A stretch of DNA of 64,000 nt from Patescibacteria group bacterium (GTDB taxonomy: Bacteria; Patescibacteriota; Patescibacteriia; UBA10025; JAHIVO01): NCBI GenBank assembly GCA_049325535.1, contig JBMOKY010000001.1, positions 422,611-486,610 on the forward strand, written 5' to 3'. Every line of letters starts with the position of its first letter. The stretch's first letter is position 1. A model generated the notes under the pieces. It was not told the origin of the DNA, did no database searches, and saw only the letters and a list, made by a program, of their open reading frames with translations. This document shows, in pieces, positions 1 to 64,000 of this stretch. Position numbers and translations under genes: made by a program.

Positions 1-1388
1 TACTGGTGGCTAGCTTATTTTTTTATACGTGGGGAGAGGGAAAACTGGTGACCATCATGCTTACTTCTACCGTCATCGATTATGTGGCTGGATTGGCTAT
101 CGAGCGGGGATTTCGGGGCATGTTTCGCTGGCGTCTGGTGCGTGCCGTGGATGCGAGCCACCGCCGGCGGTCACAAACGGCTTTTTTGGTTCTGTCCATT
201 GTGGCAAATCTTGCTTTGCTGGGCTTCTTTAAATATTTTAATTTTGGCATAGATAACCTGAATGGTATTTTAAGTTTTTTCGGATGGCAGACGGCTTCAC
301 TCCAGGGCGTGTGGCAGATTGTTCTTCCGTTGGGGATCAGTTTCTATACGTTCCAATCGATGAGTTACACCATCGACGTCTACCGCGGCCGGATCCGAGC
401 AAATCCGAATTTTATCGATTATGCGGCGTATGTCACCATGTTCCCGCAATTAGTTGCTGGACCTATCGTCCGCTATGAAACCGTGGCACGCGAATTGGTG
501 ACCCGTCTCGTGAGCCGCAGCAGTTTCGCGTCCGGTATCCAGCGGTTTATCATTGGTCTGTCGAAAAAAATGCTGATTGCTAATCAGGTAGCGGTTCCCG
601 CCGATGCGATATTTGCCCTCCCGGCTGACGCTCTGACTACGCCGCTGGCCTGGTTCGGGGTGGTATGCTACGCCCTTCAGATTTATTTTGATTTTTCAGG
701 GTATTCAGATATGGCCATTGGTTTAGGACGGATGCTCGGGTTTACCTTTCTGGAGAATTTTAATTACCCCTACATAGCCCGCTCAATCAGGGATTTTTGG
801 CGGCGGTGGCACATTTCGCTGTCTACTTGGTTTCGCGATTATCTGTATATCCCGCTGGGCGGCAGCCGGAATGGACGGTACCGGACGTATGTCAATCTGA
901 TCATTGTATTTTTTATAACCGGTTTGTGGCACGGCGCCAGCTGGAATTTCGTGGTGTGGGGTCTATACCATGGCTTCTTCCTTCTTTTGGAACGGCTCGG
1001 GTTTGGTGAATTGCTGGAACGTCTGTGGCGGCCATTACGGCACGGGTATATCCTTCTCGTCGTCCTGATCAGTTGGGTTTTTTTCCGTGCCGATTCATTG
1101 GGAGGGGCGCTGTCGTATCTGCGAGCCATGTTTGGGGGGGTTGGTGACGGCAACGGTTTGTACCATCTCGGATTATACGCGAGTTCCGTAGTCGTGCTGG
1201 CAGTCACTGCTGGTGTCATCGGGAGTATGCCAATCATACCATGGCTGCGGGATGCAGTCGGTCGGTTCCGGCGCGGGAAGCAGGCGTGGTCGTATACCAT
1301 CGTGGTGGCGCTTGCCATGCTCATGATCATCACAGTGATGCATATGGCAAATGACACCTATAATCCATTTATTTATTTCCGTTTTTAA
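1..1388 (+). CDS. MBOAT family O-acyltransferase (AlgI/DltB-like), 5' end truncated by window edge
   Basis: ORF 6..1388 continues in frame to base 1; polytopic membrane protein; MBOAT-like conserved region (WRRWHISLSTWFRDYLYIPLGG...GLWHGASWNF) with the invariant His. Confidence 0.8.
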   Translation, partial: LVASLFFYTWGEGKLVTIMLTSTVIDYVAGLAIERGFRGMFRWRLVRAVDASHRRRSQTAFLVLSIVANLALLGFFKYFNFGIDNLNGILSFFGWQTASLQGVWQIVLPLGISFYTFQSMSYTIDVYRGRIRANPNFIDYAAYVTMFPQLVAGPIVRYETVARELVTRLVSRSSFASGIQRFIIGLSKKMLIANQVAVPADAIFALPADALTTPLAWFGVVCYALQIYFDFSGYSDMAIGLGRMLGFTFLENFNYPYIARSIRDFWRRWHISLSTWFRDYLYIPLGGSRNGRYRTYVNLIIVFFITGLWHGASWNFVVWGLYHGFFLLLERLGFGELLERLWRPLRHGYILLVVLISWVFFRADSLGGALSYLRAMFGGVGDGNGLYHLGLYASSVVVLAVTAGVIGSMPIIPWLRDAVGRFRRGKQAWSYTIVVALAMLMIITVMHMANDTYNPFIYFRF

Positions 1389-2727
1389 AGCCATGCGGAT
1401 CATCGATTCACATGCTGAAGAAACTTTGACGCGAGGCGCATCCTGGATGCTGATCGTCTTCTTCTTATGTGCCATTTTCGTCCCTGGGGTGATGATGCTC
1501 GGCGGGTGGTCGGTCGGTCCAGCACAGGCAGAAAAGCGATCGCTGGCGCCGCTACCCGCTTGCACCCCGGAGTCGTGCTACACGAGCGCCTACCGCCGGG
1601 CATTTGAATCGTATGTCAATGACCACTTTGGGTTCCGGCCGGCGCTGGTGCAGTGGAATCTGTACCTGTACGTGCAGTGGTTCCATACGGTACCGGTTCG
1701 CGGGGTAGCGCTGCATCGGGGTGAAGTGGTTACGGTTCCGATTCCAACTGATGATGCGCCAGGCGTCTTGCCGGATGTCGAGGATCGGGCACTCGCCGCG
1801 GATCAAGAAGGTACCATCACGCCTTCTCCGGCGCTCCCTGAGCCGGAGTCGCAGCCGCGGGAACATGTCGTCATCGAGACCGACGCAATCGTCGGCACTG
1901 ACGGCTGGTATTTTCTTGCCAAGGATAATGCGATTGATGATTTTCGGGCTACCCAACCGCTGTCGCAAGCAGAGCTGCGGGTGATCGCGGACAATCTGAC
2001 GCGCCAGCGAGATGCGCTGCGCGCGCAAAGTATTGATTTCGTGGTGATGGTAGCACCGAATAAACATTCGATTTACGGCGAATATATGCCGTCGGTGTAT
2101 AATCGTGTCGGTTCTCAGACGCGTCTGGAGCAGGTCATCCAGTATGTGGCGGCCTATACGGATATGACCATCGTGGATCCGCGCGGTGATTTGCTGGCGG
2201 GAAAAAGAACCCTCCGTGCGTATGAAAAAACCGGAACCCATTGGAATGAGTACGGTGCTTTGATCGCGTATCAGGCGCTTCTGCGGCAGGTACGCCAGTT
2301 TATTCCTTCGCTGGCCATACCGACACTCGATGATTTCACCGTGGAAACTCAGATAGCCGGCGGTTCTGACCTGGCCATTATGCTTTCTCTGCAGGAACAA
2401 TTACAAGAAGAAATAATCCGGCTGCGTCCGCTCGTGCCCCGACGTGCCGTACCCGCGTCGTATGATTTCGCCAATCCAAATCCAAATCCAGAAATGCCGG
2501 TGGTAGTCCGTGAAATTCCCGACAGTACCGCACCACGGCTTCTTATGTTTCGTGATTCATTTAGTAATGCGCTGATACCCTTCATAGCTGAGCATTTTAG
2601 CCGGTCAGCATTTGTGTGGACGTATCGCATCATGCAGGACATCGTCGTTGCGGAGAAGCCTGATGTGGTGGTGTTGGAGTTCGTCGAACGCAATATATAC
2701 GAAGCGCTGTATACATCCATGCAATAG
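1351..2727 (+). CDS. AlgJ/AlgX-like SGNH-fold polysaccharide O-acetylation protein (true start possibly ATG 1394)
   Basis: Directly downstream of the MBOAT gene; N-terminal signal/TM segment; motifs FLAKDNAIDDF, VAPNKHSIYGEYMP, GTHWNEYGALIAY typical of the AlgJ/AlgX N-terminal domain. Confidence 0.6.
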   Translation: MTPIIHLFISVFKAMRIIDSHAEETLTRGASWMLIVFFLCAIFVPGVMMLGGWSVGPAQAEKRSLAPLPACTPESCYTSAYRRAFESYVNDHFGFRPALVQWNLYLYVQWFHTVPVRGVALHRGEVVTVPIPTDDAPGVLPDVEDRALAADQEGTITPSPALPEPESQPREHVVIETDAIVGTDGWYFLAKDNAIDDFRATQPLSQAELRVIADNLTRQRDALRAQSIDFVVMVAPNKHSIYGEYMPSVYNRVGSQTRLEQVIQYVAAYTDMTIVDPRGDLLAGKRTLRAYEKTGTHWNEYGALIAYQALLRQVRQFIPSLAIPTLDDFTVETQIAGGSDLAIMLSLQEQLQEEIIRLRPLVPRRAVPASYDFANPNPNPEMPVVVREIPDSTAPRLLMFRDSFSNALIPFIAEHFSRSAFVWTYRIMQDIVVAEKPDVVVLEFVERNIYEALYTSMQ

Positions 2728-2732
2728 GACTT

Positions 2733-2762
2733 GACAGCCATTGGTACCTGTGCTATGGTGGT
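2733..2762 (+). promoter_or_regulatory. sigma70-like promoter, TTGACA-17 nt-TATGGT
   Basis: Near-consensus -35 and -10 hexamers with 17-nt spacer, ~55 nt upstream of a small ORF. Confidence 0.35.
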
Positions 2763-2818
2763 TCGTTATAGCTTTTGCTAGACCCGCATACACGCGGCAT
2801 TAATTATACGATACGACC

Positions 2819-2968
2819 ATGATACGCACCATTGAACAGCGCCAACCGCAGGGAAAATTCGAAGGCATCTTCGATGAAGTCCGTCAGGAGCTTGACCAGT
2901 TTAAGATGGAGATGGAACGGCAAAAAGCCATCCTGCGCGGTACAGGCGTACTTGATCGGGACGAGTAA
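2819..2968 (+). CDS. small hypothetical protein, 49 aa, charged and helical (MIRTIEQRQPQGKFEGIFDEVRQELDQFKMEMERQKAILRGTGVLDRDE)
   Basis: ATG-initiated ORF shorter than the supplied ORF-track cutoff, bracketed by a promoter-like element and an intrinsic terminator. Confidence 0.3.
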   Translation: MIRTIEQRQPQGKFEGIFDEVRQELDQFKMEMERQKAILRGTGVLDRDE

Positions 2969-2983
2969 AAATTTGAAAAAAAT

Positions 2984-3016
2984 AGCCGTTTCTGATGAAG
3001 CGGTTATTTTTTTTGA
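2984..3016. terminator. rho-independent terminator (hairpin then TTATTTTTTTT), possibly bidirectional
   Basis: Stem TAGCCGTTTC/GAAGCGGTTA followed by a U-tract on +; lies between the small ORF (+) and the convergent GH1 gene (-). Confidence 0.45.
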
Positions 3017-3026
3017 CACGCGATGC

Positions 3027-4316
3027 TCAATTGACGCTCGTGCGTGTGTTTGAACCGACTGCACCTCGCATAATTTCAGACAAAGTCTCTGCGCTGCTGC
3101 GGATCGTTCGATGCTGCGTGGCGTAATCGATCGCCACCAGCCCGAATCGCGGCCAGAATCCCTTGTCCCATTCAAAATTATCCAGCAGCGACCAATGCAA
3201 ATATCCGCGGACGTCTACTCCTTCAGCGAGTGCACGTCGTACGCCGGCCAGAGATTCGGCAATAAACCATGCTCGCCGGGAGTCGTCTGCATCTGCCAGC
3301 CCGTGCTCGGTGATATAGATGGGCACGCCGTATGCACGGAGCGGCTGCAGCGTCTCGTACAGTGCGGATGGGTATAGTTCCCAGCCCATATCCGACGTAT
3401 GCTGATGAGGGTTTTTGTTGTATCCGTGGTTGATTACATTGCGGCCGTAGTTATTCAGCCCGATGAAATCCTGACAGCGGCGAATGGCTCGGAGAAAGCG
3501 CCGGTTCCACCACCAGTCGGCGGTGTACGCGAGCAGCAGATTATCCGGCCACCGATTGGCCACCTGAAAAGCGATATTGTTTTTGGCTATCCCTATCTGT
3601 GCGGCTGGATTGATATCCTTGATAGTACGATAGGCGAGTCGGTGTGCCTGAATTAAGTGGTTGACGACTCGGTAATAGGTGAGCGGGTTTTTGATTTGCG
3701 GCGGCCAGTATCCCTGGAAATAGCTCGTTGCCGCATATACCATCGGCTCATTGAGCGTGATCCAGAAGTTGACGTCATTGCCGAGGGCGGTGACTATAGT
3801 CTCCACATAGCGATTAAAGTCCGCGATAGTTTTTTTGTTCGCAAATCCGCCTTGCCGCGCCACCCAAGTGGGAAGTGTCCAGTGCCAGAGCGTGACCAGC
3901 GGTTCAATGTTGCGCTGACGTAATTCCATGATCACCTCACGGTAATGGGCGATCTCCCGCTGGTTGATGTGTCCCGCTGTCGGCTCTATCCGCGACCATT
4001 CTATGGAAAACCGATGCGCGGTATGACCCAGCTGTTTGGCGATGTCAAAATCCTCACCGAATCGGCGGTAGTGGTCAGCGGCGTTTCCGGAAAGGTAATT
4101 TGATGCTTGACTTGCCTCATTGAGTAATGATTCCCACTGGTCGGGTAGTATCCCGATGAATCGTGATTGATCACGGAGCCGTTCGCGGGCTGTGCGAGCC
4201 AGGTATGAGGCGTGCGACTTTTCCCACTCGCTCCAGTCATTATGGTTACCGCCCTCTACTTGGTGTGCGGACGTCGAGGCGCCCCAGAGAAAATTGGCCG
4301 GCCATGCGTCTGTCAT
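3027..4316 (-). CDS. GH1 family beta-glucosidase
   Basis: NFLWGASTSAHQVEGG N-terminal signature and ITEHG (ITENG-type nucleophile motif); 429 aa. Confidence 0.85.
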   Translation of the reverse strand: MTDAWPANFLWGASTSAHQVEGGNHNDWSEWEKSHASYLARTARERLRDQSRFIGILPDQWESLLNEASQASNYLSGNAADHYRRFGEDFDIAKQLGHTAHRFSIEWSRIEPTAGHINQREIAHYREVIMELRQRNIEPLVTLWHWTLPTWVARQGGFANKKTIADFNRYVETIVTALGNDVNFWITLNEPMVYAATSYFQGYWPPQIKNPLTYYRVVNHLIQAHRLAYRTIKDINPAAQIGIAKNNIAFQVANRWPDNLLLAYTADWWWNRRFLRAIRRCQDFIGLNNYGRNVINHGYNKNPHQHTSDMGWELYPSALYETLQPLRAYGVPIYITEHGLADADDSRRAWFIAESLAGVRRALAEGVDVRGYLHWSLLDNFEWDKGFWPRFGLVAIDYATQHRTIRSSAETLSEIMRGAVGSNTRTSVN

Positions 4317-4319
4317 GTA

Positions 4320-4736
4320 TCAGGACTGATTGAGTAATTCAAACGCCGGGTAGAGATTTTCGATGATAGGATACAGGCGGTAGTCGGCGGGGTGAATCCA
4401 TTGGTAGTGATCGTGATCGGTGCCGAGCCTGACGGTAGCGGTTTTGGCGTGGCAGCGAAAGAATATGCGGATGATCTGGTGCGGCTCGCCATTGACCACT
4501 GGCCAGGATTCATTGACGAAAAATGGCTGTCCAATTTCAATATCCAGTCCCGCTTCTTCACGCGCTTCCCGGCGCAGGGCATCGGTGATGTGCTCACCCG
4601 CTTCCATCCGACCGCCCACTACGTCGTATTTGCCGATCTGCGTGCCGGTAGTGTACCCGGGTGCTTCGCGGACGATCAGCACTTTTCCTTCATGAAAAAT
4701 AAATGCCTTGACTGCGGGAAATAATTTAGGTGGCAT
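4320..4736 (-). CDS. NUDIX hydrolase
   Basis: Nudix box GGRMEAGEHITDALRREAREEAGL; 138 aa. Confidence 0.8.
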   Translation of the reverse strand: MPPKLFPAVKAFIFHEGKVLIVREAPGYTTGTQIGKYDVVGGRMEAGEHITDALRREAREEAGLDIEIGQPFFVNESWPVVNGEPHQIIRIFFRCHAKTATVRLGTDHDHYQWIHPADYRLYPIIENLYPAFELLNQS

Positions 4737-5715
4737 ACGATATGTGGTGAGTGGCTTCGGTATACGTCGCGCTCTGGGTGTGGATTTCAGTCACGATGTC
4801 TGTCAGCGCCTGCTCGATGGTAGCCAGTCCGGTGACATGCACCAGCCGGGCGCGGTACTGAGCGGCATGGGGGATGCCGCGCACGTAGGCGAGGAGGTGT
4901 TTGCGGATTTCCAGTGAGGCTCCCTTTTCACCCTTGAGTTCATACAATAAGCGGGCATGTTCCATGATCAGCGGGATTTTTTCTGAAAAAGTCGTAGGTT
5001 GCTTTTCCGCAAATACCCAGGGGTTGCCGATGGCCGCTTGGCCGATGAGGAATCCGTCGAGCCCGCGCGTTTTTTCTACCCCGTCGGGGATGGAGGTGAT
5101 GCCGCCATTCGCCAGTACCGGTATGGATACGTTTTGTTTGAGTTCATATATGGGGGCAAAATCAGCGGGGCAGTTATACGGTTCGTCATAGGTCCGGCCG
5201 TGTATGGCGATGGCCTGGGCGCCGGCGCGTTCGCACCCTTTCCCGAATTCAGTCAGGTCGTCGGCATGCGACCAGCCCAGTCGGGTTTTGACGGAAACAG
5301 GAAGATTGGTAGCTTGCGCGACGGCCTCAATGAGCCTGAACGCCAGATCATGATTTCTGCGCAGGGCCACACCGTGCTCCGACCGCACCACTTTTTTCGA
5401 TGGACAGCCCATATTGATGTCGATACCATCAAACCCCATGTGCTCGAGGTGGCGCGCGGCGGTGACGAACGTATCCGGGTTTTTTCCGAATATTTGGGCG
5501 ATAATCGGGCGCTCAACTTGGTCAAATGAAAATTTTTCCAGTACTTTTTTCGCATGATGATGCACGCCGTCAGCCGAAGTAAATTCAGTGTACACGAGAA
5601 TATTTGGATTTACCGATTTACAGACGCGGCGAAAGGCGCTATCTGTGTAGCCGTCCATCGGCGATAGCCCTATGCGTGGTGCGGTGGTTTGGTGCCACAT
5701 ATGTGGGTGATTCAT
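4726..5715 (-). CDS. dus: tRNA-dihydrouridine synthase
   Basis: Dus family motifs LSPMDGYTDSAFRR and INMGCP (catalytic Cys); 329 aa. Confidence 0.85.
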   Translation of the reverse strand: MNHPHMWHQTTAPRIGLSPMDGYTDSAFRRVCKSVNPNILVYTEFTSADGVHHHAKKVLEKFSFDQVERPIIAQIFGKNPDTFVTAARHLEHMGFDGIDINMGCPSKKVVRSEHGVALRRNHDLAFRLIEAVAQATNLPVSVKTRLGWSHADDLTEFGKGCERAGAQAIAIHGRTYDEPYNCPADFAPIYELKQNVSIPVLANGGITSIPDGVEKTRGLDGFLIGQAAIGNPWVFAEKQPTTFSEKIPLIMEHARLLYELKGEKGASLEIRKHLLAYVRGIPHAAQYRARLVHVTGLATIEQALTDIVTEIHTQSATYTEATHHISYAT

Positions 5716-5787
5716 GGCACTACCGTATCATGGTACCCCTGGCAGCGTCAACGGACGAGAGCGCCTCCTGAGTGCGCGCAACTGAGC

Positions 5788-6060
5788 CTATACCCTGATA
5801 ATGTGTCGTACGATCAGCAGGGGGATAATAATATAAAGGATAGTATCCCGGATCAGGTAGTACACAAATACCCCCAGGAGCAGTTTCCAGCCGTATTTCT
5901 TGAAGAGCAATGTGATTCTCCAGCGGAGCCGGCTGAACAGAGATGCCGCGGATGCTGCCGGAACCGGCTGTCGCGCGTCGCGGAGGATGTGCTGGGCCAG
6001 CAATTTCAGCCGACGGAATACGCCTGGTCGGACCGGAGCGCTAGCGGGCGCAGACATGGT
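5788..6060 (-). CDS. hypothetical small protein with C-terminal TM helix (start uncertain)
   Basis: ORF-track 5788..6102; hydrophobic C-terminus LLLGVFVYYLIRDTILYIIIPLLIV; no recognisable domain. Confidence 0.2.
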   Translation of the reverse strand, partial: TMSAPASAPVRPGVFRRLKLLAQHILRDARQPVPAASAASLFSRLRWRITLLFKKYGWKLLLGVFVYYLIRDTILYIIIPLLIVRHIIRV

Positions 6061-6346
6061 ATGTTTTGATGCTGGAGGGCAGCGCCATCTTGCCGTTATC
6101 ATCTTTGAATTGTGCCAAGCGTTTGTGCCCCTCGTAAAATTCTGGGCTGCTGACCCATGCGTGAAAGTTTTCTTCGGGATCCCAGTGTGTCATGACTCAG
6201 TAGCTAGTTCCGGTCGTTAGCATGAGCACTTCTGCGCTGATGAAACCCGGGCGTCTGTGGAAAGCTCCAGCCCGGGTGATGAATGCTTGTTCAAACATGG
6301 CTGGGTATTGTTTGGGTACGTTTATGGTATTTATTGCGACGAACAT
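6041..6346 (-). pseudogene. antibiotic biosynthesis monooxygenase (ABM) domain gene interrupted by in-frame TGA at 6197-6199
   Basis: Manual translation gives MFVAINTINVPKQYPAMFEQAFITRAGAFHRRPGFISAEVLMLTTGTSY*VMTHWDPEENFHAWVSSPEFYEGHKRLAQFKDDNGKMALPSSIKTYHVCAR; both halves match the ABM fold pattern (EPGC-like and W-s-ea-h-SP-f motifs); the stop falls at a conserved hydrophobic position. Confidence 0.5.
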
Positions 6347-6466
6347 AAGCTTGTAAATATGGTATCAGAGTGAACTGACGAAAATGTGCTTATGACCGCC
6401 GCATGGTGGATGTCTAGACGGCTGTTCCGGTACGTAGCTGAATTCTGACGGTGAGATGTTTGCTGG

Positions 6467-7315
6467 TCATGTCTGCCGTGCGTTCTGTGTGCTGTTCCGG
6501 GAAAACATTCTCCACCAGAGTACCGTGATGACAGACAAATAGAGCAGGTATGCGCTTACCTCCAGCAAGGTCGGGTTGCCATTATATCCAAACAGCCCCT
6601 TGATGATACTGCCCAGGTATCCATTTTCATGGAGCGGGGGATAGACACCCGTCTCAGTAACCGATGGATTAATATCCCATACTTGGTGTGACCAGAATGA
6701 GATCGCGCCGGCTTCCTGCAGCTCATGGATGCCATGAGCCAATAAACCCGCAGCAAAGAGCATCAACATGATGCCGGTAATGGCAAAAAACCGCGTCAGA
6801 TTGATTCGCAGAAAGCCCCGGTATAATCCGTATCCGATACTGATGGCGATGATGATGCCAATCAGTGCTCCGATAAAGCTATGGTCAGGATCTATCATAC
6901 GTGCCGATCCGAGGAAGATGGCCATTTCAATCCCTTCGCGCAGTATCGCTACCAGTACCACCCAAAAGATTCCCATCGGATGCGCGTTGGTGATATGTCG
7001 GTCCAAATCAGCGTGGATCTCCGCCATCAATTGTTGTCGTCGCATCATCCAAAAGATGAGCGTGGTGATCAATATCGCGCCGGTAATCATAGCTATCCCT
7101 TCGTAGAGCGCTTCCGCTGTTCCCTCAAATCCACCAGCCAGCCGGTCAAATGCAATCGCGCCAATAATACTGAGCGCCGTGCCGATCCCAACGCCCATCC
7201 AGGCCATGCGGATATAGCGTGATTGGCCGGTCCGATTGAGATATCCGATGACGATGCCGACAACGAGTGCCGCTTCGAGGGTTTCGCGGAGGCCGATGAT
7301 TAAACTGGTGAACAT
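6467..7315 (-). CDS. FTR1/EfeU family high-affinity iron permease
   Basis: Two REXXE motifs (RETLE, REGIE) in TM helices; 7-TM topology. Confidence 0.75.
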   Translation of the reverse strand: MFTSLIIGLRETLEAALVVGIVIGYLNRTGQSRYIRMAWMGVGIGTALSIIGAIAFDRLAGGFEGTAEALYEGIAMITGAILITTLIFWMMRRQQLMAEIHADLDRHITNAHPMGIFWVVLVAILREGIEMAIFLGSARMIDPDHSFIGALIGIIIAISIGYGLYRGFLRINLTRFFAITGIMLMLFAAGLLAHGIHELQEAGAISFWSHQVWDINPSVTETGVYPPLHENGYLGSIIKGLFGYNGNPTLLEVSAYLLYLSVITVLWWRMFSRNSTQNARQT

Positions 7316-7342
7316 AGGACGGGAAGTTTATTGGTTATTCAT

Positions 7343-7368
7343 GCAAAAAGAGCCTGAAATGAGGCTCT
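7343..7368 (-). terminator. rho-independent terminator for the upstream ATP-grasp operon
   Basis: Stem AGAGCCU/AGGCUCU with GAAAUG loop, followed on the minus strand by UUUUUG. Confidence 0.4.
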
Positions 7369-7521
7369 CTGATGCTGATTTCGCCGTTGAGATAGTACGA
7401 TAGGTACTACGCAACGGCGCCAATAAATAATTGTATCTTGACGGTGCCGGTAAACTGTAATAATACGTGCGGAGTCATCGTCGATGGCTTATTGATAACT
7501 ACTATCAGTATATCAGGATAG

Positions 7522-8490
7522 CTATTTTCGTACAAGTGGACGGTATGGTATTTCGAATAATGCCGCGAGCACCCGTTCGGTAATATCAGGGATGGGATTG
7601 AGTGTCGCGGAACTATGGATATCGATGGCGGGGTTATCATTTATTTCCGTGATGGCGCCTTTGGTTTTTTTATATGACTGGGTTATGTCGCTGGTCATCA
7701 AATCTACTCCAGCCAGCTCCAGGCCGAGCGTTTCGACCGCTCGGACGCACGCCTTGAGATTATCCGGATGCACGTGCCGCACGTCGAGATTGACAGTGGT
7801 TCCGCCGAGTGCCGCGTTTGCCCGATAGCGCAGGTACACCACCTCTTTTGGCACGGGAATGGTGTGCATGGTCATGTCTTGTTCCAGCAGGCGGTTTTTT
7901 ACCTCCGGATCGATTTTGATTTTCTTGGGCAGCTTCTTATTTGCCGATGTGATCAACTCTTCAATGGTGTGGACGCCGTCACCGACTACGCGGGCGGGAA
8001 GCCGGAGTGTCGCGGCCAGTATTTTTCCGTGCGCGATGAGAATTCGGTAGTCCTCGCCTTTATAGTATTTTTCAATGATGATTCGGCGGCTGTAGCGATG
8101 AGCTATATCGACCGCCTCGTGTACAGCCGCCAGCGACGTGATATTGACCGTGATGCCATCCCCCTGAAAACTATCGGCGGGTTTGACTACTACGGGCAGC
8201 TTAATTTTTTTTATGAATGCGTTTATCTCTTTTTTTGATTCGCGGTTGAATACCTGCTGTTCAAATACTGGCAGGTTGGCAGCCTTGAGTACGGCGTTGG
8301 TCGCAAATTTATATCTGCTGATGGCGGCGCTGACACTGTCATTTTTACTGCACATGGCATAAAAAAAACGGATTCGGTTTTTTTTGTGCAATATGTCTAC
8401 GGTTTGGTCATTAATCCGGACGGCGCGCAGGCCGATTTTTTTTGCTGCGGTAGCGTAGATCTGTGCGTACGGTCTTAGTTTTCGTGCCAT
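7522..8490 (-). CDS. ATP-grasp ligase, cyanophycin-synthetase-N-terminal-like (start taken at MARKLRPY)
   Basis: ORF-track 7522..8586; segment LPARVVGDGVHTIEELI and EINDNP resemble the CphA-type ATP-grasp domain; real start ~17 nt after the GNAT stop. Confidence 0.6.
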   Translation of the reverse strand: MARKLRPYAQIYATAAKKIGLRAVRINDQTVDILHKKNRIRFFYAMCSKNDSVSAAISRYKFATNAVLKAANLPVFEQQVFNRESKKEINAFIKKIKLPVVVKPADSFQGDGITVNITSLAAVHEAVDIAHRYSRRIIIEKYYKGEDYRILIAHGKILAATLRLPARVVGDGVHTIEELITSANKKLPKKIKIDPEVKNRLLEQDMTMHTIPVPKEVVYLRYRANAALGGTTVNLDVRHVHPDNLKACVRAVETLGLELAGVDLMTSDITQSYKKTKGAITEINDNPAIDIHSSATLNPIPDITERVLAALFEIPYRPLVRK

Positions 8491-8506
8491 AGTGTTTCTG
8501 GATGAG

Positions 8507-9028
8507 TTAGGGTTTAGATTCGGGCATGTGGTACCGAGTCCGGGTACTGCCGTCCGGCAGGGTGACGGTATCGAGGAACGCCCCACCCATTTTTTTGATA
8601 ATATTTAGAGAGGCGTGATTGTCAGGCTTACACACGATGATGGGCTCACGGATGCCCAGTTCCGCGCTTCTTCGCAGCAAGAGCGTCAGTGCCGCGGTGC
8701 CATAGCCCCGGTTACGGCATGATGGGCGGATGACATAGCCGATATGGCCATGGGATCGCATGTGTTCGTCATTGGGCTCAGGGCGTATACCGCCGCGTCC
8801 GACGACTACATCACCATCCATCAGTAAGTATTTATATTCTTGGGCGTAGGCTGGCGGAAGGTCAATGCCGCGGGCGCGGTTATGATAGCGCCGGACTACC
8901 TCGGTAAAATCATCATGCGCCAATTCATAAAAAAAATCGGCGTCAGGTTCCGGCTGGTCAAAAAATTCCTTAGCTGCTTCGAGGTAGGCACGTCGGTGGC
9001 GTTCATGGATGACTTCGAGGCGGAGCAT
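8507..9028 (-). CDS. GNAT family N-acetyltransferase
   Basis: 173 aa; acetyl-CoA binding pattern RNRGYGTAAL; tightly packed between two ATP-grasp genes. Confidence 0.7.
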   Translation of the reverse strand: MLRLEVIHERHRRAYLEAAKEFFDQPEPDADFFYELAHDDFTEVVRRYHNRARGIDLPPAYAQEYKYLLMDGDVVVGRGGIRPEPNDEHMRSHGHIGYVIRPSCRNRGYGTAALTLLLRRSAELGIREPIIVCKPDNHASLNIIKKMGGAFLDTVTLPDGSTRTRYHMPESKP

Positions 9029-9861
9029 TATGGGTAGCGCTGCTTAGATTTTTTGGCGAGGTAATCGATCATCATGCCGGCGATGTCAGTACCAGTCGTG
9101 TGCTGCGACCGGGCGAAGAAGCAGGGGAAATTTACCTCAGCGACATAGTGGCCATCATCGTCGAACAGAATATCCACCCCACCAGTTTCGATGCCCAGCG
9201 TCTGGACGGCGCGAATGGCGGTGCGCTGGAGCTCGGGGGAAAATTTTTTTGGCACGACCTGGGGGGTGCCCACATTTGATCGGAAGTCGCCGGATCGGGT
9301 TTGATACTCGATGCTATCGACGACCGATTCTCCGAGCACGATTAGTCTCGCTGAGCTCCGCGTCTGAATACACTGGCGCATGATGTAGTATTCTTTGGTG
9401 GCATCGAGATGATCCAGGACGGAAACCAGCGACTCGCGGGAGTCGAGGCGCATAACCCCAATGCCGTGGCTGCCGCCGATTACCTTGATAATCAGGGGGA
9501 AGCCGCCGACATATTCAATATATGCATCCAGGTGGGAGCGATTGACCCCGAAGATAGTTTTTGGAATCGGAATGCCCGCTTCATGGTGCAGCAGCGTGGC
9601 GTAGGGGTCGTTTGCCAGTCGTGTCTTGTCAGTATAAAATGTGACGACTTCCTGGTGCAACATATGGCGTTCCAGCGCGGTATATCGACTGCCCAATGTG
9701 ACACGGTACAGTAGCGTGCCGGGACTAAGGCGCGGCAAATTGCTAAAATCAACCGTATCAGCGTCGAGCGGTCGGTAGTGTATATTCCGCTGCCGGCAGG
9801 CGCGTTCGATCAGATCGTTCGTTTGTTTATTTCCTTCGTGGGTGATGACGACGCAGTCCAT
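9028..9861 (-). CDS. RimK-like ATP-grasp alpha-L-glutamate ligase family protein
   Basis: GGSHGIGV motif and RimK-like architecture; 277 aa; 1-nt overlap with GNAT gene. Confidence 0.7.
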   Translation of the reverse strand: MDCVVITHEGNKQTNDLIERACRQRNIHYRPLDADTVDFSNLPRLSPGTLLYRVTLGSRYTALERHMLHQEVVTFYTDKTRLANDPYATLLHHEAGIPIPKTIFGVNRSHLDAYIEYVGGFPLIIKVIGGSHGIGVMRLDSRESLVSVLDHLDATKEYYIMRQCIQTRSSARLIVLGESVVDSIEYQTRSGDFRSNVGTPQVVPKKFSPELQRTAIRAVQTLGIETGGVDILFDDDGHYVAEVNFPCFFARSQHTTGTDIAGMMIDYLAKKSKQRYP

Positions 9862-9953
9862 AGTACCTGATGAAAAGTAAAAAGTTCAGCGCTGCAACAT
9901 TCATAGTATACGTGGCTTTATCGCTTCGGACAAGTATGCCCTGATCTGCGCGA

Positions 9954-11702
9954 TTGTCCCGAAGGGAGAAAAATGGTATAGTAACGGTCAATTCTATGTC
10001 AAAAATTTGGCAGATTGCACCGCCGATTTCCGAGGATGTTCGCAACGCTTTTCCTGAAGTGCTGCCGCTGGTATTGCAGCTCCTGCACAATCGGGGACTC
10101 AAAACACAGCGTGAGATAGATGAATTCCTCAATCCTGATTATGGGGAAAATACCCATGATCCTTTTTTGTTTCGGCATATGGATCGGGCCGTTCAGCGGA
10201 TCATGACCGCAATACAGCGGGGCGAGCGCATTACAGTTCACGGTGATTATGACGCTGACGGGGTGTGCGCTACCGTTATCGCAGTTTCTGTGCTGCGGGC
10301 GCTCGGGGCTGATGTTACGGTGTATATCCCGCATCGCATGACCGAGGGCTATGGTCTGAATGCAAATACAGTCAATGAACTGGCCGCCCAGGGAACGACC
10401 GTAATCGTGACCGTCGATTGTGGCGTCAGCAATAAAGCCGAGGTCGTCCAGGCGCAGCAACGAGGCATTGACGTCATTATCACCGATCATCATGAGGAAC
10501 CGCCAGAATTACCCCCGGCGTATGCCATCATCAATCCCAGCGTGGCGGCTGATACGTATCCTTTTCGCACGCTGGCTGGATCCGGCGTGGCTTTTAAACT
10601 GGCCCAGGCGCTAGTTCGGCGCGACGGTGGGGTAAAACTCAAAGAGGGATTTGAAAAATGGCTGCTGGACGTGGTGGCCATCGGAACGATAGCCGATATG
10701 GTGCCTCTGGTCGGAGAAAATCGGACGCTGGCAAAATATGGATTAATCGTTCTGCAGAAAACGAAACGGCTGGGGTTGCGTGCGCTGGCGGAGTATTCAC
10801 GGTTTCCGCTGGAGAGCGTCGACAGTGCGGGTGTGGCATTTGGCATCGTTCCGCGTCTGAATGCGGCGGGGCGGATAGATCATGCCAATACTGCATTTGA
10901 GCTGCTGATGTGTGAGGATACCGGGGAGGCTCAGCGGGTGGCGGAGAGCCTGGAAAAGAATAATAAAGAGCGGCAGCGTATGACTGAACAGATGGTACAA
11001 GAGTCAAAACGCCAGCTGGGGGATGTGGGTGACGAGCGCATCCTATTTGCCATCGGAGATGACTGGTCAGCTGGATTGGTCGGGTTGGTCGCCGGTCGGC
11101 TGATGGATCACTATGACCGCCCGGTAATCGTCATGGGAAACCGCGGCGGCGAGATAATGGGATCGGGTCGTTCCATCGCTCCATTTGACATTACCGCAGC
11201 GCTGGTGAAATCCAGAGCATATCTGGATCGATATGGCGGTCATGCCAGCGCCTGTGGATTTACCCTGAAACCGGGAATGCTGGAACAATTTAAAGCGTCG
11301 ATGCGCAGTCTGGCGGGGCAGGCGATTTCCCCGCACGATATGACCAAGCGACTGGCTATAGATGCAGCTGTGTCGCTCGGAGATATCACCTGGGATATCG
11401 TCACTGCACTGGAAGGCTTCGAACCGTTTGGTCAGGGCAATCCAGCAGTTCGTTTTGCCGCGCGGCAATTACGGGTGGCTGATTTCCAGAAAGTGGGCAC
11501 CGATGGCAAGCATCTTCGGCTGCATGTCGAACAAGACGGGGTCACGAAGAAATTGATCGCTTTTGGCTATGGAAATTCCTGGGGTAACGAACTGGCCATC
11601 GGCGATATGATTGACGCTGTATTCGAATTAGCAGTTAATGAGTGGAATGGTAATCGCGAGCTGCAACTGAAATTAGTGGATATCCAGAGGAACACACTAT
11701 GA
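9954..11702 (+). CDS. recJ: single-stranded-DNA-specific exonuclease RecJ
   Basis: DHH family motifs HGDYDADGVCAT and DHHE; DHHA1 region; 582 aa. Confidence 0.85.
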   Translation: MSRREKNGIVTVNSMSKIWQIAPPISEDVRNAFPEVLPLVLQLLHNRGLKTQREIDEFLNPDYGENTHDPFLFRHMDRAVQRIMTAIQRGERITVHGDYDADGVCATVIAVSVLRALGADVTVYIPHRMTEGYGLNANTVNELAAQGTTVIVTVDCGVSNKAEVVQAQQRGIDVIITDHHEEPPELPPAYAIINPSVAADTYPFRTLAGSGVAFKLAQALVRRDGGVKLKEGFEKWLLDVVAIGTIADMVPLVGENRTLAKYGLIVLQKTKRLGLRALAEYSRFPLESVDSAGVAFGIVPRLNAAGRIDHANTAFELLMCEDTGEAQRVAESLEKNNKERQRMTEQMVQESKRQLGDVGDERILFAIGDDWSAGLVGLVAGRLMDHYDRPVIVMGNRGGEIMGSGRSIAPFDITAALVKSRAYLDRYGGHASACGFTLKPGMLEQFKASMRSLAGQAISPHDMTKRLAIDAAVSLGDITWDIVTALEGFEPFGQGNPAVRFAARQLRVADFQKVGTDGKHLRLHVEQDGVTKKLIAFGYGNSWGNELAIGDMIDAVFELAVNEWNGNRELQLKLVDIQRNTL

Positions 11703-12106
11703 CCACGGACGCGTATCGACTCTATACTGACGGTGGAGCACGGGGCAATCCCGGGCCGGCGGGAACGGGGTATGTCATATTCCGTGGCAATGAACGCATC
11801 GCCGCTGGCGGATCGTATATTGGCACCGCCACCAACAACCAGGCTGAATACCGGGCGGTCATCGAAGGACTCAGTAAGGCGCATCAGTTGGGCATCCGTT
11901 CGCTTGACGTGTACATGGATAGTGAGCTCATCGTGAATCAGCTACTGCGCAAGTTCAAAATAAAGGATCCTGAGCTTGGAAAATTATTTATCAAAGCCTG
12001 GAATCTGATGCAGCAATTTACCCGTGTCACGTTTACCCATGTGCCGCGGGAAGAAAATGCTGACGCGGATCAGATGGTAAATCAGGCAATAGACAACGGG
12101 CAATGA
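11699..12106 (+). CDS. rnhA: ribonuclease HI
   Basis: TDGGARGNPGPAG N-terminal motif and catalytic acidic residues; 4-nt overlap with recJ. Confidence 0.8.
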   Translation: MTTDAYRLYTDGGARGNPGPAGTGYVIFRGNERIAAGGSYIGTATNNQAEYRAVIEGLSKAHQLGIRSLDVYMDSELIVNQLLRKFKIKDPELGKLFIKAWNLMQQFTRVTFTHVPREENADADQMVNQAIDNGQ

Positions 12107-12978
12107 TCGTCAATATTATTCTGGGATGTTTAGTGTTGAGTTTTCTCGCTATCGGGATGGCGTGGTTTGTCTCATCTCGGATTATCATGCAGCCACGAGA
12201 GGTGCATGAGGAAGAATGGCGCCAATATCATTTGCATCGTGAACACATATCGTTTCGTTCCGCTGACGGGCTGCTTTTGGACGGCGCATTCATCCATGGG
12301 TCACACGGAGCTACCATCATACTGCTCCACGGGTACGGCCGTTCAAAAGAACAGATGTTGCCGCAGGCGCGCCTGCTGAATGACGCCGGGTATTCCATTT
12401 TCATGTTTGATTTTCGTGCGTCGGGCAAAAGCGAGGGTAAATATATTACTTTTGGCGGGCGGGAGGTAGCCGATCTCGAGGGAGCTATTCAGTATTTAAA
12501 AACGCGCATCGATGTAAATATGGACCGTATCGGGGTACTGGGATTTTCCATGGGCGGCGCGGTGGCGATTTTGAAATCCGGGGATTTGCCGATCAAGGCG
12601 CTGGTGGTCAATTCAGCCTTTGCCCGGTTCAAATCGGTTATCTGGCAAAATTTTCGTCTATATCTGAAGGGGATTCCATTTTTTCCACTGGGGTATCTGA
12701 CGTTATTGGTCATGAAACTACGCACCGGCATATACTATTCCGCCATCAATCCCATACGATCCATGCAGAAACTAAAGGCGATCCCGCTGCTCATTATCCA
12801 CGGCGCGCATGACCGGCGTATTCCGGTCGAGGATGCCATGGAATTTCATCGCAGCGCCCCGTGGATTAAAGAGTTCTGGCTAGTGCGCCGTGCCGAACAC
12901 ACGGACGTGTATACGGTTACCAAAGACGAGTACGAACACAAGGTACTCAGTTTTTTCCGCAAATATTTACTCCACTAA
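12103..12978 (+). CDS. alpha/beta-fold hydrolase with N-terminal TM anchor
   Basis: GFSMGG nucleophile elbow, HGYGRS oxyanion region; 291 aa. Confidence 0.6.
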   Translation: MIVNIILGCLVLSFLAIGMAWFVSSRIIMQPREVHEEEWRQYHLHREHISFRSADGLLLDGAFIHGSHGATIILLHGYGRSKEQMLPQARLLNDAGYSIFMFDFRASGKSEGKYITFGGREVADLEGAIQYLKTRIDVNMDRIGVLGFSMGGAVAILKSGDLPIKALVVNSAFARFKSVIWQNFRLYLKGIPFFPLGYLTLLVMKLRTGIYYSAINPIRSMQKLKAIPLLIIHGAHDRRIPVEDAMEFHRSAPWIKEFWLVRRAEHTDVYTVTKDEYEHKVLSFFRKYLLH

Positions 12979-13662
12979 GAAGCGCTCGGGGAAATCAGTA
13001 AAGATACCATCGACATGGCAACCCGTGACTCGATCGTAGTCGGCAGGTGCATTGACGGTATACGTAAACACTTTCAAACCGGCCTGGTGTGCTGCGGTCA
13101 CCAGTTCGTTTGTTATTGATTTGTTATCTGGATTGACCGAATACGCCCGCATGGCACTGGCGTATGCAATTGGTTGGGCTGGCATGTCACTGCCAAAAAG
13201 TACGCCGATGGCAATATCAGGCTGTAATTGTTTTAACTCTCGCAATTGCGGGTGATCAAATGATGAAATGAGAAATTGACGGAGGGTCCAACTGTGTTTT
13301 TGAACATACTCGGAAATTTTTTGCGCTACTGGATGTGCCGTTCCCACACCTTTCAATTCAATATTTATTGAACAGCGGTGATCAAGTAGTATGAGTAATT
13401 CGTCCAATGTAGGCACATATGCGCCACCGCCGGCATCGAGCTGCTGAAGTTCGTGGCGTGTCAGGTCTGAAACTGCACCCGTACCGTTTGTTGTTCGATC
13501 AACTGTTTCATCGTGGATAACGATGAGATCCCCGGTTTTGCATACATGTACATCACATTCTACCATGCTCACGCCCATTTTCTGTGCAGCAGCGAAAGAT
13601 GGGAGGGTATTCTCAGGGCGGGAACCGGCGGCACCCCGGTGGCCGATGATAAGTGGTTTTGT
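12967..13662 (-). CDS. glycerophosphodiester phosphodiesterase (start at MTKPLIIGHRG; ORF-track N-terminal extension rejected)
   Basis: GDPD signature IIGHRGAAGSRPENTLPSF plus ECDVH; the extended ORF 12967..13896 would overlap the rnpB promoter. Confidence 0.7.
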   Translation of the reverse strand, partial: TKPLIIGHRGAAGSRPENTLPSFAAAQKMGVSMVECDVHVCKTGDLIVIHDETVDRTTNGTGAVSDLTRHELQQLDAGGGAYVPTLDELLILLDHRCSINIELKGVGTAHPVAQKISEYVQKHSWTLRQFLISSFDHPQLRELKQLQPDIAIGVLFGSDMPAQPIAYASAMRAYSVNPDNKSITNELVTAAHQAGLKVFTYTVNAPADYDRVTGCHVDGIFTDFPERFLVE

Positions 13663-13695
13663 CATACGTGGGAAGTATAGCCTACGGATTTGATA

Positions 13696-13724
13696 TTGAC
13701 AAAAATGCCTTATTTTTCTATACT
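13696..13724 (+). promoter_or_regulatory. sigma70-like promoter for rnpB, TTGACA-17 nt-TATACT
   Basis: Consensus -35, 17-nt spacer, good -10, ending ~7 nt before the RNase P RNA 5' end. Confidence 0.45.
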
Positions 13725-13731
13725 CCATCAT

Positions 13732-14137
13732 GCCCAAGTAAACTGGATGATTGCACGTTACATCATGTAATGTGAGGAAAGTCCGAACACCTCCGCCTAT
13801 ATAGGGCGGAACGTGGATAGTCGTGAAAGACGACCGAGGTGCAGCAACTAGAAGGTCTATAGTCTTCTGGATGTTGTCTTCAGGGAATAGTGTCACAGAG
13901 ACAATACCGCCCCGTCATCCGACAGGGTAAGGGTGAAAAGAGTGGGGTAAGAGCCCACAGGTTTGACCGGTGACGATCGAACGTGAAAAACCCTATCCGG
14001 TGCAAGACCAAGTAGGGTGCCCATTGGGCATCGGGTTGGTCGCATGATTCCGATGGTAACGTCGGAACCAGATAGATAATCATCGTCCACCGTTGGTGGA
14101 TACAGAATTCGGCTTACAGGTTTACTTGGGCACAACC
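13732..14137 (+). ncRNA. rnpB: RNase P RNA, bacterial type A
   Basis: P4 motif GAGGAAAGUCCGAACAC; P10-12 region GGGUAAGGGUGAAAAGAGUGGGGUAAGAGCCCAC; 3' motif ACAGAAUUCGGCUUACAG; P1 pairing GCCCAAGUAAAC / GUUUACUUGGGC. Confidence 0.8.
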
Positions 14138-14169
14138 TAATCAATAAAAACAATTAACCCATACCAGGC

Positions 14170-15561
14170 ATGAAAAAGTCAGAGCTGTTGTTTAGCGCAA
14201 TTTTGGTGCCCGTCGACTACTGCATGGTAGTTGTGGCGGGTATTTTTGCGTATAATCTTCGTTTCTTCTCGTTTTTTACCGATATTCGCCCGGTTTTTTA
14301 TGAGATTGTATTTAAAGATTTCTTTACCATTGTCTTGTCCGTGGCAGCCATCTATGTGATTATATTTGCCCTTTCCGGTTTGTATGCAATCAAAAGTACG
14401 CGTCGCCTTTTGGATGAAATGTCCCGAGTATTCGTCGCTGCCACCGCGGCAATTGCCATCGTTATCATCATCATTTTTTTTCAGCGTGAGCTATTCTCAT
14501 CACGATTTATCATATTGTCCGGCTGGATTCTGACGGTGATTCTGGTCATCATCGGACGATCTTTGGTCAGGTATATCCAGCGGGTATTTTTGAAACGGGG
14601 AGTGGGATTGCACAATATTGTGATCATCGGGAATGATAAAACCACCGAGGATATCGTGAAGCAAATTTATCAGCGACCAACGCTGGGATATCGCATCGTG
14701 GAGCGGAGCGTCGATTTTTCCGGTGACATTGAGGAGCGATTGAAAGAAAAGATGAAAACCGTCTCAATCGATGAGCTTATCCTCGGTGACACGAGCGTCG
14801 ATAAATCTCAGGTACTGGCCATGCGGAATTTTTGTACGGATTATCATATCACGTATAAATACGCCACGGACCTTTTCGAAGTCCAGCCGACCCATATCGA
14901 GATCAATACTATTGCCGATATCCCTATCATTGAAGTGAAGCGTACTCGGCTCGATGGATGGGGCAAAATTGCCAAACGGATTGTGGATATCGTCGGATCG
15001 GGAGTCGGATTGATTATACTTTCTCCGTTTTTGCTGCTGATCGCTCTCGGTATCATGATTGATTCGCAGGGTGGGGTGTTTGTCAAACTGGAGCGGGTCG
15101 GGTACAAAGGCAAAGCATTCCGATTGTATAAATTTCGTTCCATGGTACGTAATGCGCACGCGCTGAAACAGGATTTGGTACAGATGAATGAACGAGCCGA
15201 TGGTCCGCTGTTTAAAATAAAAAATGATCCCCGCATTACTCGCGTCGGGCGTTTTTTGCGAAAGACCAGCCTCGATGAGCTGCCGCAGCTGTATAATGTG
15301 CTCAAGGGCGAGATGAGCCTGGTCGGACCGCGTCCGCATGAACCAGAGGAAGTGTCACGATATGAACGGTGGCAGCGTAAGCTGCTGACAATCAAGCCCG
15401 GCATGACAGGTTTGGCCCAGATATCCGGCCGTTCCGATCTGCGATTTGAAGACGAGGCAAAATTGGATATTTACTATATTGAGAATTGGACCCCGACTCT
15501 TGATTTCCGTATCGTTATCAAAACCCCCTGGGTAGTGCTAACCGGCACGTCTGCCGCATAG
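14170..15561 (+). CDS. polyprenyl-phosphate sugar phosphotransferase (WbaP/bacterial sugar transferase family), initiating enzyme
   Basis: Four N-terminal TM segments plus C-terminal PF02397-type domain with KGEMSLVGPRP motif; 463 aa. Confidence 0.85.
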   Translation: MKKSELLFSAILVPVDYCMVVVAGIFAYNLRFFSFFTDIRPVFYEIVFKDFFTIVLSVAAIYVIIFALSGLYAIKSTRRLLDEMSRVFVAATAAIAIVIIIIFFQRELFSSRFIILSGWILTVILVIIGRSLVRYIQRVFLKRGVGLHNIVIIGNDKTTEDIVKQIYQRPTLGYRIVERSVDFSGDIEERLKEKMKTVSIDELILGDTSVDKSQVLAMRNFCTDYHITYKYATDLFEVQPTHIEINTIADIPIIEVKRTRLDGWGKIAKRIVDIVGSGVGLIILSPFLLLIALGIMIDSQGGVFVKLERVGYKGKAFRLYKFRSMVRNAHALKQDLVQMNERADGPLFKIKNDPRITRVGRFLRKTSLDELPQLYNVLKGEMSLVGPRPHEPEEVSRYERWQRKLLTIKPGMTGLAQISGRSDLRFEDEAKLDIYYIENWTPTLDFRIVIKTPWVVLTGTSAA

Positions 15562-15564
15562 CGT

Positions 15565-16665
15565 ATGAAACTGGCATTAGTCCATGATCATCTAAACCAG
15601 CTCGGGGGGGCTGAACGAGTACTCAAAGCATTTTGTGATCTGTATCCGGATGCGCCGATGTACACGCTGATTTATGATGCGGACAAGACAAATCATGTTT
15701 TTGACAACACAACGATTAAAGAATCGTTTATTGCCCGGTTCCCGTTTGCCCGGAAGAAATTTCGCTGGTACCTGCCGATGATGGTTCCCGCCACCGAAAG
15801 TTATGCGCTGAACGGGTATGACGTGGTTTTATCGGACAGCTCGGGTTTGGCCAAGGGGGTCATCACCTCGCCCCGTTCGCTCCATATATGTTATTGCCAC
15901 ACGCCGACACGGTATCTCTGGAGTGACCATAATGAAATTATTGATAAACTGGAACGGAATAAATTAGTCGGGCGTCTGTCCCTCTTATACCGCAGCTATT
16001 TGCGTGTCTGGGATCGGCAAGCAGCTGATCGAGTGGATGTTTTTATCGCCAATTCCCAGTTTGTCGCTAAACGCATAAAGAAATATTACCAGCGGGAGAG
16101 CATAGTCATCCCACCGCCGGTTCTGACAGATTTGTTTCAGATAAGCCCAACCGTTGAGGACTATTACCTCATCGTGTCCCGGCTCCGTCCCTATAAACGC
16201 GTTGATCTGGCTATTCGTGCGTTCAATAAACTCGGTTTACCGCTGTACATTATCGGCGATGGGGAAGAGGAGGAGCGGTTACGCGCAATGGCCGGTCCGA
16301 CCATACGATTCCTCGGCTATGTGTCTGATGAAAAGAAGCGCACGTATATGGCTCGATGCAAGGCGCTGATTCATCCCCAGGAAGAGGATTTTGGCATTAC
16401 ACCAGTAGAGGCTATGGCCGCTGGGCGGCCAGTTATCGCCTATGGCGTCGGCGGTGCTTTGGAAACCGTCGTTTCCGGAAAAACCGGCGTGTTATTTGAC
16501 GAGCAATCATGGGAGGCTCTGGCTGATACGGTCATCCACTTTAAGTCGGATGCATTTGATCCCGCGGCAATCAGGCAACATGCGCGGCAATTTGACATCG
16601 AGCGATTTAAGGAGCGTATCAGTGAAGTAGTCACGAAAACTTGGCAAGAATATAAAAATCGGTAA
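15565..16665 (+). CDS. GT4 family glycosyltransferase
   Basis: C-terminal EDFGITPVEAMAAGRPVIA (E-X7-E-like GT4 motif); 366 aa. Confidence 0.8.
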   Translation: MKLALVHDHLNQLGGAERVLKAFCDLYPDAPMYTLIYDADKTNHVFDNTTIKESFIARFPFARKKFRWYLPMMVPATESYALNGYDVVLSDSSGLAKGVITSPRSLHICYCHTPTRYLWSDHNEIIDKLERNKLVGRLSLLYRSYLRVWDRQAADRVDVFIANSQFVAKRIKKYYQRESIVIPPPVLTDLFQISPTVEDYYLIVSRLRPYKRVDLAIRAFNKLGLPLYIIGDGEEEERLRAMAGPTIRFLGYVSDEKKRTYMARCKALIHPQEEDFGITPVEAMAAGRPVIAYGVGGALETVVSGKTGVLFDEQSWEALADTVIHFKSDAFDPAAIRQHARQFDIERFKERISEVVTKTWQEYKNR

Positions 16666-16680
16666 TACTATAGTATATAT

Positions 16681-17322
16681 ATGTCACATGAAATATCCGT
16701 TCAAACGCCTTTTCAGCGATACCGCTGGTTGGTCATCGCCATCACCGTCGGTGGCGCCTTGGCGGCACTGGTATTTGCCCTGATTACCCCGGTCCAGTAT
16801 GATACTTCGCTGGCTTTTTTTATCAATCGGACGAATACGCAGGTGACGACCGAATACCAGTACGACGGGTATTATGCCATTCAGGCATCCGATCTTTTTG
16901 CCCAGACAGTGATGAGCTGGTTTTTGACACCGTCGGTACTGCTCGACATATATGGCCAGGCCGGCATCGATCCGGCAATTTCATCTATCGAGGAGCTGAC
17001 GTCTCGCTTCAAGACGCGGCAGTATTCGCCGCAAAACATCGTCGTCCGCTATCAGGAGCGTGATCGTGATACCGCGCAAAAAATAGCTATTGCCATAACT
17101 GACGTGGTTGAGAAAAAAGGAGCTGACGCAAACAAGAACATTGAGCAGGAAGCGCTGTTTGATGTCCAGGGAGGCGTCCCGGTGGTCGTCGAAAAACGAC
17201 CGAGCATTGTACTGAATGCCGGTATTGGCCTGGTGGCCGGATTTATTTTGAGCGTGGTTCTCGCCTATAGTCTAGATTATCTTCGCCGACCGGCGCAGCC
17301 GAAACAAACCCAACTGCCATAA
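16681..17322 (+). CDS. Wzz-like chain-length determinant domain protein (short)
   Basis: N-terminal TM plus Wzz-type segment, C-terminal TM; 213 aa; embedded in glycan locus. Confidence 0.45.
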   Translation: MSHEISVQTPFQRYRWLVIAITVGGALAALVFALITPVQYDTSLAFFINRTNTQVTTEYQYDGYYAIQASDLFAQTVMSWFLTPSVLLDIYGQAGIDPAISSIEELTSRFKTRQYSPQNIVVRYQERDRDTAQKIAIAITDVVEKKGADANKNIEQEALFDVQGGVPVVVEKRPSIVLNAGIGLVAGFILSVVLAYSLDYLRRPAQPKQTQLP

Positions 17323-17325
17323 TCC

Positions 17326-18453
17326 ATGCGTATCGGGATCGATATTCGATCGCTCATCGAAACGCATCCCTCGGGGGTTAGTCACTATACCCGGGAGTTA
17401 TTGCAGCATCTGCCGCTGATTGGTGGGGGGCATGAGTTCCGGCTTTTTTGTAATTCCGCGGCGGAGGTACCTGGTTGGCTGACGACCCTCATCGCCCGCT
17501 ATCCGCAGTATCACCTGGTTCACCGGCGCATGCCCAATAAACTTTTCAATCTGATGCAGTGGGCCATGGGGCTGCCGGCGGTGGATCGGTTGGCCGGTAC
17601 GGTCGATGTGTTCCTCATGCCAAATATCATATTTGCTGGCATCAGTCGCATGACGCCGCTCGTCATCACCGCTCATGACGCCTCGTTTACCTACCCGGGG
17701 TTTTATCAATTACGATCGCGATGGTGGCACCGGGTAGTCAATCCCGGGCGCTGGTATCGGCGAGCTGATCATATCCTGGCCGTATCGGAGAGCACACGGC
17801 GGGACCTGGTGATGCATTTCGGGATTCCAGAGCAGAAGGTGAGCGTGGTTCATCTCGGGGTGGATATGGCGCGATTTCAGTCAGTGGCCGCCACCCAGAT
17901 CGAGCAGGTTCGCAGCAGCTTCCGGCTGGATCGACCGTACGTCTTGTTTATGGGTACGGTCATGGATCGCAAAAACATTGATACCATACTGCAGGCATGG
18001 CGCGCATTGACCGGACCCGGGGATGGGGGATATGATTTAGTCCTCGCCGGATACATTCAGGAGGCGCGATTGATACCGGACGATGATCGTATCCGGGCAC
18101 TCGGATATATCCCGGAACCGCTCAAACCAGCGCTATATGCCGGGGCTACGGCGTTTGTGTATCCATCATTTTTTGAAGGTTTTGGTCTGCCGGTATTGGA
18201 GGCGATGGCATCAGGGGTGCCGGTTATTACCAGTGCTGCTACGTCGCTCGGAGAAGTGGCTGGGGACGCTGCGCTCCTGGTGAATCCGTACCGGGCTGAT
18301 GAGCTGGCCGATGCGTTACGCGTTGTATTGCGCGACCAGGCCCTGCGTGACATGCTGATTCGGCGCGGGCGGGAGCGTGCGTCGCTTTTTTCCTGGGAAC
18401 GGACCGCCCGGGAGACATTAGCGGTCCTCAGAGCACAAGGAACACGATCATGA
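17326..18453 (+). CDS. GT4 family glycosyltransferase
   Basis: EGFGLPVLEAMASGVPVI motif; 375 aa. Confidence 0.8.
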   Translation: MRIGIDIRSLIETHPSGVSHYTRELLQHLPLIGGGHEFRLFCNSAAEVPGWLTTLIARYPQYHLVHRRMPNKLFNLMQWAMGLPAVDRLAGTVDVFLMPNIIFAGISRMTPLVITAHDASFTYPGFYQLRSRWWHRVVNPGRWYRRADHILAVSESTRRDLVMHFGIPEQKVSVVHLGVDMARFQSVAATQIEQVRSSFRLDRPYVLFMGTVMDRKNIDTILQAWRALTGPGDGGYDLVLAGYIQEARLIPDDDRIRALGYIPEPLKPALYAGATAFVYPSFFEGFGLPVLEAMASGVPVITSAATSLGEVAGDAALLVNPYRADELADALRVVLRDQALRDMLIRRGRERASLFSWERTARETLAVLRAQGTRS

Positions 18454-19565
18454 TTATAGGAATAGACGCTCGATTTTATGGCACCGGCGCCAAAGGACTT
18501 GGCCGATATACTCAGAAACTGATAACTCATCTGGAGGATATTGACCATGAAAACGATTACGTCATTTTTTTGCGTCGTGAAAATTGGGATGAGTATCGGC
18601 CGCAGAATCCACGCTTCCGGAAAGTTTTGGCGGATTTCCGCTGGTACACGCTCCGAGAACAGATTTTTTTTCCGTTGGTAGTGCGCCGGGAACGAGTCGA
18701 CGTCATGCATTTCACGCATTTCAATGTGCCGCTGTGGTATGTCGGGAAATTTATTGTGACTATTCACGATTTAATTCTGACGAAGTACCCGACCCAGCGC
18801 GCATCGACTCTCGGCCCGCTCTTGTACCGGATCAAGCATGCTGCATATTTACTGACCATACGCCGCGCCATCAGGCGTGCGAGCCGGATTATTGCCGTGT
18901 CTCAGTATACCAAGGCTGACATCGTAGCTCATTTTGGCGTCGCTCCGGAAAAAATTAGCGTAACTTATGAAGCGGTCGATGTTCCGGTCCAGGAGGAACC
19001 AAATGACCAATCGGTGCTCGACCGGTATCACGTTGTCCAACCTTATCTACTCCATGTCGGAAACGTCTATCCGCATAAAAATATCGAGCGGCTGCTCGAG
19101 GCACTGGCGCAGGTCAGGCAATCCCACCCGCAGTTGTCGCTCGTGCTCGTCGGGAAGGAGGATTATTTCATCAATCGGATGAAAAAATTGGTGCAATCGC
19201 GCGGGCTTGCCGGGGCGGTGATTTTTACCGGCTATGTACCGGATGGATCATTGCCATCGCTGTATCGCCATGCGTCGGCATACGTGTTTCCGTCGCTATG
19301 CGAGGGGTTTGGCCTGCCTGGATTGGAGGCGTGCGCTTTTGGCGTTCCGGTCGCGGCAAGTAATAATTCGTGCCTTCCGGAAATTCTCGGCTCGGCGGCT
19401 GTATATTTTGATCCCCATGATGGAGCGGCTATGGCCGTCGCTATTCGCCAATTGATCGAGAATCGATCGGTAGCCGACCGCTTGATCGCCCTCGGCCATG
19501 AACAGGTGCGCGCATTCAGTTGGAAGGTGATGGCGGAGCGGACGAGGGCATTGTATAGTCAATAA
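18450..19565 (+). CDS. GT4 family glycosyltransferase
   Basis: EGFGLPGLEACAFGVPVA motif; 4-nt overlap with upstream GT4; 371 aa. Confidence 0.8.
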   Translation: MIIGIDARFYGTGAKGLGRYTQKLITHLEDIDHENDYVIFLRRENWDEYRPQNPRFRKVLADFRWYTLREQIFFPLVVRRERVDVMHFTHFNVPLWYVGKFIVTIHDLILTKYPTQRASTLGPLLYRIKHAAYLLTIRRAIRRASRIIAVSQYTKADIVAHFGVAPEKISVTYEAVDVPVQEEPNDQSVLDRYHVVQPYLLHVGNVYPHKNIERLLEALAQVRQSHPQLSLVLVGKEDYFINRMKKLVQSRGLAGAVIFTGYVPDGSLPSLYRHASAYVFPSLCEGFGLPGLEACAFGVPVAASNNSCLPEILGSAAVYFDPHDGAAMAVAIRQLIENRSVADRLIALGHEQVRAFSWKVMAERTRALYSQ

Positions 19566-19592
19566 GATTATTGTACACTAGAGTGAGTTTCT

Positions 19593-21944
19593 ATGGCCGT
19601 GACGCACCACAATTCGCCGCACATTTCAACATCCCGTAAACCAGCCGGGCATACTGGCGTGCCTCGTGAAAATGTCATTGATCTGCGCGCGGTGCGGCGG
19701 GCGGAGATGCAGCATATCGATTTACCCCAGCCAGCTCTTCGCGAACGGCTGGCACAACGTTTTCAGGATTGGCGCACCCGCCGGCAGAGCCGGCGGCAGC
19801 ATCGGCATGCTGAGCGAGCGATGCGTGAACACGTCATCGTCTCGCGTGCGCACGAGCAACCGTCTACACCAATCGTATTTTCCGGCACAAGCAAAACCGC
19901 GCCATCCTCGGCTGTGTCGGCTCATGACCGTGCGGATTTGCCAGCACCATCCACCCGGATTCGGAGGGGATTTGCTCTGGTACCCGGCTGGCCACGCCGA
20001 TTAGCGTGGTTTGCCGCCATGTGCCTGGTGCTGCTCATACCCGTTGTCGGTACTTCGGTTTATCGCCAGGTAGTGGAGGCGAAAGGTGTGGTACTGGGTA
20101 TTTCTTCCGATGCCTATGGCGATTTGCGACAGGCCGGGAGCGCCGCGGGAAATGCGGATTTCGCTGAGGCGGCTGACCAGTTCAGAGCTGCCGCTGAAGC
20201 ATTTACCGTCGCTCAAGGCGAGCTGGATTCAGCGGGCGGTATCCTGACGACGGTAGCCGGCGCTATACCGGGTAAGGTGCAGAGCGCCGAGTCTCTTCTG
20301 GATGCCGGTAAATACCTCAGTCAGGCGGGCGCTACCGTCAGCCAGCTGATTCACAGCCTAGCCGGCGTCAGCGCCGATCCTGCCGATACCGAACATTCGT
20401 CATTGACCACGTATTTAGCTATTGCCCGGGACAGTATGGAGCCGGTTGCGGCGGACGTGGATGCCGCAGTCACTGCGCTTCAGGCGGTGCGATTGAAGGA
20501 TTTGCCGGATGAGTATCAGCGACCGATCAGCACGCTCCAGCAGTCGCTTCCCATTGTTCGTGATCGTCTCACCGACTTCAGTCAGCTCTCCGATGCGCTA
20601 CTCTATATACTGGGTGACGATGCTCCCCGGCGGTATGTGTTGGCTTTTCAGAATAACCGTGAACTCCGGCCGACCGGTGGATTTATCGGATCCGTCGCGC
20701 TCGTGGACATCAGCCGCGGTAGCATAGAAAATATCGAGGTCCCTGGCGGCGGCGTCTATGATATTGCCGGGCAGCTGCAGGAAAAATTGATTGCTCCGAA
20801 GCCGCTTTGGCTGGTCAATCCGCACTGGAATATACAGGACAGTAATTGGTTTCCGGATTTTCCCGCGTCAGCAAAAAAAATGATGTGGTTTTTTGAGCGT
20901 ACGGGTGGTACCTCGGTGGATGGGGTGCTGACGCTGACGCCGACCGTCATCGAGCGGATGCTGGACATTACCGGACCCATCGATATGCAGGCCGACTATG
21001 GCATTACTGTCACTGCCGACAATTTCGTCAGGGAAGCGCAGACTTTTGCCGAAATAACCTATGACCGTGACGAAAACCAACCGAAGAAATTCATCGGCGA
21101 TCTGGTGCCGATTATCCTCAATCGGGTTTTTCACGCTGACACTGAAACGCTGACATCGGTGGTGGACGTGCTCATCGGCTCGTTGCAGGATCACAATATG
21201 CTACTGTATTTTTCTGATGCTCCGGTGCAGTCCCGAATCGCTGAGTATGGCTGGGACGGGGGAGTGCGGCAGGCGTCGGATGACTATCTGTACGTGGTCA
21301 ATACAAATATCGCCGGCGGCAAGACTGACCATGTCATCGATCAGTTTATCAGGCATGATACAACCATTTCAGCGGACGGAAGCGTGATCGATACCGTCTC
21401 ATTGACGCGAGTCCATCGCGGCAGCCCGGTAGATGCGTTTGATGGGCAGGCGAATGTTTCGTATGTCCGCTTCTATGTGCCCCAGGGGAGCACGCTTATT
21501 TCAGCTGAGGGATTTGATCGGATTCCCGCCAGCCGATTCCACCAGCCAGATCTGGATGCCCAAGCGGACACCGATCTCCAGTTAGTAGAGCGCAATGCCA
21601 CTCTGCACGAGCAGAGTGATACCCGCATCACGCAGGAATTCGGCAAGACGGCGTTTGGCAATTGGATCAGCATCGATCCGGGCGAATCACAAACCGTGAC
21701 GATACGATACCGTTTGCCGCAGCAGATTCATGTCGGCGGGTTTATCAATACTACGGACACCTATTCACTCTATGTCCAGTCCCAGCCTGGCACGCACTCG
21801 TCCGCATTTATTCATACGGTCGCGCTTCCAGAAAAGATGAAACTTCGCTGGGCTTCGGCTGACGCTCAAATCGCCGACCGTACCATCAGCTTTAGCGTCG
21901 ATCTGGACACTGACCGCCAGTTTTCCATATTGCTTGATAAATAA
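19593..21944 (+). CDS. DUF4012-like membrane-anchored protein with long basic/low-complexity N-terminus
   Basis: 783 aa; N-terminal ~130 aa Arg/His-rich region, one TM, then large exported domain with LAFQNNRELRPTGGFIGS motif that I recall as typical of DUF4012. Confidence 0.45.
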   Translation: MAVTHHNSPHISTSRKPAGHTGVPRENVIDLRAVRRAEMQHIDLPQPALRERLAQRFQDWRTRRQSRRQHRHAERAMREHVIVSRAHEQPSTPIVFSGTSKTAPSSAVSAHDRADLPAPSTRIRRGFALVPGWPRRLAWFAAMCLVLLIPVVGTSVYRQVVEAKGVVLGISSDAYGDLRQAGSAAGNADFAEAADQFRAAAEAFTVAQGELDSAGGILTTVAGAIPGKVQSAESLLDAGKYLSQAGATVSQLIHSLAGVSADPADTEHSSLTTYLAIARDSMEPVAADVDAAVTALQAVRLKDLPDEYQRPISTLQQSLPIVRDRLTDFSQLSDALLYILGDDAPRRYVLAFQNNRELRPTGGFIGSVALVDISRGSIENIEVPGGGVYDIAGQLQEKLIAPKPLWLVNPHWNIQDSNWFPDFPASAKKMMWFFERTGGTSVDGVLTLTPTVIERMLDITGPIDMQADYGITVTADNFVREAQTFAEITYDRDENQPKKFIGDLVPIILNRVFHADTETLTSVVDVLIGSLQDHNMLLYFSDAPVQSRIAEYGWDGGVRQASDDYLYVVNTNIAGGKTDHVIDQFIRHDTTISADGSVIDTVSLTRVHRGSPVDAFDGQANVSYVRFYVPQGSTLISAEGFDRIPASRFHQPDLDAQADTDLQLVERNATLHEQSDTRITQEFGKTAFGNWISIDPGESQTVTIRYRLPQQIHVGGFINTTDTYSLYVQSQPGTHSSAFIHTVALPEKMKLRWASADAQIADRTISFSVDLDTDRQFSILLDK

Positions 21945-21967
21945 ATAAGCTATCAGCGTGTATCTGA

Positions 21968-21995
21968 AGCCAATACATATTTTGGCTATTTTTAG
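21968..21995 (+). terminator. putative intrinsic terminator after the DUF4012-like gene
   Basis: Stem AGCCAA/UUGGCU followed by AUUUUUAG; weak. Confidence 0.3.
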
Positions 21996-22070
21996 CATTA
22001 AAAAAATAATTGTGGATAACTTTTTTTCTATTATTAGCCAAAAAAAGCAATATACCTCCTGATAGACCCC

Positions 22071-22099
22071 TTGACCCATAAACCATATAGGTATATGAT
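22071..22099 (+). promoter_or_regulatory. sigma70-like promoter, TTGACC-17 nt-TATGAT
   Basis: Near-consensus elements with 17-nt spacer in an otherwise non-coding AT-rich region. Confidence 0.4.
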
Positions 22100-22105
22100 A
22101 GTTCG

Positions 22106-22292
22106 TTACGCTATTGATTCTTTTACATCACATATAAACTCTTTGAGGAGAGAGTCACCGCAAACGCCGGTGGAAATGCGTTTGGTACAAGCCATGAATA
22201 GCGTACTATCGTAGTATTGCGCTCAATTATTACAACGACCAATAACTCAAGCAAAAAACGTCTCTCCCTCAAACACGGAAAGACGTTTTTTG
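22106..22292 (+). ncRNA. candidate small RNA (~187 nt) bounded by the promoter and an intrinsic terminator
   Basis: No credible ORF; 5' segment GUUACGCUAUU can pair with AAUAGCGUAC (22197-22206); internal hairpin CAAACGC...GCGUUUG; ends in a terminator. Confidence 0.3.
22253..22292. terminator. strong rho-independent terminator, bidirectional (A-tract upstream, U-tract downstream)
   Basis: AAAAAACGUCU / AGACGUUUUUU 11-bp stem with 17-nt loop. Confidence 0.5.
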
Positions 22293-22560
22293 TAAACTTG
22301 AAAACTCCTTTCAAAAAGTAGTTTTCAATGCTTTCCGCAAAGCAGTAGTATCGCTCGCCCGACATAAAGTCGATGCTCGCGATGCTCCAATAGTTTGTAC
22401 TTAGGGAAAAGGAGGACGAGTAATGGGTGCCACTCTGAGATAGTCGTGATCCGGTTTCGACTGGAACATAACTACCTCTGGCACTCGGTGCGTCGGTTAC
22501 TTCGGTGACTAAAGGCGCGCCTCTCGAATCCTTCTCCCTACATACAAATTGTCCTTCTAT

Positions 22561-22666
22561 ATCCTCCACATATCTGCTTCTAGGCCTCCCGAACATCTCT
22601 AATGTTCTCGAGGCCTCCTTTCTCCAGCGGTTAACGAGTTTTCTCATTAATTACTGAAGAAAGGAA
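22561..22666 (+). repeat. intergenic structured repeat, copy A (long form)
   Basis: Hairpin 1 AGGCCUCCCGAACAU..AUGUUCUCGAGGCCU, then CCUCCUUUCUCCAGCGG..loop with UCUCAU..CUGAAGAAAGGAAA; ~85% identical to copy B. Confidence 0.55.
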
Positions 22667-22687
22667 AAGAAAAAAAGGGTGTAAAAA

Positions 22688-22912
22688 ATGAAAAACCTTA
22701 AAAAAGCTCTTTACAACTGGTCTATACCAGTTTCCATTTCCCTAATCAGCATGTTACTTGCTGGTTGCACGATGGAAACGATCCTTGCAGTTTCATTACC
22801 TGGAGCAGTAATTTGCTTCGTCATTACTACGATTCTCTATATAAAGGTAATCGAAGCTGCAGTAATACTAGTAGTACTGTTGATTACAACATTTGCAAGA
22901 CACGCTATGTAG
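22688..22912 (+). CDS. small membrane protein, 74 aa, 2 TM
   Basis: ORF directly after repeat copy A; AAGGGUG SD 7 nt upstream of the ATG. Confidence 0.45.
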   Translation: MKNLKKALYNWSIPVSISLISMLLAGCTMETILAVSLPGAVICFVITTILYIKVIEAAVILVVLLITTFARHAM

Positions 22913-22936
22913 TTTTGCAAAAAAATCGCTACTTTT

Positions 22937-23041
22937 ATCCTCCACATCTGCCTTAGGCCACCCGAACATCTCAAATGTATCCCGTGGCCTCCTTTCTCCA
23001 GCGGTTAACGAGTTTTCTCATTAATTGCTGAAGAAGGGAAA
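22937..23041 (+). repeat. intergenic structured repeat, copy B (long form)
   Basis: Same two-hairpin architecture and conserved CCUCCUUUCUCCAGCGGUUAACGAGUUUUCUCAUUAAUUGCUGAAGAAGGGAAA. Confidence 0.55.
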
Positions 23042-23081
23042 TATGTTCATTGAGAGATCACAATCAAAATCGGAGGAAATC

Positions 23082-23600
23082 ATGAAGTTCGTATTCTTCG
23101 CCATCGGTATCATCGCGCTTATAGCTCTGGGTATCATTGCCCTAGTCGCCGAATACACATTCGATTCAGAGTGCGGCAACTATCTGAAGTTGGCCGGTGA
23201 TGCGCCAACTGTCGAAAAAGCCGATGAATTTCTCGGCTATGCGATTGGTTACATCGAGCGTGAGCGTCTCACCACGGGGAATAGTGGCGTCATTTTCAGA
23301 AGCTACCCCACCAATGACCTAGCCATCTGGTACGGTCAGATCAAGGGTGCGAAGCAAACTACCGAAAGCATCATTGATCGGACGAAGTCTGATTCTGCCT
23401 CAGTGTCGCAGTTGGAGCGCGACAACGCCCTGATGAAAATCAGGGAGGTTGTCCTCGACCAGGACGAGAAGGGAACGTCGGTGACGCATCCTGACTGGAT
23501 CATTTTCTATCCGAGTCAGGTGCTCTACTGGTTTGTATTCTGGATCGCCCTTATCGCGGTCGGGATATGTGTCATCGCGTTCATTGTTGGGTATAACTGA
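23082..23600 (+). CDS. membrane protein, 172 aa, N- and C-terminal TM helices (start at ATG 23082 with GGAGGAAAUC SD)
   Basis: ORF-track 23025..23600 begins at TTG inside the repeat; ATG at 23082 has a perfect SD. Confidence 0.5.
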   Translation: MKFVFFAIGIIALIALGIIALVAEYTFDSECGNYLKLAGDAPTVEKADEFLGYAIGYIERERLTTGNSGVIFRSYPTNDLAIWYGQIKGAKQTTESIIDRTKSDSASVSQLERDNALMKIREVVLDQDEKGTSVTHPDWIIFYPSQVLYWFVFWIALIAVGICVIAFIVGYN

Positions 23601-23621
23601 GATTGTGACGAACGTGATCAT

Positions 23622-23700
23622 GGCGAGGGACGTTCTATCCGTTCCTCGCCTCCTTTCTCCAGCGATTGATGGGTGATCTCATTGATTGCTGAAGAAAGAA
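23622..23700 (+). repeat. intergenic structured repeat, copy C (short form)
   Basis: GC hairpin GGCGAGGGACG..CCGUUCCUCGCC then CCUCCUUUCUCCAGCGA..UCUCAU..UGCUGAAGAAAGAAA. Confidence 0.5.
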
Positions 23701-23733
23701 ATCGCACGTTTACTAGTGAATAAGGGGCTAGTC

Positions 23734-24216
23734 ATGAAAACACTTTTAGGATTCGGAATCGCTTTTGCTGGTGCTGGCGTCGGGGTATTTGTCACTTACT
23801 TGTTTGGCCTTGCCTATGGCCTGCCACTCAAGTGGAGTGACATGACGTCGCACGAAAACCTGCCATTTATGGCAGTGGCGATCGTCGGTTGCCTCGCAAC
23901 CACTATCATCCGTGAGCTGTTTGGGCGGGTTATCGGCGGTCCGTTTTCAAGAACGGTTGACATGAATCGTTGGGCCGCCATTACGGCATGGTCGCTCGTC
24001 CTCGTCATATTGGTTAATCTGTACATACTTCCGTATAGCGGGTCGAGCTTCTGGGCCATGTCGCTCGTGGTTGGAAATTTTCTTCCGATGCTGCTGTACA
24101 ACGATTTGGAAAAAAGCATCGGGACAAAAAAGCAGTTTGCCCTGCAAACCCTCGGAGTCTCGGTACTCATGCTACTGGCCGCATACGCCGTCGCATGGGT
24201 ACATGTACAGCTCTAG
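23734..24216 (+). CDS. polytopic membrane protein, 160 aa (start at ATG 23734 with AAGGGG SD)
   Basis: ORF-track 23686..24216 begins at TTG inside the repeat; 4-5 TM helices. Confidence 0.5.
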   Translation: MKTLLGFGIAFAGAGVGVFVTYLFGLAYGLPLKWSDMTSHENLPFMAVAIVGCLATTIIRELFGRVIGGPFSRTVDMNRWAAITAWSLVLVILVNLYILPYSGSSFWAMSLVVGNFLPMLLYNDLEKSIGTKKQFALQTLGVSVLMLLAAYAVAWVHVQL

Positions 24217-24228
24217 CCTAGCCTAGTT

Positions 24229-24326
24229 TGTTCGAGAAGGTGAATGTCACAAAGACATATATCTCACCTTCTCGAACACCTTCTCCAGCGCAGTACGGGT
24301 AATCTCATACTGTGCTGAAGAAGGAA
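24229..24326 (+). repeat. intergenic structured repeat, copy D (diverged)
   Basis: Perfect 14-bp hairpin GUUCGAGAAGGUGA..UCACCUUCUCGAAC then CACCUUCUCCAGCG..UCUCAU..UGCUGAAGAAGGAAC. Confidence 0.45.
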
Positions 24327-24525
24327 CATTCAAAAAAAACTTATCACCGAAATGGAGGGGTAGTCTGGTGTACACCTGGCATATGCTGCGCGGTACCCAC
24401 TGCGTTATGTGCCTGGATATACCGTTGTCCGTCAGTCCAATTTATTGGGCAAAGGCGGGCGGCTCGCCTCCACTTCGGTGGTTAGATAGAACACGATCTT
24501 CGACAAAAAAAGAAAGGAAGGTATT

Positions 24526-24984
24526 ATGGAAATACCCCAGGAATATCATATCATTAGAATACTGGTGAATACCGGTATTCTGGCGCTGCCGTGGCTGAAG
24601 CTGCGGTCGCACCACTTCCAGGACCATTTCTGGAAGTCACCGGAAAACCGCGCCGGGTGGACGGCCTGGCTGCTGATACTGAATCTGGTGCTGGTCTGGC
24701 TGCCATTGCCGGACATCAATTACCAGTGGCCGTCAGTCGGAGGGTGGTGGGAGAACTTCGTCTCCTACTACATCACTGACGCGGTCAATCGCGTCGTAGG
24801 CTACTTCTTCTGCTATGCTGGAGGAGGAGCGCTACTGGCCATCTTCGGGGTCGGTTGGGCTGCTGGATTTCATCGCAATGCGGTGGGATTTGAGCGGACT
24901 GCCGCCAAGCTGTTTATCATCCTCGTGGGAATCGTTGCTGGCGGCTTCATAACCTTCTTCCCCTGGTGGTTTCCGGGGAACTGA
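24526..24984 (+). CDS. Trp-rich polytopic membrane protein, 152 aa
   Basis: GAAAGGAAGG SD upstream of the ATG; 4 predicted TM helices; no recognisable domain. Confidence 0.5.
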   Translation: MEIPQEYHIIRILVNTGILALPWLKLRSHHFQDHFWKSPENRAGWTAWLLILNLVLVWLPLPDINYQWPSVGGWWENFVSYYITDAVNRVVGYFFCYAGGGALLAIFGVGWAAGFHRNAVGFERTAAKLFIILVGIVAGGFITFFPWWFPGN

Positions 24985-25448
24985 CCACCACTTTCGGAAG
25001 GGGAGCGTATGCAGGTATTCACGATTGTTGTATAACGATTGTGAATCGGCTGCGCTCCCCCTCATTCTCGAACGTATGATCAATCATATGCTCGCGCGTG
25101 GGACGCGATATTGACAATATATCTTCTTGCGGTTATAGCTACTTATGTGCTCACTCTGGTGGGCACCGAAAAAGCTGCCGATGAGTTTTTAAAAGACGGC
25201 GCATCACTTCTTTTTGAGGAAAACTCTCTCCTCAATGCCCTCAATTATTTGAAGGCATATCTCAAAAAGTAGTACCCATGCGTTGTCGCTTGTCGGCAGC
25301 TTTTTGGTTTGCTATAAAGAACTGCTTGTGCAGCATTATTTGCGGGCCCACTCGCTTTCCCGTCAGGGCAACCTGGAGGTCCTTCGTATGACTTAGGATG
25401 GTTTGCTTTTACAAACCATTTTACGACACACTAATTATATAAATAGAC

Positions 25449-25477
25449 TTGATTTTTGAAGAAAAAGTTGTTATAAT
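25449..25477 (+). promoter_or_regulatory. sigma70-like promoter for murJ, TTGATT-17 nt-TATAAT; predicts a leaderless or near-leaderless mRNA
   Basis: -10 ends 9 nt before the murJ ATG (25487), so the predicted TSS is 0-3 nt upstream of the ATG. Confidence 0.4.
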
Positions 25478-25486
25478 TTTTTCATT

Positions 25487-27106
25487 ATGTTCAGCAGGAT
25501 TTGGCATAAATTAACCACCACCCTTACCGGTGGTGCAATTATTATCGCAGTGGCCTCGGTCGCAAGTCGGTTGATTGGATTGGTGCGAGATCGGCTGCTT
25601 GCCACACAGTTTGGAGCGGGAGATAGCCTGGACGTGTATTATGCCGCCTTTCGTATTCCGGATTTAGTTTTTAATGTTTTGGTTCTCGGCGCCTTGTCCG
25701 CGGCTTTTATACCGGTATTTGTCCAGTACATTGAGCGTGCTAAGGCTGGTACGCAGCAGAAGGAAGAGGTCTGGTATTTGGTAAATTCACTTCTGAATAT
25801 CTTATTGATCGGACTGTGTGTATTTGGCGCGGTTCTTTTTATTTTCGCTCCGCAGATTGTACCTCTGATTGCTCCCGGTTTTGATCCAGAGAAACGACTG
25901 ATGGTGGTGCAGATGACGCGTATTATGTTGGTATCGATACTCTTTTTCGGTGCGAGCAACATCATGACTGGCATTCTCAATTCCTTCAAACGGTATGTCA
26001 ATTTTGCGTTTGCGCCGGTACTGTATAATTTTGGCATTATTATCGGTATTTACGCCTTGGTGCCTCACTATGGTGTATACGGCCTGGCCTATGGTGTGGT
26101 GGTCGGTTCGTTTTTGCATATGGCGATTCAGCTTCCCGGCGTATTCCGCCTCGGCTATCGCTACCGTTTTGTGGCGGATCGGAAGCATCCCGGTGTTCGC
26201 GAAATCGGCCGGTTGATGGTACCGCGGACGTTTGGACTGGCGGTCAATCAAATCGACCAGTTGGTGAGCGTGATTATTGGTTCGACACTGGCGGTCGGTT
26301 CGGTAACGATTTTCAATTTTGCAAACAATCTTCAACATTTTCCTATCAGCGTGTTTGGCGTTTCTTTGGCTGTGGCTTCGTACCCATTTTTTAGCGAGGC
26401 ATCTGCTCGAAAAGATGGGGAGATGTTTGTCGTCCACTTTTCCACGACACTGCGGCGGATACTTTTTCTCATCATCCCCACGTCGGTATTGATTTTGCTG
26501 CTTCGGGCTCAGATTGTCCGAGTGGTACTCGGCGCCGGGGCATTTGACTGGAATGACACCTATTTGACCGCACAGACGTTGGGTTTTTTTGCCATATCGT
26601 TATTCGCACAGAGTACCATTCCGCTATTGACGCGCTCATTTTATGCCTGGCATGATACGAAAACTCCAGTCAAGGTCGGCTTGCTGAGCGTCGGCGCGAA
26701 TATCCTCGGCGCGTATATTCTCAGTCGTATATTTGGCGTGATCGGACTGGGTGTTTCGTATTCTATCGCCAGCATCATACAGATGGCCGTTTTGTTCTGG
26801 CTATTGAGACGGCAGCGTGGGTATCTCGACGACCGGAAAATAATATACTCTGTGACTAAAATAGTCCTGATTAGCGCCATGATGGGCGCCATCGTCATCG
26901 GCGCAAAATATGTACTGGCGCTCGGGGTGAACATGCAGTCGTTTGTCGGTATTTTCATCCAGGGGATGGGCGCGGGAATAGTCGGGCTGGTCAGCTATAT
27001 GGTTTTAGCGTTCGTGTTCCGCTGCGATGAAATCACGATAATTACTCAATGGATTCAGAAAGCCCGGCTGCAATTATTTAATGGAAAGACTCCTGCCCAT
27101 GACTAG
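25487..27106 (+). CDS. murJ: lipid II flippase MurJ
   Basis: MviN/MurJ signature region RLIGLVRDRLLATQFGAGDSLDVYYAAFRIPD; 14-TM MOP-family protein; 539 aa. Confidence 0.85.
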   Translation: MFSRIWHKLTTTLTGGAIIIAVASVASRLIGLVRDRLLATQFGAGDSLDVYYAAFRIPDLVFNVLVLGALSAAFIPVFVQYIERAKAGTQQKEEVWYLVNSLLNILLIGLCVFGAVLFIFAPQIVPLIAPGFDPEKRLMVVQMTRIMLVSILFFGASNIMTGILNSFKRYVNFAFAPVLYNFGIIIGIYALVPHYGVYGLAYGVVVGSFLHMAIQLPGVFRLGYRYRFVADRKHPGVREIGRLMVPRTFGLAVNQIDQLVSVIIGSTLAVGSVTIFNFANNLQHFPISVFGVSLAVASYPFFSEASARKDGEMFVVHFSTTLRRILFLIIPTSVLILLLRAQIVRVVLGAGAFDWNDTYLTAQTLGFFAISLFAQSTIPLLTRSFYAWHDTKTPVKVGLLSVGANILGAYILSRIFGVIGLGVSYSIASIIQMAVLFWLLRRQRGYLDDRKIIYSVTKIVLISAMMGAIVIGAKYVLALGVNMQSFVGIFIQGMGAGIVGLVSYMVLAFVFRCDEITIITQWIQKARLQLFNGKTPAHD

Positions 27107-28922
27107 CATGAAGCACATCAGAAATTTCTGCATCATCGCCCATATCGACCACGGCAAATCAACGCTCGCTGACCGGTTGCTTGAAATCACCCATACGGTG
27201 GAACGGCGGGATATGAAAGATCAAATGCTGGATCAGATGGAGCTCGAGCGCGAACGTGGTATCACTATAAAACTTCAACCGGTCCGTATGGAACACCGCG
27301 GGTATATTCTGAATCTGATTGATACTCCCGGACATGTCGATTTCACGTATGAGGTATCCCGGTCATTAGCCGCTGTGGAAGGCGCCATTTTGCTGGTTGA
27401 TGCAACCCAGGGTATCGAAGCGCAGACGCTGGCCAATCTGTATTTAGCTATGGAACAGAATCTGACGATCATCCCGGTGATCAATAAAATAGATTTACCA
27501 AACGCGAATGTGGAGCAGGTGACTGCCGACGTCATTACATTGCTTGGTTGCGCTGCTGAGGACGTCATCGCTGTTTCTGCCAAAACGGGACAGAATGTCG
27601 AAGCGATTTTGGAGGCAGTGGTTGATCGAGTGCCAGCACCCACCGGAGACATCGGTGCGCCTATGCAGATGCTCATATTTGATTCATTTTATGATGAGTA
27701 TCGTGGCGTGGTAGTGTATGGTCGGCTGTTCAATGGGTCTATCAAAAAAGGAGACACGGTGCGAATGATGGCCACCCAGGTGGCTTCGGTAGCTGAGGAC
27801 ATCGGTATTTTCAAACCGAAGCTGTCACCTCGCCCGTCACTGCAGGCAGGCGAGATCGGATATATCGTCACCGGTCTGAAGGATGTCCAGCATAGTCGCG
27901 TCGGCGATACGGTGACGCTCGAGTCCAGACCGGCAGCGGAGGCTGTCCCTGGATATCGCATACTCAAACCTATGGTATTTGCTGGCATATATAGCAAAGA
28001 GGGGGATGCATATGAGGAGCTTCGTGAGGCCATCAGCCGCATCGCTCTGACTGACGCTTCGCTGGCTTATGAACCGGATCATTCTGAAGCGCTCGGGTTT
28101 GGCTTCCGCTGTGGATTCCTGGGCATGCTCCACCTCGAGATTTTCCAGGAGCGTATTCACAGGGAGTATGACGTCGATATCGTGGTTACCGCACCCAGCG
28201 TGGCGTATCACGTCACCCTGTCCGAAGCTGGGATGCACGCCATGCGACGGCGCGATAAACGTTTTCAGGAACAGACGATCGTGGTGACCAATCCCCATGA
28301 ACTACCGGAACCGCCGCACATTGATCGTATCGAAGAGCCGTGGATGACCGTAGACATCGTTTCGCCCAGTGAATACATAGGCAGTATCATGACGATGGTC
28401 CACGATGAGCGGGGGGTGTATCGTACGACGGAGTACCTGGATGCGCAAAAAGCGATACTACACTATGAGGTGCCATTGGCTAGTCTGCTGGTGGAATTTT
28501 ATGATACACTGAAGAGCATCAGTGCCGGATATGCTTCGTTAAATTATGATTTTCTGTCATATCGCCCCTGTGTGGTTCAGCGCATGGACATCGTAGTCGC
28601 CGATGATCCAGTCGAGGCTTTGGCTACGATTGTCTATCAGGACGACGCCTATCGTATCGGTCGGACCGTTGTGGATAATCTGAAAGAAGTTCTGCCTCGG
28701 CAAATGTTTGAGGTAAAGATCCAGGCGGCTATCGGGGGAAAAGTTATCGCCGCCAGCCGATTGCCCGCCATGCGCAAAGACGTCACGGCAAAACTATACG
28801 GAGGAGATGTCACCCGCAAACGGAAATTGCTGGAAAAGCAAAAGAAGGGCAAACGGCGGATGCGTGCCATGGGCAAAGTCGATATTCCGCCGGAAGCGTA
28901 TCGGGCTGTGCTAAAACGCTGA
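27081..28922 (+). CDS. lepA: elongation factor 4 (LepA); true start probably ATG 27099 or 27108
   Basis: IRNFCIIAHIDHGKSTLADRLL G1 motif, DTPGHVDF, NKIDL, and LepA-specific C-terminal domain. Confidence 0.9.
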   Translation: MERLLPMTSMKHIRNFCIIAHIDHGKSTLADRLLEITHTVERRDMKDQMLDQMELERERGITIKLQPVRMEHRGYILNLIDTPGHVDFTYEVSRSLAAVEGAILLVDATQGIEAQTLANLYLAMEQNLTIIPVINKIDLPNANVEQVTADVITLLGCAAEDVIAVSAKTGQNVEAILEAVVDRVPAPTGDIGAPMQMLIFDSFYDEYRGVVVYGRLFNGSIKKGDTVRMMATQVASVAEDIGIFKPKLSPRPSLQAGEIGYIVTGLKDVQHSRVGDTVTLESRPAAEAVPGYRILKPMVFAGIYSKEGDAYEELREAISRIALTDASLAYEPDHSEALGFGFRCGFLGMLHLEIFQERIHREYDVDIVVTAPSVAYHVTLSEAGMHAMRRRDKRFQEQTIVVTNPHELPEPPHIDRIEEPWMTVDIVSPSEYIGSIMTMVHDERGVYRTTEYLDAQKAILHYEVPLASLLVEFYDTLKSISAGYASLNYDFLSYRPCVVQRMDIVVADDPVEALATIVYQDDAYRIGRTVVDNLKEVLPRQMFEVKIQAAIGGKVIAASRLPAMRKDVTAKLYGGDVTRKRKLLEKQKKGKRRMRAMGKVDIPPEAYRAVLKR

Positions 28923-29038
28923 AGTTCCAGTAAACGCTGGGAGCACCGAAAAAAACACCATGCTGAGAACTCCAAAAATGACGATGATGAGCCAGATGAC
29001 CCGGATTGTTTTCTTGCGTATCATATTAAGAATATCCT

Positions 29039-29572
29039 ATGTTTGAACGACGGATTCAAAAAATGCTTAAGGCCGAGGAAGTGGTCGTGCTCATAGTCCG
29101 TAAATATCCGCTGGTGTTTTTTGGTTCTACAGTCATGGCCGCGGTATTCATTATAGCACCTTTTTTCTTTATGGTGCCACTGCTGCGCTGGGGATTGCCG
29201 GGAGTGGTCATATTTGGCACGGGGCTGGGAATTGGGCTGGTACTTGCATTGCGGGTAGTGTATCTGTACACATTTAATGCGTTTATTATCACTGAGGACC
29301 GTATCATAGATTTGGATCAGCGGGGATTTTTTGATCGGACGGTCTCGGAGACTACTTATGATAAAATCCAGGATGTCAGCGTCCGGATCAAAGGCATGTG
29401 CCAAACGATCCTGCACTACGGCAGCGTCATCATACAAACGGCCGGCAGTCAGGCTAATATTGAATTGCACGGGGTCAAGGATCCAGAGCAGGTGCAGCAG
29501 AGCATCATTACCGTGCAGCGGGAATTACGAACCGCGCCATCGGAAACTGATAATAATAGTGATGAACCCTAA
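29039..29572 (+). CDS. bacterial PH-domain (bPH_2/YdbS-like) membrane protein
   Basis: Two TM helices followed by PH-like region; 177 aa. Confidence 0.5.
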   Translation: MFERRIQKMLKAEEVVVLIVRKYPLVFFGSTVMAAVFIIAPFFFMVPLLRWGLPGVVIFGTGLGIGLVLALRVVYLYTFNAFIITEDRIIDLDQRGFFDRTVSETTYDKIQDVSVRIKGMCQTILHYGSVIIQTAGSQANIELHGVKDPEQVQQSIITVQRELRTAPSETDNNSDEP

Positions 29573-29577
29573 TCGCC

Positions 29578-30345
29578 ATGCTCTACCTGTTTAATCGCTT
29601 TTTACCGTATTTTAGCTCAATTCTTTTGGGCTCGACGTTTGCTATCTGGACATTCCATCCGGAGTGGATTGTCTGGGTTGGCGTGGTCGTTTTCTGTATC
29701 ATCGTACTTTCCGTGTGGTCGCTCACCAGTGAATCGGGCTTGCGTCATACTTTTTGGCAGTTTGTTTGGACGCCACTGGTGTTTATTGGTAGTGGTTTCT
29801 TTTTTTATCTATTTATTGATGATCCGTTGGTACGATGGTTTTTTATCGGTGGTCTACTGACTGTATATATGCTGATATTGAAAAATATTTTTTCTTTTAT
29901 CCACCACGCTGAGCAGTACCAGCCATATGCGCTGGAAAATATTTATGGCTATGTCAATATGCTCTCGCTTTTTTTATTTACCGCGAGTGCGTACGGCGCG
30001 AGCGTGCTGCTTGGTTGGACTTTTTGGCCACTGGCGCTGGCAATTGGTGTGCTTGCTTCTTTCCTGTATATGCGGACACTGTGGTCGCATAAAATTCCCT
30101 GGGAGCACGGGAAACTGTTTATCATGGTACTTGGCATTGTGACGGCGGAAATGGCTTATATCGTCAGCCTACTTCCCACCGCTTTTGTGGTGAATGCGCT
30201 ACTGCTGGTATCGGTGTATTATGTACTGATGAATACCACTAAGGATTACCTCAAAGCTACCCTCAATCCGCGGTCTGTCCGCACGTATGTGCTGATTAGT
30301 GCCGCGACGGTAGTGATAGCGTTATTAACAACTAAATGGATCTAG
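29578..30345 (+). CDS. polytopic membrane protein, function unknown
   Basis: ~8 TM helices, no recognisable motif; 255 aa. Confidence 0.4.
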   Translation: MLYLFNRFLPYFSSILLGSTFAIWTFHPEWIVWVGVVVFCIIVLSVWSLTSESGLRHTFWQFVWTPLVFIGSGFFFYLFIDDPLVRWFFIGGLLTVYMLILKNIFSFIHHAEQYQPYALENIYGYVNMLSLFLFTASAYGASVLLGWTFWPLALAIGVLASFLYMRTLWSHKIPWEHGKLFIMVLGIVTAEMAYIVSLLPTAFVVNALLLVSVYYVLMNTTKDYLKATLNPRSVRTYVLISAATVVIALLTTKWI

Positions 30346-31592
30346 ACATGAAACCAAAAATTACCCCGACATCGCCCAAAGTACAGACTGACGATACAGA
30401 TCAGATAGAAAAATTATACGATGGTACTCTAAAAACCATAGACAAACCGCAGTCCAAGGCGCGTTTTTCAATCAGTTGGTTGCTTATCGTCATCATTATC
30501 GGGTTTTTTGCCGGCATCGTTGGTCAGCTGGCCCTGCTCTCATTCGGTGATCGGATTCCGTGGCTGGAAAAATTTGGCCTGACCAGTGGTTCTGAAACCT
30601 CGGTGATACTGACCTCTCGTAACAAAGATAGGATTTTGACCGCAGCACAGGTGGAATCAATTGCAGAGGATTTATCACAGAGCGTGGTCCGTTTTTACCC
30701 GCGTCACGATGAAACGACCGGGCTCGATGCGCAGTATCTCCCCAGTGAAAAGGTGGCGGAGGGGTTTGTGCTGACCGATGATGGATATGTGGCAATATTG
30801 GCTGACGCGCTGCCTGAAGGGGGGGATTATGTCGCCATCACTGACGATGGAGATATATATGCGGTTGAGCGCATCGTCCGCGATCCAGCCACGGTTTATG
30901 CTTTTGTCCAAATTGGAGCCACGGGTCTGACCACGGTAGGATTTTCCGACGCGGTAAATATTCGCAACACCGAGGAAATACTGGCCATCCAGTCGCTGCA
31001 CGATGGGGTACACCAGATAGCGCGTACACCCATTATTGCCACTGACTATTACCCGATGAATCAGTCGAACGATTTTGTTATGAGTTCAGAACAGTACGAT
31101 TCACTAGTCCTTTTTGGTCAGGATCTCGACCCTCGGTTTGTCGGGAGCGTTGCCTTCACGTTTGATAAAAAAGCACTCGGAATCATCACTCGGGTGGGGG
31201 GTGAGCATGTGATAGAGCCGTTTGAGCGGATCACAGAAGTCATGAGTGACGTATTTTCCGGCGCGGCAGTTGAGCGCCCGTATCTCGGCGTGCGCTATGT
31301 GGAACTCGATCAACTGCATGCACCGATCACCGATGCCATCCCGCTGGAGCAGCAGGGGAACTATATATACACCACTGAGGACGTCTCCGGGGTGGTAGCC
31401 GATAGTCCGGCTAGTGCCGCAGGTTTGCAGAATGGAGATATCATCACCGAGGTGGACGGTCAGCCTATCGGTGCACAATTGTCTATCGCTGATGTAGTAC
31501 TGGCGCATGCGGCTGGCGATACATTGACATTGACCATAGTCCGAAATGGAGAATCACAAAAAACAAATGTTACCCTGGCCACCCTTCCCTAA
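30336..31592 (+). CDS. membrane-anchored PDZ-domain protein (HtrA-like architecture, catalytic triad not recognisable)
   Basis: N-terminal TM; C-terminal PDZ (GLQNGDIITEVDGQPIGAQLSIADVVLAHAAGDTLTLTIVRNG); no GNSGGP-type serine motif. Confidence 0.5.
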   Translation: MDLDMKPKITPTSPKVQTDDTDQIEKLYDGTLKTIDKPQSKARFSISWLLIVIIIGFFAGIVGQLALLSFGDRIPWLEKFGLTSGSETSVILTSRNKDRILTAAQVESIAEDLSQSVVRFYPRHDETTGLDAQYLPSEKVAEGFVLTDDGYVAILADALPEGGDYVAITDDGDIYAVERIVRDPATVYAFVQIGATGLTTVGFSDAVNIRNTEEILAIQSLHDGVHQIARTPIIATDYYPMNQSNDFVMSSEQYDSLVLFGQDLDPRFVGSVAFTFDKKALGIITRVGGEHVIEPFERITEVMSDVFSGAAVERPYLGVRYVELDQLHAPITDAIPLEQQGNYIYTTEDVSGVVADSPASAAGLQNGDIITEVDGQPIGAQLSIADVVLAHAAGDTLTLTIVRNGESQKTNVTLATLP

Positions 31593-31593
31593 C

Positions 31594-33486
31594 ATGCGCG
31601 GCACATTGTGGATTTTTGGGATCAGCACCGCCTGCGCACTGGCTGGGGTCATAGCGATGACATCCGAGCCAGCCGCGGCAGTTGCATCCGAGTCTCGTAG
31701 TATTGTGGTGCAGCTTCGCGGTCGCGATACCGTGTCCGCTATACCGATCGGCAGTGCGGAAAACGTGGGAGCGCTCTTATCACGCCTGGCTGATGATCCG
31801 CGGATAGAGCATGCGCAGCTGAATCATGATTACCAGGCGGTTGCCACGCCCAATGACCCACTGCGCAGCTCTCAGACATATCTGCCCGTCATGCACGCGC
31901 AGCGGGCCTGGGACACCGCCACTGGTTCGAAATCAGTAACTGTGGCTATTCTGGATACTGGCATGGATATTGACCACCCTGATTTTTCCGGCAATCTTTG
32001 GACGAATACCGGTGAAATAGCGGCAAACGGCGTCGATGATGATCGAAATGGATATATCGATGATCGGAACGGCTGGAATATAGTTGATAATACGAGCGAT
32101 CCAAACCCCCAGTATGATGCCGGATGGACCGAATCGGGCATTCATCATGGTACCGCTATTGCCGGCGTCATCGGAGCGCGGGGTAATAACGCCCAGGGGA
32201 TCACTGGAATCAACTGGCGGGTGAACACGATGCCCGTACGCGTTCTGAAGAGCACTGGTGCGGGAAATACCCGGGATGTATACAATGGCATCCGCTATGC
32301 TATGCGCAATGGCGCCGATTTCATCAATCTGAGCTTTGTCGGCACCAATGAAGATGCGCTCCTGGCGCGGGTGATCAAGGAAGCAACCGAGGCGGGAATC
32401 ATCGTGTTTGCAGCGGCGGGCAATGATAATCTTAATTTAAACGTACATCCGCGCTATCCGGTATGTACCGCGTATGTTGTCGGTGTCGGGGGTACTGACC
32501 TCAATGATCGTCGGTTTACCGTCATGAACGGTTCGACGATAACGGGCGGTTCGAATTATGGAAGCAATTGCATTGATCTGGTCGCGCCAGCAAAAAATAT
32601 TTACACCACTGCTGTGTATGATCCACTCGTGTCACATCCGGTTTCAGGAGCTTTCCTCGATGAATATTATGGCGGGGGCTGGACTGGTACTTCATTAGCA
32701 AGCCCGATGGTGGCCGGGGCAGCTGCGCTGATAAAATCATATAATGCGTCTTTGACAGGCCTGCAGATTACCCAGTTGCTCAAACAGAGTGCGGTTAATA
32801 TCGACGGATTGAATCCAAGTGTGGCTGGCCACCTCGGTGCGGGGCGGGTCGATTTAGCTGCGCTGATGGCTACCCAGCTTCCCACGGCGCACGCACTCAT
32901 CACCGGTGCCGGGAATACCGGCGCGCCGCACGTACGTGTACTGAACACCTCCGGGACAGTTCAGTCCCAGTTTTTCGCGTATGCTTCGACTTTTCGTGGT
33001 GGGGTGTATGTAGCCTCAGGTGATGTGACTGGCGATGGCCAGCCGGATATCATCACCGGTGCCGGGAATACCGGCGCGCCGCACGTACGTGTACTGAACG
33101 CCTCCGGGACAGTTCAGTCCCAGTTTTTCGCGTATGCTTCGACTTTTCGTGGTGGGGTGTATGTAGCCTCAGGTGATGTGGACGGTGACGGCATCGATGA
33201 GATTATTACCGGCGCTGGTGTGGGTGGCGGACCTCACGTGCGCATCTTTGACTACCACGGCACGGTCAAAGACCAATTCTTTGCCTACGCCACGGAATTT
33301 CGTGGTGGGGTACAGGTAGCCGCAGGTGATGTGGACGGTGACGGCATCGATGAGATTATTACCGGCGCTGGGAACACTGGGGCACCGCACGTACGTATTC
33401 TGACGGCTTCCGGTGCCGTACAGTCTCAGTTTTTTGCTTATACGTCCACATTTCGTGGAGGTGTACATGTAGCAGTAATGCAATAG
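31594..33486 (+). CDS. secreted subtilisin-like (S8) serine peptidase with C-terminal FG-GAP repeats
   Basis: Catalytic D (VAILDTGMDIDHPDF), H (HGTAIAGVIG), S (GTSLASPMVAGAAALI); signal peptide MRGTLWIFGISTACALAGVIA; ~3.8 FG-GAP repeats (GDVDGDGIDEIITGAG). Confidence 0.8.
   Translation: MRGTLWIFGISTACALAGVIAMTSEPAAAVASESRSIVVQLRGRDTVSAIPIGSAENVGALLSRLADDPRIEHAQLNHDYQAVATPNDPLRSSQTYLPVMHAQRAWDTATGSKSVTVAILDTGMDIDHPDFSGNLWTNTGEIAANGVDDDRNGYIDDRNGWNIVDNTSDPNPQYDAGWTESGIHHGTAIAGVIGARGNNAQGITGINWRVNTMPVRVLKSTGAGNTRDVYNGIRYAMRNGADFINLSFVGTNEDALLARVIKEATEAGIIVFAAAGNDNLNLNVHPRYPVCTAYVVGVGGTDLNDRRFTVMNGSTITGGSNYGSNCIDLVAPAKNIYTTAVYDPLVSHPVSGAFLDEYYGGGWTGTSLASPMVAGAAALIKSYNASLTGLQITQLLKQSAVNIDGLNPSVAGHLGAGRVDLAALMATQLPTAHALITGAGNTGAPHVRVLNTSGTVQSQFFAYASTFRGGVYVASGDVTGDGQPDIITGAGNTGAPHVRVLNASGTVQSQFFAYASTFRGGVYVASGDVDGDGIDEIITGAGVGGGPHVRIFDYHGTVKDQFFAYATEFRGGVQVAAGDVDGDGIDEIITGAGNTGAPHVRILTASGAVQSQFFAYTSTFRGGVHVAVMQ
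32899..33483 (+). repeat. 153-bp tandem repeat (~3.8 copies) encoding the FG-GAP units; copies 1 and 2 nearly identical
   Basis: 32899-33051 vs 33052-33204 differ at only a few positions; copies 3-4 more diverged; last unit truncated by the stop codon. Confidence 0.7.
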
Positions 33487-33490
33487 GTAT

Positions 33491-33931
33491 ATGTGGAACC
33501 GCTTACATCCAATCATCCAGCAGCGACCGGGAATTTTTCAATTTGCAAAATTTGCAGTGGTTGGCGTAGTTGGCACGTGCGTTGATTTCGGTGTGTACGC
33601 GCTGCTGACACGCGTTTTCGGATTGTATTATATTGCCGCCACAGCTATCAGTGTATTGCTGGCTATCGTCAATAACTTTCTTCTGAATAAACACTGGACA
33701 TTTGACAAAGGTGATAGTGGAAATGCACGATCAGAATCGGGAAAGTTTTTTGTAGTGAGTGTGATCAATTATTTTTTGAATCTCGGCATTGTGTATTTCA
33801 TCGTCGAGCACACGGCAGCACATCAGTTATTTGGCGCTAACGATGATCTATTTGCCAAGATGGTTGCTATCGGTATTGTTTTGTTTAGTAATTTTTTTGG
33901 CAATAAATACTGGACATTTCGCGATGCCTAG
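33491..33931 (+). CDS. GtrA family membrane protein (polyprenol-phosphate-sugar flippase accessory)
   Basis: 146 aa, 4 TM, GtrA-like N-terminus FAKFAVVGVVGTCVDFGVYALL. Confidence 0.7.
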   Translation: MWNRLHPIIQQRPGIFQFAKFAVVGVVGTCVDFGVYALLTRVFGLYYIAATAISVLLAIVNNFLLNKHWTFDKGDSGNARSESGKFFVVSVINYFLNLGIVYFIVEHTAAHQLFGANDDLFAKMVAIGIVLFSNFFGNKYWTFRDA

Positions 33932-33960
33932 GGGTCGCAGAAACCCCATCATTCCATAAC

Positions 33961-33989
33961 TTGCCAAAATGAGCTTTTTTCGTTATAAT
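33961..33989 (+). promoter_or_regulatory. sigma70-like promoter, TTGCCA-17 nt-TATAAT; predicts a ~5-nt leader (leaderless-type) for the GT2 gene
   Basis: Perfect -10, 17-nt spacer; -10 ends 11 nt before ATG 34001. Confidence 0.45.
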
Positions 33990-34000
33990 AATTTTTGAAT

Positions 34001-34711
34001 ATGCTCTTATCAATTATTGTTCCGGCATACAACGAAGAGAAGCGAATAGGCGAAATGTTAGCCACGTACTGGGATTACTTCAAATCGCAGGACGTTGAAT
34101 TTGTCATCGTGGTTAATGGCTCTACAGATAATACCATTGGCATAACGACTGCATTTGCTGCCGCCCATCCCGAGCGGGTACAGCAATATGACATCAAGGA
34201 AAAAATTGGCAAGGGTGGGGCGCTCCATCTGGGGTATCGTCAGGCGCGGGGCGAGTGGATTGGCTTTGTCGATGCTGACCTTGCTACGGTACCGGGTGAA
34301 TTTCAGAAGGTTATATCTGTCGCTCTGGAACATGATGGCGCCATCGCATCGCGCTGGAAGCGAGGCTCGGAAATAGTCAACCGCAGTATTATGCGCAATA
34401 TCGCCAGTATGGGATTTCGGGTGATGGTGAAGCTGCTTTTCTGGTTCCCGTATGCCGATACCCAGTGTGGCGCAAAAGTATTTCGGCGGGAGGCGATTGT
34501 CTCAGTGGTTCCCCATTTGCGCGTCCAAAATATGGCCACTGACGTTGAGACACTGCATTTCCTGCGTCGGAAGGGTTACGATATCGTTGAAGTGCCGACA
34601 CGCTGGATTCACCGAAGCGGATCTGCTTTTCTCGGATCGCCGGCAAAATTTTTTTTCAGCGCGTTGCGCATCGTAGGCACACTTTTATCAATTCGTTTAC
34701 GTTATCAATAG
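34001..34711 (+). CDS. GT2 family polyprenol-phosphate glycosyltransferase (DPM1/GtrB-like, soluble form)
   Basis: IIVPAYNEE and VNGSTDNT (DXD-containing GT-A) motifs; ORF-track 33995 begins at TTG. Confidence 0.75.
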   Translation: MLLSIIVPAYNEEKRIGEMLATYWDYFKSQDVEFVIVVNGSTDNTIGITTAFAAAHPERVQQYDIKEKIGKGGALHLGYRQARGEWIGFVDADLATVPGEFQKVISVALEHDGAIASRWKRGSEIVNRSIMRNIASMGFRVMVKLLFWFPYADTQCGAKVFRREAIVSVVPHLRVQNMATDVETLHFLRRKGYDIVEVPTRWIHRSGSAFLGSPAKFFFSALRIVGTLLSIRLRYQ

Positions 34712-34712
34712 T

Positions 34713-35753
34713 ATGACAGCACAAATGAGTGAATCGGAACGAGCCAATATACTCATCATCGGAGGAGCCGGTTTTATCGGATCACACCTCTGTGATGAAT
34801 TAGTCAAAACCTACAATGTCATTTGTATGGATGATTTTTCCACCGGCAGAGTGGAAAATATAAATCATTTACTGCAAGACCCGCATTTTGAATTTTTGAA
34901 GCATGACATCAGCGTCCCCATCAATTTAGTAGAGGCTCATGAATTGGATAAATTTAAGGTGCGTTTCCGCGGAGTGCAGGAGATATACTATTTGGCTTCT
35001 CCGACCGCACCAAAACGATTTAATGAACATCGTATCCAGACGCTGAAGGCGCATAGCCTGGGTGTGGTCAATGCTTTGGAACTAGCGCGGACATATCGAG
35101 CTAAATTTCTGTTTGTATCCTCATCGGTCGTGTATGGCCCGCGTTTTGCCAATGCGCCGCTATACACTGAGGGGTATCTGGGATATGTCAATCCTATCAG
35201 CCCACGCGCTTGCTACGATGAGGGTAAACGATTCGGAGAGAGTGCGGTGACTACGTATCGTGAGGTCTATAATTTGGACACGAAAATCATCCGTGTATTT
35301 CGCACCTACGGACCGCGATTAGCACTTTTTGACGGTCATATGGTGCCTGATTTCGTGTTGCAGGCACTAAACAATAAACCGATGGTACTCTATGGTGACG
35401 AGTCATTTACCACGTCACTGTGTTATGTTTCAGATATTGTCGAAGCGATGATCAAGATGATGCAGTCTCATGAATCCGGGCCGATTAATGTCGGGCACTA
35501 TGAGGAGCACAAGATGACAGATATCGCTCAGATGATTAAGACCATGACCAATTCCCAGTCACGCATCGTGTTTAAACCATCGCTGCTGTTTATGACCCCG
35601 TTGGGATTGCCGGACATTACGCTGGCAAAAGAAAAGCTAGGGTGGTATCCATTGGTGACACTTCAGGATGGATTGCAGCGGACGATCGAATACGTCAAAG
35701 CTAATCAGAATATACTTCAGCCCTTGGTCGGAACGTATGATGAAGAGGAATAA
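34713..35753 (+). CDS. SDR family NAD-dependent sugar epimerase/dehydratase, UDP-glucuronate decarboxylase (UXS)-like
   Basis: GGAGFIGSH Rossmann motif, extended SDR architecture; 346 aa. Confidence 0.65.
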   Translation: MTAQMSESERANILIIGGAGFIGSHLCDELVKTYNVICMDDFSTGRVENINHLLQDPHFEFLKHDISVPINLVEAHELDKFKVRFRGVQEIYYLASPTAPKRFNEHRIQTLKAHSLGVVNALELARTYRAKFLFVSSSVVYGPRFANAPLYTEGYLGYVNPISPRACYDEGKRFGESAVTTYREVYNLDTKIIRVFRTYGPRLALFDGHMVPDFVLQALNNKPMVLYGDESFTTSLCYVSDIVEAMIKMMQSHESGPINVGHYEEHKMTDIAQMIKTMTNSQSRIVFKPSLLFMTPLGLPDITLAKEKLGWYPLVTLQDGLQRTIEYVKANQNILQPLVGTYDEEE

Positions 35754-35759
35754 GCTATC

Positions 35760-36656
35760 ATGAGTACAATTTTGGTAACTGGCGGAGCAGGATTTATCGG
35801 CTCTCATCTGGTTGACGCACTGGTTAAGCGAAAGCATCGGGTAGTCGTCGTGGACGACCTCAGCGTCGGTAAACGATCCCACGTACATCCTCAGGCTCGT
35901 TTTATAAAATATTCAGTCGCTGGTCAGGCGTTGGCGCGAATGCTGCGCCCCTATCGATTCTCGCATGTGTATCATCTCGCGGCTCAGAAAAATCTTCAGG
36001 TTTCAAAACGCTTTCCGGTAGCCGATGCCACGACTAATATTATCGGCACGTTGCAATGCATTCAGATTGCTGCTCAGAGCCGTGCCAAGCTGATTTTTTA
36101 TTCGACTGCGGCGGTCTACGATCCCAGTGCATCACCCCCCAGTCGGGAGTCGGAATGCGCCGCGCCGGTCACTCCCTATGGCATCGCCAAGTACGCAGCT
36201 GAATTGTATATCCGTCAGAGTGGCCTGCGGTATAGTATCCTCCGATTATCGAATGTGTACGGACCGCGCCAGGATGCCTACGGGGAAGGCGGGGTAGTCG
36301 CTATATTTTCTGACCGGCTGGCACGCGGCAAAATCTGTACGATTTTCAATACCGGCCGCCAGACGAGAGATTTCGTATATGTGACCGACGTGGTGTCCGC
36401 TTCGCTTATGGCTTTATCTCGCGGTACCAATCAGGTGGTGAACATCAGCACGGGAATTGAAACAACGGTTTTAAGGCTGTATCGGGCACTTGAGAAGATT
36501 AGCGGTCGCAATCAGCCGGTACGCCGCGGACAGGTTGTCGAACAGTACCGCAGCGCATTGGGTAATATTCGCGCCCGCACCATCCTGAAGTGGCGCCCAC
36601 GCATAACGATGGAGCAGGGTCTCCGGACAACGTATCAGTGGTTTATTACAAAATAA
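35760..36656 (+). CDS. SDR family NAD-dependent nucleotide-sugar epimerase
   Basis: TGGAGFIGSHLVDAL, YxxxK catalytic pair (YGIAKYAAE); 298 aa. Confidence 0.7.
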   Translation: MSTILVTGGAGFIGSHLVDALVKRKHRVVVVDDLSVGKRSHVHPQARFIKYSVAGQALARMLRPYRFSHVYHLAAQKNLQVSKRFPVADATTNIIGTLQCIQIAAQSRAKLIFYSTAAVYDPSASPPSRESECAAPVTPYGIAKYAAELYIRQSGLRYSILRLSNVYGPRQDAYGEGGVVAIFSDRLARGKICTIFNTGRQTRDFVYVTDVVSASLMALSRGTNQVVNISTGIETTVLRLYRALEKISGRNQPVRRGQVVEQYRSALGNIRARTILKWRPRITMEQGLRTTYQWFITK

Positions 36657-36674
36657 CGATTAATAAAATAAACT

Positions 36675-37982
36675 ATGAAGAAAAAATCTGCAAAACGGAG
36701 GGCAAAGAAAGAAATAGTGACTATCGTCGGCATCGGTTACGTTGGTTTGCCGCTTGCCTGCCTGTGCGGAGAAAAGGGCTACGCCACGTTTGGCATTTCC
36801 AAGGAAAAAGCCAAGGTCAATATGATCAATAAGGGCATATCTCCGATTAAGGGGGATAAGGAATTGGCGACCTGGGTGGCAAAGAAATATTTTACGGCTA
36901 CGACAAGTTTTGAGTCAGTAAAAAAATCAGACATAGTGGTGATTTGCGTGCCGACGCCGATCGACCATATGCATAATCCCAATTTAGAACCGGTGCGCAG
37001 TGCCAGCAAGAATATCGCCAAATATTTACGTAAAGGGCAACTGGTCGTGATGGAGTCGACGGTCAATCCGGGGGTGTGCGAAGAGGTGATACAACCGATA
37101 CTGGAAAAGGGTTCGGGGCTGCGAGCCGGTAAGGATTTTTATTTGGCACATTCACCAGAGCGGATCAATCCAGGCGATCCCAAATGGAACGTGCGGAATA
37201 TCCCTCGTTGTGTCGGCGCTTTGAGTCAGACCGGACTGAAAAAAGCAGTCAAATTTTACCGATCAATTCTCGAGGGCGAAGTACGCCCCATGAAATCGAT
37301 TAAGGAAGCTGAGGCAACCAAAATCATCGAGAATTCTTTCCGGGACATCAATATTGCTTTTGTGAATGAACTGGCAAAATCTTTTGAGGTGCTGGGTATC
37401 GATTTGGTGGATGTGATTGAGGGTGCCAAAACCAAGCCGTTTGCATTTATGGCTCACTACCCATCGTGCGGCGTGGGCGGACATTGTATTCCGGTTGATC
37501 CGTATTATCTGATCGAACGAGCTCGGGTAGCTGGTTTTGATCATCGTTTTCTGAAATTAGCCCGAGATATCAATAATAGCATGCCGGCTTACACGGTCGA
37601 ACAGCTGATGAAAGGTCTCAATCAGATCCGCAAGCCGCTCAAGGGTACCCGCGTCGGTCTGCTCGGGCTTTCCTACAAAGCAAACGTCGATGACCTGCGC
37701 GAGAGCCCGGCTTTGGACATTCTCGATCTGCTGAAGAAGGAAGGCGCGATTGTGGATACATTTGATCCATATTTCCCCGATCGATCGACCGTGAAGGATC
37801 TGGAATCATTGCTGCGAAAAGTCGAAGCGGTAGTCATCGCCACCAATCATCGTGAATTTATGGAAGTCCCGACGTCAGCTTTTAAAAAGAACGGAGTTAA
37901 AGTAATTGTGGATGGTAAAAATTGCCTTGATAAATCGAAATTAGTTGCTTCGGGTATCATTTATCGAGGAATCGGACGATGA
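36675..37982 (+). CDS. nucleotide-sugar 6-dehydrogenase (UDP-Glc/UDP-GlcNAc/UDP-ManNAc dehydrogenase family)
   Basis: N-terminal Rossmann VGIGYVGLP, catalytic Cys GGHCIPVDP; 435 aa (WbpA/WecC-like size). Confidence 0.8.
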   Translation: MKKKSAKRRAKKEIVTIVGIGYVGLPLACLCGEKGYATFGISKEKAKVNMINKGISPIKGDKELATWVAKKYFTATTSFESVKKSDIVVICVPTPIDHMHNPNLEPVRSASKNIAKYLRKGQLVVMESTVNPGVCEEVIQPILEKGSGLRAGKDFYLAHSPERINPGDPKWNVRNIPRCVGALSQTGLKKAVKFYRSILEGEVRPMKSIKEAEATKIIENSFRDINIAFVNELAKSFEVLGIDLVDVIEGAKTKPFAFMAHYPSCGVGGHCIPVDPYYLIERARVAGFDHRFLKLARDINNSMPAYTVEQLMKGLNQIRKPLKGTRVGLLGLSYKANVDDLRESPALDILDLLKKEGAIVDTFDPYFPDRSTVKDLESLLRKVEAVVIATNHREFMEVPTSAFKKNGVKVIVDGKNCLDKSKLVASGIIYRGIGR

Positions 37983-38653
37983 AGGTTTTTGTCGTCATTC
38001 CGGCACTGAATGAGAGCCAGCGCATCGGCGCGGTGGTAGAGCGCGTGCGGCAGCGGTATCCGTATGTGATCGTAGTCGATGACGGGTCTGACGATGGCAC
38101 GGGTCAGGTAGCCGCCAGCGCCGGCGCCATGGTACTGACGCATGCTATCAATCGGGGTCAGGGCGCATCACTCAAAACAGCGATTCTGTATGCGCTCGAT
38201 CATGAGGCTGAGGCGATTGTCACATTCGACGCGGATGGCCAGCATGATGCCGAGGATATCGATCGGCTGCTTCTGCCTATCCACGAGGGCCGTGCTGACG
38301 TCGTTCTTGGTTCGCGTTTTTTGCAGAATACTACAGAAAACATGCCCCCATTGCGGAAGCTGATGCTCCGGGCGGCAGTCATTTTTACCCGGTTTGCCTC
38401 CGGGCTCAATGTAACCGACACGCACAATGGCTTACGCGCCTTTACCCGGGAGGCGGCGCATCGTATTAAAATTCACCAGGACCGCATGGCGCACGCTTCA
38501 GAGATTCTCGATGAGATCAATCGTAATCAATTGCGATTCGTGGAGGTACCGGTAACCATCCGCTACAGCGCCTACTCCACCGGGAAAGGACAGAGTACGC
38601 TGTCATTTGGCAAAGTATTATTTAAGTATATTATTGGCCGCATCATGCGATGA
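37979..38653 (+). CDS. GT2 family polyprenol-phosphate glycosyltransferase
   Basis: VIPALNES, VVDDGSDDGT, DADGQHD motifs; 224 aa. Confidence 0.75.
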   Translation: MKVFVVIPALNESQRIGAVVERVRQRYPYVIVVDDGSDDGTGQVAASAGAMVLTHAINRGQGASLKTAILYALDHEAEAIVTFDADGQHDAEDIDRLLLPIHEGRADVVLGSRFLQNTTENMPPLRKLMLRAAVIFTRFASGLNVTDTHNGLRAFTREAAHRIKIHQDRMAHASEILDEINRNQLRFVEVPVTIRYSAYSTGKGQSTLSFGKVLFKYIIGRIMR

Positions 38654-38997
38654 TTATCAAGATTCTCATTTCGCTGTTTGTCGTATTTGCCGCGTCGCGG
38701 GCGTATTTACGATACCGAAGCGGATCAATATCAAATCTCGCCTTGTTTATTTGGCTATTTTTATGGTTTGCGGTTGCTTTTTTCGTCTGGTGGCCACATG
38801 CCGCAGCGGTGATAGCCGATACCGTCGGCGTCGGCCGCGGTGTCGACGCGCTGGTATACATCTCGATCGTGGCATTGTTCTATGGCGTATTTCGTTTGTA
38901 CGTCAAGCTAGAATTTATGGAGCGGGAAATCACCCAGCTCGTCAGAAATAAAGCATTAGCAGACGCGAAGAATAAGGATGAACATAGTACTCATTAG
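38650..38997 (+). CDS. DUF2304-like small membrane protein
   Basis: 115 aa, 3 TM plus C-terminal amphipathic helix; 4-nt overlap with the GT2 gene, a pairing I recall as typical for DUF2304. Confidence 0.45.
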   Translation: MIIKILISLFVVFAASRAYLRYRSGSISNLALFIWLFLWFAVAFFVWWPHAAAVIADTVGVGRGVDALVYISIVALFYGVFRLYVKLEFMEREITQLVRNKALADAKNKDEHSTH

Positions 38998-40105
38998 TGA
39001 GTATTTTCCGCGTTCTAATGAGCGCGAAATGCGCGGAGGTGTGGAAGCGCGTTGTTTTTATATTGCCCGGGAATTAGCGAAAAAAAATCGCGTATGGGTC
39101 ATCGCCAGTCGTGAGCCGGAGTGCGCTGATCGTGCGGATATCGGCGCGGTAACTGTACTGCGCGTCGGCCCGCGACGGGAGTATATACACCACCAGGGTT
39201 TATGGAGCCGTTTTATGTTTGCCTGGTCGGTGGCACGGACGCGGCTGCCAGAATCACCCGATATCGTCGATGCGCAGGCAATCGTCACGTACCTTCCTGG
39301 CTATTGGCTGGCGCGGCGCTACCGTGCGCGGGCGGTGATGACCGTGCATGATTCGTGGCTCGGCCAATGGATGCAGCTCTTCGGGCTGGCGGGAATCATC
39401 GGGGAAATTGTGGAGCGACTGTATTTACTTCTGCATTGGGACGGGGTGATCGCCAATTCTCGGTATACGCTGGATAAAGTGCGCAATCGGATCAAGGCAC
39501 CCACAGAGGTAGTGTACAATGGAATCGACCATCAGCATCTGCCTGAGCCGGAACAACAGGCAGAATCCGGCACACTCTGTGTCATCAGCCGGCTGGTGCC
39601 GTATAAACGAGTCGGTGATGTGCTGCAGGCGCTGGCCATGCTCCAGAAGCAGGGGAAGCGTATCCGATGCCATATCATCGGTTCCGGGCCTGAATCAGAG
39701 CGTCTCAGGCAAGAGGCAGAGCTACTCGGTGTAGCCGCGCAGGTAGTTTTCCATGGTTTTATGGCCCGGCATGAGGATGTACTGCGGGTATTACAATCAA
39801 GCATGCTGCTCTGCCACCCTTCGGCTGTGGAGGGGTTTGGTATCGTCACGCTGGAGGCGGCACTGGTCAATCGCCCGTACGTCGCTACCAGCATTCCCGC
39901 AGTGCGTGAGGTTACCCGCGATGGCAGGGGAGGTGTTTTATATCCGGTAGGTGATATCGCTCGTCTGGCTGAATCGCTGGATCATGTGCTCTCTGACCCG
40001 CATGTGTATCAGCAAAAGCAAAAAGAGCTTCCGGATCTGGTCCGGCACTATCAGTGGAAAACCCAGGCAGCCACTACAGTGTCATTTTATCAATCATTAC
40101 TATGA
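38978..40105 (+). CDS. GT4 family glycosyltransferase
   Basis: EGFGIVTLEAALVNRPYV motif; 375 aa. Confidence 0.75.
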   Translation: MNIVLISEYFPRSNEREMRGGVEARCFYIARELAKKNRVWVIASREPECADRADIGAVTVLRVGPRREYIHHQGLWSRFMFAWSVARTRLPESPDIVDAQAIVTYLPGYWLARRYRARAVMTVHDSWLGQWMQLFGLAGIIGEIVERLYLLLHWDGVIANSRYTLDKVRNRIKAPTEVVYNGIDHQHLPEPEQQAESGTLCVISRLVPYKRVGDVLQALAMLQKQGKRIRCHIIGSGPESERLRQEAELLGVAAQVVFHGFMARHEDVLRVLQSSMLLCHPSAVEGFGIVTLEAALVNRPYVATSIPAVREVTRDGRGGVLYPVGDIARLAESLDHVLSDPHVYQQKQKELPDLVRHYQWKTQAATTVSFYQSLL

Positions 40106-41220
40106 GCAAGCCAAAGCGTATAACATTCATCATCGATGCCTGGTACCCGCTCGTGGGCGGCGGTCAGGAGTACGTACGCGAGATGGCAAATCGCCTGGTC
40201 GGTGAATATGGCTGCCGCGTGCGGATCATTACCAGAAAAATCAGCGGTACCCCTGTTCAGTATCAGCTAAACCCGTCAGTGCAGCTCGTTTGTCTCGGGC
40301 CGAGGAGTTCGTTTAATAATATTGCTGTACGCATTTGGTTTCTGATTGCCAGCACTGTATATCTTCTTCTCCATGCAGCTGCGGACGTGTATGCACCGCA
40401 ATCCGTGACTCCGGGAATCGTCGGAAAAGTAGTCGGCTGGTGCCGACGACGTCCGGTCGTCATGGTGGTCCACGGCTCGCAATTGACAAATTCCCATGCA
40501 AAACGGGGGATTCAGTTTTACATTGAGCGTTGTATCCTGACAAAAATTCGGTATACCTTCGTCATCAGCGTCGCTGAATCATTTATCCGAATACCCAATG
40601 TAAATAAAAATATTACTGCGATTCCAAACGGCGTAGATGTAACAGCATTTGATGGCGTACCGACAGAAAAAACCACTCATCCAAGTATTCTTTTTGTAGG
40701 TCGGCTCGATGCCGTGAAAGGAGTGGATATACTGCTGCGGGCTTTTCATTCGCTGATCGCATCTGGGGACAGGGTAAGCAGGCTGCGCATCGTGGGTTAT
40801 GGTTTTGAGGAAGATAATCTGAAGCAATTAGCTCGGTCACTGAGTATTAGTGAGCGAGTAGATTTTCTAGGGAAAGTAACCGGCGACGATTTAATGGTGC
40901 TGTATAAGTCATCCTGGGTGTTTGTATTGCCATCCTGGTCAGAAGGCCACCCTCTGACGTTACTTGAGGCCTGGGCGGCTCGTTTGCCGGTGGTGGCGAC
41001 TGACGTAGGGGATGTGGGTCAGTATCTCATAGACGGACAGAATGGCCGACTGGTAGCCGCCGGCGATAGTGCTGGGCTGGCTACGGCCCTGGCCAGCGTT
41101 TTGCGTGACCCGCAACGTACGAAGATGGGCGATCGGGGACGTCAGCTTGTGCATGACAAATACACTTGGGAACGGACGGTCGCCGCGACTTATACGATGG
41201 TATATAATCATATTGCTTAA
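40102..41220 (+). CDS. GT4 family glycosyltransferase (start at MSKPKRITF)
   Basis: EGHPLTLLEAWAARLPVV motif; ORF-track start 40054 overlaps the upstream gene. Confidence 0.75.
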   Translation: MSKPKRITFIIDAWYPLVGGGQEYVREMANRLVGEYGCRVRIITRKISGTPVQYQLNPSVQLVCLGPRSSFNNIAVRIWFLIASTVYLLLHAAADVYAPQSVTPGIVGKVVGWCRRRPVVMVVHGSQLTNSHAKRGIQFYIERCILTKIRYTFVISVAESFIRIPNVNKNITAIPNGVDVTAFDGVPTEKTTHPSILFVGRLDAVKGVDILLRAFHSLIASGDRVSRLRIVGYGFEEDNLKQLARSLSISERVDFLGKVTGDDLMVLYKSSWVFVLPSWSEGHPLTLLEAWAARLPVVATDVGDVGQYLIDGQNGRLVAAGDSAGLATALASVLRDPQRTKMGDRGRQLVHDKYTWERTVAATYTMVYNHIA

Positions 41221-41225
41221 TACCA

Positions 41226-42548
41226 ATGCGACGTTTTATTGATTTATTGCAAACGAGTTTAAGGCAGCATGCGCCCATCGTGGTACTGCGCGGGTTTGAT
41301 GGCAATACGACGAAAACAACGTCACCCGATATTGATGTGCTGATACAGGCAGAAGCTATTCAGGCGGTCGACGAGCTATTAAACAGTTGGGGGTACCGAT
41401 ATTGTCCTGAAGCGTCATTCGTGAAAGACCATAAAGGATATCGAAACACTAGTCTAGATAGCGACCTTCCTCGATCACTCGATGTACATATTGGGGACCT
41501 GTCATGGAATGAATTATCCTATATACACAACGAGCAAATGTGGAACCGTCTGAATATGGATAGCGGATTTCTGAAATTATCCCAAGAGGATACCGTTATC
41601 ATGCTGGTGTGCCACTCTATCCTCGGTAAGCGGTATTTCAAGAAGCAGTATCAGCGGGAAATTAATCAGTTGCTTCGCGGTGGTGATATTGATTTTGACT
41701 ATATTGCGTCAAATTTTATCAGAATATTCGGTGAGCAGTGGGGACGTAGAGTATGGGATTTGATCCGTCATGATGATTATACTGGTCTGATCGCGCAGCG
41801 GTATTGGGTGCTGTTTGAGTTTATTGCCCGCTCTGGGAGAGTGTGGACTTTCATCCGGGTCGTGATGCGCTGGGTACCCTGGAGGATCCGCCAAATAGTA
41901 CGCCGAGGCGTTCTTATCTCATTTATTGGGATGGACGGAGCGGGTAAGACGCAAACTACGCAGGCAGTGTATGAAACGCTGCTGAGGATGGGTGTCCGCA
42001 GTCGCATCATCTATACTGGCCGGGGGAGGAAGAATATTATCCCCATCGGCATTCTAGGGGCACCCTATAAACGTCTTGAGGCGCGTATGGAAAGCAAACG
42101 ATCATCCGGGAGTGCCGCACCGGCGGGAAAGTCCAGTGGATTGAAAATTGCCCAGCGCATTTTATATACTCTAGCAGCTCCAGTTTTTGCCGCTGATCTC
42201 TTTTTCCGTTATTGGCTAATTGTTTTCCCGAGTTTGTGGAAATATGATGTGGTTATCACCGATCGGTACAGTTCCGATTTATTGCTCATGGACCATGTGC
42301 CGATGGGGTTCAAGAAATTTTTCTTTGGCCTTTTTCCCCGGCCGCGCCTGTTTATTTATTTGTATCATGATATTGCCGTTTTACATCAGCGTCGTCCCGA
42401 TCATCCACTGCAGGATTTAGAACGCCAAAGTAAACTGTTTGATACAATTCTTCCCACTCTCGGTGCGGATAAGGTGAAAACCGAATCAGTCGATTTGTCC
42501 GTCAGTACGTGCACAGAACTCATCATTCAGAAAGTTAGTGGACGATGA
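41226..42548 (+). CDS. fusion protein: N-terminal minimal nucleotidyltransferase-like domain plus C-terminal P-loop (thymidylate-kinase-like) kinase domain
   Basis: N-terminus LRGFDGNTTKTTSPDIDVLI fits the hG[GS]-x9-13-DhDh NTase motif; C-terminus FIGMDGAGKTQT Walker A and DRY-like motif (ITDRYSSD). Confidence 0.4.
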   Translation: MRRFIDLLQTSLRQHAPIVVLRGFDGNTTKTTSPDIDVLIQAEAIQAVDELLNSWGYRYCPEASFVKDHKGYRNTSLDSDLPRSLDVHIGDLSWNELSYIHNEQMWNRLNMDSGFLKLSQEDTVIMLVCHSILGKRYFKKQYQREINQLLRGGDIDFDYIASNFIRIFGEQWGRRVWDLIRHDDYTGLIAQRYWVLFEFIARSGRVWTFIRVVMRWVPWRIRQIVRRGVLISFIGMDGAGKTQTTQAVYETLLRMGVRSRIIYTGRGRKNIIPIGILGAPYKRLEARMESKRSSGSAAPAGKSSGLKIAQRILYTLAAPVFAADLFFRYWLIVFPSLWKYDVVITDRYSSDLLLMDHVPMGFKKFFFGLFPRPRLFIYLYHDIAVLHQRRPDHPLQDLERQSKLFDTILPTLGADKVKTESVDLSVSTCTELIIQKVSGR

Positions 42549-43732
42549 ATATTGCTTTTCTCACACCAGCGTTTGACCCACGCCAGCACGAAGCGAGCGT
42601 CATAACTATCACGTCATTAGCGGCGTATTTACAATCAGAGGGTCACCGCGTCATCGTAATCCAGAACCGCGAGTCGGGCCTGTCGCGAGGGGAGATGACT
42701 GACCAGGGCGTTTGTATCGAGCGGCCATATGCATTTTTTAATTTTTCCATAGGCAAGGGGTTTAATCCATTGCATTTTTTTGATTTAGTGATTGCTCATG
42801 CCCTCGGGGTTCGCTGGGTGGAAAAAAAGTATGGTATGCAGTTTGATGTACTTCACAGCTTCAGCGCCGCTCCGCTACTGATGTATCGAGCGCTTCTGGC
42901 ACGAATTTTGCTTCGCCGCTGCATGCCACTTATACATTCTTTCAAATCGATTTCCCAATATCGGATGGGGGGGTATTTTCCTCGGCGCGCCGCTCGATCG
43001 TTTCATACGCTTACGGTTCAGACTGAATATCAATTTGAGTATTTAGTGGAGCGCGGGGTTGATCGGGATCGCATCTGGCTTGTTCCTTCTCATGTCAATA
43101 CTGATAAATTTAAGCCTCGTGATCGAAACTCGCTGAAAAAGAAATATGGGTTTGACGGTCAGTATATCGTGCTCTACTATGGCCACTTCCTCGAGGTAAA
43201 AGGGGTGGAGTATTTGGTACGTGCAGTCCCCCAGCTGCGCGCATCGAATCGCCGGCCGTTTAAAGTGCTTCTGGCATGGAGTGGTCTCGGGCCGTCTGAC
43301 GCGTATGATCGCTTGATTGCTCAGCTCGACGTATATGGTAGCATTCAGGTATTGAAAGATACGAAGAAGCCTATCGAGGAATATGTCAGCATGGCCGATG
43401 TCGTGGTGTTGCCGTACCCACATCTGAAAGCAACTGAAGCAAACCCCTCATGTATTTTGGAAAGCATGGCCAGTCAAACGCTTGTCGTGACGACTGATTT
43501 AGAAGAATTGCCCAGATTTTTACAATCGGAAAAAAATGTGTTGAAGGTGCCGCCTCGCGATCACTCTTCGCTGAGCGCTGTACTGAGCAGCTTAATTGGC
43601 CAGCAGAAGCATGTACAGGATATTGTCGACCAGGCATATGCCGAGTCACGCCAGTTCAGTCTCAGTCAAGTAGGCAATACATATTCAGAATTATACGAAA
43701 ATGCAATAAGCGATAGTTCTCGACATAAATAA
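42545..43732 (+). CDS. GT4 family glycosyltransferase
   Basis: GT-B two-domain architecture; 395 aa; 4-nt overlap with the preceding gene. Confidence 0.65.
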   Translation: MNIAFLTPAFDPRQHEASVITITSLAAYLQSEGHRVIVIQNRESGLSRGEMTDQGVCIERPYAFFNFSIGKGFNPLHFFDLVIAHALGVRWVEKKYGMQFDVLHSFSAAPLLMYRALLARILLRRCMPLIHSFKSISQYRMGGYFPRRAARSFHTLTVQTEYQFEYLVERGVDRDRIWLVPSHVNTDKFKPRDRNSLKKKYGFDGQYIVLYYGHFLEVKGVEYLVRAVPQLRASNRRPFKVLLAWSGLGPSDAYDRLIAQLDVYGSIQVLKDTKKPIEEYVSMADVVVLPYPHLKATEANPSCILESMASQTLVVTTDLEELPRFLQSEKNVLKVPPRDHSSLSAVLSSLIGQQKHVQDIVDQAYAESRQFSLSQVGNTYSELYENAISDSSRHK

Positions 43733-43770
43733 TCTTTTTAGTATCATTGAGCTTGGAGTAAGCGAAGGTC

Positions 43771-45390
43771 ATGACATACGATTATAAAAAAATAATTACG
43801 ATTTGTTTAGCGACTTGTTTGATGGTTTTAGCGGTCGTTCTGTTTTTTGCTGGCAATGATATTACGGGAAGCTTTGATTCTTTAGATCATCTTTCTCTAG
43901 TCAAGAAAATTAGTTCGGAGGAAAATTTTGCACATGCTTCTTATTTTTGGGGAAATATCAGGTCGGTGTATCCACCGTTACTATATTCGCTTACGGTCGT
44001 AGTCCAAAAGATGGGTGGAATTGAGGATTACGCAGTGTTAGCTAATCTTATGAGTGTCGTCATTTTCGTGATGTATATTGCCATTTCATTCCTTATCGGA
44101 AAGAAGATATTTTCGTCGCGCATTCTCGGCATCACCGTCGTCCTTTTTTCATTATGTACGTACTATGTGGGCAGGCGTTTTTCACTATTTCTACCAGAAA
44201 ATCTTTCGATCGTTATATTTTTGTCATATTTGTATGTCGTATTTATTTCTGATTTTCGATGGGTGTGGCGCATAGGCATCGGGGGGGCGCTTCTGGGATG
44301 CGTTCTATTGACTAATGTACTGACGAGTTCCATGGCCATTTCGGTTCTGCTGCTTACCATTCCCATTCTTTTCTGGAATAAAAAGTATGCACTGCTGCTC
44401 ACTATTAGTTCGAGCGTAGTCATAGCCGCAGTGATGTCGTACTATAACATAATCGTGATCAATGGTGATTTATTCTGGATGAATTATATCAAGATTCCAC
44501 TAGTGCTCTCATTTTGCGCTTCAGTTACTGTGCTGGTTTTTGATACGCTCCAGGCCTTGTTTCAAATTTCCCGACGGCAAAGTTTGGCCGTAGGTATCGC
44601 GGGTTTAATAATAATCGCGATATTGTTTTATACACCACTCCTGCACTTTGTGACCGGAGAGCAGTACTGGAGCTATGATCAGTTTGGTCTGAAATTGGAC
44701 CAAAATATTTCACGGTATTTTTTTGACAATGGCGCATCGCGGCTTGGCATGAACCCCGTGGTGGCGATTATGGGTTTATTTTCGTTGGTTGTCATGCTTT
44801 TCGCCAAGCGTCTTTTTGATTCCCGTTTATTACCTTTTGTGGTCGCGGTGCTGTTGTCCCTGTTTATCGTCCTGGTTGGCCCCTATTTCGGCATTGAACC
44901 ATCAAATAATGCTCCACGGGCCATGCTGTATATATCAGTTTTTATTCCGGTTATAGCGGTATTTGCCCTACACACACTAAAAAATAACCGCTTATTTCAG
45001 GTAGGGTTACCGGTCGTGGTGGCAGCGCTTCTGATCACCTCAATCCCAAATGTCATCCGCTTCGCTGACACGACTATCGTAAAACCACCACAAACGCTCA
45101 TTGATTACGTCTCGGCTCATGTGGAACCTCATGATATTTTTATTGCACATCCCGTCACATTCAATAGTGTATACGTTTTGGGCGGAGGGGATTTGACCCA
45201 TTTATTTTATACGCCTATCGTGAATACCCAATTTTCTGAAACTGAAAACCTGGATAAAATAATGCAATATGATACTGTGTATGTCGTCGACGGGCCGTAT
45301 GGGAAATTTTCCCAGTATATTACCGGCGGGGAAAAACGCGAGGTTGTTTCCGAGGCTGGATATACATTATTTGCAGTTTCACGTCAATGA
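43771..45390 (+). CDS. large polytopic membrane protein, possible GT-C-fold glycosyltransferase or polymerase
   Basis: 539 aa with ~12 TM helices plus C-terminal soluble domain; AT-rich codon usage; no firm family call. Confidence 0.4.
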   Translation: MTYDYKKIITICLATCLMVLAVVLFFAGNDITGSFDSLDHLSLVKKISSEENFAHASYFWGNIRSVYPPLLYSLTVVVQKMGGIEDYAVLANLMSVVIFVMYIAISFLIGKKIFSSRILGITVVLFSLCTYYVGRRFSLFLPENLSIVIFLSYLYVVFISDFRWVWRIGIGGALLGCVLLTNVLTSSMAISVLLLTIPILFWNKKYALLLTISSSVVIAAVMSYYNIIVINGDLFWMNYIKIPLVLSFCASVTVLVFDTLQALFQISRRQSLAVGIAGLIIIAILFYTPLLHFVTGEQYWSYDQFGLKLDQNISRYFFDNGASRLGMNPVVAIMGLFSLVVMLFAKRLFDSRLLPFVVAVLLSLFIVLVGPYFGIEPSNNAPRAMLYISVFIPVIAVFALHTLKNNRLFQVGLPVVVAALLITSIPNVIRFADTTIVKPPQTLIDYVSAHVEPHDIFIAHPVTFNSVYVLGGGDLTHLFYTPIVNTQFSETENLDKIMQYDTVYVVDGPYGKFSQYITGGEKREVVSEAGYTLFAVSRQ

Positions 45391-46586
45391 AAATATTGGT
45401 AAGCGCTTTTGTATATTTAGGTGAAGACGCGGGCTCGACCCATGTGGTGGAAGTCTGGCGGCATATTATCGGCAGACACGATGTTCGGCTGCTCCTGCCG
45501 CAGGTTTCACACAGCGTTAGGTCGGATTATGGACGGCGTATAGAGCTGCAATCCGTACAATTTGTACCCTGTACCCGCCGGTCACGATTTCGGTATTTGA
45601 GGAGAATAAAGTTTGCCCTGACTTCTTTTTGGTATGATGTGTATACGGTATGCACTGCACTGAGCCAACCGTATGATGTAATTTATTTCCGTACCCGGTA
45701 TTTAAGTTTTGCTCCATTGGTACTGAAGTTTTTTGGGAAAAAATATGTTTGTGAGGTAAATGGGCTAGCAAAATATGGTGCTTCAAAAATTAAAAAAAGT
45801 ACCATTATCTCATTGACCTTGGCCGCGCACATGTTTCTGGAAAAAAGAGCGCTGAGAGGTGCGATGAAAATTATTACCGTGACTGAGGAATTGATCGGTC
45901 AACTGCAAAAGGAATATAGTGTGGACAGGTTACGCTGTGTGGTCATTCCGAATGGGGTAGATATTGATTTATTTAAGCCGGGTCAGGCAAAAAGCTCTTA
46001 TGAAAAAAATCACGTATTCAGGATTGGATTTGTTGGTCACTTTGCACCTTGGCAGGGAATTCAAAATGTCCTACCTGTCATTCCAGCAGTGAATAAGCAA
46101 TTTCCTGTAAAATTATTATTAGTTGGTGATGGAATGATGCTGCAGGAATGGAAAACGACTGCAGAGCGGATGCTCGAACCTCAGCAGTATGAATTTTTAG
46201 GTATGATTACCTATGATCAGGTACCTAAATATATTCAATCTTTCGATTTTTGTATCGCACCATTTACAATGGAGCGCAATACTGACATTGGTTTATCCCC
46301 GCTGAAACTGTATGAGTATCTTGCCTGCGCAAAACCTGTGCTGGTAACTGACATACCAGGCGTTTCGGAAATCGTTCATGTGAATAATGTTGGCGTAGTC
46401 ATTCCTGATAGTTCTCAAGAGAACATGGTGCGTGGGATAAGTCAGATGATTGAAAGGAGAGATGAGTGGCCAGCAATGGGACGACGGGGGCGGCATCTTG
46501 TAGAGCGTGATTATAGTTGGAAGGTAAATTCTGAAAAAGTTGTTATCACCCTTGGAAATCATTTATCAATTCGGAGTACTCATTGA
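45387..46586 (+). CDS. GT4 family glycosyltransferase
   Basis: GT-B architecture, C-terminal LKLYEYLACAKPVL motif; 399 aa. Confidence 0.7.
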   Translation: MKILVSAFVYLGEDAGSTHVVEVWRHIIGRHDVRLLLPQVSHSVRSDYGRRIELQSVQFVPCTRRSRFRYLRRIKFALTSFWYDVYTVCTALSQPYDVIYFRTRYLSFAPLVLKFFGKKYVCEVNGLAKYGASKIKKSTIISLTLAAHMFLEKRALRGAMKIITVTEELIGQLQKEYSVDRLRCVVIPNGVDIDLFKPGQAKSSYEKNHVFRIGFVGHFAPWQGIQNVLPVIPAVNKQFPVKLLLVGDGMMLQEWKTTAERMLEPQQYEFLGMITYDQVPKYIQSFDFCIAPFTMERNTDIGLSPLKLYEYLACAKPVLVTDIPGVSEIVHVNNVGVVIPDSSQENMVRGISQMIERRDEWPAMGRRGRHLVERDYSWKVNSEKVVITLGNHLSIRSTH

Positions 46587-47778
46587 CCAGATTTTTTGAT
46601 TCCTTTGTCCAATTGAATTCATCGAGGAATGCTTTTTTTGAATTTTGTGAGCACTGGTGCATATTATTGCTTTCCGTCAGCTTCAAAATAGCATTCGCGA
46701 TATCCACTGGCGCATGACTCTGGGCAACAGTCCCAATGTTGTTTTTGGTAACAATCGCGCTAATTTCAGGCAGGTCACTCGCTACAATCGGAAGTCCGAC
46801 GCTCATATATTCGAATAATTTGTTTGGAAGAGCCAGGTGCTGATTTAAGTTCAGATCTTCTAAAAAGACGAGACCAAAGTCCGCTTGCTTCGTGTAGTGA
46901 GCAAGCACTTTCAGCGGAACAGCAGGATGAAAAAAAATCCTATTGCCCAGCCCATTTGCCGATACTTTCGATTGCAGTTTATTCAGAAGTGGGCCATTCC
47001 CCAGGATCAGCAACACAATATGTTTTGGCAACAGCCGCATCGCATCAATGAAATTGAATAATCCACGTCCGGGTTGCAGTGATCCTTGATACAGGGTAAT
47101 CATGGCATCAGCCGGTATGCCCATGGTTTGGCGTATATTGATGATTTCGTCTGATGAATCAGTTGATGGCGGAGGAACATTCTTAATCACGTGAGGCTCG
47201 GGGATATGGTAACGCCGAGCTAATTCAGCGGCTATCGACTGCGATACGGTCAGTACCAAGCGACATTTTTTTATTATGCGTCGCTCAATAGTTGAGTAAT
47301 ATTTTTTAAACAGTAATTGGCCAATTTTCCCAAATGACCCCTGATTCATTGTTTCCACGTATAATTCGTGCGCATCGTAGACTAAATGGGCACAATTTTT
47401 TCTCGACGCTCTATAGGTAGCCAGTAGGGTATCGAGGTCGTTCGCGTGGTAGATGTCAGCTTTGAGCTCGACCATTTTTTGATATAACCGTTTCGTATTT
47501 TGGTTACCATATGAAAAAAGCGGCAGATAGTATCTAATAATCCGCCAGATAGACTGTGTCAAGATATTGTCACGTGTAAATTTCGGGACGCGGATTATGG
47601 TAAAGCCGTTTTTCGTTTCAAGCAAAGGCTGCTCCTTCATTATTTGTATTCCCACCACGTATACCTCGAAACCGGCTTCAGCAAGAGCTGATGCTTCGCG
47701 GTTAACGCGGCTATCGTTTGTTACGCCGTTCGTGACGGCCATGCAAACCCGTTTTTTTCTGTGTGGTTGCCGGTGCAT
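46546..47778 (-). CDS. GT4 family glycosyltransferase (start at MHRQPHRKK, just after the wecB-like stop)
   Basis: LPNKLFEYMSVGLPIV motif; convergent 40-nt 3' overlap with the plus-strand GT4. Confidence 0.7.
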   Translation of the reverse strand: MHRQPHRKKRVCMAVTNGVTNDSRVNREASALAEAGFEVYVVGIQIMKEQPLLETKNGFTIIRVPKFTRDNILTQSIWRIIRYYLPLFSYGNQNTKRLYQKMVELKADIYHANDLDTLLATYRASRKNCAHLVYDAHELYVETMNQGSFGKIGQLLFKKYYSTIERRIIKKCRLVLTVSQSIAAELARRYHIPEPHVIKNVPPPSTDSSDEIINIRQTMGIPADAMITLYQGSLQPGRGLFNFIDAMRLLPKHIVLLILGNGPLLNKLQSKVSANGLGNRIFFHPAVPLKVLAHYTKQADFGLVFLEDLNLNQHLALPNKLFEYMSVGLPIVASDLPEISAIVTKNNIGTVAQSHAPVDIANAILKLTESNNMHQCSQNSKKAFLDEFNWTKESKNLVNEYSELINDFQG

Positions 47779-47782
47779 GACG

Positions 47783-48859
47783 TTAGCGTTCCTGATGCCA
47801 CCGCTCGATAGCTTCAACAATGAGTCGAGCGGCATTCCCAGAGCCATACAGAGCACCATGATTTTTAGGTGTCGGTGGGTGGGCGATTAAGCTCGCTATC
47901 CGATCGGCATCCGCTGCGGCAAGCGTATTCCATCCAGCCTGAAGCGTCTCGACCCACTCTGTTTCAGTGCGCAGGGTGATGCAGGGTACTTTAAAAAAGT
48001 ACGCTTCTTTTTGCATGCCACCGGAATCAGTCAGAATGAGCTGGGCGTTTTTTTCTAAAATGAGCATTTCATGATAGGGCACCGGGTCAACAATTAGAAT
48101 TTTACTTCCGGTTATAGTATCCTGGAAATGTTCCTCGGTAATTACTTTTCTGGTTCGCGGGTGCAGCGGTAGAAGAATGGGCTGTGTTGAACGTGATAAT
48201 CCCAATAAAATGTTTTTTAGGTTTTTTGGCTGGTCAGTATTTTCGGCACGATGGATGGTGGCGAGACTATAGGAATGCGGCTCGATCCTGAATTTACTCA
48301 GCACGTCCGTATCGTTCGGCGCCGTAGCAAGATATTTGATCAAAGCGTCGATCATTAGGTCACCGACGATCGTTATGCCGGTTTTAATATTTTCATTGGC
48401 GAGCCATGCAGCTGACTGGCGTGAAGAGCAGAGAAGTATGTCGGCGAGGTGGTCAGTGACTATACGGTTGATTTCCTCGGGCATCGATTTATTGAAGCTG
48501 CGCATGCCAGCCTCTACGTGGGCGACGGGAATATGCAGTTTTGCTGCGGCCAGCGCTCCAGCCAGGGTTGAGTTTGTATCTCCAAATACTATGACCACGT
48601 CAGGTTTAATCTGCATGAGTAACCCCTCAATTTCAGAAAGCATCCGGCCTGTCTGTATGCCATGGGAATTTGAACGGATATCGAGATTATAGTCCGGTTC
48701 GGGGATATGCAGCGCATCAAAAAAAACATCCGACATGTTTCGATCATAATGCTGGCCCGTGTGGATGATGATTTCCTGGTGTGCTTTCCTCAGCTCGCTT
48801 GACAGGGGTGCGAGTTTGATGAATTGTGGTCGTGCGCCGACGATGGAAACGATGGTCAT
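47783..48859 (-). CDS. UDP-N-acetylglucosamine 2-epimerase (WecB/WbpI/NeuC family)
   Basis: MTIVSIVGARPQFIKLAPL N-terminus, conserved HVEAGMRS and DSGGMQKEA motifs; 358 aa. Confidence 0.85.
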   Translation of the reverse strand: MTIVSIVGARPQFIKLAPLSSELRKAHQEIIIHTGQHYDRNMSDVFFDALHIPEPDYNLDIRSNSHGIQTGRMLSEIEGLLMQIKPDVVIVFGDTNSTLAGALAAAKLHIPVAHVEAGMRSFNKSMPEEINRIVTDHLADILLCSSRQSAAWLANENIKTGITIVGDLMIDALIKYLATAPNDTDVLSKFRIEPHSYSLATIHRAENTDQPKNLKNILLGLSRSTQPILLPLHPRTRKVITEEHFQDTITGSKILIVDPVPYHEMLILEKNAQLILTDSGGMQKEAYFFKVPCITLRTETEWVETLQAGWNTLAAADADRIASLIAHPPTPKNHGALYGSGNAARLIVEAIERWHQER

Positions 48860-50364
48860 TTGATCTGATTTTTCAGTATTTGTGTTAGTAGTTGAGCTAC
48901 GTTACCCGGTTGGTTCGTTGATACGAATTGTCGTTCCTTGTTTTCCCTTCGCGATTGGGTGAATATAAGGGCGGCCTCTCTGAAACTTTTTGCATCCGTA
49001 GCGAGTGCTGCCCGTGATTCTGTTATGTATCCTGGGTATTTCTTCGCGCCATTATGATCTATAAGAATCGTATTGATGTTAAATTGATGGGCTTCAATAA
49101 TAACCGAAGATGTTTGAGTAACATGCAAACTCATGTACGGCAGGAGAAGGTAAAGGGGGAGGGTCGTTGCTTCAGGAATAGTTATGCGTTCATGAATATC
49201 TCTTTGTGCAATTTGTTTCTGGATAGATGTGAGCAGATATTTATGTCCTGGGTGTAGTCGAAGCCACCAGTGCCACGATTGGTCAGATCCCATTATAGAG
49301 TCAAATAGCCAGTCTGGCAATGGAATATTTTGGGCGGTAATGAGTATATTGATTATTGCTTTTTTACTTCTAATTATTGATTCAATAGTACTCGCGTCTT
49401 TTTGTAGCTCACTAAATTCTCTATGCTTGAATTTATTTAAAAGTAAATTTCCGATAGTTATTATTTTATGAGGTGTTTTCCTCTTATGTATCCAGGAATA
49501 TGTTTTTTGTTCGCTTCCGTCGCCCCACAGTAGGAAATAGTCGGGAAGAAGTTCATATCCTTCTGGAGGGATGGTATCCCAGTGTGCGTAGGCAGGATGC
49601 ATCTCATCCTGGGTGCCGTGCTGGATGTCCGCTGTCGGTATAAGCAGCTCACGACATGCCAGTATAAGAGCGAATCTATTTGGTGAATAATAATTAGTCA
49701 TCATTACTAGTTTGGGTTTTATTCGTCTGAGGATTGCTAAGAATATTTTTTTGTACGTCAATATGAGGGATGTCAGCTTTAAAATTGATTTAATTTCCAA
49801 AAAAGAAGCGTCATTCAAATCGTTTTTAACGATAGTCAGCATCCGCTCATATTCAGGCAAATAGTAAGTGAGTCTTGACCTTCGGTATGTTATGAAATTA
49901 TATAATGAGCCAAAACTCAGAAGCGGTTGAATGAGAAATGACTTATTATTTCTCGGGTATAAGTATTCTCTGTAATTACTTTCCTCGATGCTAAAAGAAG
50001 TGAAGTTATTATTTGATAATTCCTCGATTATGGGATCGAAAAACCGTTCATAATAATGATTACCAATTTTGATGCGGTTTACAGTTGAGGAATAGAAAAG
50101 TATGTCAGCTTGATGAGGTCTGTAAGAATTATGTTCCCGATCATTAATGATCGCGTCAATAACGCGTAATAAATCTTTGATTATTTTTTTTGTGTGTGAT
50201 AGATATGATTTTTTTAGTGTTGACATTGCATTCTCCCTTTCGGCAGCCCCAAATATGAGCACACGAACAATAGGCCAAATACGCATGTCATCAACAACCC
50301 AGGAATTTACCGGGCACTCTTTTTCAATTTTTCGTATTAAATCAAAAGTTTTATTTTGGTTCAT
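48856..50364 (-). CDS. hypothetical GT-B-like protein; candidate capsule-synthesis (KpsS-like) nonulosonic-acid transferase
   Basis: 502 aa, AT-rich, no TM; sits between wzx and the pse genes; family assignment is inference only. Confidence 0.3.
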   Translation of the reverse strand: MNQNKTFDLIRKIEKECPVNSWVVDDMRIWPIVRVLIFGAAERENAMSTLKKSYLSHTKKIIKDLLRVIDAIINDREHNSYRPHQADILFYSSTVNRIKIGNHYYERFFDPIIEELSNNNFTSFSIEESNYREYLYPRNNKSFLIQPLLSFGSLYNFITYRRSRLTYYLPEYERMLTIVKNDLNDASFLEIKSILKLTSLILTYKKIFLAILRRIKPKLVMMTNYYSPNRFALILACRELLIPTADIQHGTQDEMHPAYAHWDTIPPEGYELLPDYFLLWGDGSEQKTYSWIHKRKTPHKIITIGNLLLNKFKHREFSELQKDASTIESIIRSKKAIINILITAQNIPLPDWLFDSIMGSDQSWHWWLRLHPGHKYLLTSIQKQIAQRDIHERITIPEATTLPLYLLLPYMSLHVTQTSSVIIEAHQFNINTILIDHNGAKKYPGYITESRAALATDAKSFREAALIFTQSRRENKERQFVSTNQPGNVAQLLTQILKNQIK

Positions 50365-51640
50365 GTGAAAATTTTAATGCCCTGAGCCACGGCATTTTAT
50401 AGATTCGATTGCTCAATATCCAGATAGCGAAAAATACTATAAAATAACTTATTGTTGTCGATTGCGCTGCTCCAATTGCTCCCCGGGCGCTTACGAACCA
50501 ATAAGTGAGTCCAATATTTAACAGGGCATTCGTAAATGTTAATATCGCAAGAATTCGTGTTTTTTTCATATAGAAAATGTAATTCGCCACCATAAAGTAC
50601 ATACCTTGAGCGGCATAAGCAAGCGCGATCCATATTACATATTCGGCAGAGGATTGGAATTCGTGTCCGACAAAAATTTTGAGAAGTGGGGGAGCGGCAA
50701 AACCAAGTAGCAAAGCAAGGAGAACGATAACAACGAAGTACAAATACGTGAATTGGACAATGTGGATTTTTGAACTATGTTTATTTTCTTTAAGTGTTTG
50801 GTATAGGTAGGGAACCCAAGCAGTATTGAATGATGTTGCCAATAAACTGATAACGGTTCCCACCTGAAATCCTACAGTATATAAACCGGTGGCCGCGATA
50901 CCAATCATTGCGGTAAGCATAATGCGATCGATAGTAGTGTTTATTAACCCACTCAGTGAGTGAGGAATAAGCGGTATGCCAAATTTCAAAGCATCGCGGA
51001 AATACTGAGGATTCCATGTAAATGAAATATACCCCCTCTTCAGCATTATATAAAAATTGATAGTTCCAAACAATATTGTTGAGATAATAATGCCATATAG
51101 CCTGCCTTCCCATTGCATCTGCATAAACATTATGAAAATCAGTGACAAGGCAAGATTGAGTATCGTATAGGCGATAGTAGTCAGCCCATATGGAATCGGG
51201 CGCTGTTCTGCTTGCCATAGAACGAGATTGAGTGATGTCAAAAATTGAAAGAAAGCGCTCAGTGTAATTATTGGCAGCCAAGTGGCCGGGAAGCCGAGTA
51301 GCTCAGTTAGTGCGTTGCTTAAGATCAGGGAAATCAGGAGGACAATGGCAAAACTGATACACAGTATGTAAATAATGTTACCGACATAAATACGCAGCTG
51401 ATCTTTTGAAAGTTTAAAGTATGAAACACTTACTGCCCCATGAGTGTTTATCCCGATGAGTACGATCAACACCGATATTATTACTTGGTAAATTGAAATA
51501 ATGCCGTAGTCTTCGGGTGACAAAAATCTGGTAAGAACAGGTAAAATGAGAAAGGGAATGCCGGCTTTAATAGTATTGCTCAGGATAAACAACGCTGAAT
51601 TTCTCGCCAATTTACTTTTTAGTAACGATATGAAATGCAT
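50351..51640 (-). CDS. wzx: Wzx-type polysaccharide flippase (MOP superfamily)
   Basis: 429 aa, 12 TM, N-terminus typical of polysaccharide biosynthesis protein family (LILPVLTRFLSPEDYG). Confidence 0.75.
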   Translation of the reverse strand: MHFISLLKSKLARNSALFILSNTIKAGIPFLILPVLTRFLSPEDYGIISIYQVIISVLIVLIGINTHGAVSVSYFKLSKDQLRIYVGNIIYILCISFAIVLLISLILSNALTELLGFPATWLPIITLSAFFQFLTSLNLVLWQAEQRPIPYGLTTIAYTILNLALSLIFIMFMQMQWEGRLYGIIISTILFGTINFYIMLKRGYISFTWNPQYFRDALKFGIPLIPHSLSGLINTTIDRIMLTAMIGIAATGLYTVGFQVGTVISLLATSFNTAWVPYLYQTLKENKHSSKIHIVQFTYLYFVVIVLLALLLGFAAPPLLKIFVGHEFQSSAEYVIWIALAYAAQGMYFMVANYIFYMKKTRILAILTFTNALLNIGLTYWFVSARGAIGAAQSTTISYFIVFFAIWILSNRIYKMPWLRALKFSHEPK

Positions 51641-51696
51641 AATTGATTCCCGAAACGGCGCTGGTTATTATAATCAAGCAGCGCTCCTTATCAAAA

Positions 51697-52428
51697 TTAA
51701 GGTTTTTTTTGCTGGACGTGAGTATTTATTGAGGAAATTTCAGGGTTTGCCGTGAGCCACCGTATCACTTGCGGCGTATCAATAAGTTTCCCTGGATGGT
51801 ACCATTGGTTGAAAATTATTTTCATGAGTTCGTAATCATCCACGGTATCCAGTGTTAGTCTCAATTCAGGATGGGCATATGACTGTGGCATAACGACGTT
51901 GTGGATGGTAAATAATTTGGACGGATTTTCCCGCATTATTAATGTGACGTGCTCACGCAAACGTTCGGTATGTGCATTCTCGTCAGCTTTCTTTAGTGCC
52001 CCTTCAGTGAAAGCTTCAACATCAAGTCCGTGTGGAATAATTCTTGATAAAACATTACTGGCATAGTCATACCCTGGCAGCTCATGGATGACCATCTCGA
52101 TAATAGTAGGGTCAATGAGTGGGCAATCTGCGGTGATGCGAACCAGTATAGGCGCCGGGTAGTGATTAGCTGCTAATCGATACCGAGACAGGACGTCAGA
52201 TAAATCACCGCGCACACAGAAAGTCCCCATTTCCTGACAGTAGCGTTCAATCGCGTCGTCGGTTTTGTCAGTTGAAGTTGCGACAACAACGTGTGCTTGA
52301 GGTACGTGTTTGCAACGGTCAACAATATGCCCAAGCACGGGTTTATCCGCAAGTGGTAATAAAACTTTACCCGGTAAACGGGTAGAGCTCATGCGTGCTT
52401 GAATGAGGATGGTGATTCTAGATGCCAT
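51697..52428 (-). CDS. pseF: CMP-pseudaminic acid synthetase-type cytidylyltransferase
   Basis: ILIQARMSSTRLPGKVLLPL N-terminal motif of the CTP_transf_3/NeuA/SpsF family; 243 aa. Confidence 0.75.
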   Translation of the reverse strand: MASRITILIQARMSSTRLPGKVLLPLADKPVLGHIVDRCKHVPQAHVVVATSTDKTDDAIERYCQEMGTFCVRGDLSDVLSRYRLAANHYPAPILVRITADCPLIDPTIIEMVIHELPGYDYASNVLSRIIPHGLDVEAFTEGALKKADENAHTERLREHVTLIMRENPSKLFTIHNVVMPQSYAHPELRLTLDTVDDYELMKIIFNQWYHPGKLIDTPQVIRWLTANPEISSINTHVQQKKP

Positions 52429-52438
52429 AGTATTATTT

Positions 52439-53488
52439 TTATCGTGAAATATCCGTCCGACGCAGAGGGGTGCCTGCTTTCAAACTTCGTCGAGCTTTTT
52501 TCCGCAATATCGTGGGTAGTAAGATGGGAGGGAGTCCAGCATTCGGTCTGATGGAGCGGACATTTTCATACGTGAATCGATCTCCAGCTCTGATGTCTTT
52601 TACGGCAAAGAGTGATCGGCTGAATAGGCGGCTTTTTTTTGTTTTTTCCGAAAGAGTGTAGCGTATTTTTCCGATTGCTTGCTCCGCATCGCGGACCGAG
52701 CGTACCATGTTCCGGAATTCATCTGGTTCTAGGGAAAAAGAAGCGTCAGGCCCGCCGAGGGAGCGTTTCAAGATCAGGTGTTTTTCTATGATTTTTGCGC
52801 CAAGACTCACTGCCGCGATTGGCGCGACGATACCGGTTGTATGGTCTGACAAGCCGGTAATGACGCGGAAGCGTTTTTTCATATCCGGCATAGTTGCTAG
52901 ATTTGCTTCGGCTAATGGAGCCGGATAGGCTGAGGTGCATTGGAGCAAGGCAATAGCATAATTACCTTTTCGTCGACATGCCCGGACCGCTGCCGTAATA
53001 TCAGCTACTGTAGCAATGCCAGTTGAAATGATCATCGGTTTTCCTTGAGCGGCCGTGTATTCTATGAGTGGTATGTCCGTAATTTCAAATGAAGCAATTT
53101 TATAGGCCGGAACGTTCATTTTTTTTAAAAAGTCCACAGCCGTTATGTCAAATGGGGATGAGAAGCATTCCATGCCTAATTGGTTTGCTAATTTTTTTAG
53201 TTTTGGCTGCCATTGCCATGGCGTATGTGCTTCCTGGTACAGGTCGTAGAGTGTCCGGCCATCCCAAATTGTGTCGCTATTGATGCGGAAGTATTTTGTG
53301 TCACTTTTCATCGTGATAGTATCGGCAGTATATGTTTGTAATTTAACTGCGTCAGCGCCAGCCTTTTTTGCAGCACGTATTGTCCGTACCGCAATATCAA
53401 ACCGCTGGTTATGGTTAGCTGATAATTCTGCAATGATAAATGCCGGTGAATGATCACTAATTTCTTTTTTTCCGATTCGAATTTTCAT
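52439..53488 (-). CDS. pseI: pseudaminic acid synthase (NeuB family)
   Basis: FIIAELSANHNQRFDIAVRTIRAAKKAGADAVKLQTY NeuB TIM-barrel signature plus C-terminal SAF domain; 349 aa. Confidence 0.85.
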   Translation of the reverse strand: MKIRIGKKEISDHSPAFIIAELSANHNQRFDIAVRTIRAAKKAGADAVKLQTYTADTITMKSDTKYFRINSDTIWDGRTLYDLYQEAHTPWQWQPKLKKLANQLGMECFSSPFDITAVDFLKKMNVPAYKIASFEITDIPLIEYTAAQGKPMIISTGIATVADITAAVRACRRKGNYAIALLQCTSAYPAPLAEANLATMPDMKKRFRVITGLSDHTTGIVAPIAAVSLGAKIIEKHLILKRSLGGPDASFSLEPDEFRNMVRSVRDAEQAIGKIRYTLSEKTKKSRLFSRSLFAVKDIRAGDRFTYENVRSIRPNAGLPPILLPTILRKKARRSLKAGTPLRRTDISR

Positions 53489-53491
53489 AAA

Positions 53492-53977
53492 TTAAACGGA
53501 AAAAATATATTTTTTTGCTTGTTGTTCTCGCACCACTACCGTAGCCTCAAACTGGAAGCCGGCCTTTTCAAAAAGCTTGATGGATGGAGTATTATCAGGC
53601 TTGATGAATGCCTCTATGCGCATAATTTCGGGATGAAGCGACAGGTAATGTTTAATTGCCAACTGAAGTAATGGTAGGGCAAGCTTTCTGCCACGAAATT
53701 GTGCGGTAACACTAATACCGATTATGGCCACGCCATCGGCGCAGTCAAAACGTACTTGACCCGCAAATCGCCCCTCATACTCAGCGATTAAAAATGTACC
53801 GGATGGATCATGCAGCTTACGATTGAACCATGTAATATGTTGGGGTAGGGAAATGGCCGATGAGCTAAAGGAGTTCTTTCGCACAACCGGATCCATCGCA
53901 AGGTCATATACAGTCCGGGTGTCAGCGCGTGTCACTTTTCTGATAAGTATTTTTTCCGGCTGTATACTATTGGTCAT
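53492..53977 (-). CDS. pseH: GNAT N-acetyltransferase, PseH-like
   Basis: 161 aa GNAT embedded between pseG and pseI. Confidence 0.6.
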   Translation of the reverse strand: MTNSIQPEKILIRKVTRADTRTVYDLAMDPVVRKNSFSSSAISLPQHITWFNRKLHDPSGTFLIAEYEGRFAGQVRFDCADGVAIIGISVTAQFRGRKLALPLLQLAIKHYLSLHPEIMRIEAFIKPDNTPSIKLFEKAGFQFEATVVVREQQAKKYIFSV

Positions 53978-55001
53978 AAGGAGAGCGTATAGTATGTTTT
54001 ATTTCTCGGGCAATCCGGCGCGAACCGTATCCATCGATCAGTCGGCGTCCCGCCCTACTCATTTCTTTTCTTCTTGAAACATTATCTAAAGTGCGGCATG
54101 CATGTATTAGCTGAGATGCGAAGTTCGCGGATGGACCGGTACGCGCGTCAATCGGGTGTATTGCGTTTTTGCGGTGCCAGGCACGCGCATTCAGTATCTG
54201 ATTTTCGGCTACGATGACGCCGATCGAAGGTAATCCGACACAGGCTAATTCATTGAGCGTTTGGCCCGCTCCTGATATAGCAATATCCGCAGTATACATC
54301 AGTCTGATGAGGGCAGCCGCGGAAAGATTGTGATACAATTTTATTGTTTTATCTTTTTTTTGTAAGGATATGAGCTGTTGCCTATTCTGTTTCCGAAATC
54401 CAGCGCCAACGACAACGTGCTTCTTCCACCGGGGATAGTTTGTTGAGAGCGCCCACAAAACATGCGGCGTCAGTGAACGCACGTCTGTTGCGCCAATGGT
54501 AATGAGCACATCGGTCATTTTTTTGCGTATGTGCCGTCGTGCTCGATGTGCAAATTCCTTTCTCAACAATAATTCATACCAATAGGTGGGTTCATGCGGA
54601 CGTCGTATCATATAAAAAGGACGGTACCCGCTCTTGGCATGCCACCCAACCTTCAGGACGACTGAGCTGGCGGGGTATGTAATACGATCGTAGTCGTCTA
54701 TACATACTATAAGTGGCACCTGCTTCGCGATTTCATTGTATACAGCACGTGATGCATGATATGAGTCAATGATAACGCAGTCTGCACCGGTGAGAGCTGT
54801 ACGGCGGAGACGCGCACGCGTAATCCAGTCTCCCCGACGCGCGAAGTGTTTGGGAACAACGGTATGAATACTCGACGGGCCATCAACATACATCGTACAT
54901 ACCATATTCTCATCTTGACACGCTTCGGCTAATGCGTGGCAGCGGGTCAGATGACCAAATCCTTTTTCGGGACTCCCTTCAGTTAATATAGTCACCATCA
55001 T
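53967..55001 (-). CDS. pseG: UDP-2,4-diacetamido-2,4,6-trideoxy-beta-L-altropyranose hydrolase, PseG-like
   Basis: N-terminal GFGHLTRCHALA motif and GT28-like GT-B fold without donor-binding features; 344 aa. Confidence 0.65.
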   Translation of the reverse strand: MMVTILTEGSPEKGFGHLTRCHALAEACQDENMVCTMYVDGPSSIHTVVPKHFARRGDWITRARLRRTALTGADCVIIDSYHASRAVYNEIAKQVPLIVCIDDYDRITYPASSVVLKVGWHAKSGYRPFYMIRRPHEPTYWYELLLRKEFAHRARRHIRKKMTDVLITIGATDVRSLTPHVLWALSTNYPRWKKHVVVGAGFRKQNRQQLISLQKKDKTIKLYHNLSAAALIRLMYTADIAISGAGQTLNELACVGLPSIGVIVAENQILNARAWHRKNAIHPIDARTGPSANFASQLIHACRTLDNVSRRKEMSRAGRRLIDGYGSRRIAREIKHTIRSPYDQ

Positions 55002-55780
55002 GTCGGTCCAACCTCCTGGATAAATCGTTTACGCGTAGGAACACCCTTTTTACTCAAATATTCTTTCGCTTCCAAGGGAGTTTGTTCGGTGAAATGGAAA
55101 ATACTTGCCGCAGCAACCGCGGATGCGCCACCAGTGGTTATGGCTTGGTACATATCTTCATAATTCCCTGCACCACCTGAAGCGATGACCGGAATACTCA
55201 CTGCCGCACTTACCCGCTTAATCAGCTCTAGGTCGTATCCTTTCATTTCTCCGTCGTGATTGATAGAAGTTAGGAGAATTTCTCCTGCTCCACGCCGCTC
55301 TGCTTCTTGCGCCCATACAATAACTTCTTTTCCGGTATCTACTGTACCGGCATGGCTAAAGCAATGGTAGATGCCATTGATCGGACGGGCGTCAATACTC
55401 ACTACGATACATTGCGCGCCAAATTGCTTTGCCCCTTTGTTAATTAGATCAGGAGCAATAAATGCGCCTGTGTTTATAGACACCTTATCAGCTCCGCAGC
55501 GTAGTAGTTGTTTGATATGCTCGATATCCGTAATGCCACCTCCAACCGTAAAAGGAAAAAAACATTCACTGGATATTTCACGGATGGCATCAAAATCAGG
55601 TATCCTTTTTTCTTTCGACGCCATGATATCTACGAGTATCAACTCATCGACTTGTCGCGTATTATAGACACGTACAGCGGGAATAACACTGCCAACACGA
55701 CGCCAGCTATCAAATTGCTTGCCTTTGACGAGGCCAACATCCTTCCAGAGGAGCGTCGGAATAATACGAATTTTAAGCAT
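54998..55780 (-). CDS. HisF-like cyclase subunit of a glycan amidotransferase (WbuZ-like)
   Basis: Clear HisF (beta/alpha)8 signature [19 protein letters not shown]; located in glycan cluster, not a his operon. Confidence 0.8.
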
Positions 55781-56394
55781 TAGAGTGAGAGAAAATTTTT
55801 CAAAATACTGAAACCAGCATTTTGGCTTTTTTCGGGGTGGAATTGTGTGCCGTAGACGTTTTTATTTTTGATCACCGAAGCAAAGGACCCACAGTAGGGT
55901 GTGGTTGCAATCACGGAACTTTGTGCGGCGGGGGAGAAGAAGTAACTGTGAACGAAGTAGAAATCGGTGTGGTCGGGAATGCCAGAAACAATATCATCAG
56001 GCTGCACAATAGTCACTTCATTCCAGCCAATATGAGGTATTCGCTCTTTTTTTTCTGTTGGTTGGAATTTTTTAATGGTGCCAGGTACCAGACCTAGTCC
56101 TTTGGTTGCGCCACCCTCATCTCCTTTGTCAGCAAGTAATTGCTGACCCAAGCAGATACCAAGGAACGGCACGCCATCCTCAAGCGCTGCCTTTCTAATT
56201 GATTCAACCCAGCCACGTTCACGCAAGTTTTTCATGCCATCAAAAAACGCACCCACTCCTGGCAAAATAATATGGGTGGCATCACACAAAGAATAGGGGT
56301 CATCACTTATATGTACAATACCACCACATTCAATAATTGCTTGACGAATCGAGCTGAGATTGCTCATTCCATAATCAATTATGGTGACATTCAT
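55780..56394 (-). CDS. HisH-like glutamine amidotransferase subunit (WbuY-like)
   Basis: MNVTIIDYGMSNLSSI N-terminus and class-I GATase Cys-His-Glu triad context; 204 aa. Confidence 0.8.
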   Translation of the reverse strand: MNVTIIDYGMSNLSSIRQAIIECGGIVHISDDPYSLCDATHIILPGVGAFFDGMKNLRERGWVESIRKAALEDGVPFLGICLGQQLLADKGDEGGATKGLGLVPGTIKKFQPTEKKERIPHIGWNEVTIVQPDDIVSGIPDHTDFYFVHSYFFSPAAQSSVIATTPYCGSFASVIKNKNVYGTQFHPEKSQNAGFSILKNFLSL

Positions 56395-56409
56395 AGAGTA
56401 GAGAACAAC

Positions 56410-57558
56410 CTATAATTCTGGATGGAAGAGTTTGATGAGGTTACCGTGTCGGTCTTTGACTAGGTTGCCACGCGAATCGGTTTTGAATATTTTTTTATTC
56501 GTATATCGATCACAGACGCGATGGAATTCTTCGAGAGACATGTCAATTTTTTCTAGAATAGCTTCGATTGATTTGCCTAGGTATGACCAGGGGAATTTAC
56601 CATCATGTCGCTGAACTAGTGCAATGCCATCCTGGCGGGTGATACGCCCACGGCGGATGTGTAGTGAGGCAATATCAGTCGCACGACCGAAACCAAACTT
56701 GAGGTATTTAAAATAATCATGGATACCAGTTTGGTAATTATCTAAGTTTTCGTAATTGACGATGGAACCCTCAATCGTTCTTGGGTAGGTTGTTAACCCA
56801 AATCCCTGCGAAATAAGGGCGTTTGAATACCCATCCCAGGGTAAGTAGTAACCGAGGAATATGCCGGTTACCCCGACCTCTTGGAGTTCTTCATTGGAAG
56901 GATAGCGATAAGGAATTAATTGTTTTTCATTAACACCTTCTAGCCCAATGATATCGCTAAATCGTAATCCAAGAAGGCCGCCAAATTCTTCGAGCCATCG
57001 GCGTGTTAATACATTATTTTTACTGTCAGCAGCTGGACCGCCATACTCATTTTGGGAGTTTTCTCCCCAGATAATCATCGGTATTTTATATTGTACCGCA
57101 ACTCTGACTGGAATTGTGAAAATGCCGATATGCTCCGGCCACGAAATATCACCAACCTGCGTCAAACCTATTTTATTGAGTTTTGCGCGGACGACTGGAT
57201 TGGGAGAGAATTCAATCATGTCAACACCTAGACTTTTTAGATTGTTGATATTTTTTCTTCCGATATCGGTTAGGTCGCAGGTGGTGGCTACCACGCACAG
57301 TGGATTTAGTCCAAGCTGAAGCATGCGAACCGTCTGGTACGTACTGTCCTTACCGCCACTAACCGGAACTATACAATCCCAATGTGATCCATTCTTAGAT
57401 TTATATTTTTCTAAAATAACGTTGAGCTCTTTACGGCGAGTTTGCCAGTCGACTTGCTTTCGATGCTCGAAACTTCGGCAAGCATTGCAGATTCCTTCCT
57501 CGTCAATGAGAAGATCGGGCTTTGTATCGGGCAGGAGACAACGTGAGCAATAAATCAT
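56410..57558 (-). CDS. N-acetyl sugar amidotransferase (WbuX/PseA family, PP-loop ATPase)
   Basis: N-terminal CxxC..CxxC zinc ribbon and PP-loop SGGKDS; 382 aa. Confidence 0.8.
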   Translation of the reverse strand: MIYCSRCLLPDTKPDLLIDEEGICNACRSFEHRKQVDWQTRRKELNVILEKYKSKNGSHWDCIVPVSGGKDSTYQTVRMLQLGLNPLCVVATTCDLTDIGRKNINNLKSLGVDMIEFSPNPVVRAKLNKIGLTQVGDISWPEHIGIFTIPVRVAVQYKIPMIIWGENSQNEYGGPAADSKNNVLTRRWLEEFGGLLGLRFSDIIGLEGVNEKQLIPYRYPSNEELQEVGVTGIFLGYYLPWDGYSNALISQGFGLTTYPRTIEGSIVNYENLDNYQTGIHDYFKYLKFGFGRATDIASLHIRRGRITRQDGIALVQRHDGKFPWSYLGKSIEAILEKIDMSLEEFHRVCDRYTNKKIFKTDSRGNLVKDRHGNLIKLFHPEL

Positions 57559-57578
57559 AAACTTTTGTAATCGGGTAA

Positions 57579-58211
57579 TTATTTTTTTAGAAGAAACCAG
57601 GTAATGTCATCCTGTGGATAGTGGGGATCGCGGTGATAATTAAATCCATATGCAACAAGTTTCAACCGTGGATAGCGGTCCATTATTTCACCGCAGAAAT
57701 CACGCTTAAATAAACGGTTTTTGTACCCACGATAGGGGATCATGACAGGGCTGGGATTATAGTACTCACCAACGCAAATATATTGTGCGCTCGATTCATA
57801 TAGTTTTTTGTACACTATTGGCAACTTTTTTGGATTAACATGGATCAAAACACCTTTGATAAAAACTAAGTCCCAGCGCCGATGCGGCCGGAAATCTAAT
57901 ATTGACTGGTTGAAAACCTCGATCGATCCGCCACTCCATTCGCGCATCGCCTGTGCAGCAGTTGCATTGATCTCGATGGCAGTTAATGCTGCCCGCGGTC
58001 GGAGGGCATGGATAGCTCGTAAGTTCATGCCTATGTTTGCGCCGAACTCCAATACTGAGTTGATGTGGTTCTTATTTGGTATATGCTTAAAAATGCGTTT
58101 GAAATAATGTTTTTGGTTCTCCAAAAACCTTTTTCCGGTATTCCGTTGGATATAGTCGTCTCCAAATTTCGTTGCCCAAAATTTTTCTTGTGCGGTGGCG
58201 TATTGTTTCAT
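57579..58211 (-). CDS. SAM-dependent methyltransferase, pseudaminic-acid-biosynthesis-associated type
   Basis: 210 aa; motif I-like LEFGANIGMNLRAI; position inside the pse operon. Confidence 0.5.
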   Translation of the reverse strand: MKQYATAQEKFWATKFGDDYIQRNTGKRFLENQKHYFKRIFKHIPNKNHINSVLEFGANIGMNLRAIHALRPRAALTAIEINATAAQAMREWSGGSIEVFNQSILDFRPHRRWDLVFIKGVLIHVNPKKLPIVYKKLYESSAQYICVGEYYNPSPVMIPYRGYKNRLFKRDFCGEIMDRYPRLKLVAYGFNYHRDPHYPQDDITWFLLKK

Positions 58212-58217
58212 GGCAGT

Positions 58218-59375
58218 TTAGTTAGCGGATAATGATTTAATAGCAGTGATGACGCGCGTCACGTCTGTATTAGTCAAATCAGGATAAAGCGGCAGACTCA
58301 ACTCTTGTTCATAAAAATCCTCCGCAATGGGGAAATCGCCCAAATGATAGCCAAAGTTTTTTTGATAATATGGTTGCATATGAACCGGAATATAATGCAC
58401 TTGTGTGCCTATCCCTTGATCTGCAAGTCGCCGCATCACGATAGCTCGAGTTGTTTTTAGTACCTGAAAATCAATACGCAATGTGTACAGATGGAAAGCG
58501 GAGATTATCCCTTTGCGTTCCACCGGAATCGAGACATATGATAGTTCAGCGAATGCTTTATTATATTCGGTCACAATGTCCCGACGTCGCCTGATAAAAT
58601 TAGGTAATTTTTTCATTTGGCTTATTCCGAGCGCGGCATGCAGGTCAGATAATCGGTAGTTAAATCCGAGTGTTTGCATTTCGTAGTACCATGGACCAGG
58701 ATTTTGAGACAGATACTCGGGGCTTTTTGTAATCCCGTGTGTACGTAATAGTAATAGACGTTGGTATAATACATCATCATTGGTTGTGATGGCGCCACCT
58801 TCAGCCGTTGTGATTGTTTTTACCGGGTGGAAGGAAAAAGTGGTGAGGTCAGCATAGCGGCCCGACCCTACCGGAGTACCATCAGCGTAATATGAGCCGA
58901 TTGCATGAGCGGCGTCTTCAATAATTTTTAAATTGTGTTGATCCGCGATAGTTTTAATTGATTCCATGTCAGCGGGCTGGCCGGCATAATGGACAGGAAT
59001 CACCATCTTGGTTCGAGGGGTAATAGCTTTTTTAATTGCCGCAGGGTCGATGCAACCTGTCATGAGATCGATATCGGCAAACCGGGGGAGTAAATTGTTG
59101 TACACTAGTGCATTTGCTGATGCGACAAAAGTCATTGGCGTGGTAATACCTTCACTGCCAGCAGGTAGTTCAAGCGCAGCCACCGCCAAATGAAGGGCAG
59201 CAGTGCCATTTGCGACAGCAACACAATAACGAGCTCCGGTCAGTTGCCGTATCGATTCCTCGAACTCCGTGACACGCGGACCCTGGGTAAGATAATCACT
59301 TCGGAGAGTATTGATGACTGCGGCAACATCATCATCATCAATATGTTGCTTTCCATAAGACAGAGTATTGGACAT
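58218..59375 (-). CDS. pseC: UDP-4-amino-4,6-dideoxy-N-acetyl-beta-L-altrosamine transaminase (DegT/DnrJ/EryC1 family)
   Basis: PLP-dependent aminotransferase fold with conserved Lys region; N-terminus YGKQHIDDDDVAAVINTLRSDYLTQG typical of PseC; 385 aa. Confidence 0.8.
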   Translation of the reverse strand: MSNTLSYGKQHIDDDDVAAVINTLRSDYLTQGPRVTEFEESIRQLTGARYCVAVANGTAALHLAVAALELPAGSEGITTPMTFVASANALVYNNLLPRFADIDLMTGCIDPAAIKKAITPRTKMVIPVHYAGQPADMESIKTIADQHNLKIIEDAAHAIGSYYADGTPVGSGRYADLTTFSFHPVKTITTAEGGAITTNDDVLYQRLLLLRTHGITKSPEYLSQNPGPWYYEMQTLGFNYRLSDLHAALGISQMKKLPNFIRRRRDIVTEYNKAFAELSYVSIPVERKGIISAFHLYTLRIDFQVLKTTRAIVMRRLADQGIGTQVHYIPVHMQPYYQKNFGYHLGDFPIAEDFYEQELSLPLYPDLTNTDVTRVITAIKSLSAN

Positions 59376-59383
59376 GTGACGTG

Positions 59384-60382
59384 CTAGTAAATTATGTCAA
59401 TTTTACTCAGATATTTTCTGATTTGCAATTCAGTAAGCCATTGAGCATTGGTGTCGGATGAATAGCGGAAATTATGAGCTACTCGTTTTCCTCCTTTTTT
59501 AAAATGTTTGCTCAGCACCCACCAATCAAAGTCCGGATAGATAATGTAATGATCCTTATAGTCGTATGTGGTTCGCGAATCTTCGACAGTAATCATTACT
59601 TCGTGGAGTTTTTCACCTTCTCGAATGCCGACTTCTTTAAGTTTAACATGGGGTAACATAGCTTTCGCAATGTCTACAATATTTGTCGAAGGAATTTTAG
59701 AGACGTATATTTCCCCCCCTTTTGACTCACGAATTGCCCGAAAAACTAGATCGACGCCCTGATCGAGGGTGATCCAGAAGCGAGTCATACGCATGTCAGT
59801 AATCGGCAGCTCCTTTGCACCCTGGTCAATCAGTGTTTTAAAAAAAGGCACGACTGACCCGCGACTGCCCACGACGTTTCCGTATCGAACTACACTGAAG
59901 GCAGTATCCTTCCCGCCTACATATGCGTTTGCCGCTACGAATAATTTATCGGAAACAAGCTTTGTGGCGCCGTACAGATTGACGGGATTTACAGCTTTAT
60001 CAGTTGAGAGTGCCACAATTTTTTTTACGCCGCGGTCAATTGATGCGTTAATGACATTTTGTGCACCAAAAATGTTTGTTTTGATCGCTTCCATGGGGTT
60101 ATATTCCGCGGCGGGGACATGTTTGAGAGCCGCCGCATGGATTACGATATCTATACCCTCCAGTGCGCGTTTTAACCGGTCGGCATCGCGTACATCTCCT
60201 ATGAAATACCGTATATGGCTATCATATTTTGCATACTGGCGCCTCATGAGATACTGTTTATACTCGTCTCGGGAATAAATTATCACACGCCTAGGTTTAT
60301 ATTCTGCAAAAATTCGTTCAGTGAATTTTTTGCCGAATGATCCCGTGCCGCCGGTTATGAGAATAGATTTTCCATTAAGCAT
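59384..60382 (-). CDS. pseB: UDP-N-acetylglucosamine 4,6-dehydratase (inverting)
   Basis: KSILITGGTGSFGKKF Rossmann motif and PseB/FlaA1-like SDR with YxxxK; 332 aa. Confidence 0.85.
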   Translation of the reverse strand: MLNGKSILITGGTGSFGKKFTERIFAEYKPRRVIIYSRDEYKQYLMRRQYAKYDSHIRYFIGDVRDADRLKRALEGIDIVIHAAALKHVPAAEYNPMEAIKTNIFGAQNVINASIDRGVKKIVALSTDKAVNPVNLYGATKLVSDKLFVAANAYVGGKDTAFSVVRYGNVVGSRGSVVPFFKTLIDQGAKELPITDMRMTRFWITLDQGVDLVFRAIRESKGGEIYVSKIPSTNIVDIAKAMLPHVKLKEVGIREGEKLHEVMITVEDSRTTYDYKDHYIIYPDFDWWVLSKHFKKGGKRVAHNFRYSSDTNAQWLTELQIRKYLSKIDIIY

Positions 60383-61481
60383 ATGGTAAACAATCCCTTG
60401 ATAATAATGTATTGATAATGTTTGTCTGTGTAGTATCTTTTAATTCTGGGAATATGGGCAAAGATAATACTTGGGATGAGGCTTGCATTGAATGAGGAAA
60501 GTCTTCTTTCTTATATCCCAGGTCGGCGTAAGCTTTTTGCACGTGCAGCGGTTCCGGATAGTATACCATAGTTGGGATGCCGATTTTTTGTAGCACCGGT
60601 CGAAGGGAATCCCTTTTCTTCACCTTGATTGTATATTGATGGTACACATGACTTGCACCCGGTGCAATTGAAGGGGTGGTTATTTTAGAATCAACGAGTA
60701 ATTCATCGTAGCGAGCTGCTAATCGCTGTCTTTTGGCATTCCAATCATCTAAGTATGGCAGTTTCGCGAGCAGGATTGCCGCCTGCATGGTATCCAGTCG
60801 TGAGCTCGCTCCGACGAAATCGGTGTAGTATTTTTTTGGTTGACCGTGAATCCTCCATTGGCGAAGGTATTCTGCTATTTTTTTATCGCTGGTCACCACC
60901 ATCCCACCGTCCCCATAGGCACCGAGATTTTTGGTCGGAAAAAAAGAAAAGCAGCCCGTGGTACCAAACGATCCGACTTTTTTACCATTATATTCCGCAC
61001 CGATTGCCTGAGCGCAATCTTCGATGACATATAGTTTATGCTTTTGTGCTATGGCCATAATTGCGTCCATCTCAGCAGCCTGCCCGTAGAGATGAACCGG
61101 AATGATTGCCTTGGTTTTTTTTGTGATGGCAGCTTCGAGAAGTTTTGGGTCGACATTAAATGTTTTTGGATTGATATCCACAAAAACAATTTTTCCTCCG
61201 GCTATCGCGACTGCCTCAGCCGTAGCGATATAGGTAAACGTCGGAACTATGACCTCGTCTCCAGGGGTGATGCCCAGCGCGATCAGAGATGCAGTGAGTG
61301 CGTCGCTTCCTGAATTTAGACCAACGGCGTATGGCACACCTACGTACTCGGCAATTTTTTGTTCCAGTTCAGCCACCTCGTCACCCATAATGAATGACGA
61401 GTTTTGAATCACTCGGTTGATAGCCGCGTCAACTTCTTTTTTTATTGACTGATATTGAGCTTCGAGGTCAAGGAACTTCAT
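60375..61481 (-). CDS. DegT/DnrJ/EryC1 family sugar aminotransferase (WbpE/ArnB-like)
   Basis: PLP-dependent fold; 368 aa; clustered with WbpB- and WbpD-like genes. Confidence 0.75.
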   Translation of the reverse strand: MKFLDLEAQYQSIKKEVDAAINRVIQNSSFIMGDEVAELEQKIAEYVGVPYAVGLNSGSDALTASLIALGITPGDEVIVPTFTYIATAEAVAIAGGKIVFVDINPKTFNVDPKLLEAAITKKTKAIIPVHLYGQAAEMDAIMAIAQKHKLYVIEDCAQAIGAEYNGKKVGSFGTTGCFSFFPTKNLGAYGDGGMVVTSDKKIAEYLRQWRIHGQPKKYYTDFVGASSRLDTMQAAILLAKLPYLDDWNAKRQRLAARYDELLVDSKITTPSIAPGASHVYHQYTIKVKKRDSLRPVLQKIGIPTMVYYPEPLHVQKAYADLGYKKEDFPHSMQASSQVLSLPIFPELKDTTQTNIINTLLSRDCLPYA

Positions 61482-62059
61482 GTGACTTGAGATATCGAAT
61501 TATTTTTTTCTATATACTGTTGATTACAAACACTGCAGCGAGCTGTATTACCATCAAATTCAAGCCGAGTAGCGTGATCGGAGACCCACCCGTGGTGACG
61601 CGCAGGATTACCGTACCATAGTGCAAAATCAGGTACATCCTTCGTCACTACTGACCCCGCGCCGATAAATGCGTATTTCCCGATAGTAATACCACAGACG
61701 ATAGTGACATTGGCGCCAATCGTAGCGCCTCTTCGAATCACAGTTTTTTTGTAGTTACCATGTTTTGGGAATTCCGCCCGTGGATTCCAGTCATTCGTAA
61801 ACACCATTGACGGCCCGCAGAAAACGTAGTCGTCAATGACAACTTTATCATACACCGAAACGTTATTCTGTATCTTTGCATTGTTACCGATTACTGCCTG
61901 CCCACCCACATACACATTCTGTCCTAGGGAGCAGTTTTGTCCGATCTGGGCTCCTGACATGACATGTGAAAAATGCCAGATTTTGGTGCCCGCCCCGATG
62001 ATCGCTCCGTCATCGATGATAGCCGTGGGATCGGCAAAATATCCTTCGTTTTCTCTCAT
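61478..62059 (-). CDS. left-handed beta-helix (hexapeptide) sugar N-acetyltransferase, WbpD-like
   Basis: Repeated [LIV]GxxxxI hexapeptides (IIGAGTKIWHFSHVMSGAQIGQNCSLGQNVYVG); 193 aa. Confidence 0.75.
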   Translation of the reverse strand: MRENEGYFADPTAIIDDGAIIGAGTKIWHFSHVMSGAQIGQNCSLGQNVYVGGQAVIGNNAKIQNNVSVYDKVVIDDYVFCGPSMVFTNDWNPRAEFPKHGNYKKTVIRRGATIGANVTIVCGITIGKYAFIGAGSVVTKDVPDFALWYGNPARHHGWVSDHATRLEFDGNTARCSVCNQQYIEKNNSISQVT

Positions 62060-62083
62060 AAATAGGCCCTACAATTAAAAACA

Positions 62084-62125
62084 GGGTTGGTGATATTATA
62101 CCAATCCTGTTTGAGTGTCGCAAGG
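62084..62125 (-). terminator. intra-operon hairpin with U-tract on the minus strand (possible partial terminator/attenuator)
   Basis: 12-bp stem AACAGGAUUGGU/ACCAACCCUGUU (one G-U) followed by UUUUUAAUUG on the minus strand, between the wbpB-like and wbpD-like genes. Confidence 0.35.
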
Positions 62126-62137
62126 TCTCAGCTGGCT

Positions 62138-63082
62138 TTATTTTACGTGAGCCAGTGCCTGAGGGTGGGTATGTTCATTAGGCGGCTGCAGTGTGGCGTG
62201 GCGGATGGCATGGACGATATCGATTGAGGGGCGAGCGTCCTCCGTGCCAAATCCACCTCCATTCAAAATGTCCTGATATACCAGCGTATGGAGGTCGGTA
62301 AATCCATCGGAAAATTCTATCTCGTCACCATCGAGCGTCATGGAACGGAAGGTTTTTTTATCTCCTGCAGCTGCAGGCAGATCATCACTATCGACGGACA
62401 GATACCATTGCACGTCGGCATGTTTCAGCTCCAGGTAGCCACTTACTCGGCGGTCATCTTTGAGGTATATGACATTTTTTGACGCGGGCCCGAAAAGCCA
62501 CATGAGCAAATCGAAGAAATGGATTCCAATATTGGTCGCTAGACCGCCTGATTTGTCGAGCACACCTTTCCACGATGACAGGTACCATGATCCGCGGGAG
62601 GTGATATAGGTGAGGGAAATATGATGTCGTTTGTCAGAACGTTCGCCGAGTTTCTTTTTCAGTTCGATCAGTTTCGGATGCAGCCTGAGCTGCAACACGG
62701 TGAATATTTTTTTTCCGTATTCGCGCTCTAGTTCCTGCAGCGCGTCGATGTTCCACGGGTTCAGTACCAGCGGCTTCTCGCAAATGGCATTAGCACCGAC
62801 CCGGAGGGCAAATCTAATATGTGCGTCATGTAAATAATTTGGAGAACAGATGCTGACGTAGTGCACTTCCGTGCCTTTGTCATCCCGGCGCAGTTTATCG
62901 ACGTGCCGATCGAAACGCTCGAATTCGGTAAAGAACCGAGCGTGGGGGAAGTAGCTATCCATGATGCCGACGGAGTCGTGTGGATCGAGTGCTGCCACCA
63001 CCGTGTTTCCAGTTTCCTTGATAGCTTTGAGATGGCGCGGTGCGATATACCCGGCAACCCCAGTAATAGCAAAATTGCTCAT
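62138..63082 (-). CDS. Gfo/Idh/MocA family oxidoreductase, WbpB-like UDP-GlcNAcA 3-dehydrogenase
   Basis: N-terminal Rossmann ITGVAGYIAPRHL and EKP motif; 314 aa. Confidence 0.75.
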   Translation of the reverse strand: MSNFAITGVAGYIAPRHLKAIKETGNTVVAALDPHDSVGIMDSYFPHARFFTEFERFDRHVDKLRRDDKGTEVHYVSICSPNYLHDAHIRFALRVGANAICEKPLVLNPWNIDALQELEREYGKKIFTVLQLRLHPKLIELKKKLGERSDKRHHISLTYITSRGSWYLSSWKGVLDKSGGLATNIGIHFFDLLMWLFGPASKNVIYLKDDRRVSGYLELKHADVQWYLSVDSDDLPAAAGDKKTFRSMTLDGDEIEFSDGFTDLHTLVYQDILNGGGFGTEDARPSIDIVHAIRHATLQPPNEHTHPQALAHVK

Positions 63083-63474
63083 ATTGTTTTGTTCTGATGT
63101 TTACTAGTAAAAAGATATATCATCAGGCTGATAGCGCAGATGATGAGAATTATCAAACTGATTGTGAGTAGGGAAAAGGGCAGACCAAAACGATTCAGTG
63201 CGTAGGTGAGGGTCGGTACAGAAATTATGGACAGTATCACGCTGAAGATCACTCGCTGAAATGTCCATGTCTTTTCACGTGGCCAGATCGCCAGGGAAAT
63301 GCAAAAACCCGGCAGCCAGAGAGCGACGACTAAACCAACGGCCATGCGTATCACATCCAGGATTTGCATACGTATGAAAAATACTAAAAAGTGACCAATA
63401 TTGCCGAGATGTAAGCACATGGTAGCAAAATCTAGCCACTTTGAAAAGGGAGGGTATGATGGTATAATAAGCAC
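63079..63474 (-). CDS. small membrane protein (start uncertain), first gene of the minus-strand glycan operon
   Basis: 3 TM helices; 4-nt overlap with the wbpB-like start. Confidence 0.3.
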   Translation of the reverse strand: MLIIPSYPPFSKWLDFATMCLHLGNIGHFLVFFIRMQILDVIRMAVGLVVALWLPGFCISLAIWPREKTWTFQRVIFSVILSIISVPTLTYALNRFGLPFSLLTISLIILIICAISLMIYLFTSKHQNKTI

Positions 63475-63480
63475 CGTATT

Positions 63481-64000
63481 ATGCGCATCATTACCCGATT
63501 ACGACTGCCCACCACCCCAATAGTATTAGCTGTGTTGCTCGCATTTTTTTTCTGTGTCTACGGCAGTTATTATCAGGGGATTTCTGTTTTTACTTCGCCG
63601 GATGAGACGGCAAATTATTTTTTTGCCACTCAGTTTGCCGATTCCGGCTCTTTGGCTGTTGCCGATGATATCAATGCTGATTCGAATGGTATCGTCCACC
63701 CGCGCAGCGTCAAACTCAACGCGCACGGTGAGATGGTTCCCGGCAGTTTTGTCGGTATGCCCCTCTACTACGGCATCATCGCAACGGCGGTTGGCGATTG
63801 GAGTATACGGTGGCTGACCCCACTGGCGGCCGTACTGGGGGCGCTGGCTTTTTATTTTATCGTTAGGAGAATATTTGGTAAGCTGACGGCTGTTGTTTCT
63901 ATCGCATGTCTGCTCATTCTTCCACCATATTGGTATTATGCCAGCCGCGGCATGTTTCATAATGTGCTTTTTATATCTCTGATACTTATTTGCGTTTCAT
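63481..64000 (+). CDS. GT-C fold (ArnT/PMT-like, GT39/GT83-type) membrane glycosyltransferase, 3' end beyond window
   Basis: Manual translation MRIITRLRLPTTPIVLAVLLAFFFCVYGSYYQGISVFTSPDETANYFFATQFADSGSLAV... shows TM1 followed by a first-loop DE motif; frame is open to the window edge and absent from the ORF track. Confidence 0.45.
   Translation, partial: MRIITRLRLPTTPIVLAVLLAFFFCVYGSYYQGISVFTSPDETANYFFATQFADSGSLAVADDINADSNGIVHPRSVKLNAHGEMVPGSFVGMPLYYGIIATAVGDWSIRWLTPLAAVLGALAFYFIVRRIFGKLTAVVSIACLLILPPYWYYASRGMFHNVLFISLILICVS

Follow-up and report, generated by a model that had tools for sequence, protein, structure and literature searches.

We propose, as a leading but tentative reading, that a short gene cluster in a tiny-genome CPR bacterium of the Kerfeldbacteria is a modular cassette, in which successive carboxylate-amine ligations would yield a short hetero-oligopeptide and N-acetylation would serve as an optional cap. 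The cluster comprises three tightly packed genes transcribed in the order A-B-C (Table 1), and it lies in a 64,000-nucleotide stretch of a Patescibacteria group bacterium genome (GCA_049325535.1 JBMOKY010000001.1:422611-486610), referred to here as the window.

Table 1. Features of the A-B-C cluster and its ends, numbered from the first nucleotide of the window.
Feature	Position	Strand	Basis
Gene A, RimK-like ATP-grasp ligase, 277 aa	9028-9861	-	Pfam, NCBIfam and PDB matches
Gene B, small GNAT N-acetyltransferase, 173 aa	8507-9028	-	Pfam
Gene C, free-standing CphA G-domain homologue, ATP-grasp ligase, 322 aa	7522-8490	-	TIGR02068, AF2
Terminator-like hairpin (9-bp stem, 6-nt loop, U-run)	7343-7370	-	Sequence reading; fold
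Second stem-loop (8-bp, CGCCGUUG...CAACGGCG), between the C stop and the terminator	7382-7419	-	Sequence reading; fold
Predicted sigma-70-like promoter (TTGTCC-17-TATACT), short divergent A/recJ region	9905-9933	-	Consensus scan only
Second predicted sigma-70-like promoter match	9973-10002		Consensus scan only

The genes lie where the original prediction placed them, and the packing is as tight as it described: the stop codon of A overlaps the start codon of B (TAATG at 9028), and B is separated from C by 16 nt. The start of C was set at the ATG at 8490, as indicated by gene callers, NCBI and the orthologue match; the mechanical ORF extends to a GTG at 8586. Orthologues of each gene occur in other genomes in the same order and synteny, and A, B and C are therefore genuine genes, not chance ORFs. 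The hairpin at 7343-7370 reads AGAGAGCCU-CAUUUC-AGGCUCUUU followed by UUGC, and a minus-strand fold of 7330-7440, which takes in both hairpins, gave -40.1 kcal/mol (z = -5.8 versus shuffles). The intrinsic terminator that had been predicted is thus real as a structure, although a consensus terminator scan made no call there, most likely because the U-run is partly within the stem. At all loci, recJ lies on one flank of the cluster, and the other flank carries FTR1, Dus and NUDIX genes, FTR1 at half of them. A functional link to recJ, FTR1, Dus, NUDIX or alpha/beta hydrolase neighbours was not adopted: the synteny is kept only within a single narrow clade, half of the loci lack FTR1, and C is followed here by a terminator. 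The gap between C and FTR1 is 206 nt in the window and 68 nt at locus L003. No conserved small ORF or carrier-protein gene was found beside the cluster (gaps of 68-206 nt), and a RiPP or carrier-protein system was rejected; an anti-phage defence system was likewise rejected because A, B and C gave zero PADLOC hits.

The surroundings also bear on a reading in which the ligases would extend a sugar-linked carboxylate, giving the peptide side chain of an envelope glycopolymer or peptidoglycan precursor, with the GNAT placing an acetyl group on an amino sugar or on the peptide. Envelope-glycan genes are plentiful in the window: Bac_transf and GT4 genes at 14-19.6 kb, ALGX/MBOAT, and a NeuB-type nonulosonic-acid cluster at 51-63 kb, the only place in the window where amidotransferase-type genes were found (near 55-56 kb). 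At another locus (L018), an A-like gene sits inside a glycosyltransferase cluster, adjoining a polysaccharide deacetylase and a Mur-ligase-like enzyme. However, recJ, RNase H, hydrolase, GDPD and RNase P RNA genes intervene between the Kerfeldbacteria cluster and the glycan genes, the other flank holds the FTR1, Dus and NUDIX genes mentioned above, and A has no envelope neighbours in Gracilibacteria and Woesebacteria. We regard an envelope role as highly improbable.

Gene A is a member of a CPR-wide RimK-like subfamily that has its own active-site loop. Domain searches bore out the domain types that had been assigned to the three genes (RimK-like, GNAT and cyanophycin-synthetase-like). A matched Pfam RimK at 9.6e-30, and its top PDB matches, the RimK proteins of Pseudomonas and E. 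coli, reached 3e-28. Its homologues (205 at E<=1e-10) are spread over CPR phyla, and identity is 41-50% even across very divergent ones. In two of the three non-Kerfeldbacteria genomes examined, A stands alone among housekeeping genes; the RimK-type ligase had been described as a second ligase added to an acetyltransferase-ligase pair, but with A CPR-wide and often solitary, it is C and B that look like the additions. The RimK catalytic residues K141, R189, R211, N213, D248, E260 and N262 are kept in at least 117 of 120 A-family sequences. In the E. coli RimK reference for this mapping, residues 48-291 were confirmed against the HMMER alignment, and the N-terminal residues R8 and S14 are presumptive. 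The residues by which RimK contacts poly-Glu (R8, R64, H215/R216 and S68; roles from PMC10092738) are not conserved in the same 120 sequences: the R8 and R64 positions are variable, the H215 position is Gly in 108, and the RimK loop N(A/S)SPGLEG is replaced by a CPR-specific NFPC(F/Y)F(P/A)R, with the loop Cys and Arg invariant.

Among characterised and solved enzymes, A is closest to RimK, the S6--L-glutamate ligase and poly-alpha-glutamate synthetase, whose substrate is ribosomal protein S6 with an acidic C-terminus. RimK shares the fold of A; it too stands alone, has about 280-300 aa and extends a C-terminal alpha-carboxylate by further residues. The cluster may hence tail a protein in the manner of RimK, with C extending the same tail by another kind of residue and the GNAT acetylating the same or another ribosomal protein as RimI, RimJ or RimL would. 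The occurrence of A as a solitary gene elsewhere implies a function that needs neither B nor C, for which a universal substrate, for example a ribosomal protein, would fit; rimK of enterobacteria is likewise conserved and solitary among housekeeping genes (PMC10092738). However, besides the loss of the poly-Glu contacts, A scored under both RimK cut-offs (118.2 versus 143.4 bits for TIGR00768; 103.2 versus 331 bits for NF007764), and the RimA and RimB partners of RimK are absent for A. The CphA-G/GshF/Ngg clade, to which C belongs, has no characterised protein-modifying member. A candidate substrate gene is not linked either: rpsF is present neither in the window nor in the fetched loci, and tblastn with E. 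coli S6 as the query gave no match in the window and loci L001-L017. Protein tailing is thus a possibility to be taken seriously, though an unlikely one.

Gene C is a member of a tiny clade-restricted family whose specificity residues match neither CphA1 nor GshF. The CphA1/CphA2 G domain was its best match by both sequence and fold: C aligned to positions 161-472 of the 862 of the cyanophycin synthetase model TIGR02068 (3.1e-67; 227 bits against a cut-off of 850) and matched PDB CphA1 at 6.7e-47, and its AF2 model (pLDDT 92.3) fitted the TeCphA1 G domain (7wae) with TMq 0.87 and an rmsd of 2.6 A. GshF was second by both measures (2.2e-43; TMq 0.79). Neither C nor A falls in the Ddl or CPSase subfamilies, a placement named in advance as one that would contradict the original prediction, so this objection does not arise. 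The G-domain fold of C is complete (Gcore, Glid and G-omega), with the catalytic Lys, Lys, Arg, Asp and Glu; all of K220, K261, R309, D431 and E450 of CphA1, together with the carboxylate-binding R323 and N394, are kept, and K61, K103, R149, R163, N225, D263 and E282 are invariant in the C family. In contrast to CphA1, which consists of N, G and M domains, C is a G domain alone, without the N domain and the Mur-ligase M domain, and no Mur-ligase gene was found within the A-B-C cluster. The large-loop motif is RANAALGGTT in C and RATANLSTGG in CphA1.

Three CphA1-specific residues are replaced in C orthologues: E215, the contact for the Arg side chain of the primer, by A/I/L/S; H267 of the P-loop by Q/C; and R458, which binds the alpha-carboxylate of the incoming Asp, by D (roles from PMC9427784). 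The residues typical of GshF at three discriminating positions (Leu, Tyr/Phe and Met/Tyr) are also absent from C. A paralogue, C2, has A, G and Y at the three CphA1 positions, and its differences from C fall exactly at substrate-pocket positions (A227 to H, A288 to G and D290 to Y), changes that would fit the addition of a different amino acid. The idea that D290 of C, at the R458 position, is a sign of a cationic nucleophile was dropped, because RimK, whose nucleophile is Glu, has Glu268 at the equivalent loop position.

The likeness of C to CphA raises the question of a cyanophycin-like reserve or other hetero-poly-amino-acid made by split enzymes, in which C would elongate an Asp-type backbone, A would polymerise Glu or decorate the chain with it, the composition would change with the paralogues present, and the chain would receive its cap from the GNAT. 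The complete G domain of C would suit this role, as would R163 and N225, whose counterparts hold the carboxylate of the incoming Asp in TeCphA1; however, the same two residues are conserved in GshF (L011 sequence) and are therefore not Asp-specific, and with E215, H267 and R458 all replaced, C also lacks the N domain that tethers the polymer. On a Parcubacteria contig, an A-like gene adjoins a free-standing CphA M-domain-like ligase (6.6e-54), and on an unrelated contig (L026), a ligase pair is joined by an S51 peptidase. S51 is the family of both PepE and cyanophycinase; the L026 peptidase, a divergent PepE-like, Asp-type enzyme, matched the PepE model only, and the Kerfeldbacteria loci have no cyanophycinase gene. 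RimK and MyfB can polymerise Glu from the free amino acid in vitro (PMC10375531; PMC8141765). Such a polymer seems to us quite improbable.

Gene B belongs to a large and generic family. It matched Acetyltransf_3 (4.1e-14; 53.9 bits, cut-off 25.4) and Acetyltransf_1 (5.8e-12; 46.4 bits, cut-off 20.7) in Pfam, and had zero NCBIfam matches at E<=0.01, with the Ngg model TIGR03103 among those searched. An exhaustive search returned 8691 proteins at E<=1e-3, and a k-mer search only three relatives; one relative of B (P0071) is a solitary actinobacterial-type gene. The AF2 model (pLDDT 72.8) has the GNAT fold, with Foldseek probability 1.0 to many GNATs, and SpeG, PAT, AAC(6')-Ib, RimJ, RimL and MccE alike were neighbours at a TM of about 0.6 and 12-19% identity, a set that does not separate acetylation of small molecules from that of proteins. 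The Acetyltransf_3 match, the presence of RimJ and RimL among the fold neighbours, and a weak match of the B orthologue at locus L012 to the RimI model (2e-5) speak for the protein-tailing alternative. B orthologues were found in the same cluster at L003 (35% identity) and L012 (37% identity, E 1e-40), and the latter is a specific homologue of B in spite of its different position (A-C-C2-B at L012, A-B-C in the window), so that the GNAT is a recurrent, if dispensable, part of the system.

The combination of GNAT and ATP-grasp ligase had been interpreted as the domain logic of Ngg divided between separate genes. Ngg both acetylates and ligates Gln, producing an N-acetyl dipeptide from free amino acids (PMC8070244), and its ATP-grasp ligase is of the same clade as C. 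However, Ngg fuses an N-terminal GNAT to a C-terminal ATP-grasp domain in a single polypeptide, B fails to match the GNAT half of Ngg, and C, which is nearer to CphA1 and GshF, reached 142.6 bits against TIGR03103 (1.5e-41; cut-off 569), over positions 239-528 only, the ATP-grasp half. The asnO-ngg cluster, which is osmotically induced and makes NAGGN, contains an AsnO-type amidotransferase and an associated peptidase, and neither lies among the neighbours here; the absence of the amidotransferase had been noted and holds at all loci. The present cluster has in addition a RimK-like ligase, and its GNAT is dispensable in sister lineages. The link to Ngg has thus proved weak, a split Ngg was rejected, and no finding speaks specifically for the osmolyte role that had been suggested.

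Comparison across genomes separates a fixed part of the cluster from a variable one. A and C are adjacent in 7/7 Kerfeldbacteria lineages found, and the gene beside them is a GNAT, a second RimK-like ligase (A2) or a second G-like ligase (C2), giving the orders A-B-C, A-A2-C, A-C-C2 and A-C-C2-B. The predicted conservation of the triad therefore stands for A and C but not for the GNAT, which is present in 3/6 judgeable lineages, the others having an extra ligase instead. Because the seven lineages belong to one narrow syntenic clade, the adjacency of A and C essentially represents one evolutionary event. L026 is the sole independent replicate of the pairing: a C-like gene (34% identity) follows a RimK-like gene of a different subfamily (23% identity), together with a third ligase of BacD/LAL type. 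At least two distinct carboxylate-amine ligases thus co-occur in one operon across genomes. A scan of genome contigs gave two true loci and one Mollicutes GshF, and a metagenome scan gave two loci; both scans used two peptide patterns, and divergent relatives may have escaped them.

The genes might also serve separate pathways, with the GNAT, and perhaps C, unrelated and merely packed beside a housekeeping RimK-like gene in a compact genome. The GNAT is generic, missing in half of the lineages and fast-evolving (35-37% identity; from the window to L003, A and C keep 56-61%). In compact CPR genomes, tight packing counts for little: at L012 and L015 the Dus gene next to the cluster also overlaps or abuts it. 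However, the GNAT orthologue recurs at two positions within the cluster and never outside it, C and its paralogues were found only adjoining A, and the same ligase pairing is present in L026. A chance assembly is, in our view, distinctly unlikely.

Several characterised systems share parts of the logic of the cassette. In mammals, RIMKLA and RIMKLB, acting with NAT8L, ligate Glu to N-acetyl-Asp (PMC3872778), so that an acetyltransferase makes the N-acetyl amino acid and a RimK-like ligase then extends it; however, these genes are eukaryotic and unlinked, lack a second, G-like ligase, and are homologous to A only at the level of the RimK family. GshF takes an N-blocked dipeptide and joins an amino acid to its C-terminal carboxylate, but the gamma-glutamylcysteine ligase domain or gene is absent here. 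In methylofuran synthesis, two different ATP-grasp ligases, MyfA and MyfB, act sequentially on one chain (PMC8141765). Operons of several ATP-grasp ligases and GNATs have been described as a general pattern of successive ligation and acyl capping (PMC4431377, citing Iyer et al. 2009), and the cluster shares this multi-ligase logic with them and with Myf. The pairing of a CPR RimK-like ligase with a CphA-G-like ligase that stands alone, plus a third gene that can be swapped, did not appear in the literature searched, in which Iyer et al. 2009 was represented only through PMC4431377.

In the preferred reading of a modular cassette, A and C would each use ATP to phosphorylate the C-terminal alpha-carboxylate of an acyl or peptidyl substrate, and would then join the activated carboxylate to the amino group of a free amino acid. 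By turns, they would assemble a short hetero-oligopeptide, whose first residue the GNAT would acetylate at its free amino group, giving either an N-blocked starter or a capped product. A and C would form the fixed core, and the third slot would go to the acetyl cap or to another ligase, of A type or of C type, so that the products of related species would differ by one unit. The predicted product in this genome is an N-acetyl di- or tripeptide, probably with an acidic residue. A shared molecule for A, B and C is our inference, as are the order of steps, the substrates and the release of a free small-molecule product. With half of the lineages lacking the GNAT, acetylation cannot be required as the first step; the small N-blocked peptide of the original prediction survives as the leading hypothesis, with N-acetylation only optional.

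CPR bacteria have minimal biosynthetic capacity, and the conservation of two to four ATP-costly amide-bond ligases suggests that the product is likely to be important to them. Two enzyme groups are defined here: a RimK-like subfamily that spans the CPR and has an active-site loop of its own, and a tiny family of stand-alone ligases that resemble the cyanophycin G domain and are restricted to one clade. The four gene orders form a natural module-swap series, which is a ready design for assigning the unit that each enzyme adds. If A is the S6-tailing enzyme of CPR bacteria, the finding would be an ordinary one; should a new peptide metabolite or polymer be made, this would widen the known chemistry of ATP-grasp ligases and offer new biocatalysts. 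In a broader and unlikely extension, free-standing cyanophycin-synthetase-type modules (G-like in Kerfeldbacteria, M-like in the Parcubacteria contig) would work with the CPR-wide RimK-like ligase to make a new hetero-oligo- or poly-amino acid in CPR bacteria. The product might be a nitrogen or carbon reserve or an envelope polymer, and swaps of A2, C2 and the acetyl cap would reprogram its composition by species. Were this long shot true, ultra-small symbionts would possess a mix-and-match peptide synthesis independent of both ribosomes and NRPS.

The original prediction of a tightly packed minus-strand operon between 7343 and 9861, encoding a RimK-like ATP-grasp ligase (gene A), a GNAT (gene B) and a cyanophycin-synthetase-like ATP-grasp ligase (gene C), was borne out: the three genes are real, Pfam and TIGR matches agree with the domain calls, A stop and B start overlap (TAATG), 16 nt separate B from C, and the cluster ends in a terminator-like hairpin. 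The start of C was set at the ATG shared by gene callers, NCBI and orthologues. Folded jointly, the two hairpins 3' of C gave -40.1 kcal/mol (z = -5.8). The proteins (MFZ6035927-29, on a 1.15-Mb contig of a 'Patescibacteria group bacterium') are named at NCBI hypothetical protein, GNAT family N-acetyltransferase and ATP-grasp domain-containing protein; among named organisms, Candidatus Kerfeldbacteria come closest.

Features of the ligase cluster, its surroundings and related loci (window positions unless a locus is named; L numbers, loci in other genomes; A2 and C2, paralogues of A and C)
Feature	Location	Strand	Details
Gene A, 277 aa	9028-9861	minus	Pfam RimK 9.6e-30; TIGR00768 118 bits
Gene B, GNAT, 173 aa	8507-9028	minus	Pfam Acetyltransf_3 4.1e-14, Acetyltransf_1 5.8e-12
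Gene C, 322 aa	7522-8490	minus	start ATG 8490; cyanophycin synthetase model match
Strong stem-loop CGCCGUUG ... CAACGGCG	7382-7419	minus	inner 6-bp helix; between C stop and terminator hairpin
Terminator hairpin	7343-7370	minus	9-bp stem, U-run; second of two hairpins 3' of C
MBOAT + ALGX pair	6-2727	plus	polysaccharide O-acetylation type
RNase P RNA	13735-14132	plus	bacterial class A, full length, 217 bits
Bac_transf priming transferase and three GT4 glycosyltransferase genes	14170-19565	plus	
Nonulosonic-acid-type sugar cluster	51697-63082	minus	NeuB-family synthase, cytidylyltransferase, Polysacc_synt_2 dehydratase, 2 DegT aminotransferases, HisH-like/HisF-like pair, GFO/IDH/MocA oxidoreductase
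A-B-C	window/L001/L002; L003/L004		
A-A2-C	L007/L009		A2, 296 aa
A-C-C2	L005/L010/L016; L015; L014		L014 contig stops after C2
A-C-C2-B	L012/L013/L017		
Dus next to ligase cluster	L012:9838-11284; L015:1888-3785; L005:8942-10834	same as cluster	
A-family gene, Parcubacteria contig	L018:5001-5885		RimK-like
Free-standing 426-aa ligase beside it	L018:6547-7827	plus	TIGR02068 positions 481-850, 6.6e-54
L026 cluster	L026:5280-9932		S51 peptidase, three ATP-grasp ligases, membrane protein
L026 gene 1			PepE-like Peptidase_S51, divergent sequence, divergently transcribed
L026 gene 2			RimK-like ligase, other subfamily than A, 23% identity to A
L026 gene 3			C-like ligase (P0027)
L026 gene 4			BacD/LAL-type ATP-grasp ligase
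L026 gene 5			small membrane protein, 158 aa

In each locus listed under the four gene orders, recJ lies on one side and Dus/NUDIX on the other, FTR1 being present in some of them, and A is followed by C; the remaining cluster genes vary. The conserved core is thus A plus C. The expected conservation of the three-gene triad held for this pair only: the GNAT is a recurrent member, seen again in L012 as a specific homologue of B (37% identity, E 1e-40), but in half of the lineages it is gone or a ligase has taken its place. In FTR1-less genomes the Dus gene overlaps the last cluster gene or starts at most 12 nt away on the same strand, and may be co-transcribed with the cluster; the window has both an FTR1 gene and the terminator between the two.

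Gene C matches positions 161-472 of the 862 in the cyanophycin synthetase model (3.1e-67), more strongly than the ATP-grasp half of GshF (2.2e-43). Superposition of its AF2 model (pLDDT 92.3) gave TMq 0.87 and rmsd 2.6 A with the substrate-bound G domain of the cyanophycin synthetase TeCphA1, and TMq 0.79 with GshF. When residue roles described for TeCphA1 (PMC9427784) were mapped onto the C family, the ATP/Mg/acyl-phosphate residues K220, K261, R309, D431 and E450 were invariant, as were the carboxylate-binding R323 and N394, equivalents of which are also found in GshF (Mollicutes sequence L011). The three positions that discriminate CphA1 from GshF carry residues typical of neither (E215 to A/I/L/S, H267 to Q/C, R458 to D), and C is therefore predicted to be an active member of the CphA-G/GshF/Ngg ligase clade whose specificity differs from theirs. 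C2, with H267 to G, R458 to Y and a small pocket residue changed from A in C to H, probably differs from C in specificity. The idea that Asp at the R458 position marks a cationic substrate was dropped, since RimK carries Glu at the equivalent loop position. A cyanophycin-like polymer as the product is quite unlikely in our estimate. The family is very small: among 5.8 billion proteins, 11 cluster representatives reach at least 50% identity, and the next step down is to full-length cyanophycin synthetases at 33-35%; a pattern scan returned two true loci and one Mollicutes GshF from 185,579 species genomes, and two loci from 241 million metagenome records. This stand-alone family appears restricted to Kerfeldbacteria.

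Homologues of A number 205 at E<=1e-10 and reach 41-50% identity in Woese-, Gracili-, Sacchari-, Doudna-, Jackson-, Beckwith- and Moranbacteria; on a Gracilibacteria and a Woesebacteria contig the gene is solitary among housekeeping genes. Alignment of 120 members to E. coli RimK showed that the catalytic residues are all kept. The poly-Glu contacts R8 and R64 of Pseudomonas RimK (PMC10092738) and the H215/R216 loop are not kept in these members, and where RimK has the loop N(A/S)SPGLEG they carry NFPC(F/Y)F(P/A)R, whose Cys and Arg hardly vary. A falls under both RimK family model cut-offs and represents a distinct RimK-like subfamily spanning the candidate phyla radiation (CPR). In the Parcubacteria contig, the neighbouring ligase matches cyanophycin synthetase in its M (Mur-ligase) domain only, so that this one RimK-like family has, depending on the CPR lineage, one or the other CphA1 'half' as its partner, M-like there and G-like in Kerfeldbacteria. 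Next to them is a polysaccharide deacetylase, and the trio lies within a GT2/GT4/GT9 glycosyltransferase cluster. That the Kerfeldbacteria cluster makes an envelope peptide is very unlikely in our estimate. In the window, the Bac_transf/GT4 genes and the MBOAT + ALGX pair are syntenic in related Kerfeldbacteria loci. GC is 0.39-0.47 across ~42-62 kb, which includes most of a nonulosonic-acid-type cluster, versus ~0.46-0.55 (mostly at least 0.49) in the first 40 kb. The RNase P RNA overlaps the 5' extension of a mechanical ORF (12967-13896), so the real GDPD gene is shorter (232 aa in L001 gene calls).

The family of gene B is large and generic: an exhaustive search gave 8691 proteins at E<=1e-3, many of them tandem GNATs. 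The closest relatives of B include proteins with two or three tandem copies of this GNAT domain (P0192 and P0193, 521-526 aa; about 20 proteins of 330-360 aa). The B model (pLDDT 72.8) is equally like SpeG, phosphinothricin acetyltransferase, AAC(6')-Ib, RimJ, RimL and MccE, and no NCBIfam model was matched, that of Ngg included. That the GNAT is merely co-located is quite unlikely in our judgement.

The comparison with a split Ngg was not sustained: although C matches its ATP-grasp half (1.5e-41), B does not match the Ngg model, and C lies nearer cyanophycin synthetase and GshF. Among characterised relatives, the activated carboxylate belongs to a peptide or protein C-terminus in RimK- and CphA1-type ligases (CphA1: PMC9427784), to gamma-Glu-Cys in GshF (PMC9427784), to N-acetyl-Gln in Ngg (PMC8070244) and to N-acetyl-Asp in RIMKLA/B (PMC3872778); common to both ligase types is activation of the carboxylate of an N-blocked residue. 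Two ATP-grasp ligases, MyfA and MyfB, take turns on one chain (PMC8141765), and ATP-grasp ligases linked with GNATs were read earlier (PMC4431377) as performing successive ligation plus a cap. As the best fit to the evidence, we tentatively favor a modular cassette whose ligases carry out carboxylate-amine ligations one after another; the GNAT could supply an N-blocked starter or cap the product, and where a further ligase replaces it, the product would instead gain one more residue. Three observations count against a pathway dedicated to these three genes: A occurs throughout the CPR, often as a lone gene, clusters can do without the GNAT, and the A+C loci all stem from a single narrow clade. 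They keep alive RimK-style protein tailing, which we consider rather unlikely. None of the results points to an osmolyte.

P0027 (34% identity), the closest outgroup of C that stands alone, lies on an unrelated contig, L026 (GC 43%). This is an independent replicate: a RimK-like and a G-like gene again occur as a pair, accompanied by a third ligase. L026 looks like a candidate cluster for peptide synthesis and turnover. The only match of its peptidase is the PepE dipeptidase model; PepE cleaves Asp-X dipeptides, which hints that Asp is part of the product.

Multi-ligase peptide-assembly operons are a known theme, of which the Kerfeldbacteria cluster is a fresh variation; its notable features are a family of stand-alone, cyanophycin-G-like ligases confined to Kerfeldbacteria, a RimK-like partner spread across the CPR, and natural module swapping.

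What the first reader, a model, noticed from the sequence alone, without database searches (positions are those of the whole stretch)
22071..22292. Promoter- and terminator-bounded ~190-nt transcript with no ORF: candidate sRNA
A near-consensus sigma70 promoter (TTGACC-17-TATGAT) sits ~150 nt upstream of a very strong bidirectional intrinsic terminator (11-bp stem flanked by A6 and U6). The interval has no plausible ORF, and its 5' end can pair with a segment ~90 nt downstream. The unit lies in a 730-bp AT-rich non-coding gap. The length is in the 6S RNA range, but I cannot confirm identity.
Basis: seen in the sequence. Interest (0 to 1): 0.55.

Follow-up and report, generated by a model that had tools for sequence, protein, structure and literature searches.

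The report
Paired small RNAs bracketing CPR gene cassettes

Summary
A TTGACC-17-TATGAT promoter (22071-22099) lies upstream of an intrinsic terminator (22253-22291). They bound a ~187-nt ORF-less transcript, here RNA-1.

It is not 6S RNA, and no Rfam family matches. It is strongly conserved. About 30 homologues occur in Kerfeldbacteria-like and other Patescibacteria contigs. One is 93.7% identical in nucleotides while the flanking genes are only 64-73% identical.

The part that never varies is a purine tract, GAGGAGAGAG (22145-22154), usually half-buried in the hairpin ACUCUUU-GAGG-AGAGAGU. The terminator's 5' arm is complementary to this tract in 28 of 28 homologues.

An exact complement, ACUCUCUCCUCAA (25223-25235), sits single-stranded in a second conserved promoter/terminator unit, RNA-2 (~25146-25305). 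RNA-2 lies on the same strand at the distal end of the array.

Between the two RNAs lie variable small membrane-protein ORFs. They are separated by two further covarying RNA elements, B1 and the C hairpins.

Best reading: RNA-1 is the leader/small RNA of the cassette array. It acts through its purine tract as an RNA-controlled attenuator, or as a decoy partner of RNA-2. Which RNA regulates which, and expression itself, are untested.

The parts
21982..22041 (+). Operator-like sequences upstream of the promoter: palindrome-like TTGGCTATTTTTAGCA (21982-21997), the DnaA-box-like TGTGGATAA (22011-22019) and the half-site TTAGCCAA (22034-22041).
   Evidence: The same two motifs recur upstream of the -35 in most homologous loci (GCTAAtAtTAGC-type palindrome and TGTGGATA[T/A]). 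In the window they lie about 50 nt further from the -35 than elsewhere. Which factor binds them was not tested.
22071..22099 (+). Sigma70-type promoter of RNA-1 (-35 TTGACC, 17-nt spacer, -10 TATGAT).
   Evidence: It is conserved in position and sequence in about 25 homologues.
22105..22291 (+). RNA-1, the flagged transcript (~187 nt). The start is inferred at the G of the conserved GUUA, 6 nt after the -10.
   Evidence: Fold z = -4.4. Homologues come from the 18-mer search and from synteny alone. It is 93.7% identical to L072 against 64-73% for the flanking genes. No Rfam family matches.
22138..22155 (+). Core hairpin ACUCUUU-GAGG-AGAGAGU. The invariant purine tract GAGGAGAGAG is 22145-22154.
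   Evidence: The hairpin forms in the MFE fold of nearly all homologues. In homologues found by synteny the 5' arm varies or is lost (CCUCU in L071/L075, AUUCUUU in L079, absent in L078), but GGAGAGAG is kept in 7 of 7.
22239..22247 (+). Conserved CCAAUAACU. Its UAAC can pair with the 5'-terminal GUUA (22105-22108) to close the multi-branch fold.
   Evidence: Alignment A1. Pair counts give 83% of cells paired, but mostly through sequence conservation with little covariation. The helix is plausible, not proven.
22253..22291 (+). Intrinsic terminator (A6, stem-loop, U6). Its 5' arm carries CUCUCC (22262-22267), complementary to the purine tract.
   Evidence: The stem covaries. Complementarity to the tract holds in 28 of 28 homologues, 26 of them with CUYUYY. 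Duplex energies are -9 to -14.6 kcal/mol against -4 to -8 for shuffles, mean z -3.5.
22395..22560 (+). B1, a multi-copy structured RNA element that follows the RNA-1 terminator. It has a long purine/pyrimidine closing helix and two inner hairpins.
   Evidence: nhmmer finds up to 4 copies per locus. In alignment A2, 27 of 42 predicted pairs show compensatory changes. No Rfam match.
22606..22668 (+). C hairpin, copy 1 (CCAGCG-N23-GCUGAA with pairing flanks), just before the 74-aa ORF (22688-22912). Further copies: 22980-23042, 23641-23703, 24267-24329.
   Evidence: repeat families D2/D3. There are 31 distinct matches to the pattern across loci (two of them, on the opposite strand, look like chance matches). 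19% of their pairs are G-U, so selection acts on the + strand RNA. The flanks covary, and the 3' flank is often the Shine-Dalgarno (SD) site of the next ORF.
25111..25139 (+). Promoter of RNA-2 (-35 TTGACA, 17-nt spacer, -10 TATAGC).
   Evidence: Read from the sequence. TTGACA-16/17-TATAC[T/A/C] is conserved in L072, L013, L020 and L062, with TATTTT in L002 and TATCCT in L073. The scanner missed it because the -10 lacks the final T.
25146..25305 (+). RNA-2, a ~160-nt partner RNA at the distal end of the array. It has a 5' hairpin and a long-range closing helix (GCUGCCGA 25174-25181 with UCGGCAGC 25293-25300) followed by U5.
   Evidence: alignment A3; the 13-bp closing helix is kept in 8 of 8. 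No Rfam match.
25223..25235 (+). ACUCUCUCCUCAA, the exact reverse complement of RNA-1 22143-22155.
   Evidence: The pyrimidine motif CUCUCUCC(U/C)(C/U) lies downstream on the same strand in 13 loci, 12 of them among the 15 with at least about 3.2 kb of downstream sequence. It is never upstream. It is unpaired in the MFE fold of 7 of the 8 standard homologues, costs only 0.3 kcal/mol to unpair in the window, and is largely in the apical loop of a hairpin in the variant L071.

Best explanation
RNA-1 is the promoter-proximal leader of a hypervariable cassette array in Kerfeldbacteria-like CPR bacteria. The array sits between the DUF4012 gene and murJ. RNA-1 is released as a ~187-nt small RNA whenever its terminator fires.

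Its working part is the invariant purine tract GAGGAGAGAG, which has three competing pyrimidine partners:
1. Its own 5' arm, ACUCUUU, which forms the core hairpin.
2. The CUCUCC in the 5' arm of its own terminator. This pairing would pre-empt the terminator and let RNA polymerase run into the cassettes.
3. The single-stranded CUCUCUCCUC(AA) loop of RNA-2, a second small RNA made from its own promoter at the far end of the array.

I infer that RNA-2 (or the 5' arm) sequestering the tract lets the terminator form and keeps the array off, and that a free tract gives read-through. This is the logic of countertranscript-driven attenuation in pT181-type plasmids, but with a trans-encoded partner.

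Shown: the conservation, the structures, and both complementarities. Inferred: transcription itself, the direction of control, and the effect on termination.
For: Conservation.
- The unit is conserved far beyond neutral expectation: 93.7% nucleotide identity against 64-73% for the flanking genes.
- About 30 homologues carry the same promoter, tract and terminator plan.

The two complementarities.
- The tract is complementary to the terminator 5' arm in 28 of 28 homologues, mean z -3.5 against shuffled arms.
- The pyrimidine motif complementary to the tract lies on the same strand 0.8-5.9 kb downstream in 13 loci, 12 of them among the 15 with enough sequence. It is never upstream.
- That complement sits inside a separate conserved promoter/terminator RNA whose fold leaves it unpaired.
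- In the variant lineage L071, both partners changed over the same segment (RNA-1 UUGAG to CUCUG; RNA-2 CUCAA to CCUUA). A 9-bp match GGAGAGAGA/UCUCUCUCC remains.

Link to the downstream genes.
- The genes downstream are on the same strand in every locus examined, roughly ten of them unrelated contexts.
- No sigma70-like promoter lies between the terminator and the first cassettes in the window, L020 or L002.
- RNA-1 and the cassettes occur together or not at all. L003 and L080 have DUF4012 directly followed by murJ, with neither.
- In L046 and L006/L012 the same core sits in an ordinary 5' UTR with no typical U-tract terminator before the ORF.
Against: - There is no expression data.
- The terminator is strong (-14 kcal/mol plus U6, and up to -25 in homologues). 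The 6-8-bp tract/terminator pairing is weaker and spans 30-150 nt of variable hairpins, so read-through would need help.
- The default core hairpin already favours termination, so RNA-2 may not be needed for that step.
- Apart from the purine/pyrimidine tracts, no lineage-specific complementarity between RNA-1 and its own downstream 1.5 kb was found.
- CPR promoters may not all look sigma70-like, so internal promoters could have been missed.
- The near-complete conservation of all 187 nt between the window and L072 suggests more constraints than a simple attenuator needs.
Confidence: 0.45

Rival explanations
1. Purely trans-acting pair. RNA-2 is an anti-Shine-Dalgarno small RNA. It represses purine-rich sites in the cassette 5' UTRs (for example the GGAGGAGAGAG arms of B2-type elements) and SD sites. 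RNA-1 is its abundant decoy or sponge, or else an activator that opens the pyrimidine strands of the C and B elements. Its terminator is constitutive, and the cassettes have their own unrecognised promoters.
For: - RNA-1 is a discrete unit with a strong promoter and terminator.
- RNA-2 displays its tract single-stranded, like a seed.
- The same purine tract recurs 100-800 nt downstream in B2-type elements.
- The pyrimidine 5' flanks of the C hairpins pair with flanks that often contain the SD, so a purine-tract RNA could unlock them.
- RNA-1 has its own operator-like sites, which suggests independent regulation.
Against: - This model does not explain why the terminator 5' arm must be complementary to the tract in 28 of 28 homologues.
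- It does not explain why RNA-1 always lies upstream of, and co-oriented with, the array.
- No promoter-like sites precede the first cassettes.
Confidence: 0.3
2. A ligand-, protein- or ribosome-sensing attenuator (riboswitch-like leader). The multi-branch fold closed by GUUA/UAAC senses a signal, and the resemblance to RNA-2 is incidental to both being SD/anti-SD-like sequences.
For: - The layout is a multi-stem junction followed by a terminator.
- Unpaired CCAAUAACUCAAGC is conserved next to the terminator.
- The whole RNA is highly conserved between the window and L072.
- The tract looks like an SD site that a 30S subunit or a protein could bind.
Against: - The region between the core and the terminator varies from about 15-20 to about 175 nt. 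A second subfamily (L014, L022, L024, L033, L034, L007, L019) lacks the closing helix altogether.
- The closing helix shows almost no covariation.
- The regulated genes are non-homologous between genomes, unlike riboswitch regulons.
- The 10-13-nt exact match to RNA-2, conserved across deep lineages, is unlikely to be incidental.
Confidence: 0.12
3. DNA-level inverted repeats. TTGAGGAGAGAG at the head and CTCTCTCCTCAA at the tail are recombination sites for inversion or mobilisation of the cassette block.
For: The two sites are a 12-13-bp inverted repeat bracketing a 2-4-kb variable segment that is present or absent as a block between conserved genes.
Against: - No recombinase or transposase gene was noticed in the ORF maps and Pfam-annotated gene lists of the loci, though the whole window was not annotated.
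- The repeat is short and does not extend beyond 13 bp.
- Both copies are embedded in promoter/terminator-bounded RNAs with covarying structure.
- The array has the same orientation in every locus in which both repeats were found.
Confidence: 0.04
4. 6S RNA, the first reader's suggestion: a mimic of an open promoter that sequesters RNA polymerase.
For: Only the length (~187 nt) and the strong promoter.
Against: - No hit to any Rfam 6S model at E<=10.
- The fold is not a rod with a central bubble.
- Two copies occur on one contig (L036/L062).
- The most conserved feature is an SD-like tract, which 6S RNAs do not have.
Confidence: 0.02

Closest known systems
Countertranscript-driven transcriptional attenuation (plasmids pT181, pIP501, pAMbeta1). 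From my own knowledge of these systems.
   Same: A leader ends in an intrinsic terminator. An upstream 'pre-emptor' segment is complementary to the terminator's 5' arm. A small RNA is complementary to that same segment, so its binding decides whether the terminator forms.
   Different: In the plasmids the regulator is a fully complementary cis-antisense RNA, and the target is a replication gene. Here the partner (RNA-2) is encoded 1-6 kb away on the same strand and matches only 10-13 nt. The downstream genes are variable small membrane proteins on a CPR chromosome. No effect on termination has been shown.
Small-RNA/sponge pairs and C/U-rich anti-SD seeds (GcvB-SroC, ChiX-chb spacer, Staphylococcus RNAIII/RsaE UCCC loops). 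From my own knowledge.
   Same: A short conserved single-stranded pyrimidine seed (RNA-2) is matched by a purine, SD-like site in another transcript (RNA-1, B2 arms). RNAIII even uses the loop of its terminator hairpin as a seed.
   Different: No sequence or structural homology: Rfam has no hit. Both partners are fixed at the two ends of one gene array, and the purine partner is also complementary to its own terminator.
6S RNA (Rfam RF00013 and related families)
   Same: Size range, and a strong promoter of its own.
   Different: No model match, no rod-and-bubble structure, and more than one copy on a contig.
Integron cassette arrays (Pc promoter plus attC hairpins). Architectural analogy only, from my own knowledge.
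   Same: A single strong promoter heads a co-oriented array of short, unrelated, mostly promoter-less ORFs. Conserved imperfect hairpins separate them. The array is inserted as a block between conserved genes.
   Different: No integrase gene was seen near any array. The C hairpins lack the attC R''/R' (GTTRRRY) core. Their many G-U pairs point to RNA-level selection. The array is bracketed by two RNA genes.
STAB-SD 5' stabilisers (Bacillus thuringiensis cryIIIA) and processive-antitermination RNAs (EAR, put). From my own knowledge.
   Same: An SD-like sequence near the 5' end of a transcript that starts no ORF. The leader RNA lies in a cell-envelope polysaccharide gene neighbourhood and is followed by several terminator-like hairpins.
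   Different: No Rfam hit to EAR or any other family. Here the leader's own terminator immediately follows, is conserved, and is complementary to the tract.

Membership tests
6S RNA | Match to the Rfam 6S covariance models | tested here: not met
   No 6S hit in the window at gathering score. None in 21900-22750 at E<=10. None in 14 homologous loci.
6S RNA | Rod-like fold with 5' and 3' ends paired and a large central bubble | tested here: not met
   MFE folds of 22 homologues give a core hairpin, variable hairpins and a separate terminator. At most a 4-6-bp GUUA/UAAC closure forms.
6S RNA | Binds the sigma70 holoenzyme and templates product RNA | not testable with these tools
   This needs biochemistry.
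Independent bacterial small-RNA gene (own promoter plus intrinsic terminator, non-coding) | Sigma70-type promoter conserved at a fixed distance | tested here: met
Independent bacterial small-RNA gene (own promoter plus intrinsic terminator, non-coding) | Rho-independent terminator with a covarying stem and a U-tract | tested here: met
Independent bacterial small-RNA gene (own promoter plus intrinsic terminator, non-coding) | No conserved ORF on either strand | tested here: met
   Candidate start codons after the SD-like tract give non-conserved reading frames when read from the sequences.
Independent bacterial small-RNA gene (own promoter plus intrinsic terminator, non-coding) | A discrete transcript of the predicted size is detected | not testable with these tools
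   No transcriptome data are available here.
Countertranscript/small-RNA-controlled transcription attenuator | Leader terminator upstream of co-oriented genes that lack a promoter of their own | tested here: met
   Caveat: this was only a consensus sigma70 scan.
Countertranscript/small-RNA-controlled transcription attenuator | Upstream segment complementary to the terminator 5' arm (pre-emptor) | tested here: met
   28 of 28 homologues, mean z -3.5.
Countertranscript/small-RNA-controlled transcription attenuator | A small RNA complementary to the pre-emptor | tested here: met
   RNA-2 tract: 10-13 nt exact, displayed single-stranded, co-occurring in 12 of 15 loci with enough sequence.
Countertranscript/small-RNA-controlled transcription attenuator | The regulator is a cis-encoded antisense transcript of the leader | tested here: not met
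   RNA-2 lies on the same strand 3.1 kb away. No minus-strand promoter was found around RNA-1.
Countertranscript/small-RNA-controlled transcription attenuator | Binding changes termination efficiency | not testable with these tools
   This needs in vitro transcription or reporter assays.
Riboswitch | Conserved aptamer core with covarying helices, upstream of functionally coherent genes | tested here: not met
   The middle region varies from about 15-20 to about 175 nt. The closing helix does not covary. The downstream ORFs are unrelated and match no Pfam family.
Any curated RNA family (Rfam 15) | Covariance-model match | tested here: not met
   Only RNase P RNA and tRNAs were found, elsewhere in the sequences.

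The most novel reading that the evidence does not exclude
CPR bacteria of the Kerfeldbacteria type, and other Patescibacteria, carry an RNA-organised cassette system. A hypervariable block of small membrane, pilin-like and secreted protein genes is expressed under a dedicated four-part RNA scheme. The parts are a head RNA with a purine tract, a tail RNA with the exact complementary pyrimidine loop, a multi-copy ~150-nt structured element (B1/B2), and a 35-nt hairpin module (C) that masks each ORF's ribosome-binding site. The two bracket RNAs would set transcription and translation of the whole array by mutual titration. None of the four elements is in Rfam or in the searched literature.
Probability: 0.35. 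Interest if true: 0.85.

Novelty: new variant of a known kind. Interest (0 to 1): 0.72.

Why it matters
Regulatory RNAs of CPR/Patescibacteria are essentially uncharted. These organisms have tiny genomes, few transcription factors and an episymbiotic lifestyle that depends on surface and pilus proteins.

In this locus a non-coding RNA is better conserved than the proteins beside it. It is tied to a block of fast-evolving small envelope proteins. It also has a specific, testable partner: a complementary 10-13-nt tract in a second conserved RNA.

If the model holds, it gives a first mechanistic handle on how CPR bacteria switch variable surface-gene cassettes. It also adds up to four new RNA families (RNA-1, RNA-2, B1, C). 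Finally, it extends pT181-style RNA-controlled attenuation from plasmid antisense RNAs to a chromosomal, trans-encoded pair.

Tried and rejected
- 6S RNA and every other Rfam family: no hit at gathering score or at E<=10, in the window or in 14 homologous loci.
- tRNA or tmRNA: none.
- Protein-coding readings: the + strand 47-aa ORF starts in the -35. The minus-strand 174-aa ORF, which was called as a gene on the Logan contig, is not conserved. No conserved leader peptide follows the SD-like tract.
- Phage or plasmid origin: no blastn match for 22060-22600 in either collection. The three viral-contig hits to the 18-mer are unrelated sequences without the RNA-1 features; two lie in GC-rich, coding-looking sequence.
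- Replication origin, suggested by the DnaA-box-like TGTGGATAA: the GC skew does not change sign across the window, and L002 lies at about 325 kb of a 1.31-Mb chromosome.
- Extra diverged RNA-1 copies in the window or the fetched loci: none by nhmmer or by a 3-mismatch search.
- Lineage-specific antisense pairing between RNA-1 and its own downstream 1.5 kb: the longest complementary words are no longer for cognate than for non-cognate pairs. An earlier RNAduplex version of this test timed out.
- Whole-molecule RNAduplex of RNA-1 against RNA-2: uninformative, because unrestricted duplexes of two long RNAs score as well when shuffled. I rely instead on the exact, positionally conserved complement.
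- Literature searches on Patescibacteria/CPR small RNAs, riboswitch motifs, DUF4012 and Kerfeldbacteria returned nothing describing these RNAs.
- An attC/integron reading of the C hairpins: no GTTRRRY core and no integrase gene nearby, and the G-U content points to RNA-level selection.

Full report
**1. What is in the window**

The interval between the stop of a 783-aa DUF4012 gene (19593-21944) and the next ORF (22688) is 743 bp. It is about 41% GC, against about 52% in the surroundings.

The promoter TTGACC-17-TATGAT is at 22071-22099. The terminator is A6-AACGUCUCUCC-[9-nt loop]-GGAAAGACGUU-U6 at 22253-22291. It has one C/A mismatch and folds at -14.1 kcal/mol. The scanner missed it only because the loop exceeds its 8-nt limit.

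The ~187-nt interval folds better than all 200 shuffles (z -4.4).

No plausible ORF exists. The 47-aa + strand ORF begins in the -35. The 174-aa minus-strand ORF is broken in relatives. On a promoter count alone the region is not above chance (3 sites against 3.8 expected). The case rests on comparative data.

**2. It is not a known RNA**

Rfam 15 finds only RNase P RNA (13735-14132) in the window. Nothing credible appears in 21900-22750 even at E<=10. No family covers the homologous regions of 14 related loci. There are no tRNA or tmRNA genes. The 6S suggestion is therefore not supported, and the folds are not rod-like. Literature searches found no description of the RNA.

**3. Organism and conservation**

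The DUF4012 neighbour places the window in CPR/Patescibacteria. The nearest named genomes are Candidatus Kerfeldbacteria.

In the Kerfeldbacteria chromosome CP181398.1 (L002) the DUF4012 protein is only 44% identical. Even so, the downstream gap has the same promoter, an identical 18-mer ACTCTTTGAGGAGAGAGT, the same CCAATAACT, and a terminator containing CTCTCC.

A metagenome scan with the 18-mer returned 64 loci. About 23 distinct ones have the full plan. That plan is a consensus promoter 18-60 nt (typically 35-55) upstream, the core hairpin, variable hairpins, and a terminator with CUCUYC near its apex.

That search forces the core to be invariant. I therefore took a second, independent sample through DUF4012 homologues and their contigs. 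Five of these loci were new and carried RNA-1; two more new loci are described after the list.
- L076 and L077 have the exact core.
- L079 has AUUCUUUGAGGAGAGAGU.
- L071 and L075 have CCUCUGGAGAGAGA.
- L078 has CAACGAGGAGAGAGC, with no 5' arm.

L072 also has the exact core. In L003 and L080, DUF4012 abuts murJ and there is neither RNA-1 nor cassettes.

So the invariant element is the purine tract GGAGAGAG (mostly GAGGAGAGAG), not the hairpin as such.

Against L072, RNA-1 is 93.7% identical. The next 330 nt are 85% identical. DUF4012 is 64% (57% at the amino-acid level), the upstream glycosyltransferase gene 67% and murJ 73%.

**4. Anatomy of RNA-1**

- The transcript probably starts at a conserved (A)GUUA, 5-6 nt after the -10.
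- The tract sits in the hairpin ACUCUUU-GAGG-AGAGAGU (22138-22155).
- In the Kerfeldbacteria-like subfamily a conserved CCAAUAACUCAAGC precedes the terminator. Its UAAC can pair with the 5' GUUA. That helix is supported mainly by sequence conservation, not covariation.
- The terminator stem does covary (5 of 8 pairs).
- Upstream of the -35 lie two conserved operator-like motifs, TGTGGATA(T/A) and a GCTAATATTAGC-type palindrome.

**5. First complementarity: tract and own terminator**

In all 28 homologues the terminator's 5' arm or apex carries a pyrimidine run complementary to the tract (26 have CUYUYY). Duplex energies are -9 to -14.6 kcal/mol, against -4 to -8 for shuffled arms (mean z -3.5). 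A terminator has no other reason to conserve such a sequence. This is the layout of a three-part attenuator: 5' arm, tract, terminator arm.

**6. Second complementarity: RNA-2**

The exact reverse complement of the tract recurs on the same strand at the far end of the array. In the window it is ACTCTCTCCTCAA at 25223-25235, 13 nt complementary to 22143-22155.

The pyrimidine motif CUCUCUCC(U/C)(C/U) is present downstream in 13 loci, 12 of them among the 15 with at least about 3.2 kb of downstream sequence. It is never upstream on that strand. The loci span different lineages and contexts: window, L072, L071, L002, L013, L020, L062, L073, L038, L007, L053, L012, L033.

The motif lies inside a second conserved unit, RNA-2. 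In the window the parts are:
- promoter TTGACA-17-TATAGC (25111-25139);
- a 5' hairpin;
- a 13-bp long-range closing helix, GCUGCCGA... with ...UCGGCAGC;
- a U-run, giving a transcript of about 25146-25305.

In 7 of the 8 standard homologues the MFE fold leaves AAAAUCUCUCUCCUCA as an unpaired internal loop. That loop lies between a covarying helix (GUAGAA/UUCUAC, AUAGAA/UUCUAU, AUGGAA/UUCCAU, UUGGAA/UUCCAA) and a hairpin. In the window the unpaired form costs only 0.3 kcal/mol. In the variant L071 the tract is largely in the apical loop of a hairpin.

In L071 both partners have changed over the same segment, and a 9-bp match remains. This is co-variation in the loose sense, not a clean compensatory change. 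RNA-2 has no Rfam match.

**7. What lies between the two RNAs**

All features are on the + strand. In order, the window has:
- three small hairpins (22298-22390);
- B1 (22395-22560);
- a GC hairpin plus C hairpin (22581-22668);
- ORF 74 aa;
- C hairpin, then ORF ~180 aa;
- C hairpin, then ORF ~160 aa;
- C hairpin, then a B2-like element (24345-24505), then ORF 152 aa;
- RNA-2, then the murJ promoter and murJ/lepA.

The four ORFs have no Pfam match and look like membrane proteins. In other genomes the ORFs are different; some are pilin-like with N_methyl domains.

B1 is multi-copy, with up to four copies per locus. 27 of its 42 predicted pairs show compensatory changes.

The C hairpins (CCAGCG-N23-GCUGAA) have covarying stems and flanks. 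19% of their pairs are G-U, which places the selection on the + strand RNA. Their 3' flank is often the Shine-Dalgarno site of the next ORF.

No sigma70-like promoter lies between the RNA-1 terminator and the first cassettes in the window, L020 or L002. On one 50-kb contig two RNA-1 copies occur within one array (L036, L062).

**8. Interpretation**

These points are shown:
- RNA-1 is a conserved non-coding unit.
- Its tract is complementary both to its own terminator arm and to the exposed loop of RNA-2.
- It always heads a co-oriented array.
- RNA-1 and the array are present or absent together.

From this I infer that RNA-1 is the leader of the array and works as an RNA-controlled attenuator. 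A free tract pre-empts the terminator. A tract captured by its 5' arm or by RNA-2 allows termination. The terminated product accumulates as a small RNA (confidence 0.45).

The main rival keeps the same pairing but reverses the logic. RNA-1 would be a decoy for an anti-SD small RNA (RNA-2), or an activator that opens the pyrimidine strands masking cassette ribosome-binding sites, with no role for read-through (0.30).

The remaining models:
- A ligand-, protein- or ribosome-sensing attenuator independent of RNA-2 (0.12).
- DNA inverted repeats for inversion or mobilisation (0.04).
- 6S RNA (0.02).

**9. Limits**

- There is no expression evidence.
- The collection scans were capped. Family breadth and true tract covariation could not be measured exhaustively.
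- The promoter scans assume sigma70-like consensus in CPR bacteria.
- Start sites are inferred from -10 positions.

**10. Verdict**

The finding is real and more interesting than proposed. It is not 6S RNA. It is an undescribed CPR RNA family that forms one half of a complementary RNA pair bracketing a hypervariable cassette array built from two further novel RNA modules.

Noticed in passing
window 25111-25305 (+): RNA-2, a second conserved promoter/terminator-bounded RNA of about 160 nt just upstream of murJ. It has a long-range closing helix and a single-stranded CUCUCUCCUC loop. Homologues occur in L072, L071, L002, L013, L020, L062, L073 and L038. It has no Rfam match.
   Followed up: yes
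window 22395-22560 (+); also L002 8598-8776, 9362-9545, 9918-10090, 10964-11131: B1, a structured RNA element of about 150 nt with multiple copies per locus. It has a ~20-bp purine/pyrimidine closing helix containing AAGGAGG, and two inner hairpins. 27 of 42 predicted pairs show compensatory changes. It is not in Rfam and its function is unknown.
   Followed up: partly
window 22606-22668, 22980-23042, 23641-23703, 24267-24329 (+): C hairpins: CCAGCG-N23-GCUGAA with covarying stems and flanks, each preceded by a GC-rich hairpin. There are 31 distinct matches to the pattern across loci (two look like chance), and 19% of pairs are G-U. The 3' flank often provides the ribosome-binding site of the next small ORF, so C probably masks translation starts. 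A Logan assembly contig breaks inside copy 1 (at about window position 22641).
   Followed up: partly
window 24345-24505 (+): A B2-like structured element starting GGAGGGGUAGUCUGG and ending CGCCUCCA, ahead of the 152-aa ORF. In L021, L038 and L062 such elements begin with GGAGGAGAGAG, the same purine tract as RNA-1, so they are further candidate RNA-2 targets.
   Followed up: partly
window 21982-22041 (+): Operator-like motifs upstream of the RNA-1 promoter: a DnaA-box-like TGTGGATAA and a GCTAAtAtTAGC-type palindrome. They are conserved in position in most homologous loci, including distant lineages. The GC skew does not indicate an origin of replication here.
   Followed up: partly
window 25417-25498 (+): CCATTTTACGACACAC is conserved upstream of the murJ promoter in the window, L072, L071 and L062. 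The murJ ATG (25487) lies only 9 nt after the TATAAT -10 (25472-25477), which suggests a leaderless or near-leaderless mRNA.
   Followed up: no
L003 7917-8190; L080 5454-5469: In a Portnoybacteria contig and in one Kerfeldbacteria genome, DUF4012 is followed directly by murJ, or by only a truncated pilin-like ORF. RNA-1, the cassettes and RNA-2 are all absent, so the whole module is present or absent as a block.
   Followed up: partly
window 13735-14132 (+): RNase P RNA, bacterial class A (217 bits), about 8 kb upstream. The same linkage is seen in L002, L025 and L036.
   Followed up: no
window 32897-33508 (+): Four tandem 153-nt repeats (92% to 62% identity to the reference copy) inside the 646-aa subtilase / FG-GAP repeat protein gene (31546-33486).
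   Followed up: no
L046 1054-1300; L006/L012/L043; L015/L017/L027/L028/L049: The same ACUCUUUGAGGAGAGAGU core occurs in other contexts. In L046 and L006/L012/L043 it lies in a 5' UTR running into an ORF, with no typical U-tract terminator in between. In L015/L017 and relatives it is followed by a different hairpin set. Several of these loci also carry a downstream AAAAAAUCUCUCUCCUC site. The motif pair is therefore wider than the Kerfeldbacteria-type array.
   Followed up: partly

Follow-up and report, generated by a model that had tools for sequence, protein, structure and literature searches.

The window (the whole stretch of DNA analysed, 64 kb) carries on its + strand a co-directional row of mutually unrelated genes for small envelope proteins, and this array occupies a fixed position within a cell-surface and envelope-glycan gene cluster, always between a DUF4012 gene and murJ. 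The initial annotation had described four same-strand genes for unrelated small transmembrane (TM) proteins, and this description holds: the open reading frames (ORFs) encode 74, 172, 160 and 152 aa, their products have one to four hydrophobic segments each and BLASTP detects no similarity among the four. Gene 1 (22688–22912, +; 74 aa) is predicted from its hydrophobic segments to encode a membrane protein. Gene 2 (23082–23600, +; 172 aa) encodes a protein with N- and C-terminal TM helices, for which the AlphaFold model has a pLDDT of 96 and for which a Foldseek comparison with the PDB returned non-significant helical-bundle matches only. Gene 3 (23734–24216, +; 160 aa, four TM segments) occurs in all strain contigs that span its position. 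Gene 4 (24526–24984, +; 152 aa, membrane protein) is the sole cassette that is conserved between species, with BLASTP homologues of 163 aa in L019 (E = 7 × 10−5) and 134 aa in L020 (E = 2 × 10−4). Among 20 cassette proteins examined with Pfam and PADLOC, the only match was one FHA domain in L023. We also considered whether the repeats between the genes arose by tandem duplication of a single gene family and rejected this, as most cassettes are unrelated in all-against-all BLASTP, the exceptions being one trio of paralogues (L151) and the conserved last gene.

The cassettes are separated by a two-hairpin element, of which four strong copies (A–D) lie on the + strand between 22583 and 24324, followed by a decayed fifth copy after gene 4. 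The spaced pattern CTCCAGCG..GCTGAAGAA has three exact matches against 0.00 expected, with copy A one base off. Each copy consists of a variable GC hairpin (H1) that abuts a conserved hairpin of ~23 bp (H2), in line with the variable hairpin and conserved module noted at the outset, and all four fold into two neighbouring hairpins (z between −4.8 and −8.7 relative to shuffled sequences). Element A comprises a GC-rich H1 at 22583–22615, which in other strains has a different sequence in the same place, and an H2 at 22616–22665 (~23 bp with a C·A mismatch; 75.5 bits with a covariance model, and supported by folding). The H1 of element B (22956–22989) differs from that of A by a compensatory change, GGCCUC/GAGGCC against GGCCAC/GUGGCC, and is followed by H2 at 22990–23039 (79.7 bits). 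Element C has a terminator-like H1 (23622–23650) that passes a terminator scan, and H2 at 23651–23700 (73.1 bits). The H1 of element D (24229–24278) is an inverted repeat with 15-nt arms that are 100% complementary, and its H2 spans 24279–24324 (70.7 bits). All of these features are on the + strand, the H1 hairpins being assigned by folding. Copies A and B begin with the prefix AUCCUCCACAU, as previously reported. The terminal degenerate element (~25000–25094, +) contains a strong H1-like hairpin, then CCCCCUCAUUCUCGAACG and a short hairpin (fold z = −4.6); it has lost the purine 3′ arm, resembles GCCUCCUUUCUCCAGCG and falls below the covariance-model threshold. The element does not completely fill the intergenic gaps, as had been stated: H1 and H2 together take up ~80–100 nt of gaps of 169, 133 and 309 nt, and the last of these also accommodates a distinct structured domain of ~145 nt (24349–24492).

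H2 is built from a pyrimidine/purine lower stem of 6–9 bp, a C·A mismatch, a covarying upper stem of 11–14 bp and a tetraloop. The folded form is one continuous helix that has no bulged bases, and across 32 copies this helix is 20–23 bp long (about two turns of double-stranded RNA (dsRNA)). What had been taken for a ~25-nt loop is in fact 13–14 bp of covarying upper stem with the tetraloop, and the supposedly invariant UCUCAU, which is the 3′ strand of that stem, is constant within the species of the window and its closest relatives but not beyond them. The 5′ arm CCUCCUUUCU is found in copies A–C, and copy D reads CACCUUCUCC. In an alignment of nine copies, double changes occur at nine pairs; in one of 21 copies from seven related genomes, 17 of the 23 pairs have compensatory changes and 88% of cells are paired, a level reached by none of 500 shuffles and lost in slid registers (43–55% paired). 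The C·A mismatch between lower and upper stems, which the initial annotation had pointed out, is present in 17 of the 21 copies and replaced by U-A in the other four. The sequence around it is conserved (YCCAGCG/UGCUGAA), with a near-invariant G·U pair at CAGCG/UGCUG and many further G·U pairs, and the pyrimidine-5′/purine-3′ polarity is strict. The lower stem, mismatch and upper stem hold their lengths while the sequence drifts (for example, UCUCCAGCG, CUCUCAAGUC and UCUCCCAG), and the gap between H1 and H2 is 0–2 nt in 29 of 32 copies. Summed over the 21 copies, the minimum free energy is −512 kcal/mol for the + strand compared with −414 for the − strand, and the + strand is favoured in 17 of 21. 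A search of the window against Rfam 15 found RNase P only; H2 itself gave only sub-threshold matches to miRNA-like hairpins, none near the gathering threshold, and five related loci had no match. The module is an undescribed, conserved two-hairpin RNA element that has no Rfam family, and the first impression that it was not a recognized regulatory RNA was correct.

Using MurJ homologues to reach relatives, we found the module at every cassette boundary in DUF4012–[array]–murJ loci of at least nine Kerfeldbacteria-like Patescibacteria species, and the locus is syntenic across deep divergence, back to murJ at 56% identity. The orientation of the copies relative to the genes is constant, copies within one genome evolve in concert and there are n + 1 module sites for n cassettes. 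The palindromic, intergenic and repeated nature of the element would fit a selfish repeat of the REP or MITE type that accumulated in the region by chance; a REP-like element had been proposed early on, and REP/BIME sequences of enterobacteria are likewise intercistronic imperfect palindromes that can stabilize upstream mRNA and promote rearrangements. REP sequences, however, are dispersed in hundreds of copies in both orientations and linked to RAYT, whereas the element here has a much longer stem and is confined to one syntenic locus in one orientation. The covariance model, run with filters off, detected no H2 in the window beyond the four array copies, and none in ~170 kb of flanks at related loci. 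An exact scan for the spaced pattern in species-representative genomes gave only two matches, both chance occurrences inside coding regions; in all metagenome records it gave ten, eight of them chance, and the remaining two contigs both carry the array. A looser pattern matched at least 120 stretches of viral contigs, and none of the 80 listed loci that were checked with the covariance model was a real copy; blastn found no match to the module in phage and plasmid collections. As there is also no RAYT or transposase nearby, we consider a chance accumulation of selfish repeats highly improbable.

The likeness of the 5′ arm CCUCCUUUCU to the bacterial anti-Shine–Dalgarno (anti-SD) sequence had suggested a switch in which this arm sequesters the purine-rich, SD-like 3′ arm or titrates ribosomes, and thereby controls each downstream gene; the organism's own 16S rRNA lies outside the window. 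In copies A–C, CCUCCUUUCU does pair with GAAGAAAGG, a start codon is occasionally close to the 3′ arm (gene 2 has an in-frame ATG further upstream, at 23043) and copy L020a is followed by an upstream ORF of six codons. However, CCUCC occurs in only 10 of the 32 copies and is lineage-specific; the features conserved across species are instead the pairing, the pyrimidine/purine polarity and the C·A mismatch. The SD sequences lie outside H2, beyond the hairpin by ~7–30 nt for genes 1–3 and by ~200 nt for gene 4. The start codons of genes 1–3 are 22–41 nt 3′ of H2, and across species this distance is ~22–65 nt, or ~200 nt where another RNA domain intervenes. Two-gene cassettes have no module copy between their genes, and in L023, L027 and L151 the array closes, after its last cassette, with a complete copy immediately ahead of the murJ promoter that has no cassette gene behind it, indicating that the element marks boundaries rather than individual start sites. 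H2 is moreover a simple hairpin in which the upper stem and loop are free to vary, and it has no core resembling a ligand pocket. Judged by these sequence comparisons, the translational-switch model appears largely refuted, and we regard it as very unlikely.

The alternative that had been offered, of an element that defines gene cassettes, is supported by comparison of strains, which swap or lose whole cassettes with H2 at the boundaries. In strains of the species of the window, the first slot holds zero, one or two different cassettes: L013, L016, L017 and L018 carry another cassette in place of the segment 22667–23647, and L009 has nothing there, so that gene 1 is missing from all five, while the flanks of the swapped segment are 98–99.7% identical. 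Homology among strains resumes at 23648, at the H2 of element C, which is where the exchanged segment ends on its right side. No sequence other than H2 is common to all cassettes, and recombination may for this reason join cassettes there, leading to their gain and loss from strain to strain. The inferred crossovers differ in place, being in the 3′ arm in L009 and at the H1/H2 junction in L013, which fits homologous recombination better than a fixed point of cleavage.

These observations raise the possibility that H2, or H1 and H2 together, act as an attC-like DNA recombination site that folds as single-stranded DNA and at which a recombinase encoded elsewhere would excise, capture and rearrange cassettes. 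Like integron and CALIN arrays, the locus has promoterless, co-oriented and unrelated small ORFs behind one promoter, structured repeats between them in which structure is conserved more than sequence, and a cassette content that varies between strains. The n + 1 sites for n cassettes, the concerted evolution of the copies in a genome and the breakpoints within the element also favour this reading. The gene 2 family is moreover widespread: it has 79 homologues across CPR and DPANN, occurs again as an array cassette in the distant species L152 and is found elsewhere in unrelated contexts that do not have H2. However, a regular-expression search of H1 and H2 with margins on both strands found the R″/R′ core sites of attC (RYYYAAC...GTTRRRY), both present in the attC order and spacing, in 0 of 64 element-strands, which speaks against an attC identity, and H2 has a mismatch instead of extrahelical bases and has no unpaired central spacer. 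Pfam identified no recombinase among ~45 window ORFs (positions 1–57.5 kb), where the genes are envelope and housekeeping genes only, and precomputed Pfam annotations show none within ~7 kb of the array in eight other species; an adjacent integrase is optional for CALINs. Furthermore, the locus is a single syntenic chromosomal position across deep divergence and not a mobile platform, the crossovers fall at no single point and the strand bias fits the sense strand of the mRNA. We therefore consider an attC-like site unlikely.

The whole array lies behind one promoter. A sigma-70-type promoter, TTGACC-17-TATGAT (22071–22099, +; 10/12 in a consensus scan), is the one good + strand promoter upstream of the window array, and the alignment shows its block, CCCTTGAC...TATAxGAT, to be conserved in six species. 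Scans found one good + strand promoter per array, in arrays of up to at least 11 cassettes, and none inside the 7-kb L151 array. We rejected a promoter for each cassette within the element, as there is no consistent −10 at a fixed spacing from TTGCTG and scans of the window and L151 detected none; in the L027 array, one cassette apparently has a promoter of its own after H2. Downstream of the promoter is a structured leader. Its domain 1 (22106–22298, +; ..AACUCUUUGAGGAGAGAGU..ACCAAUAACUCAAGCAAAAAACG..), conserved in six species and with no Rfam match, ends in an intrinsic terminator hairpin (22252–22292, with arms that form an inverted repeat) and a U run, and its 5′ motif reads as complementary to the 5′ arm and loop of the terminator, which suggests a role as an attenuator or sRNA. 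Domain 2 (22403–22546, +), closed by a GGAGG/CCUUCUCC helix, is likewise conserved in six species and unmatched in Rfam; the RNAalifold consensus of eight copies has 26 pairs, 13 of which have compensatory changes. The structured domain in the last gap (24349–24492, +), between element D and gene 4, aligns with domain 2 as a second, diverged copy, and is conserved upstream of the gene 4 homologues in L020 and L019. Two further candidates in the leader were set aside: a leader peptide, MGATLR (22424–22444; six codons with a strong SD), is not conserved in other species, and the pairing of a GAGGAGAGAG motif in domain 1 with the pyrimidine arm of H2 is generic purine/pyrimidine complementarity without species-specific co-variation.

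Such an arrangement could also be explained if the main function of the module were leaky intrinsic termination by H1 and the pyrimidine or U tract, grading or gating expression along the array, with leader domains 1 and 2 acting in antitermination and H2 as an accessory structure formed only on transcripts that read through. A U/C tract comes directly after the GC hairpin H1, the terminator consensus scan is passed by one of the four strong window copies (C) and by four copies in L025, and a single promoter serves up to at least 11 cassettes. Consistent with this, the terminator-bearing structured leader is shared by six species, domain 2 recurs inside arrays (three copies in L025 and two each in L023 and the window) and the locus lies within a long envelope-polysaccharide operon, the context in which known processive antitermination systems operate. 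However, the U tract is not conserved: H1 tails range from CCUUUUUUUC to CUCUCUCUCA, and neither the tail in the window (UCCUUUCUCC) nor that in L151 (CUCUCUCUC) is U-rich. The selected feature is instead the pairing of this tail with the downstream purine arm, which is maintained by compensatory changes and not needed by terminators; since a 3′ arm that is still untranscribed cannot contribute to termination, the strongest constraint, that on H2, is left unexplained. We consider a terminator as the chief function unlikely. The H1 tails are U-rich in L023, L025, L027 and L149 and several H1 hairpins pass the terminator scan, so termination could be the primary role in those four.

The reading that we favour, tentatively and at somewhat less than even confidence, is that H2 is a cis-acting module for RNA punctuation and processing, of the RNase III-site type, on one polycistronic transcript, and that its repeated sequence also supplies the homology used in cassette exchange. 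All 32 copies provide the dsRNA length that is typical of RNase III sites (at least ~20 bp, often with an imperfection in the middle of the helix). We infer the cleavage, the kind of factor involved and the effects on mRNA stability and translation. The promoter at 22071–22099 and the structured leader would drive the whole cassette array as one transcript, in which a double-strand-specific factor of the RNase III type would recognize H2 and probably cut near the mismatch. The mRNA of the upstream cassette would then be capped by H1 as a 3′ stabilizer (in species with U-rich tails, H1 may act instead as a leaky terminator), and that of the downstream cassette would gain a free, purine-rich 5′ leader, such that each cassette could be expressed independently of its neighbours. 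The closest parallel that we see is with the RNase III signals of phage T7 early mRNA (R0.3–R1.3), which are repeated hairpins of ~60 nt between the cistrons of a polycistronic transcript, have about two helical turns in which an imperfection in mid-helix separates the lower from the upper stem, and on cleavage leave a 3′ hairpin that stabilizes the mRNA on the upstream side and can expose the leader downstream. The two systems are unrelated in sequence. In the element here, one conserved C·A mismatch takes the place of an internal loop, H2 is always accompanied by a distinct adjoining H1, the polarity of the lower stem is strict and the setting is a CPR bacterial chromosome, where cleavage is a prediction. 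Several observations weigh against simple processing. The sequence flanking the mismatch and the strict polarity are conserved although a generic RNase III site needs neither, and this may point to a more dedicated partner or an additional function; the asymmetry of G·U over C·A would equally favour folding of the + strand as single-stranded DNA; and one L152 copy has an insertion of ~150 nt in the apical part of H2, which is hard to reconcile with strict measurement of distance from the loop. No RNase III gene (rnc) or other candidate factor is encoded in the window.

CPR/Patescibacteria make up a large, mostly uncultivated share of bacterial diversity and live attached to host cells; to our knowledge, almost nothing has been established about their RNA biology or surface variation. 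The locus contributes three structured RNA motifs that have clear covariation support and no family in Rfam 15, and we found no description of it in the literature on structured RNAs of Patescibacteria/CPR, Kerfeldbacteria or DUF4012. It is also a conserved hot spot in the envelope-glycan cluster, where strains exchange, gain or lose small membrane proteins that are unrelated to one another, the kind of variation expected under phage or host-recognition pressure. In this respect it resembles O-antigen and capsule loci, in which a variable segment lies between conserved envelope genes (here DUF4012, glycosyltransferases and murJ) and is replaced between strains, probably by homologous exchange; it differs from them in that the variable content is small ORFan membrane proteins rather than glycosyltransferases, and in that the units are discrete and delimited by a dedicated RNA structure. 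If the hairpin is a processing signal, it would be a natural part for insulating mRNAs; if it is a recombination site, cassette capture would have been invented a second time, independently. A broader and, in our view, improbable proposal combines the two in an integrase-independent gene-capture system of a CPR lineage, in which H1–H2 would serve both as an RNA processing signal and as the DNA site at which a putative enzyme inserts, excises and shuffles foreign small-protein genes from a pool shared by CPR and DPANN, governed by two new leader RNAs: the terminator-bearing domain 1 and the repeated domain 2, which may be a riboswitch or antiterminator. Such a system would parallel the integron in function but have an independent evolutionary origin. 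The grammar itself, leader–hairpin pair–cassette–hairpin pair, is an integron-like layout that has neither the recombination signals nor the enzyme of integrons.

The region between the DUF4012 gene (19593–21944) and murJ (25487–27106) contains four ORFs on the + strand, g74, g172, g160 and g152 (74, 172, 160 and 152 amino acids), the products of which have one to four hydrophobic segments each. These proteins show no detectable similarity to one another, and none of the four matched Pfam or PADLOC. One copy of a four-copy direct-repeat family (elements A–D) lies 5′ of each ORF, and the family's spaced core pattern was not found in shuffled sequence (0.00 matches expected). Every copy folds into two adjacent hairpins (z = −4.8 to −8.7), of which the first, H1, is variable and GC-rich and the second, H2, is conserved; a fifth, decayed copy is present 3′ of gene 4. 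The initial annotation described the sequence correctly except on two points: parts of the intergenic gaps, said to be filled completely by the repeat, are taken up by ordinary 5′ leaders and, in the gap ahead of gene 4, by a further structured domain, and the nucleotides taken for a loop of about 25 nt pair with one another as an upper stem. On the 3′ side of the degenerate terminal element, an ORF of 53 aa (25111–25272), hydrophobic at its N terminus, might be a fifth, decaying cassette.

Copies A/B, C and D have different upper-stem sequences in H2 but keep the pairing, and double changes occur at nine pairs among nine copies from three species. A covariance model of H2 built from these nine copies retrieved more copies in related genomes. 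Across an alignment of 21 copies from seven genomes, 88% of cells are paired and compensatory changes occur at 17 of the 23 pairs; none of 500 shuffles did as well, and slid registers were only 43–55% paired. The structure of H2 is under selection. Its lower stem (6–9 bp) pairs a 5′ strand of pyrimidines with a 3′ strand of purines and is followed by a C·A mismatch in 17 of the 21 copies (U-A in the remainder). Also in the hairpin are a box of 4 bp, which reads CAGC/GCUG in the lineage of the window and has a near-invariant G·U as its closing pair, and an upper stem of 11–14 bp with a small loop. More distant species retain this geometry in other letters, for instance CUCUCUCUC-A-AGUC...GGCUU-A-AGAGAGAG in locus L151 and UCUCCCAG...UGGGAGA in locus L152. 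One L152 copy (~9985–10150; UUCUCCCAG...UGUGGGAGAAAG) carries a GC-rich structured insertion of ~150 nt in its apical part, so the hairpin tolerates, or hosts, an inserted element. The gap between H1 and H2 is 0–2 nt in 29 of 32 copies. Folding energy favours the gene-sense strand for H2 (−512 versus −414 kcal/mol, with + better in 17 of 21 copies) and, more weakly, for H1 (−455 versus −408). Conserved letters around the mismatch, and a core that drifts in a concerted, lineage-specific way, suggest that a specific partner acts in trans.

MurJ homologues place the source organism, a Patescibacteria (CPR) bacterium, near Candidatus Kerfeldbacteria. Nine species, with MurJ identities from 100% down to 56%, share the gene order glycosyltransferases, DUF4012, variable region, murJ and lepA; the variable region consists of 2 to >7 kb of small ORFs, and every covariance-model match lies within it. 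With filters off, a search of the 64-kb window found no copies beyond the four, and an exact pattern occurred, among all metagenome records, in only two real contigs, both belonging to this array. Searches of phages and plasmids gave no element match, and among viral contigs none of the 80 listed loci put to the covariance model scored as a true copy. REP or BIME elements, the former raised by the initial annotation for this recurring hairpin, would be expected to be dispersed; in the sequence searched the element is not, and we consider a selfish REP-like repeat extremely improbable. Rfam holds no family that matches the element, and we found no literature on this locus. The element is genuine, undescribed and well supported as structured, and its genomic grammar is unusual; the phylum that harbours it is poorly known.

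Cassette content was compared among contigs of the window's species, the flanks of which are 98–99.7% identical. The window and L014 carry g74, g172, g160 and g152; in four others (L013, L016, L017 and L018) a different, soluble 157-aa gene replaces g74 and g172, and in L009 the first element is joined directly to g160. By blastn, the replaced segment extends from the end of H2-A (22666) to the start of H2-C (23648), which defines the mobile unit as leader, ORF(s) and H1, bounded by H2. The L009 junction falls in the 3′ arm of H2 (ATTGCUGAAGAA) and the L013 junction at the H1/H2 border, so the crossovers were not at one single point. Most cassettes are unrelated ORFans. The suggestion that the repeat delimits gene cassettes holds, at least descriptively, as whole cassettes are exchanged with H2 at their edges. 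Such exchange could also be the work of an attC-like DNA site served by a recombinase encoded at a distance; this is unlikely, given that attC core sites are absent from all 64 element-strands, that there are no extrahelical bases and that no integrase was found nearby. The ORF scan of the window (positions 1–57.5 kb) turned up neither a recombinase nor a transposase. Because H2 is the only homology common to all cassettes, their loss or replacement could proceed without a dedicated recombinase, through recombination between H2 copies or with incoming DNA of other strains.

Two-gene cassettes occur without an internal H2, and in L023, L027 and L151 a complete H1–H2 pair follows the last cassette, just 5′ of the murJ promoter. 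These arrangements point to an element that marks boundaries rather than to per-gene signals. They also bear on the proposal favoured by the initial annotation, that H2 mimics the anti-Shine–Dalgarno (SD) tail of 16S rRNA and acts as a translational switch, as such boundary logic does not suit a switch that works gene by gene. Only 10 of 32 copies contain the CCUCC on which the proposal drew, relatives carry UCUUUUUUCC, CACCUUUUUCC or CUCUCUCUC, and the SD sequences of genes 1–4 lie outside H2. In this one lineage a pyrimidine arm pairs with a purine arm, and the likeness to the 16S tail results from this; we regard an SD switch as very unlikely. In L151, positions 1–7000 hold at least 11 cassettes of an array that continues beyond the end of the retrieved locus. 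Several of the encoded proteins combine a hydrophobic helix at the N terminus with a soluble domain after it, a layout that recalls pilins or pseudopilins, and there is one paralogue trio (264, 1845 and 4675).

The only good + strand promoter 5′ of the window array is at 22071–22099. The 7-kb L151 array has no internal promoter, and the single strong promoter of L025 lies at the leader. Alignment of the leaders of six species reveals three conserved blocks: the promoter and two structured RNAs, domains 1 and 2. Domain 1 (~190 nt; 22071–22298 with the promoter, conserved in the six species) ends in an intrinsic terminator (22252–22292), the 5′ arm and loop of which (CUCUCCCUCAAA) can base-pair with a conserved motif that lies upstream, UUUGAGGAGAGAG. 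This pairing suggests that domain 1 is an attenuator, riboswitch or sRNA. A domain-1 motif, TTGAGGAGAGAGT (22143–22155), has a 13-nt perfect inverted match just past the array (25223–25235), adjoined by two collinear direct matches (D10 and D5); it could be the remnant of a duplicated leader or chance (rough expectation ~0.1). Domain 2 (~145 nt; 22403–22546) is likewise structured and is closed by a GGAGG/CCUUCUCC helix; its internal helices covary, and of the 26 predicted pairs 13 show compensatory changes. It occurs in two or three copies per array, before an H1–H2 pair or between H2 and the gene: again in the window before gene 4 (24349–24492), three times in L025 (2772–2912, ~4090–4235 and ~5135–5280) and twice in L023 (3293–3441 and 3941–4096). 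Domain 2 could be a riboswitch or an antiterminator. Rfam contains neither domain. The murJ promoter (TTGATT-17-TATAAT, 25449–25477) ends 9 nt 5′ of the murJ ATG, a distance that suggests a leaderless or near-leaderless mRNA.

H2 is probably a cis-acting RNA element of the array transcript. Its copies fall exactly at the junctions between units of a single polycistronic RNA, always with a stable hairpin on the 5′ side, and H2 resembles an RNase III-type processing signal in size and layout, with two helical turns and a conserved mid-helix imperfection. The early transcript of phage T7 has intercistronic RNase III sites, and these are the closest known working analogue of H2. By this analogy we tentatively propose, at somewhat less than even probability, that the module punctuates the array transcript: cleavage would occur within H2, H1 would cap and stabilize the upstream cassette mRNA (or, with a U-rich tail, serve as a leaky terminator), and the released purine-rich arm would become the start of the downstream mRNA. 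In a rival design, leaky termination is combined with antitermination and H2 is an accessory. H1 with its tail qualifies as an intrinsic terminator in some species only, and termination gives no reason why pairing with a downstream arm should be selected, and thus leaves H2 unaccounted for; we consider this design improbable.

The 172-aa protein (23082–23600) is a member of a conserved ~170-aa family that spans CPR bacteria and DPANN archaea and has invariant LERDNALMKIRE-like and YLKLAGDAP motifs. The family recurs as an array cassette in L152, and occurs without H2 in a Moranbacteria and a Nanoarchaeota genome. An AlphaFold model (pLDDT 96) predicts an N-terminal transmembrane helix, a helical domain with a small β-hairpin and a C-terminal transmembrane helix; the PDB yielded neither a sequence nor a fold match.

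The remainder of the window is an envelope-glycan super-locus with sugar transferase, GT4, GT2, flippase, nonulosonic-acid synthesis and MBOAT/AlgX genes. The nonulosonic (sialic-like) acid set (47783–57558, − strand) comprises UDP-GlcNAc 2-epimerase, NeuB, a CMP-transferase, a GNAT and a flippase, and adjoins many GT4 genes, a notably large investment in surface glycans for a genome of ~1.15 Mb. As listed, the lepA ORF and the end of murJ share 26 nt (27081–27106). A class A bacterial RNase P RNA (13735–14132, +; 217 bits) runs into the listed − strand GDPD ORF (12967–13896) at that ORF's 5′ end, so the true start of the ORF is probably further downstream.
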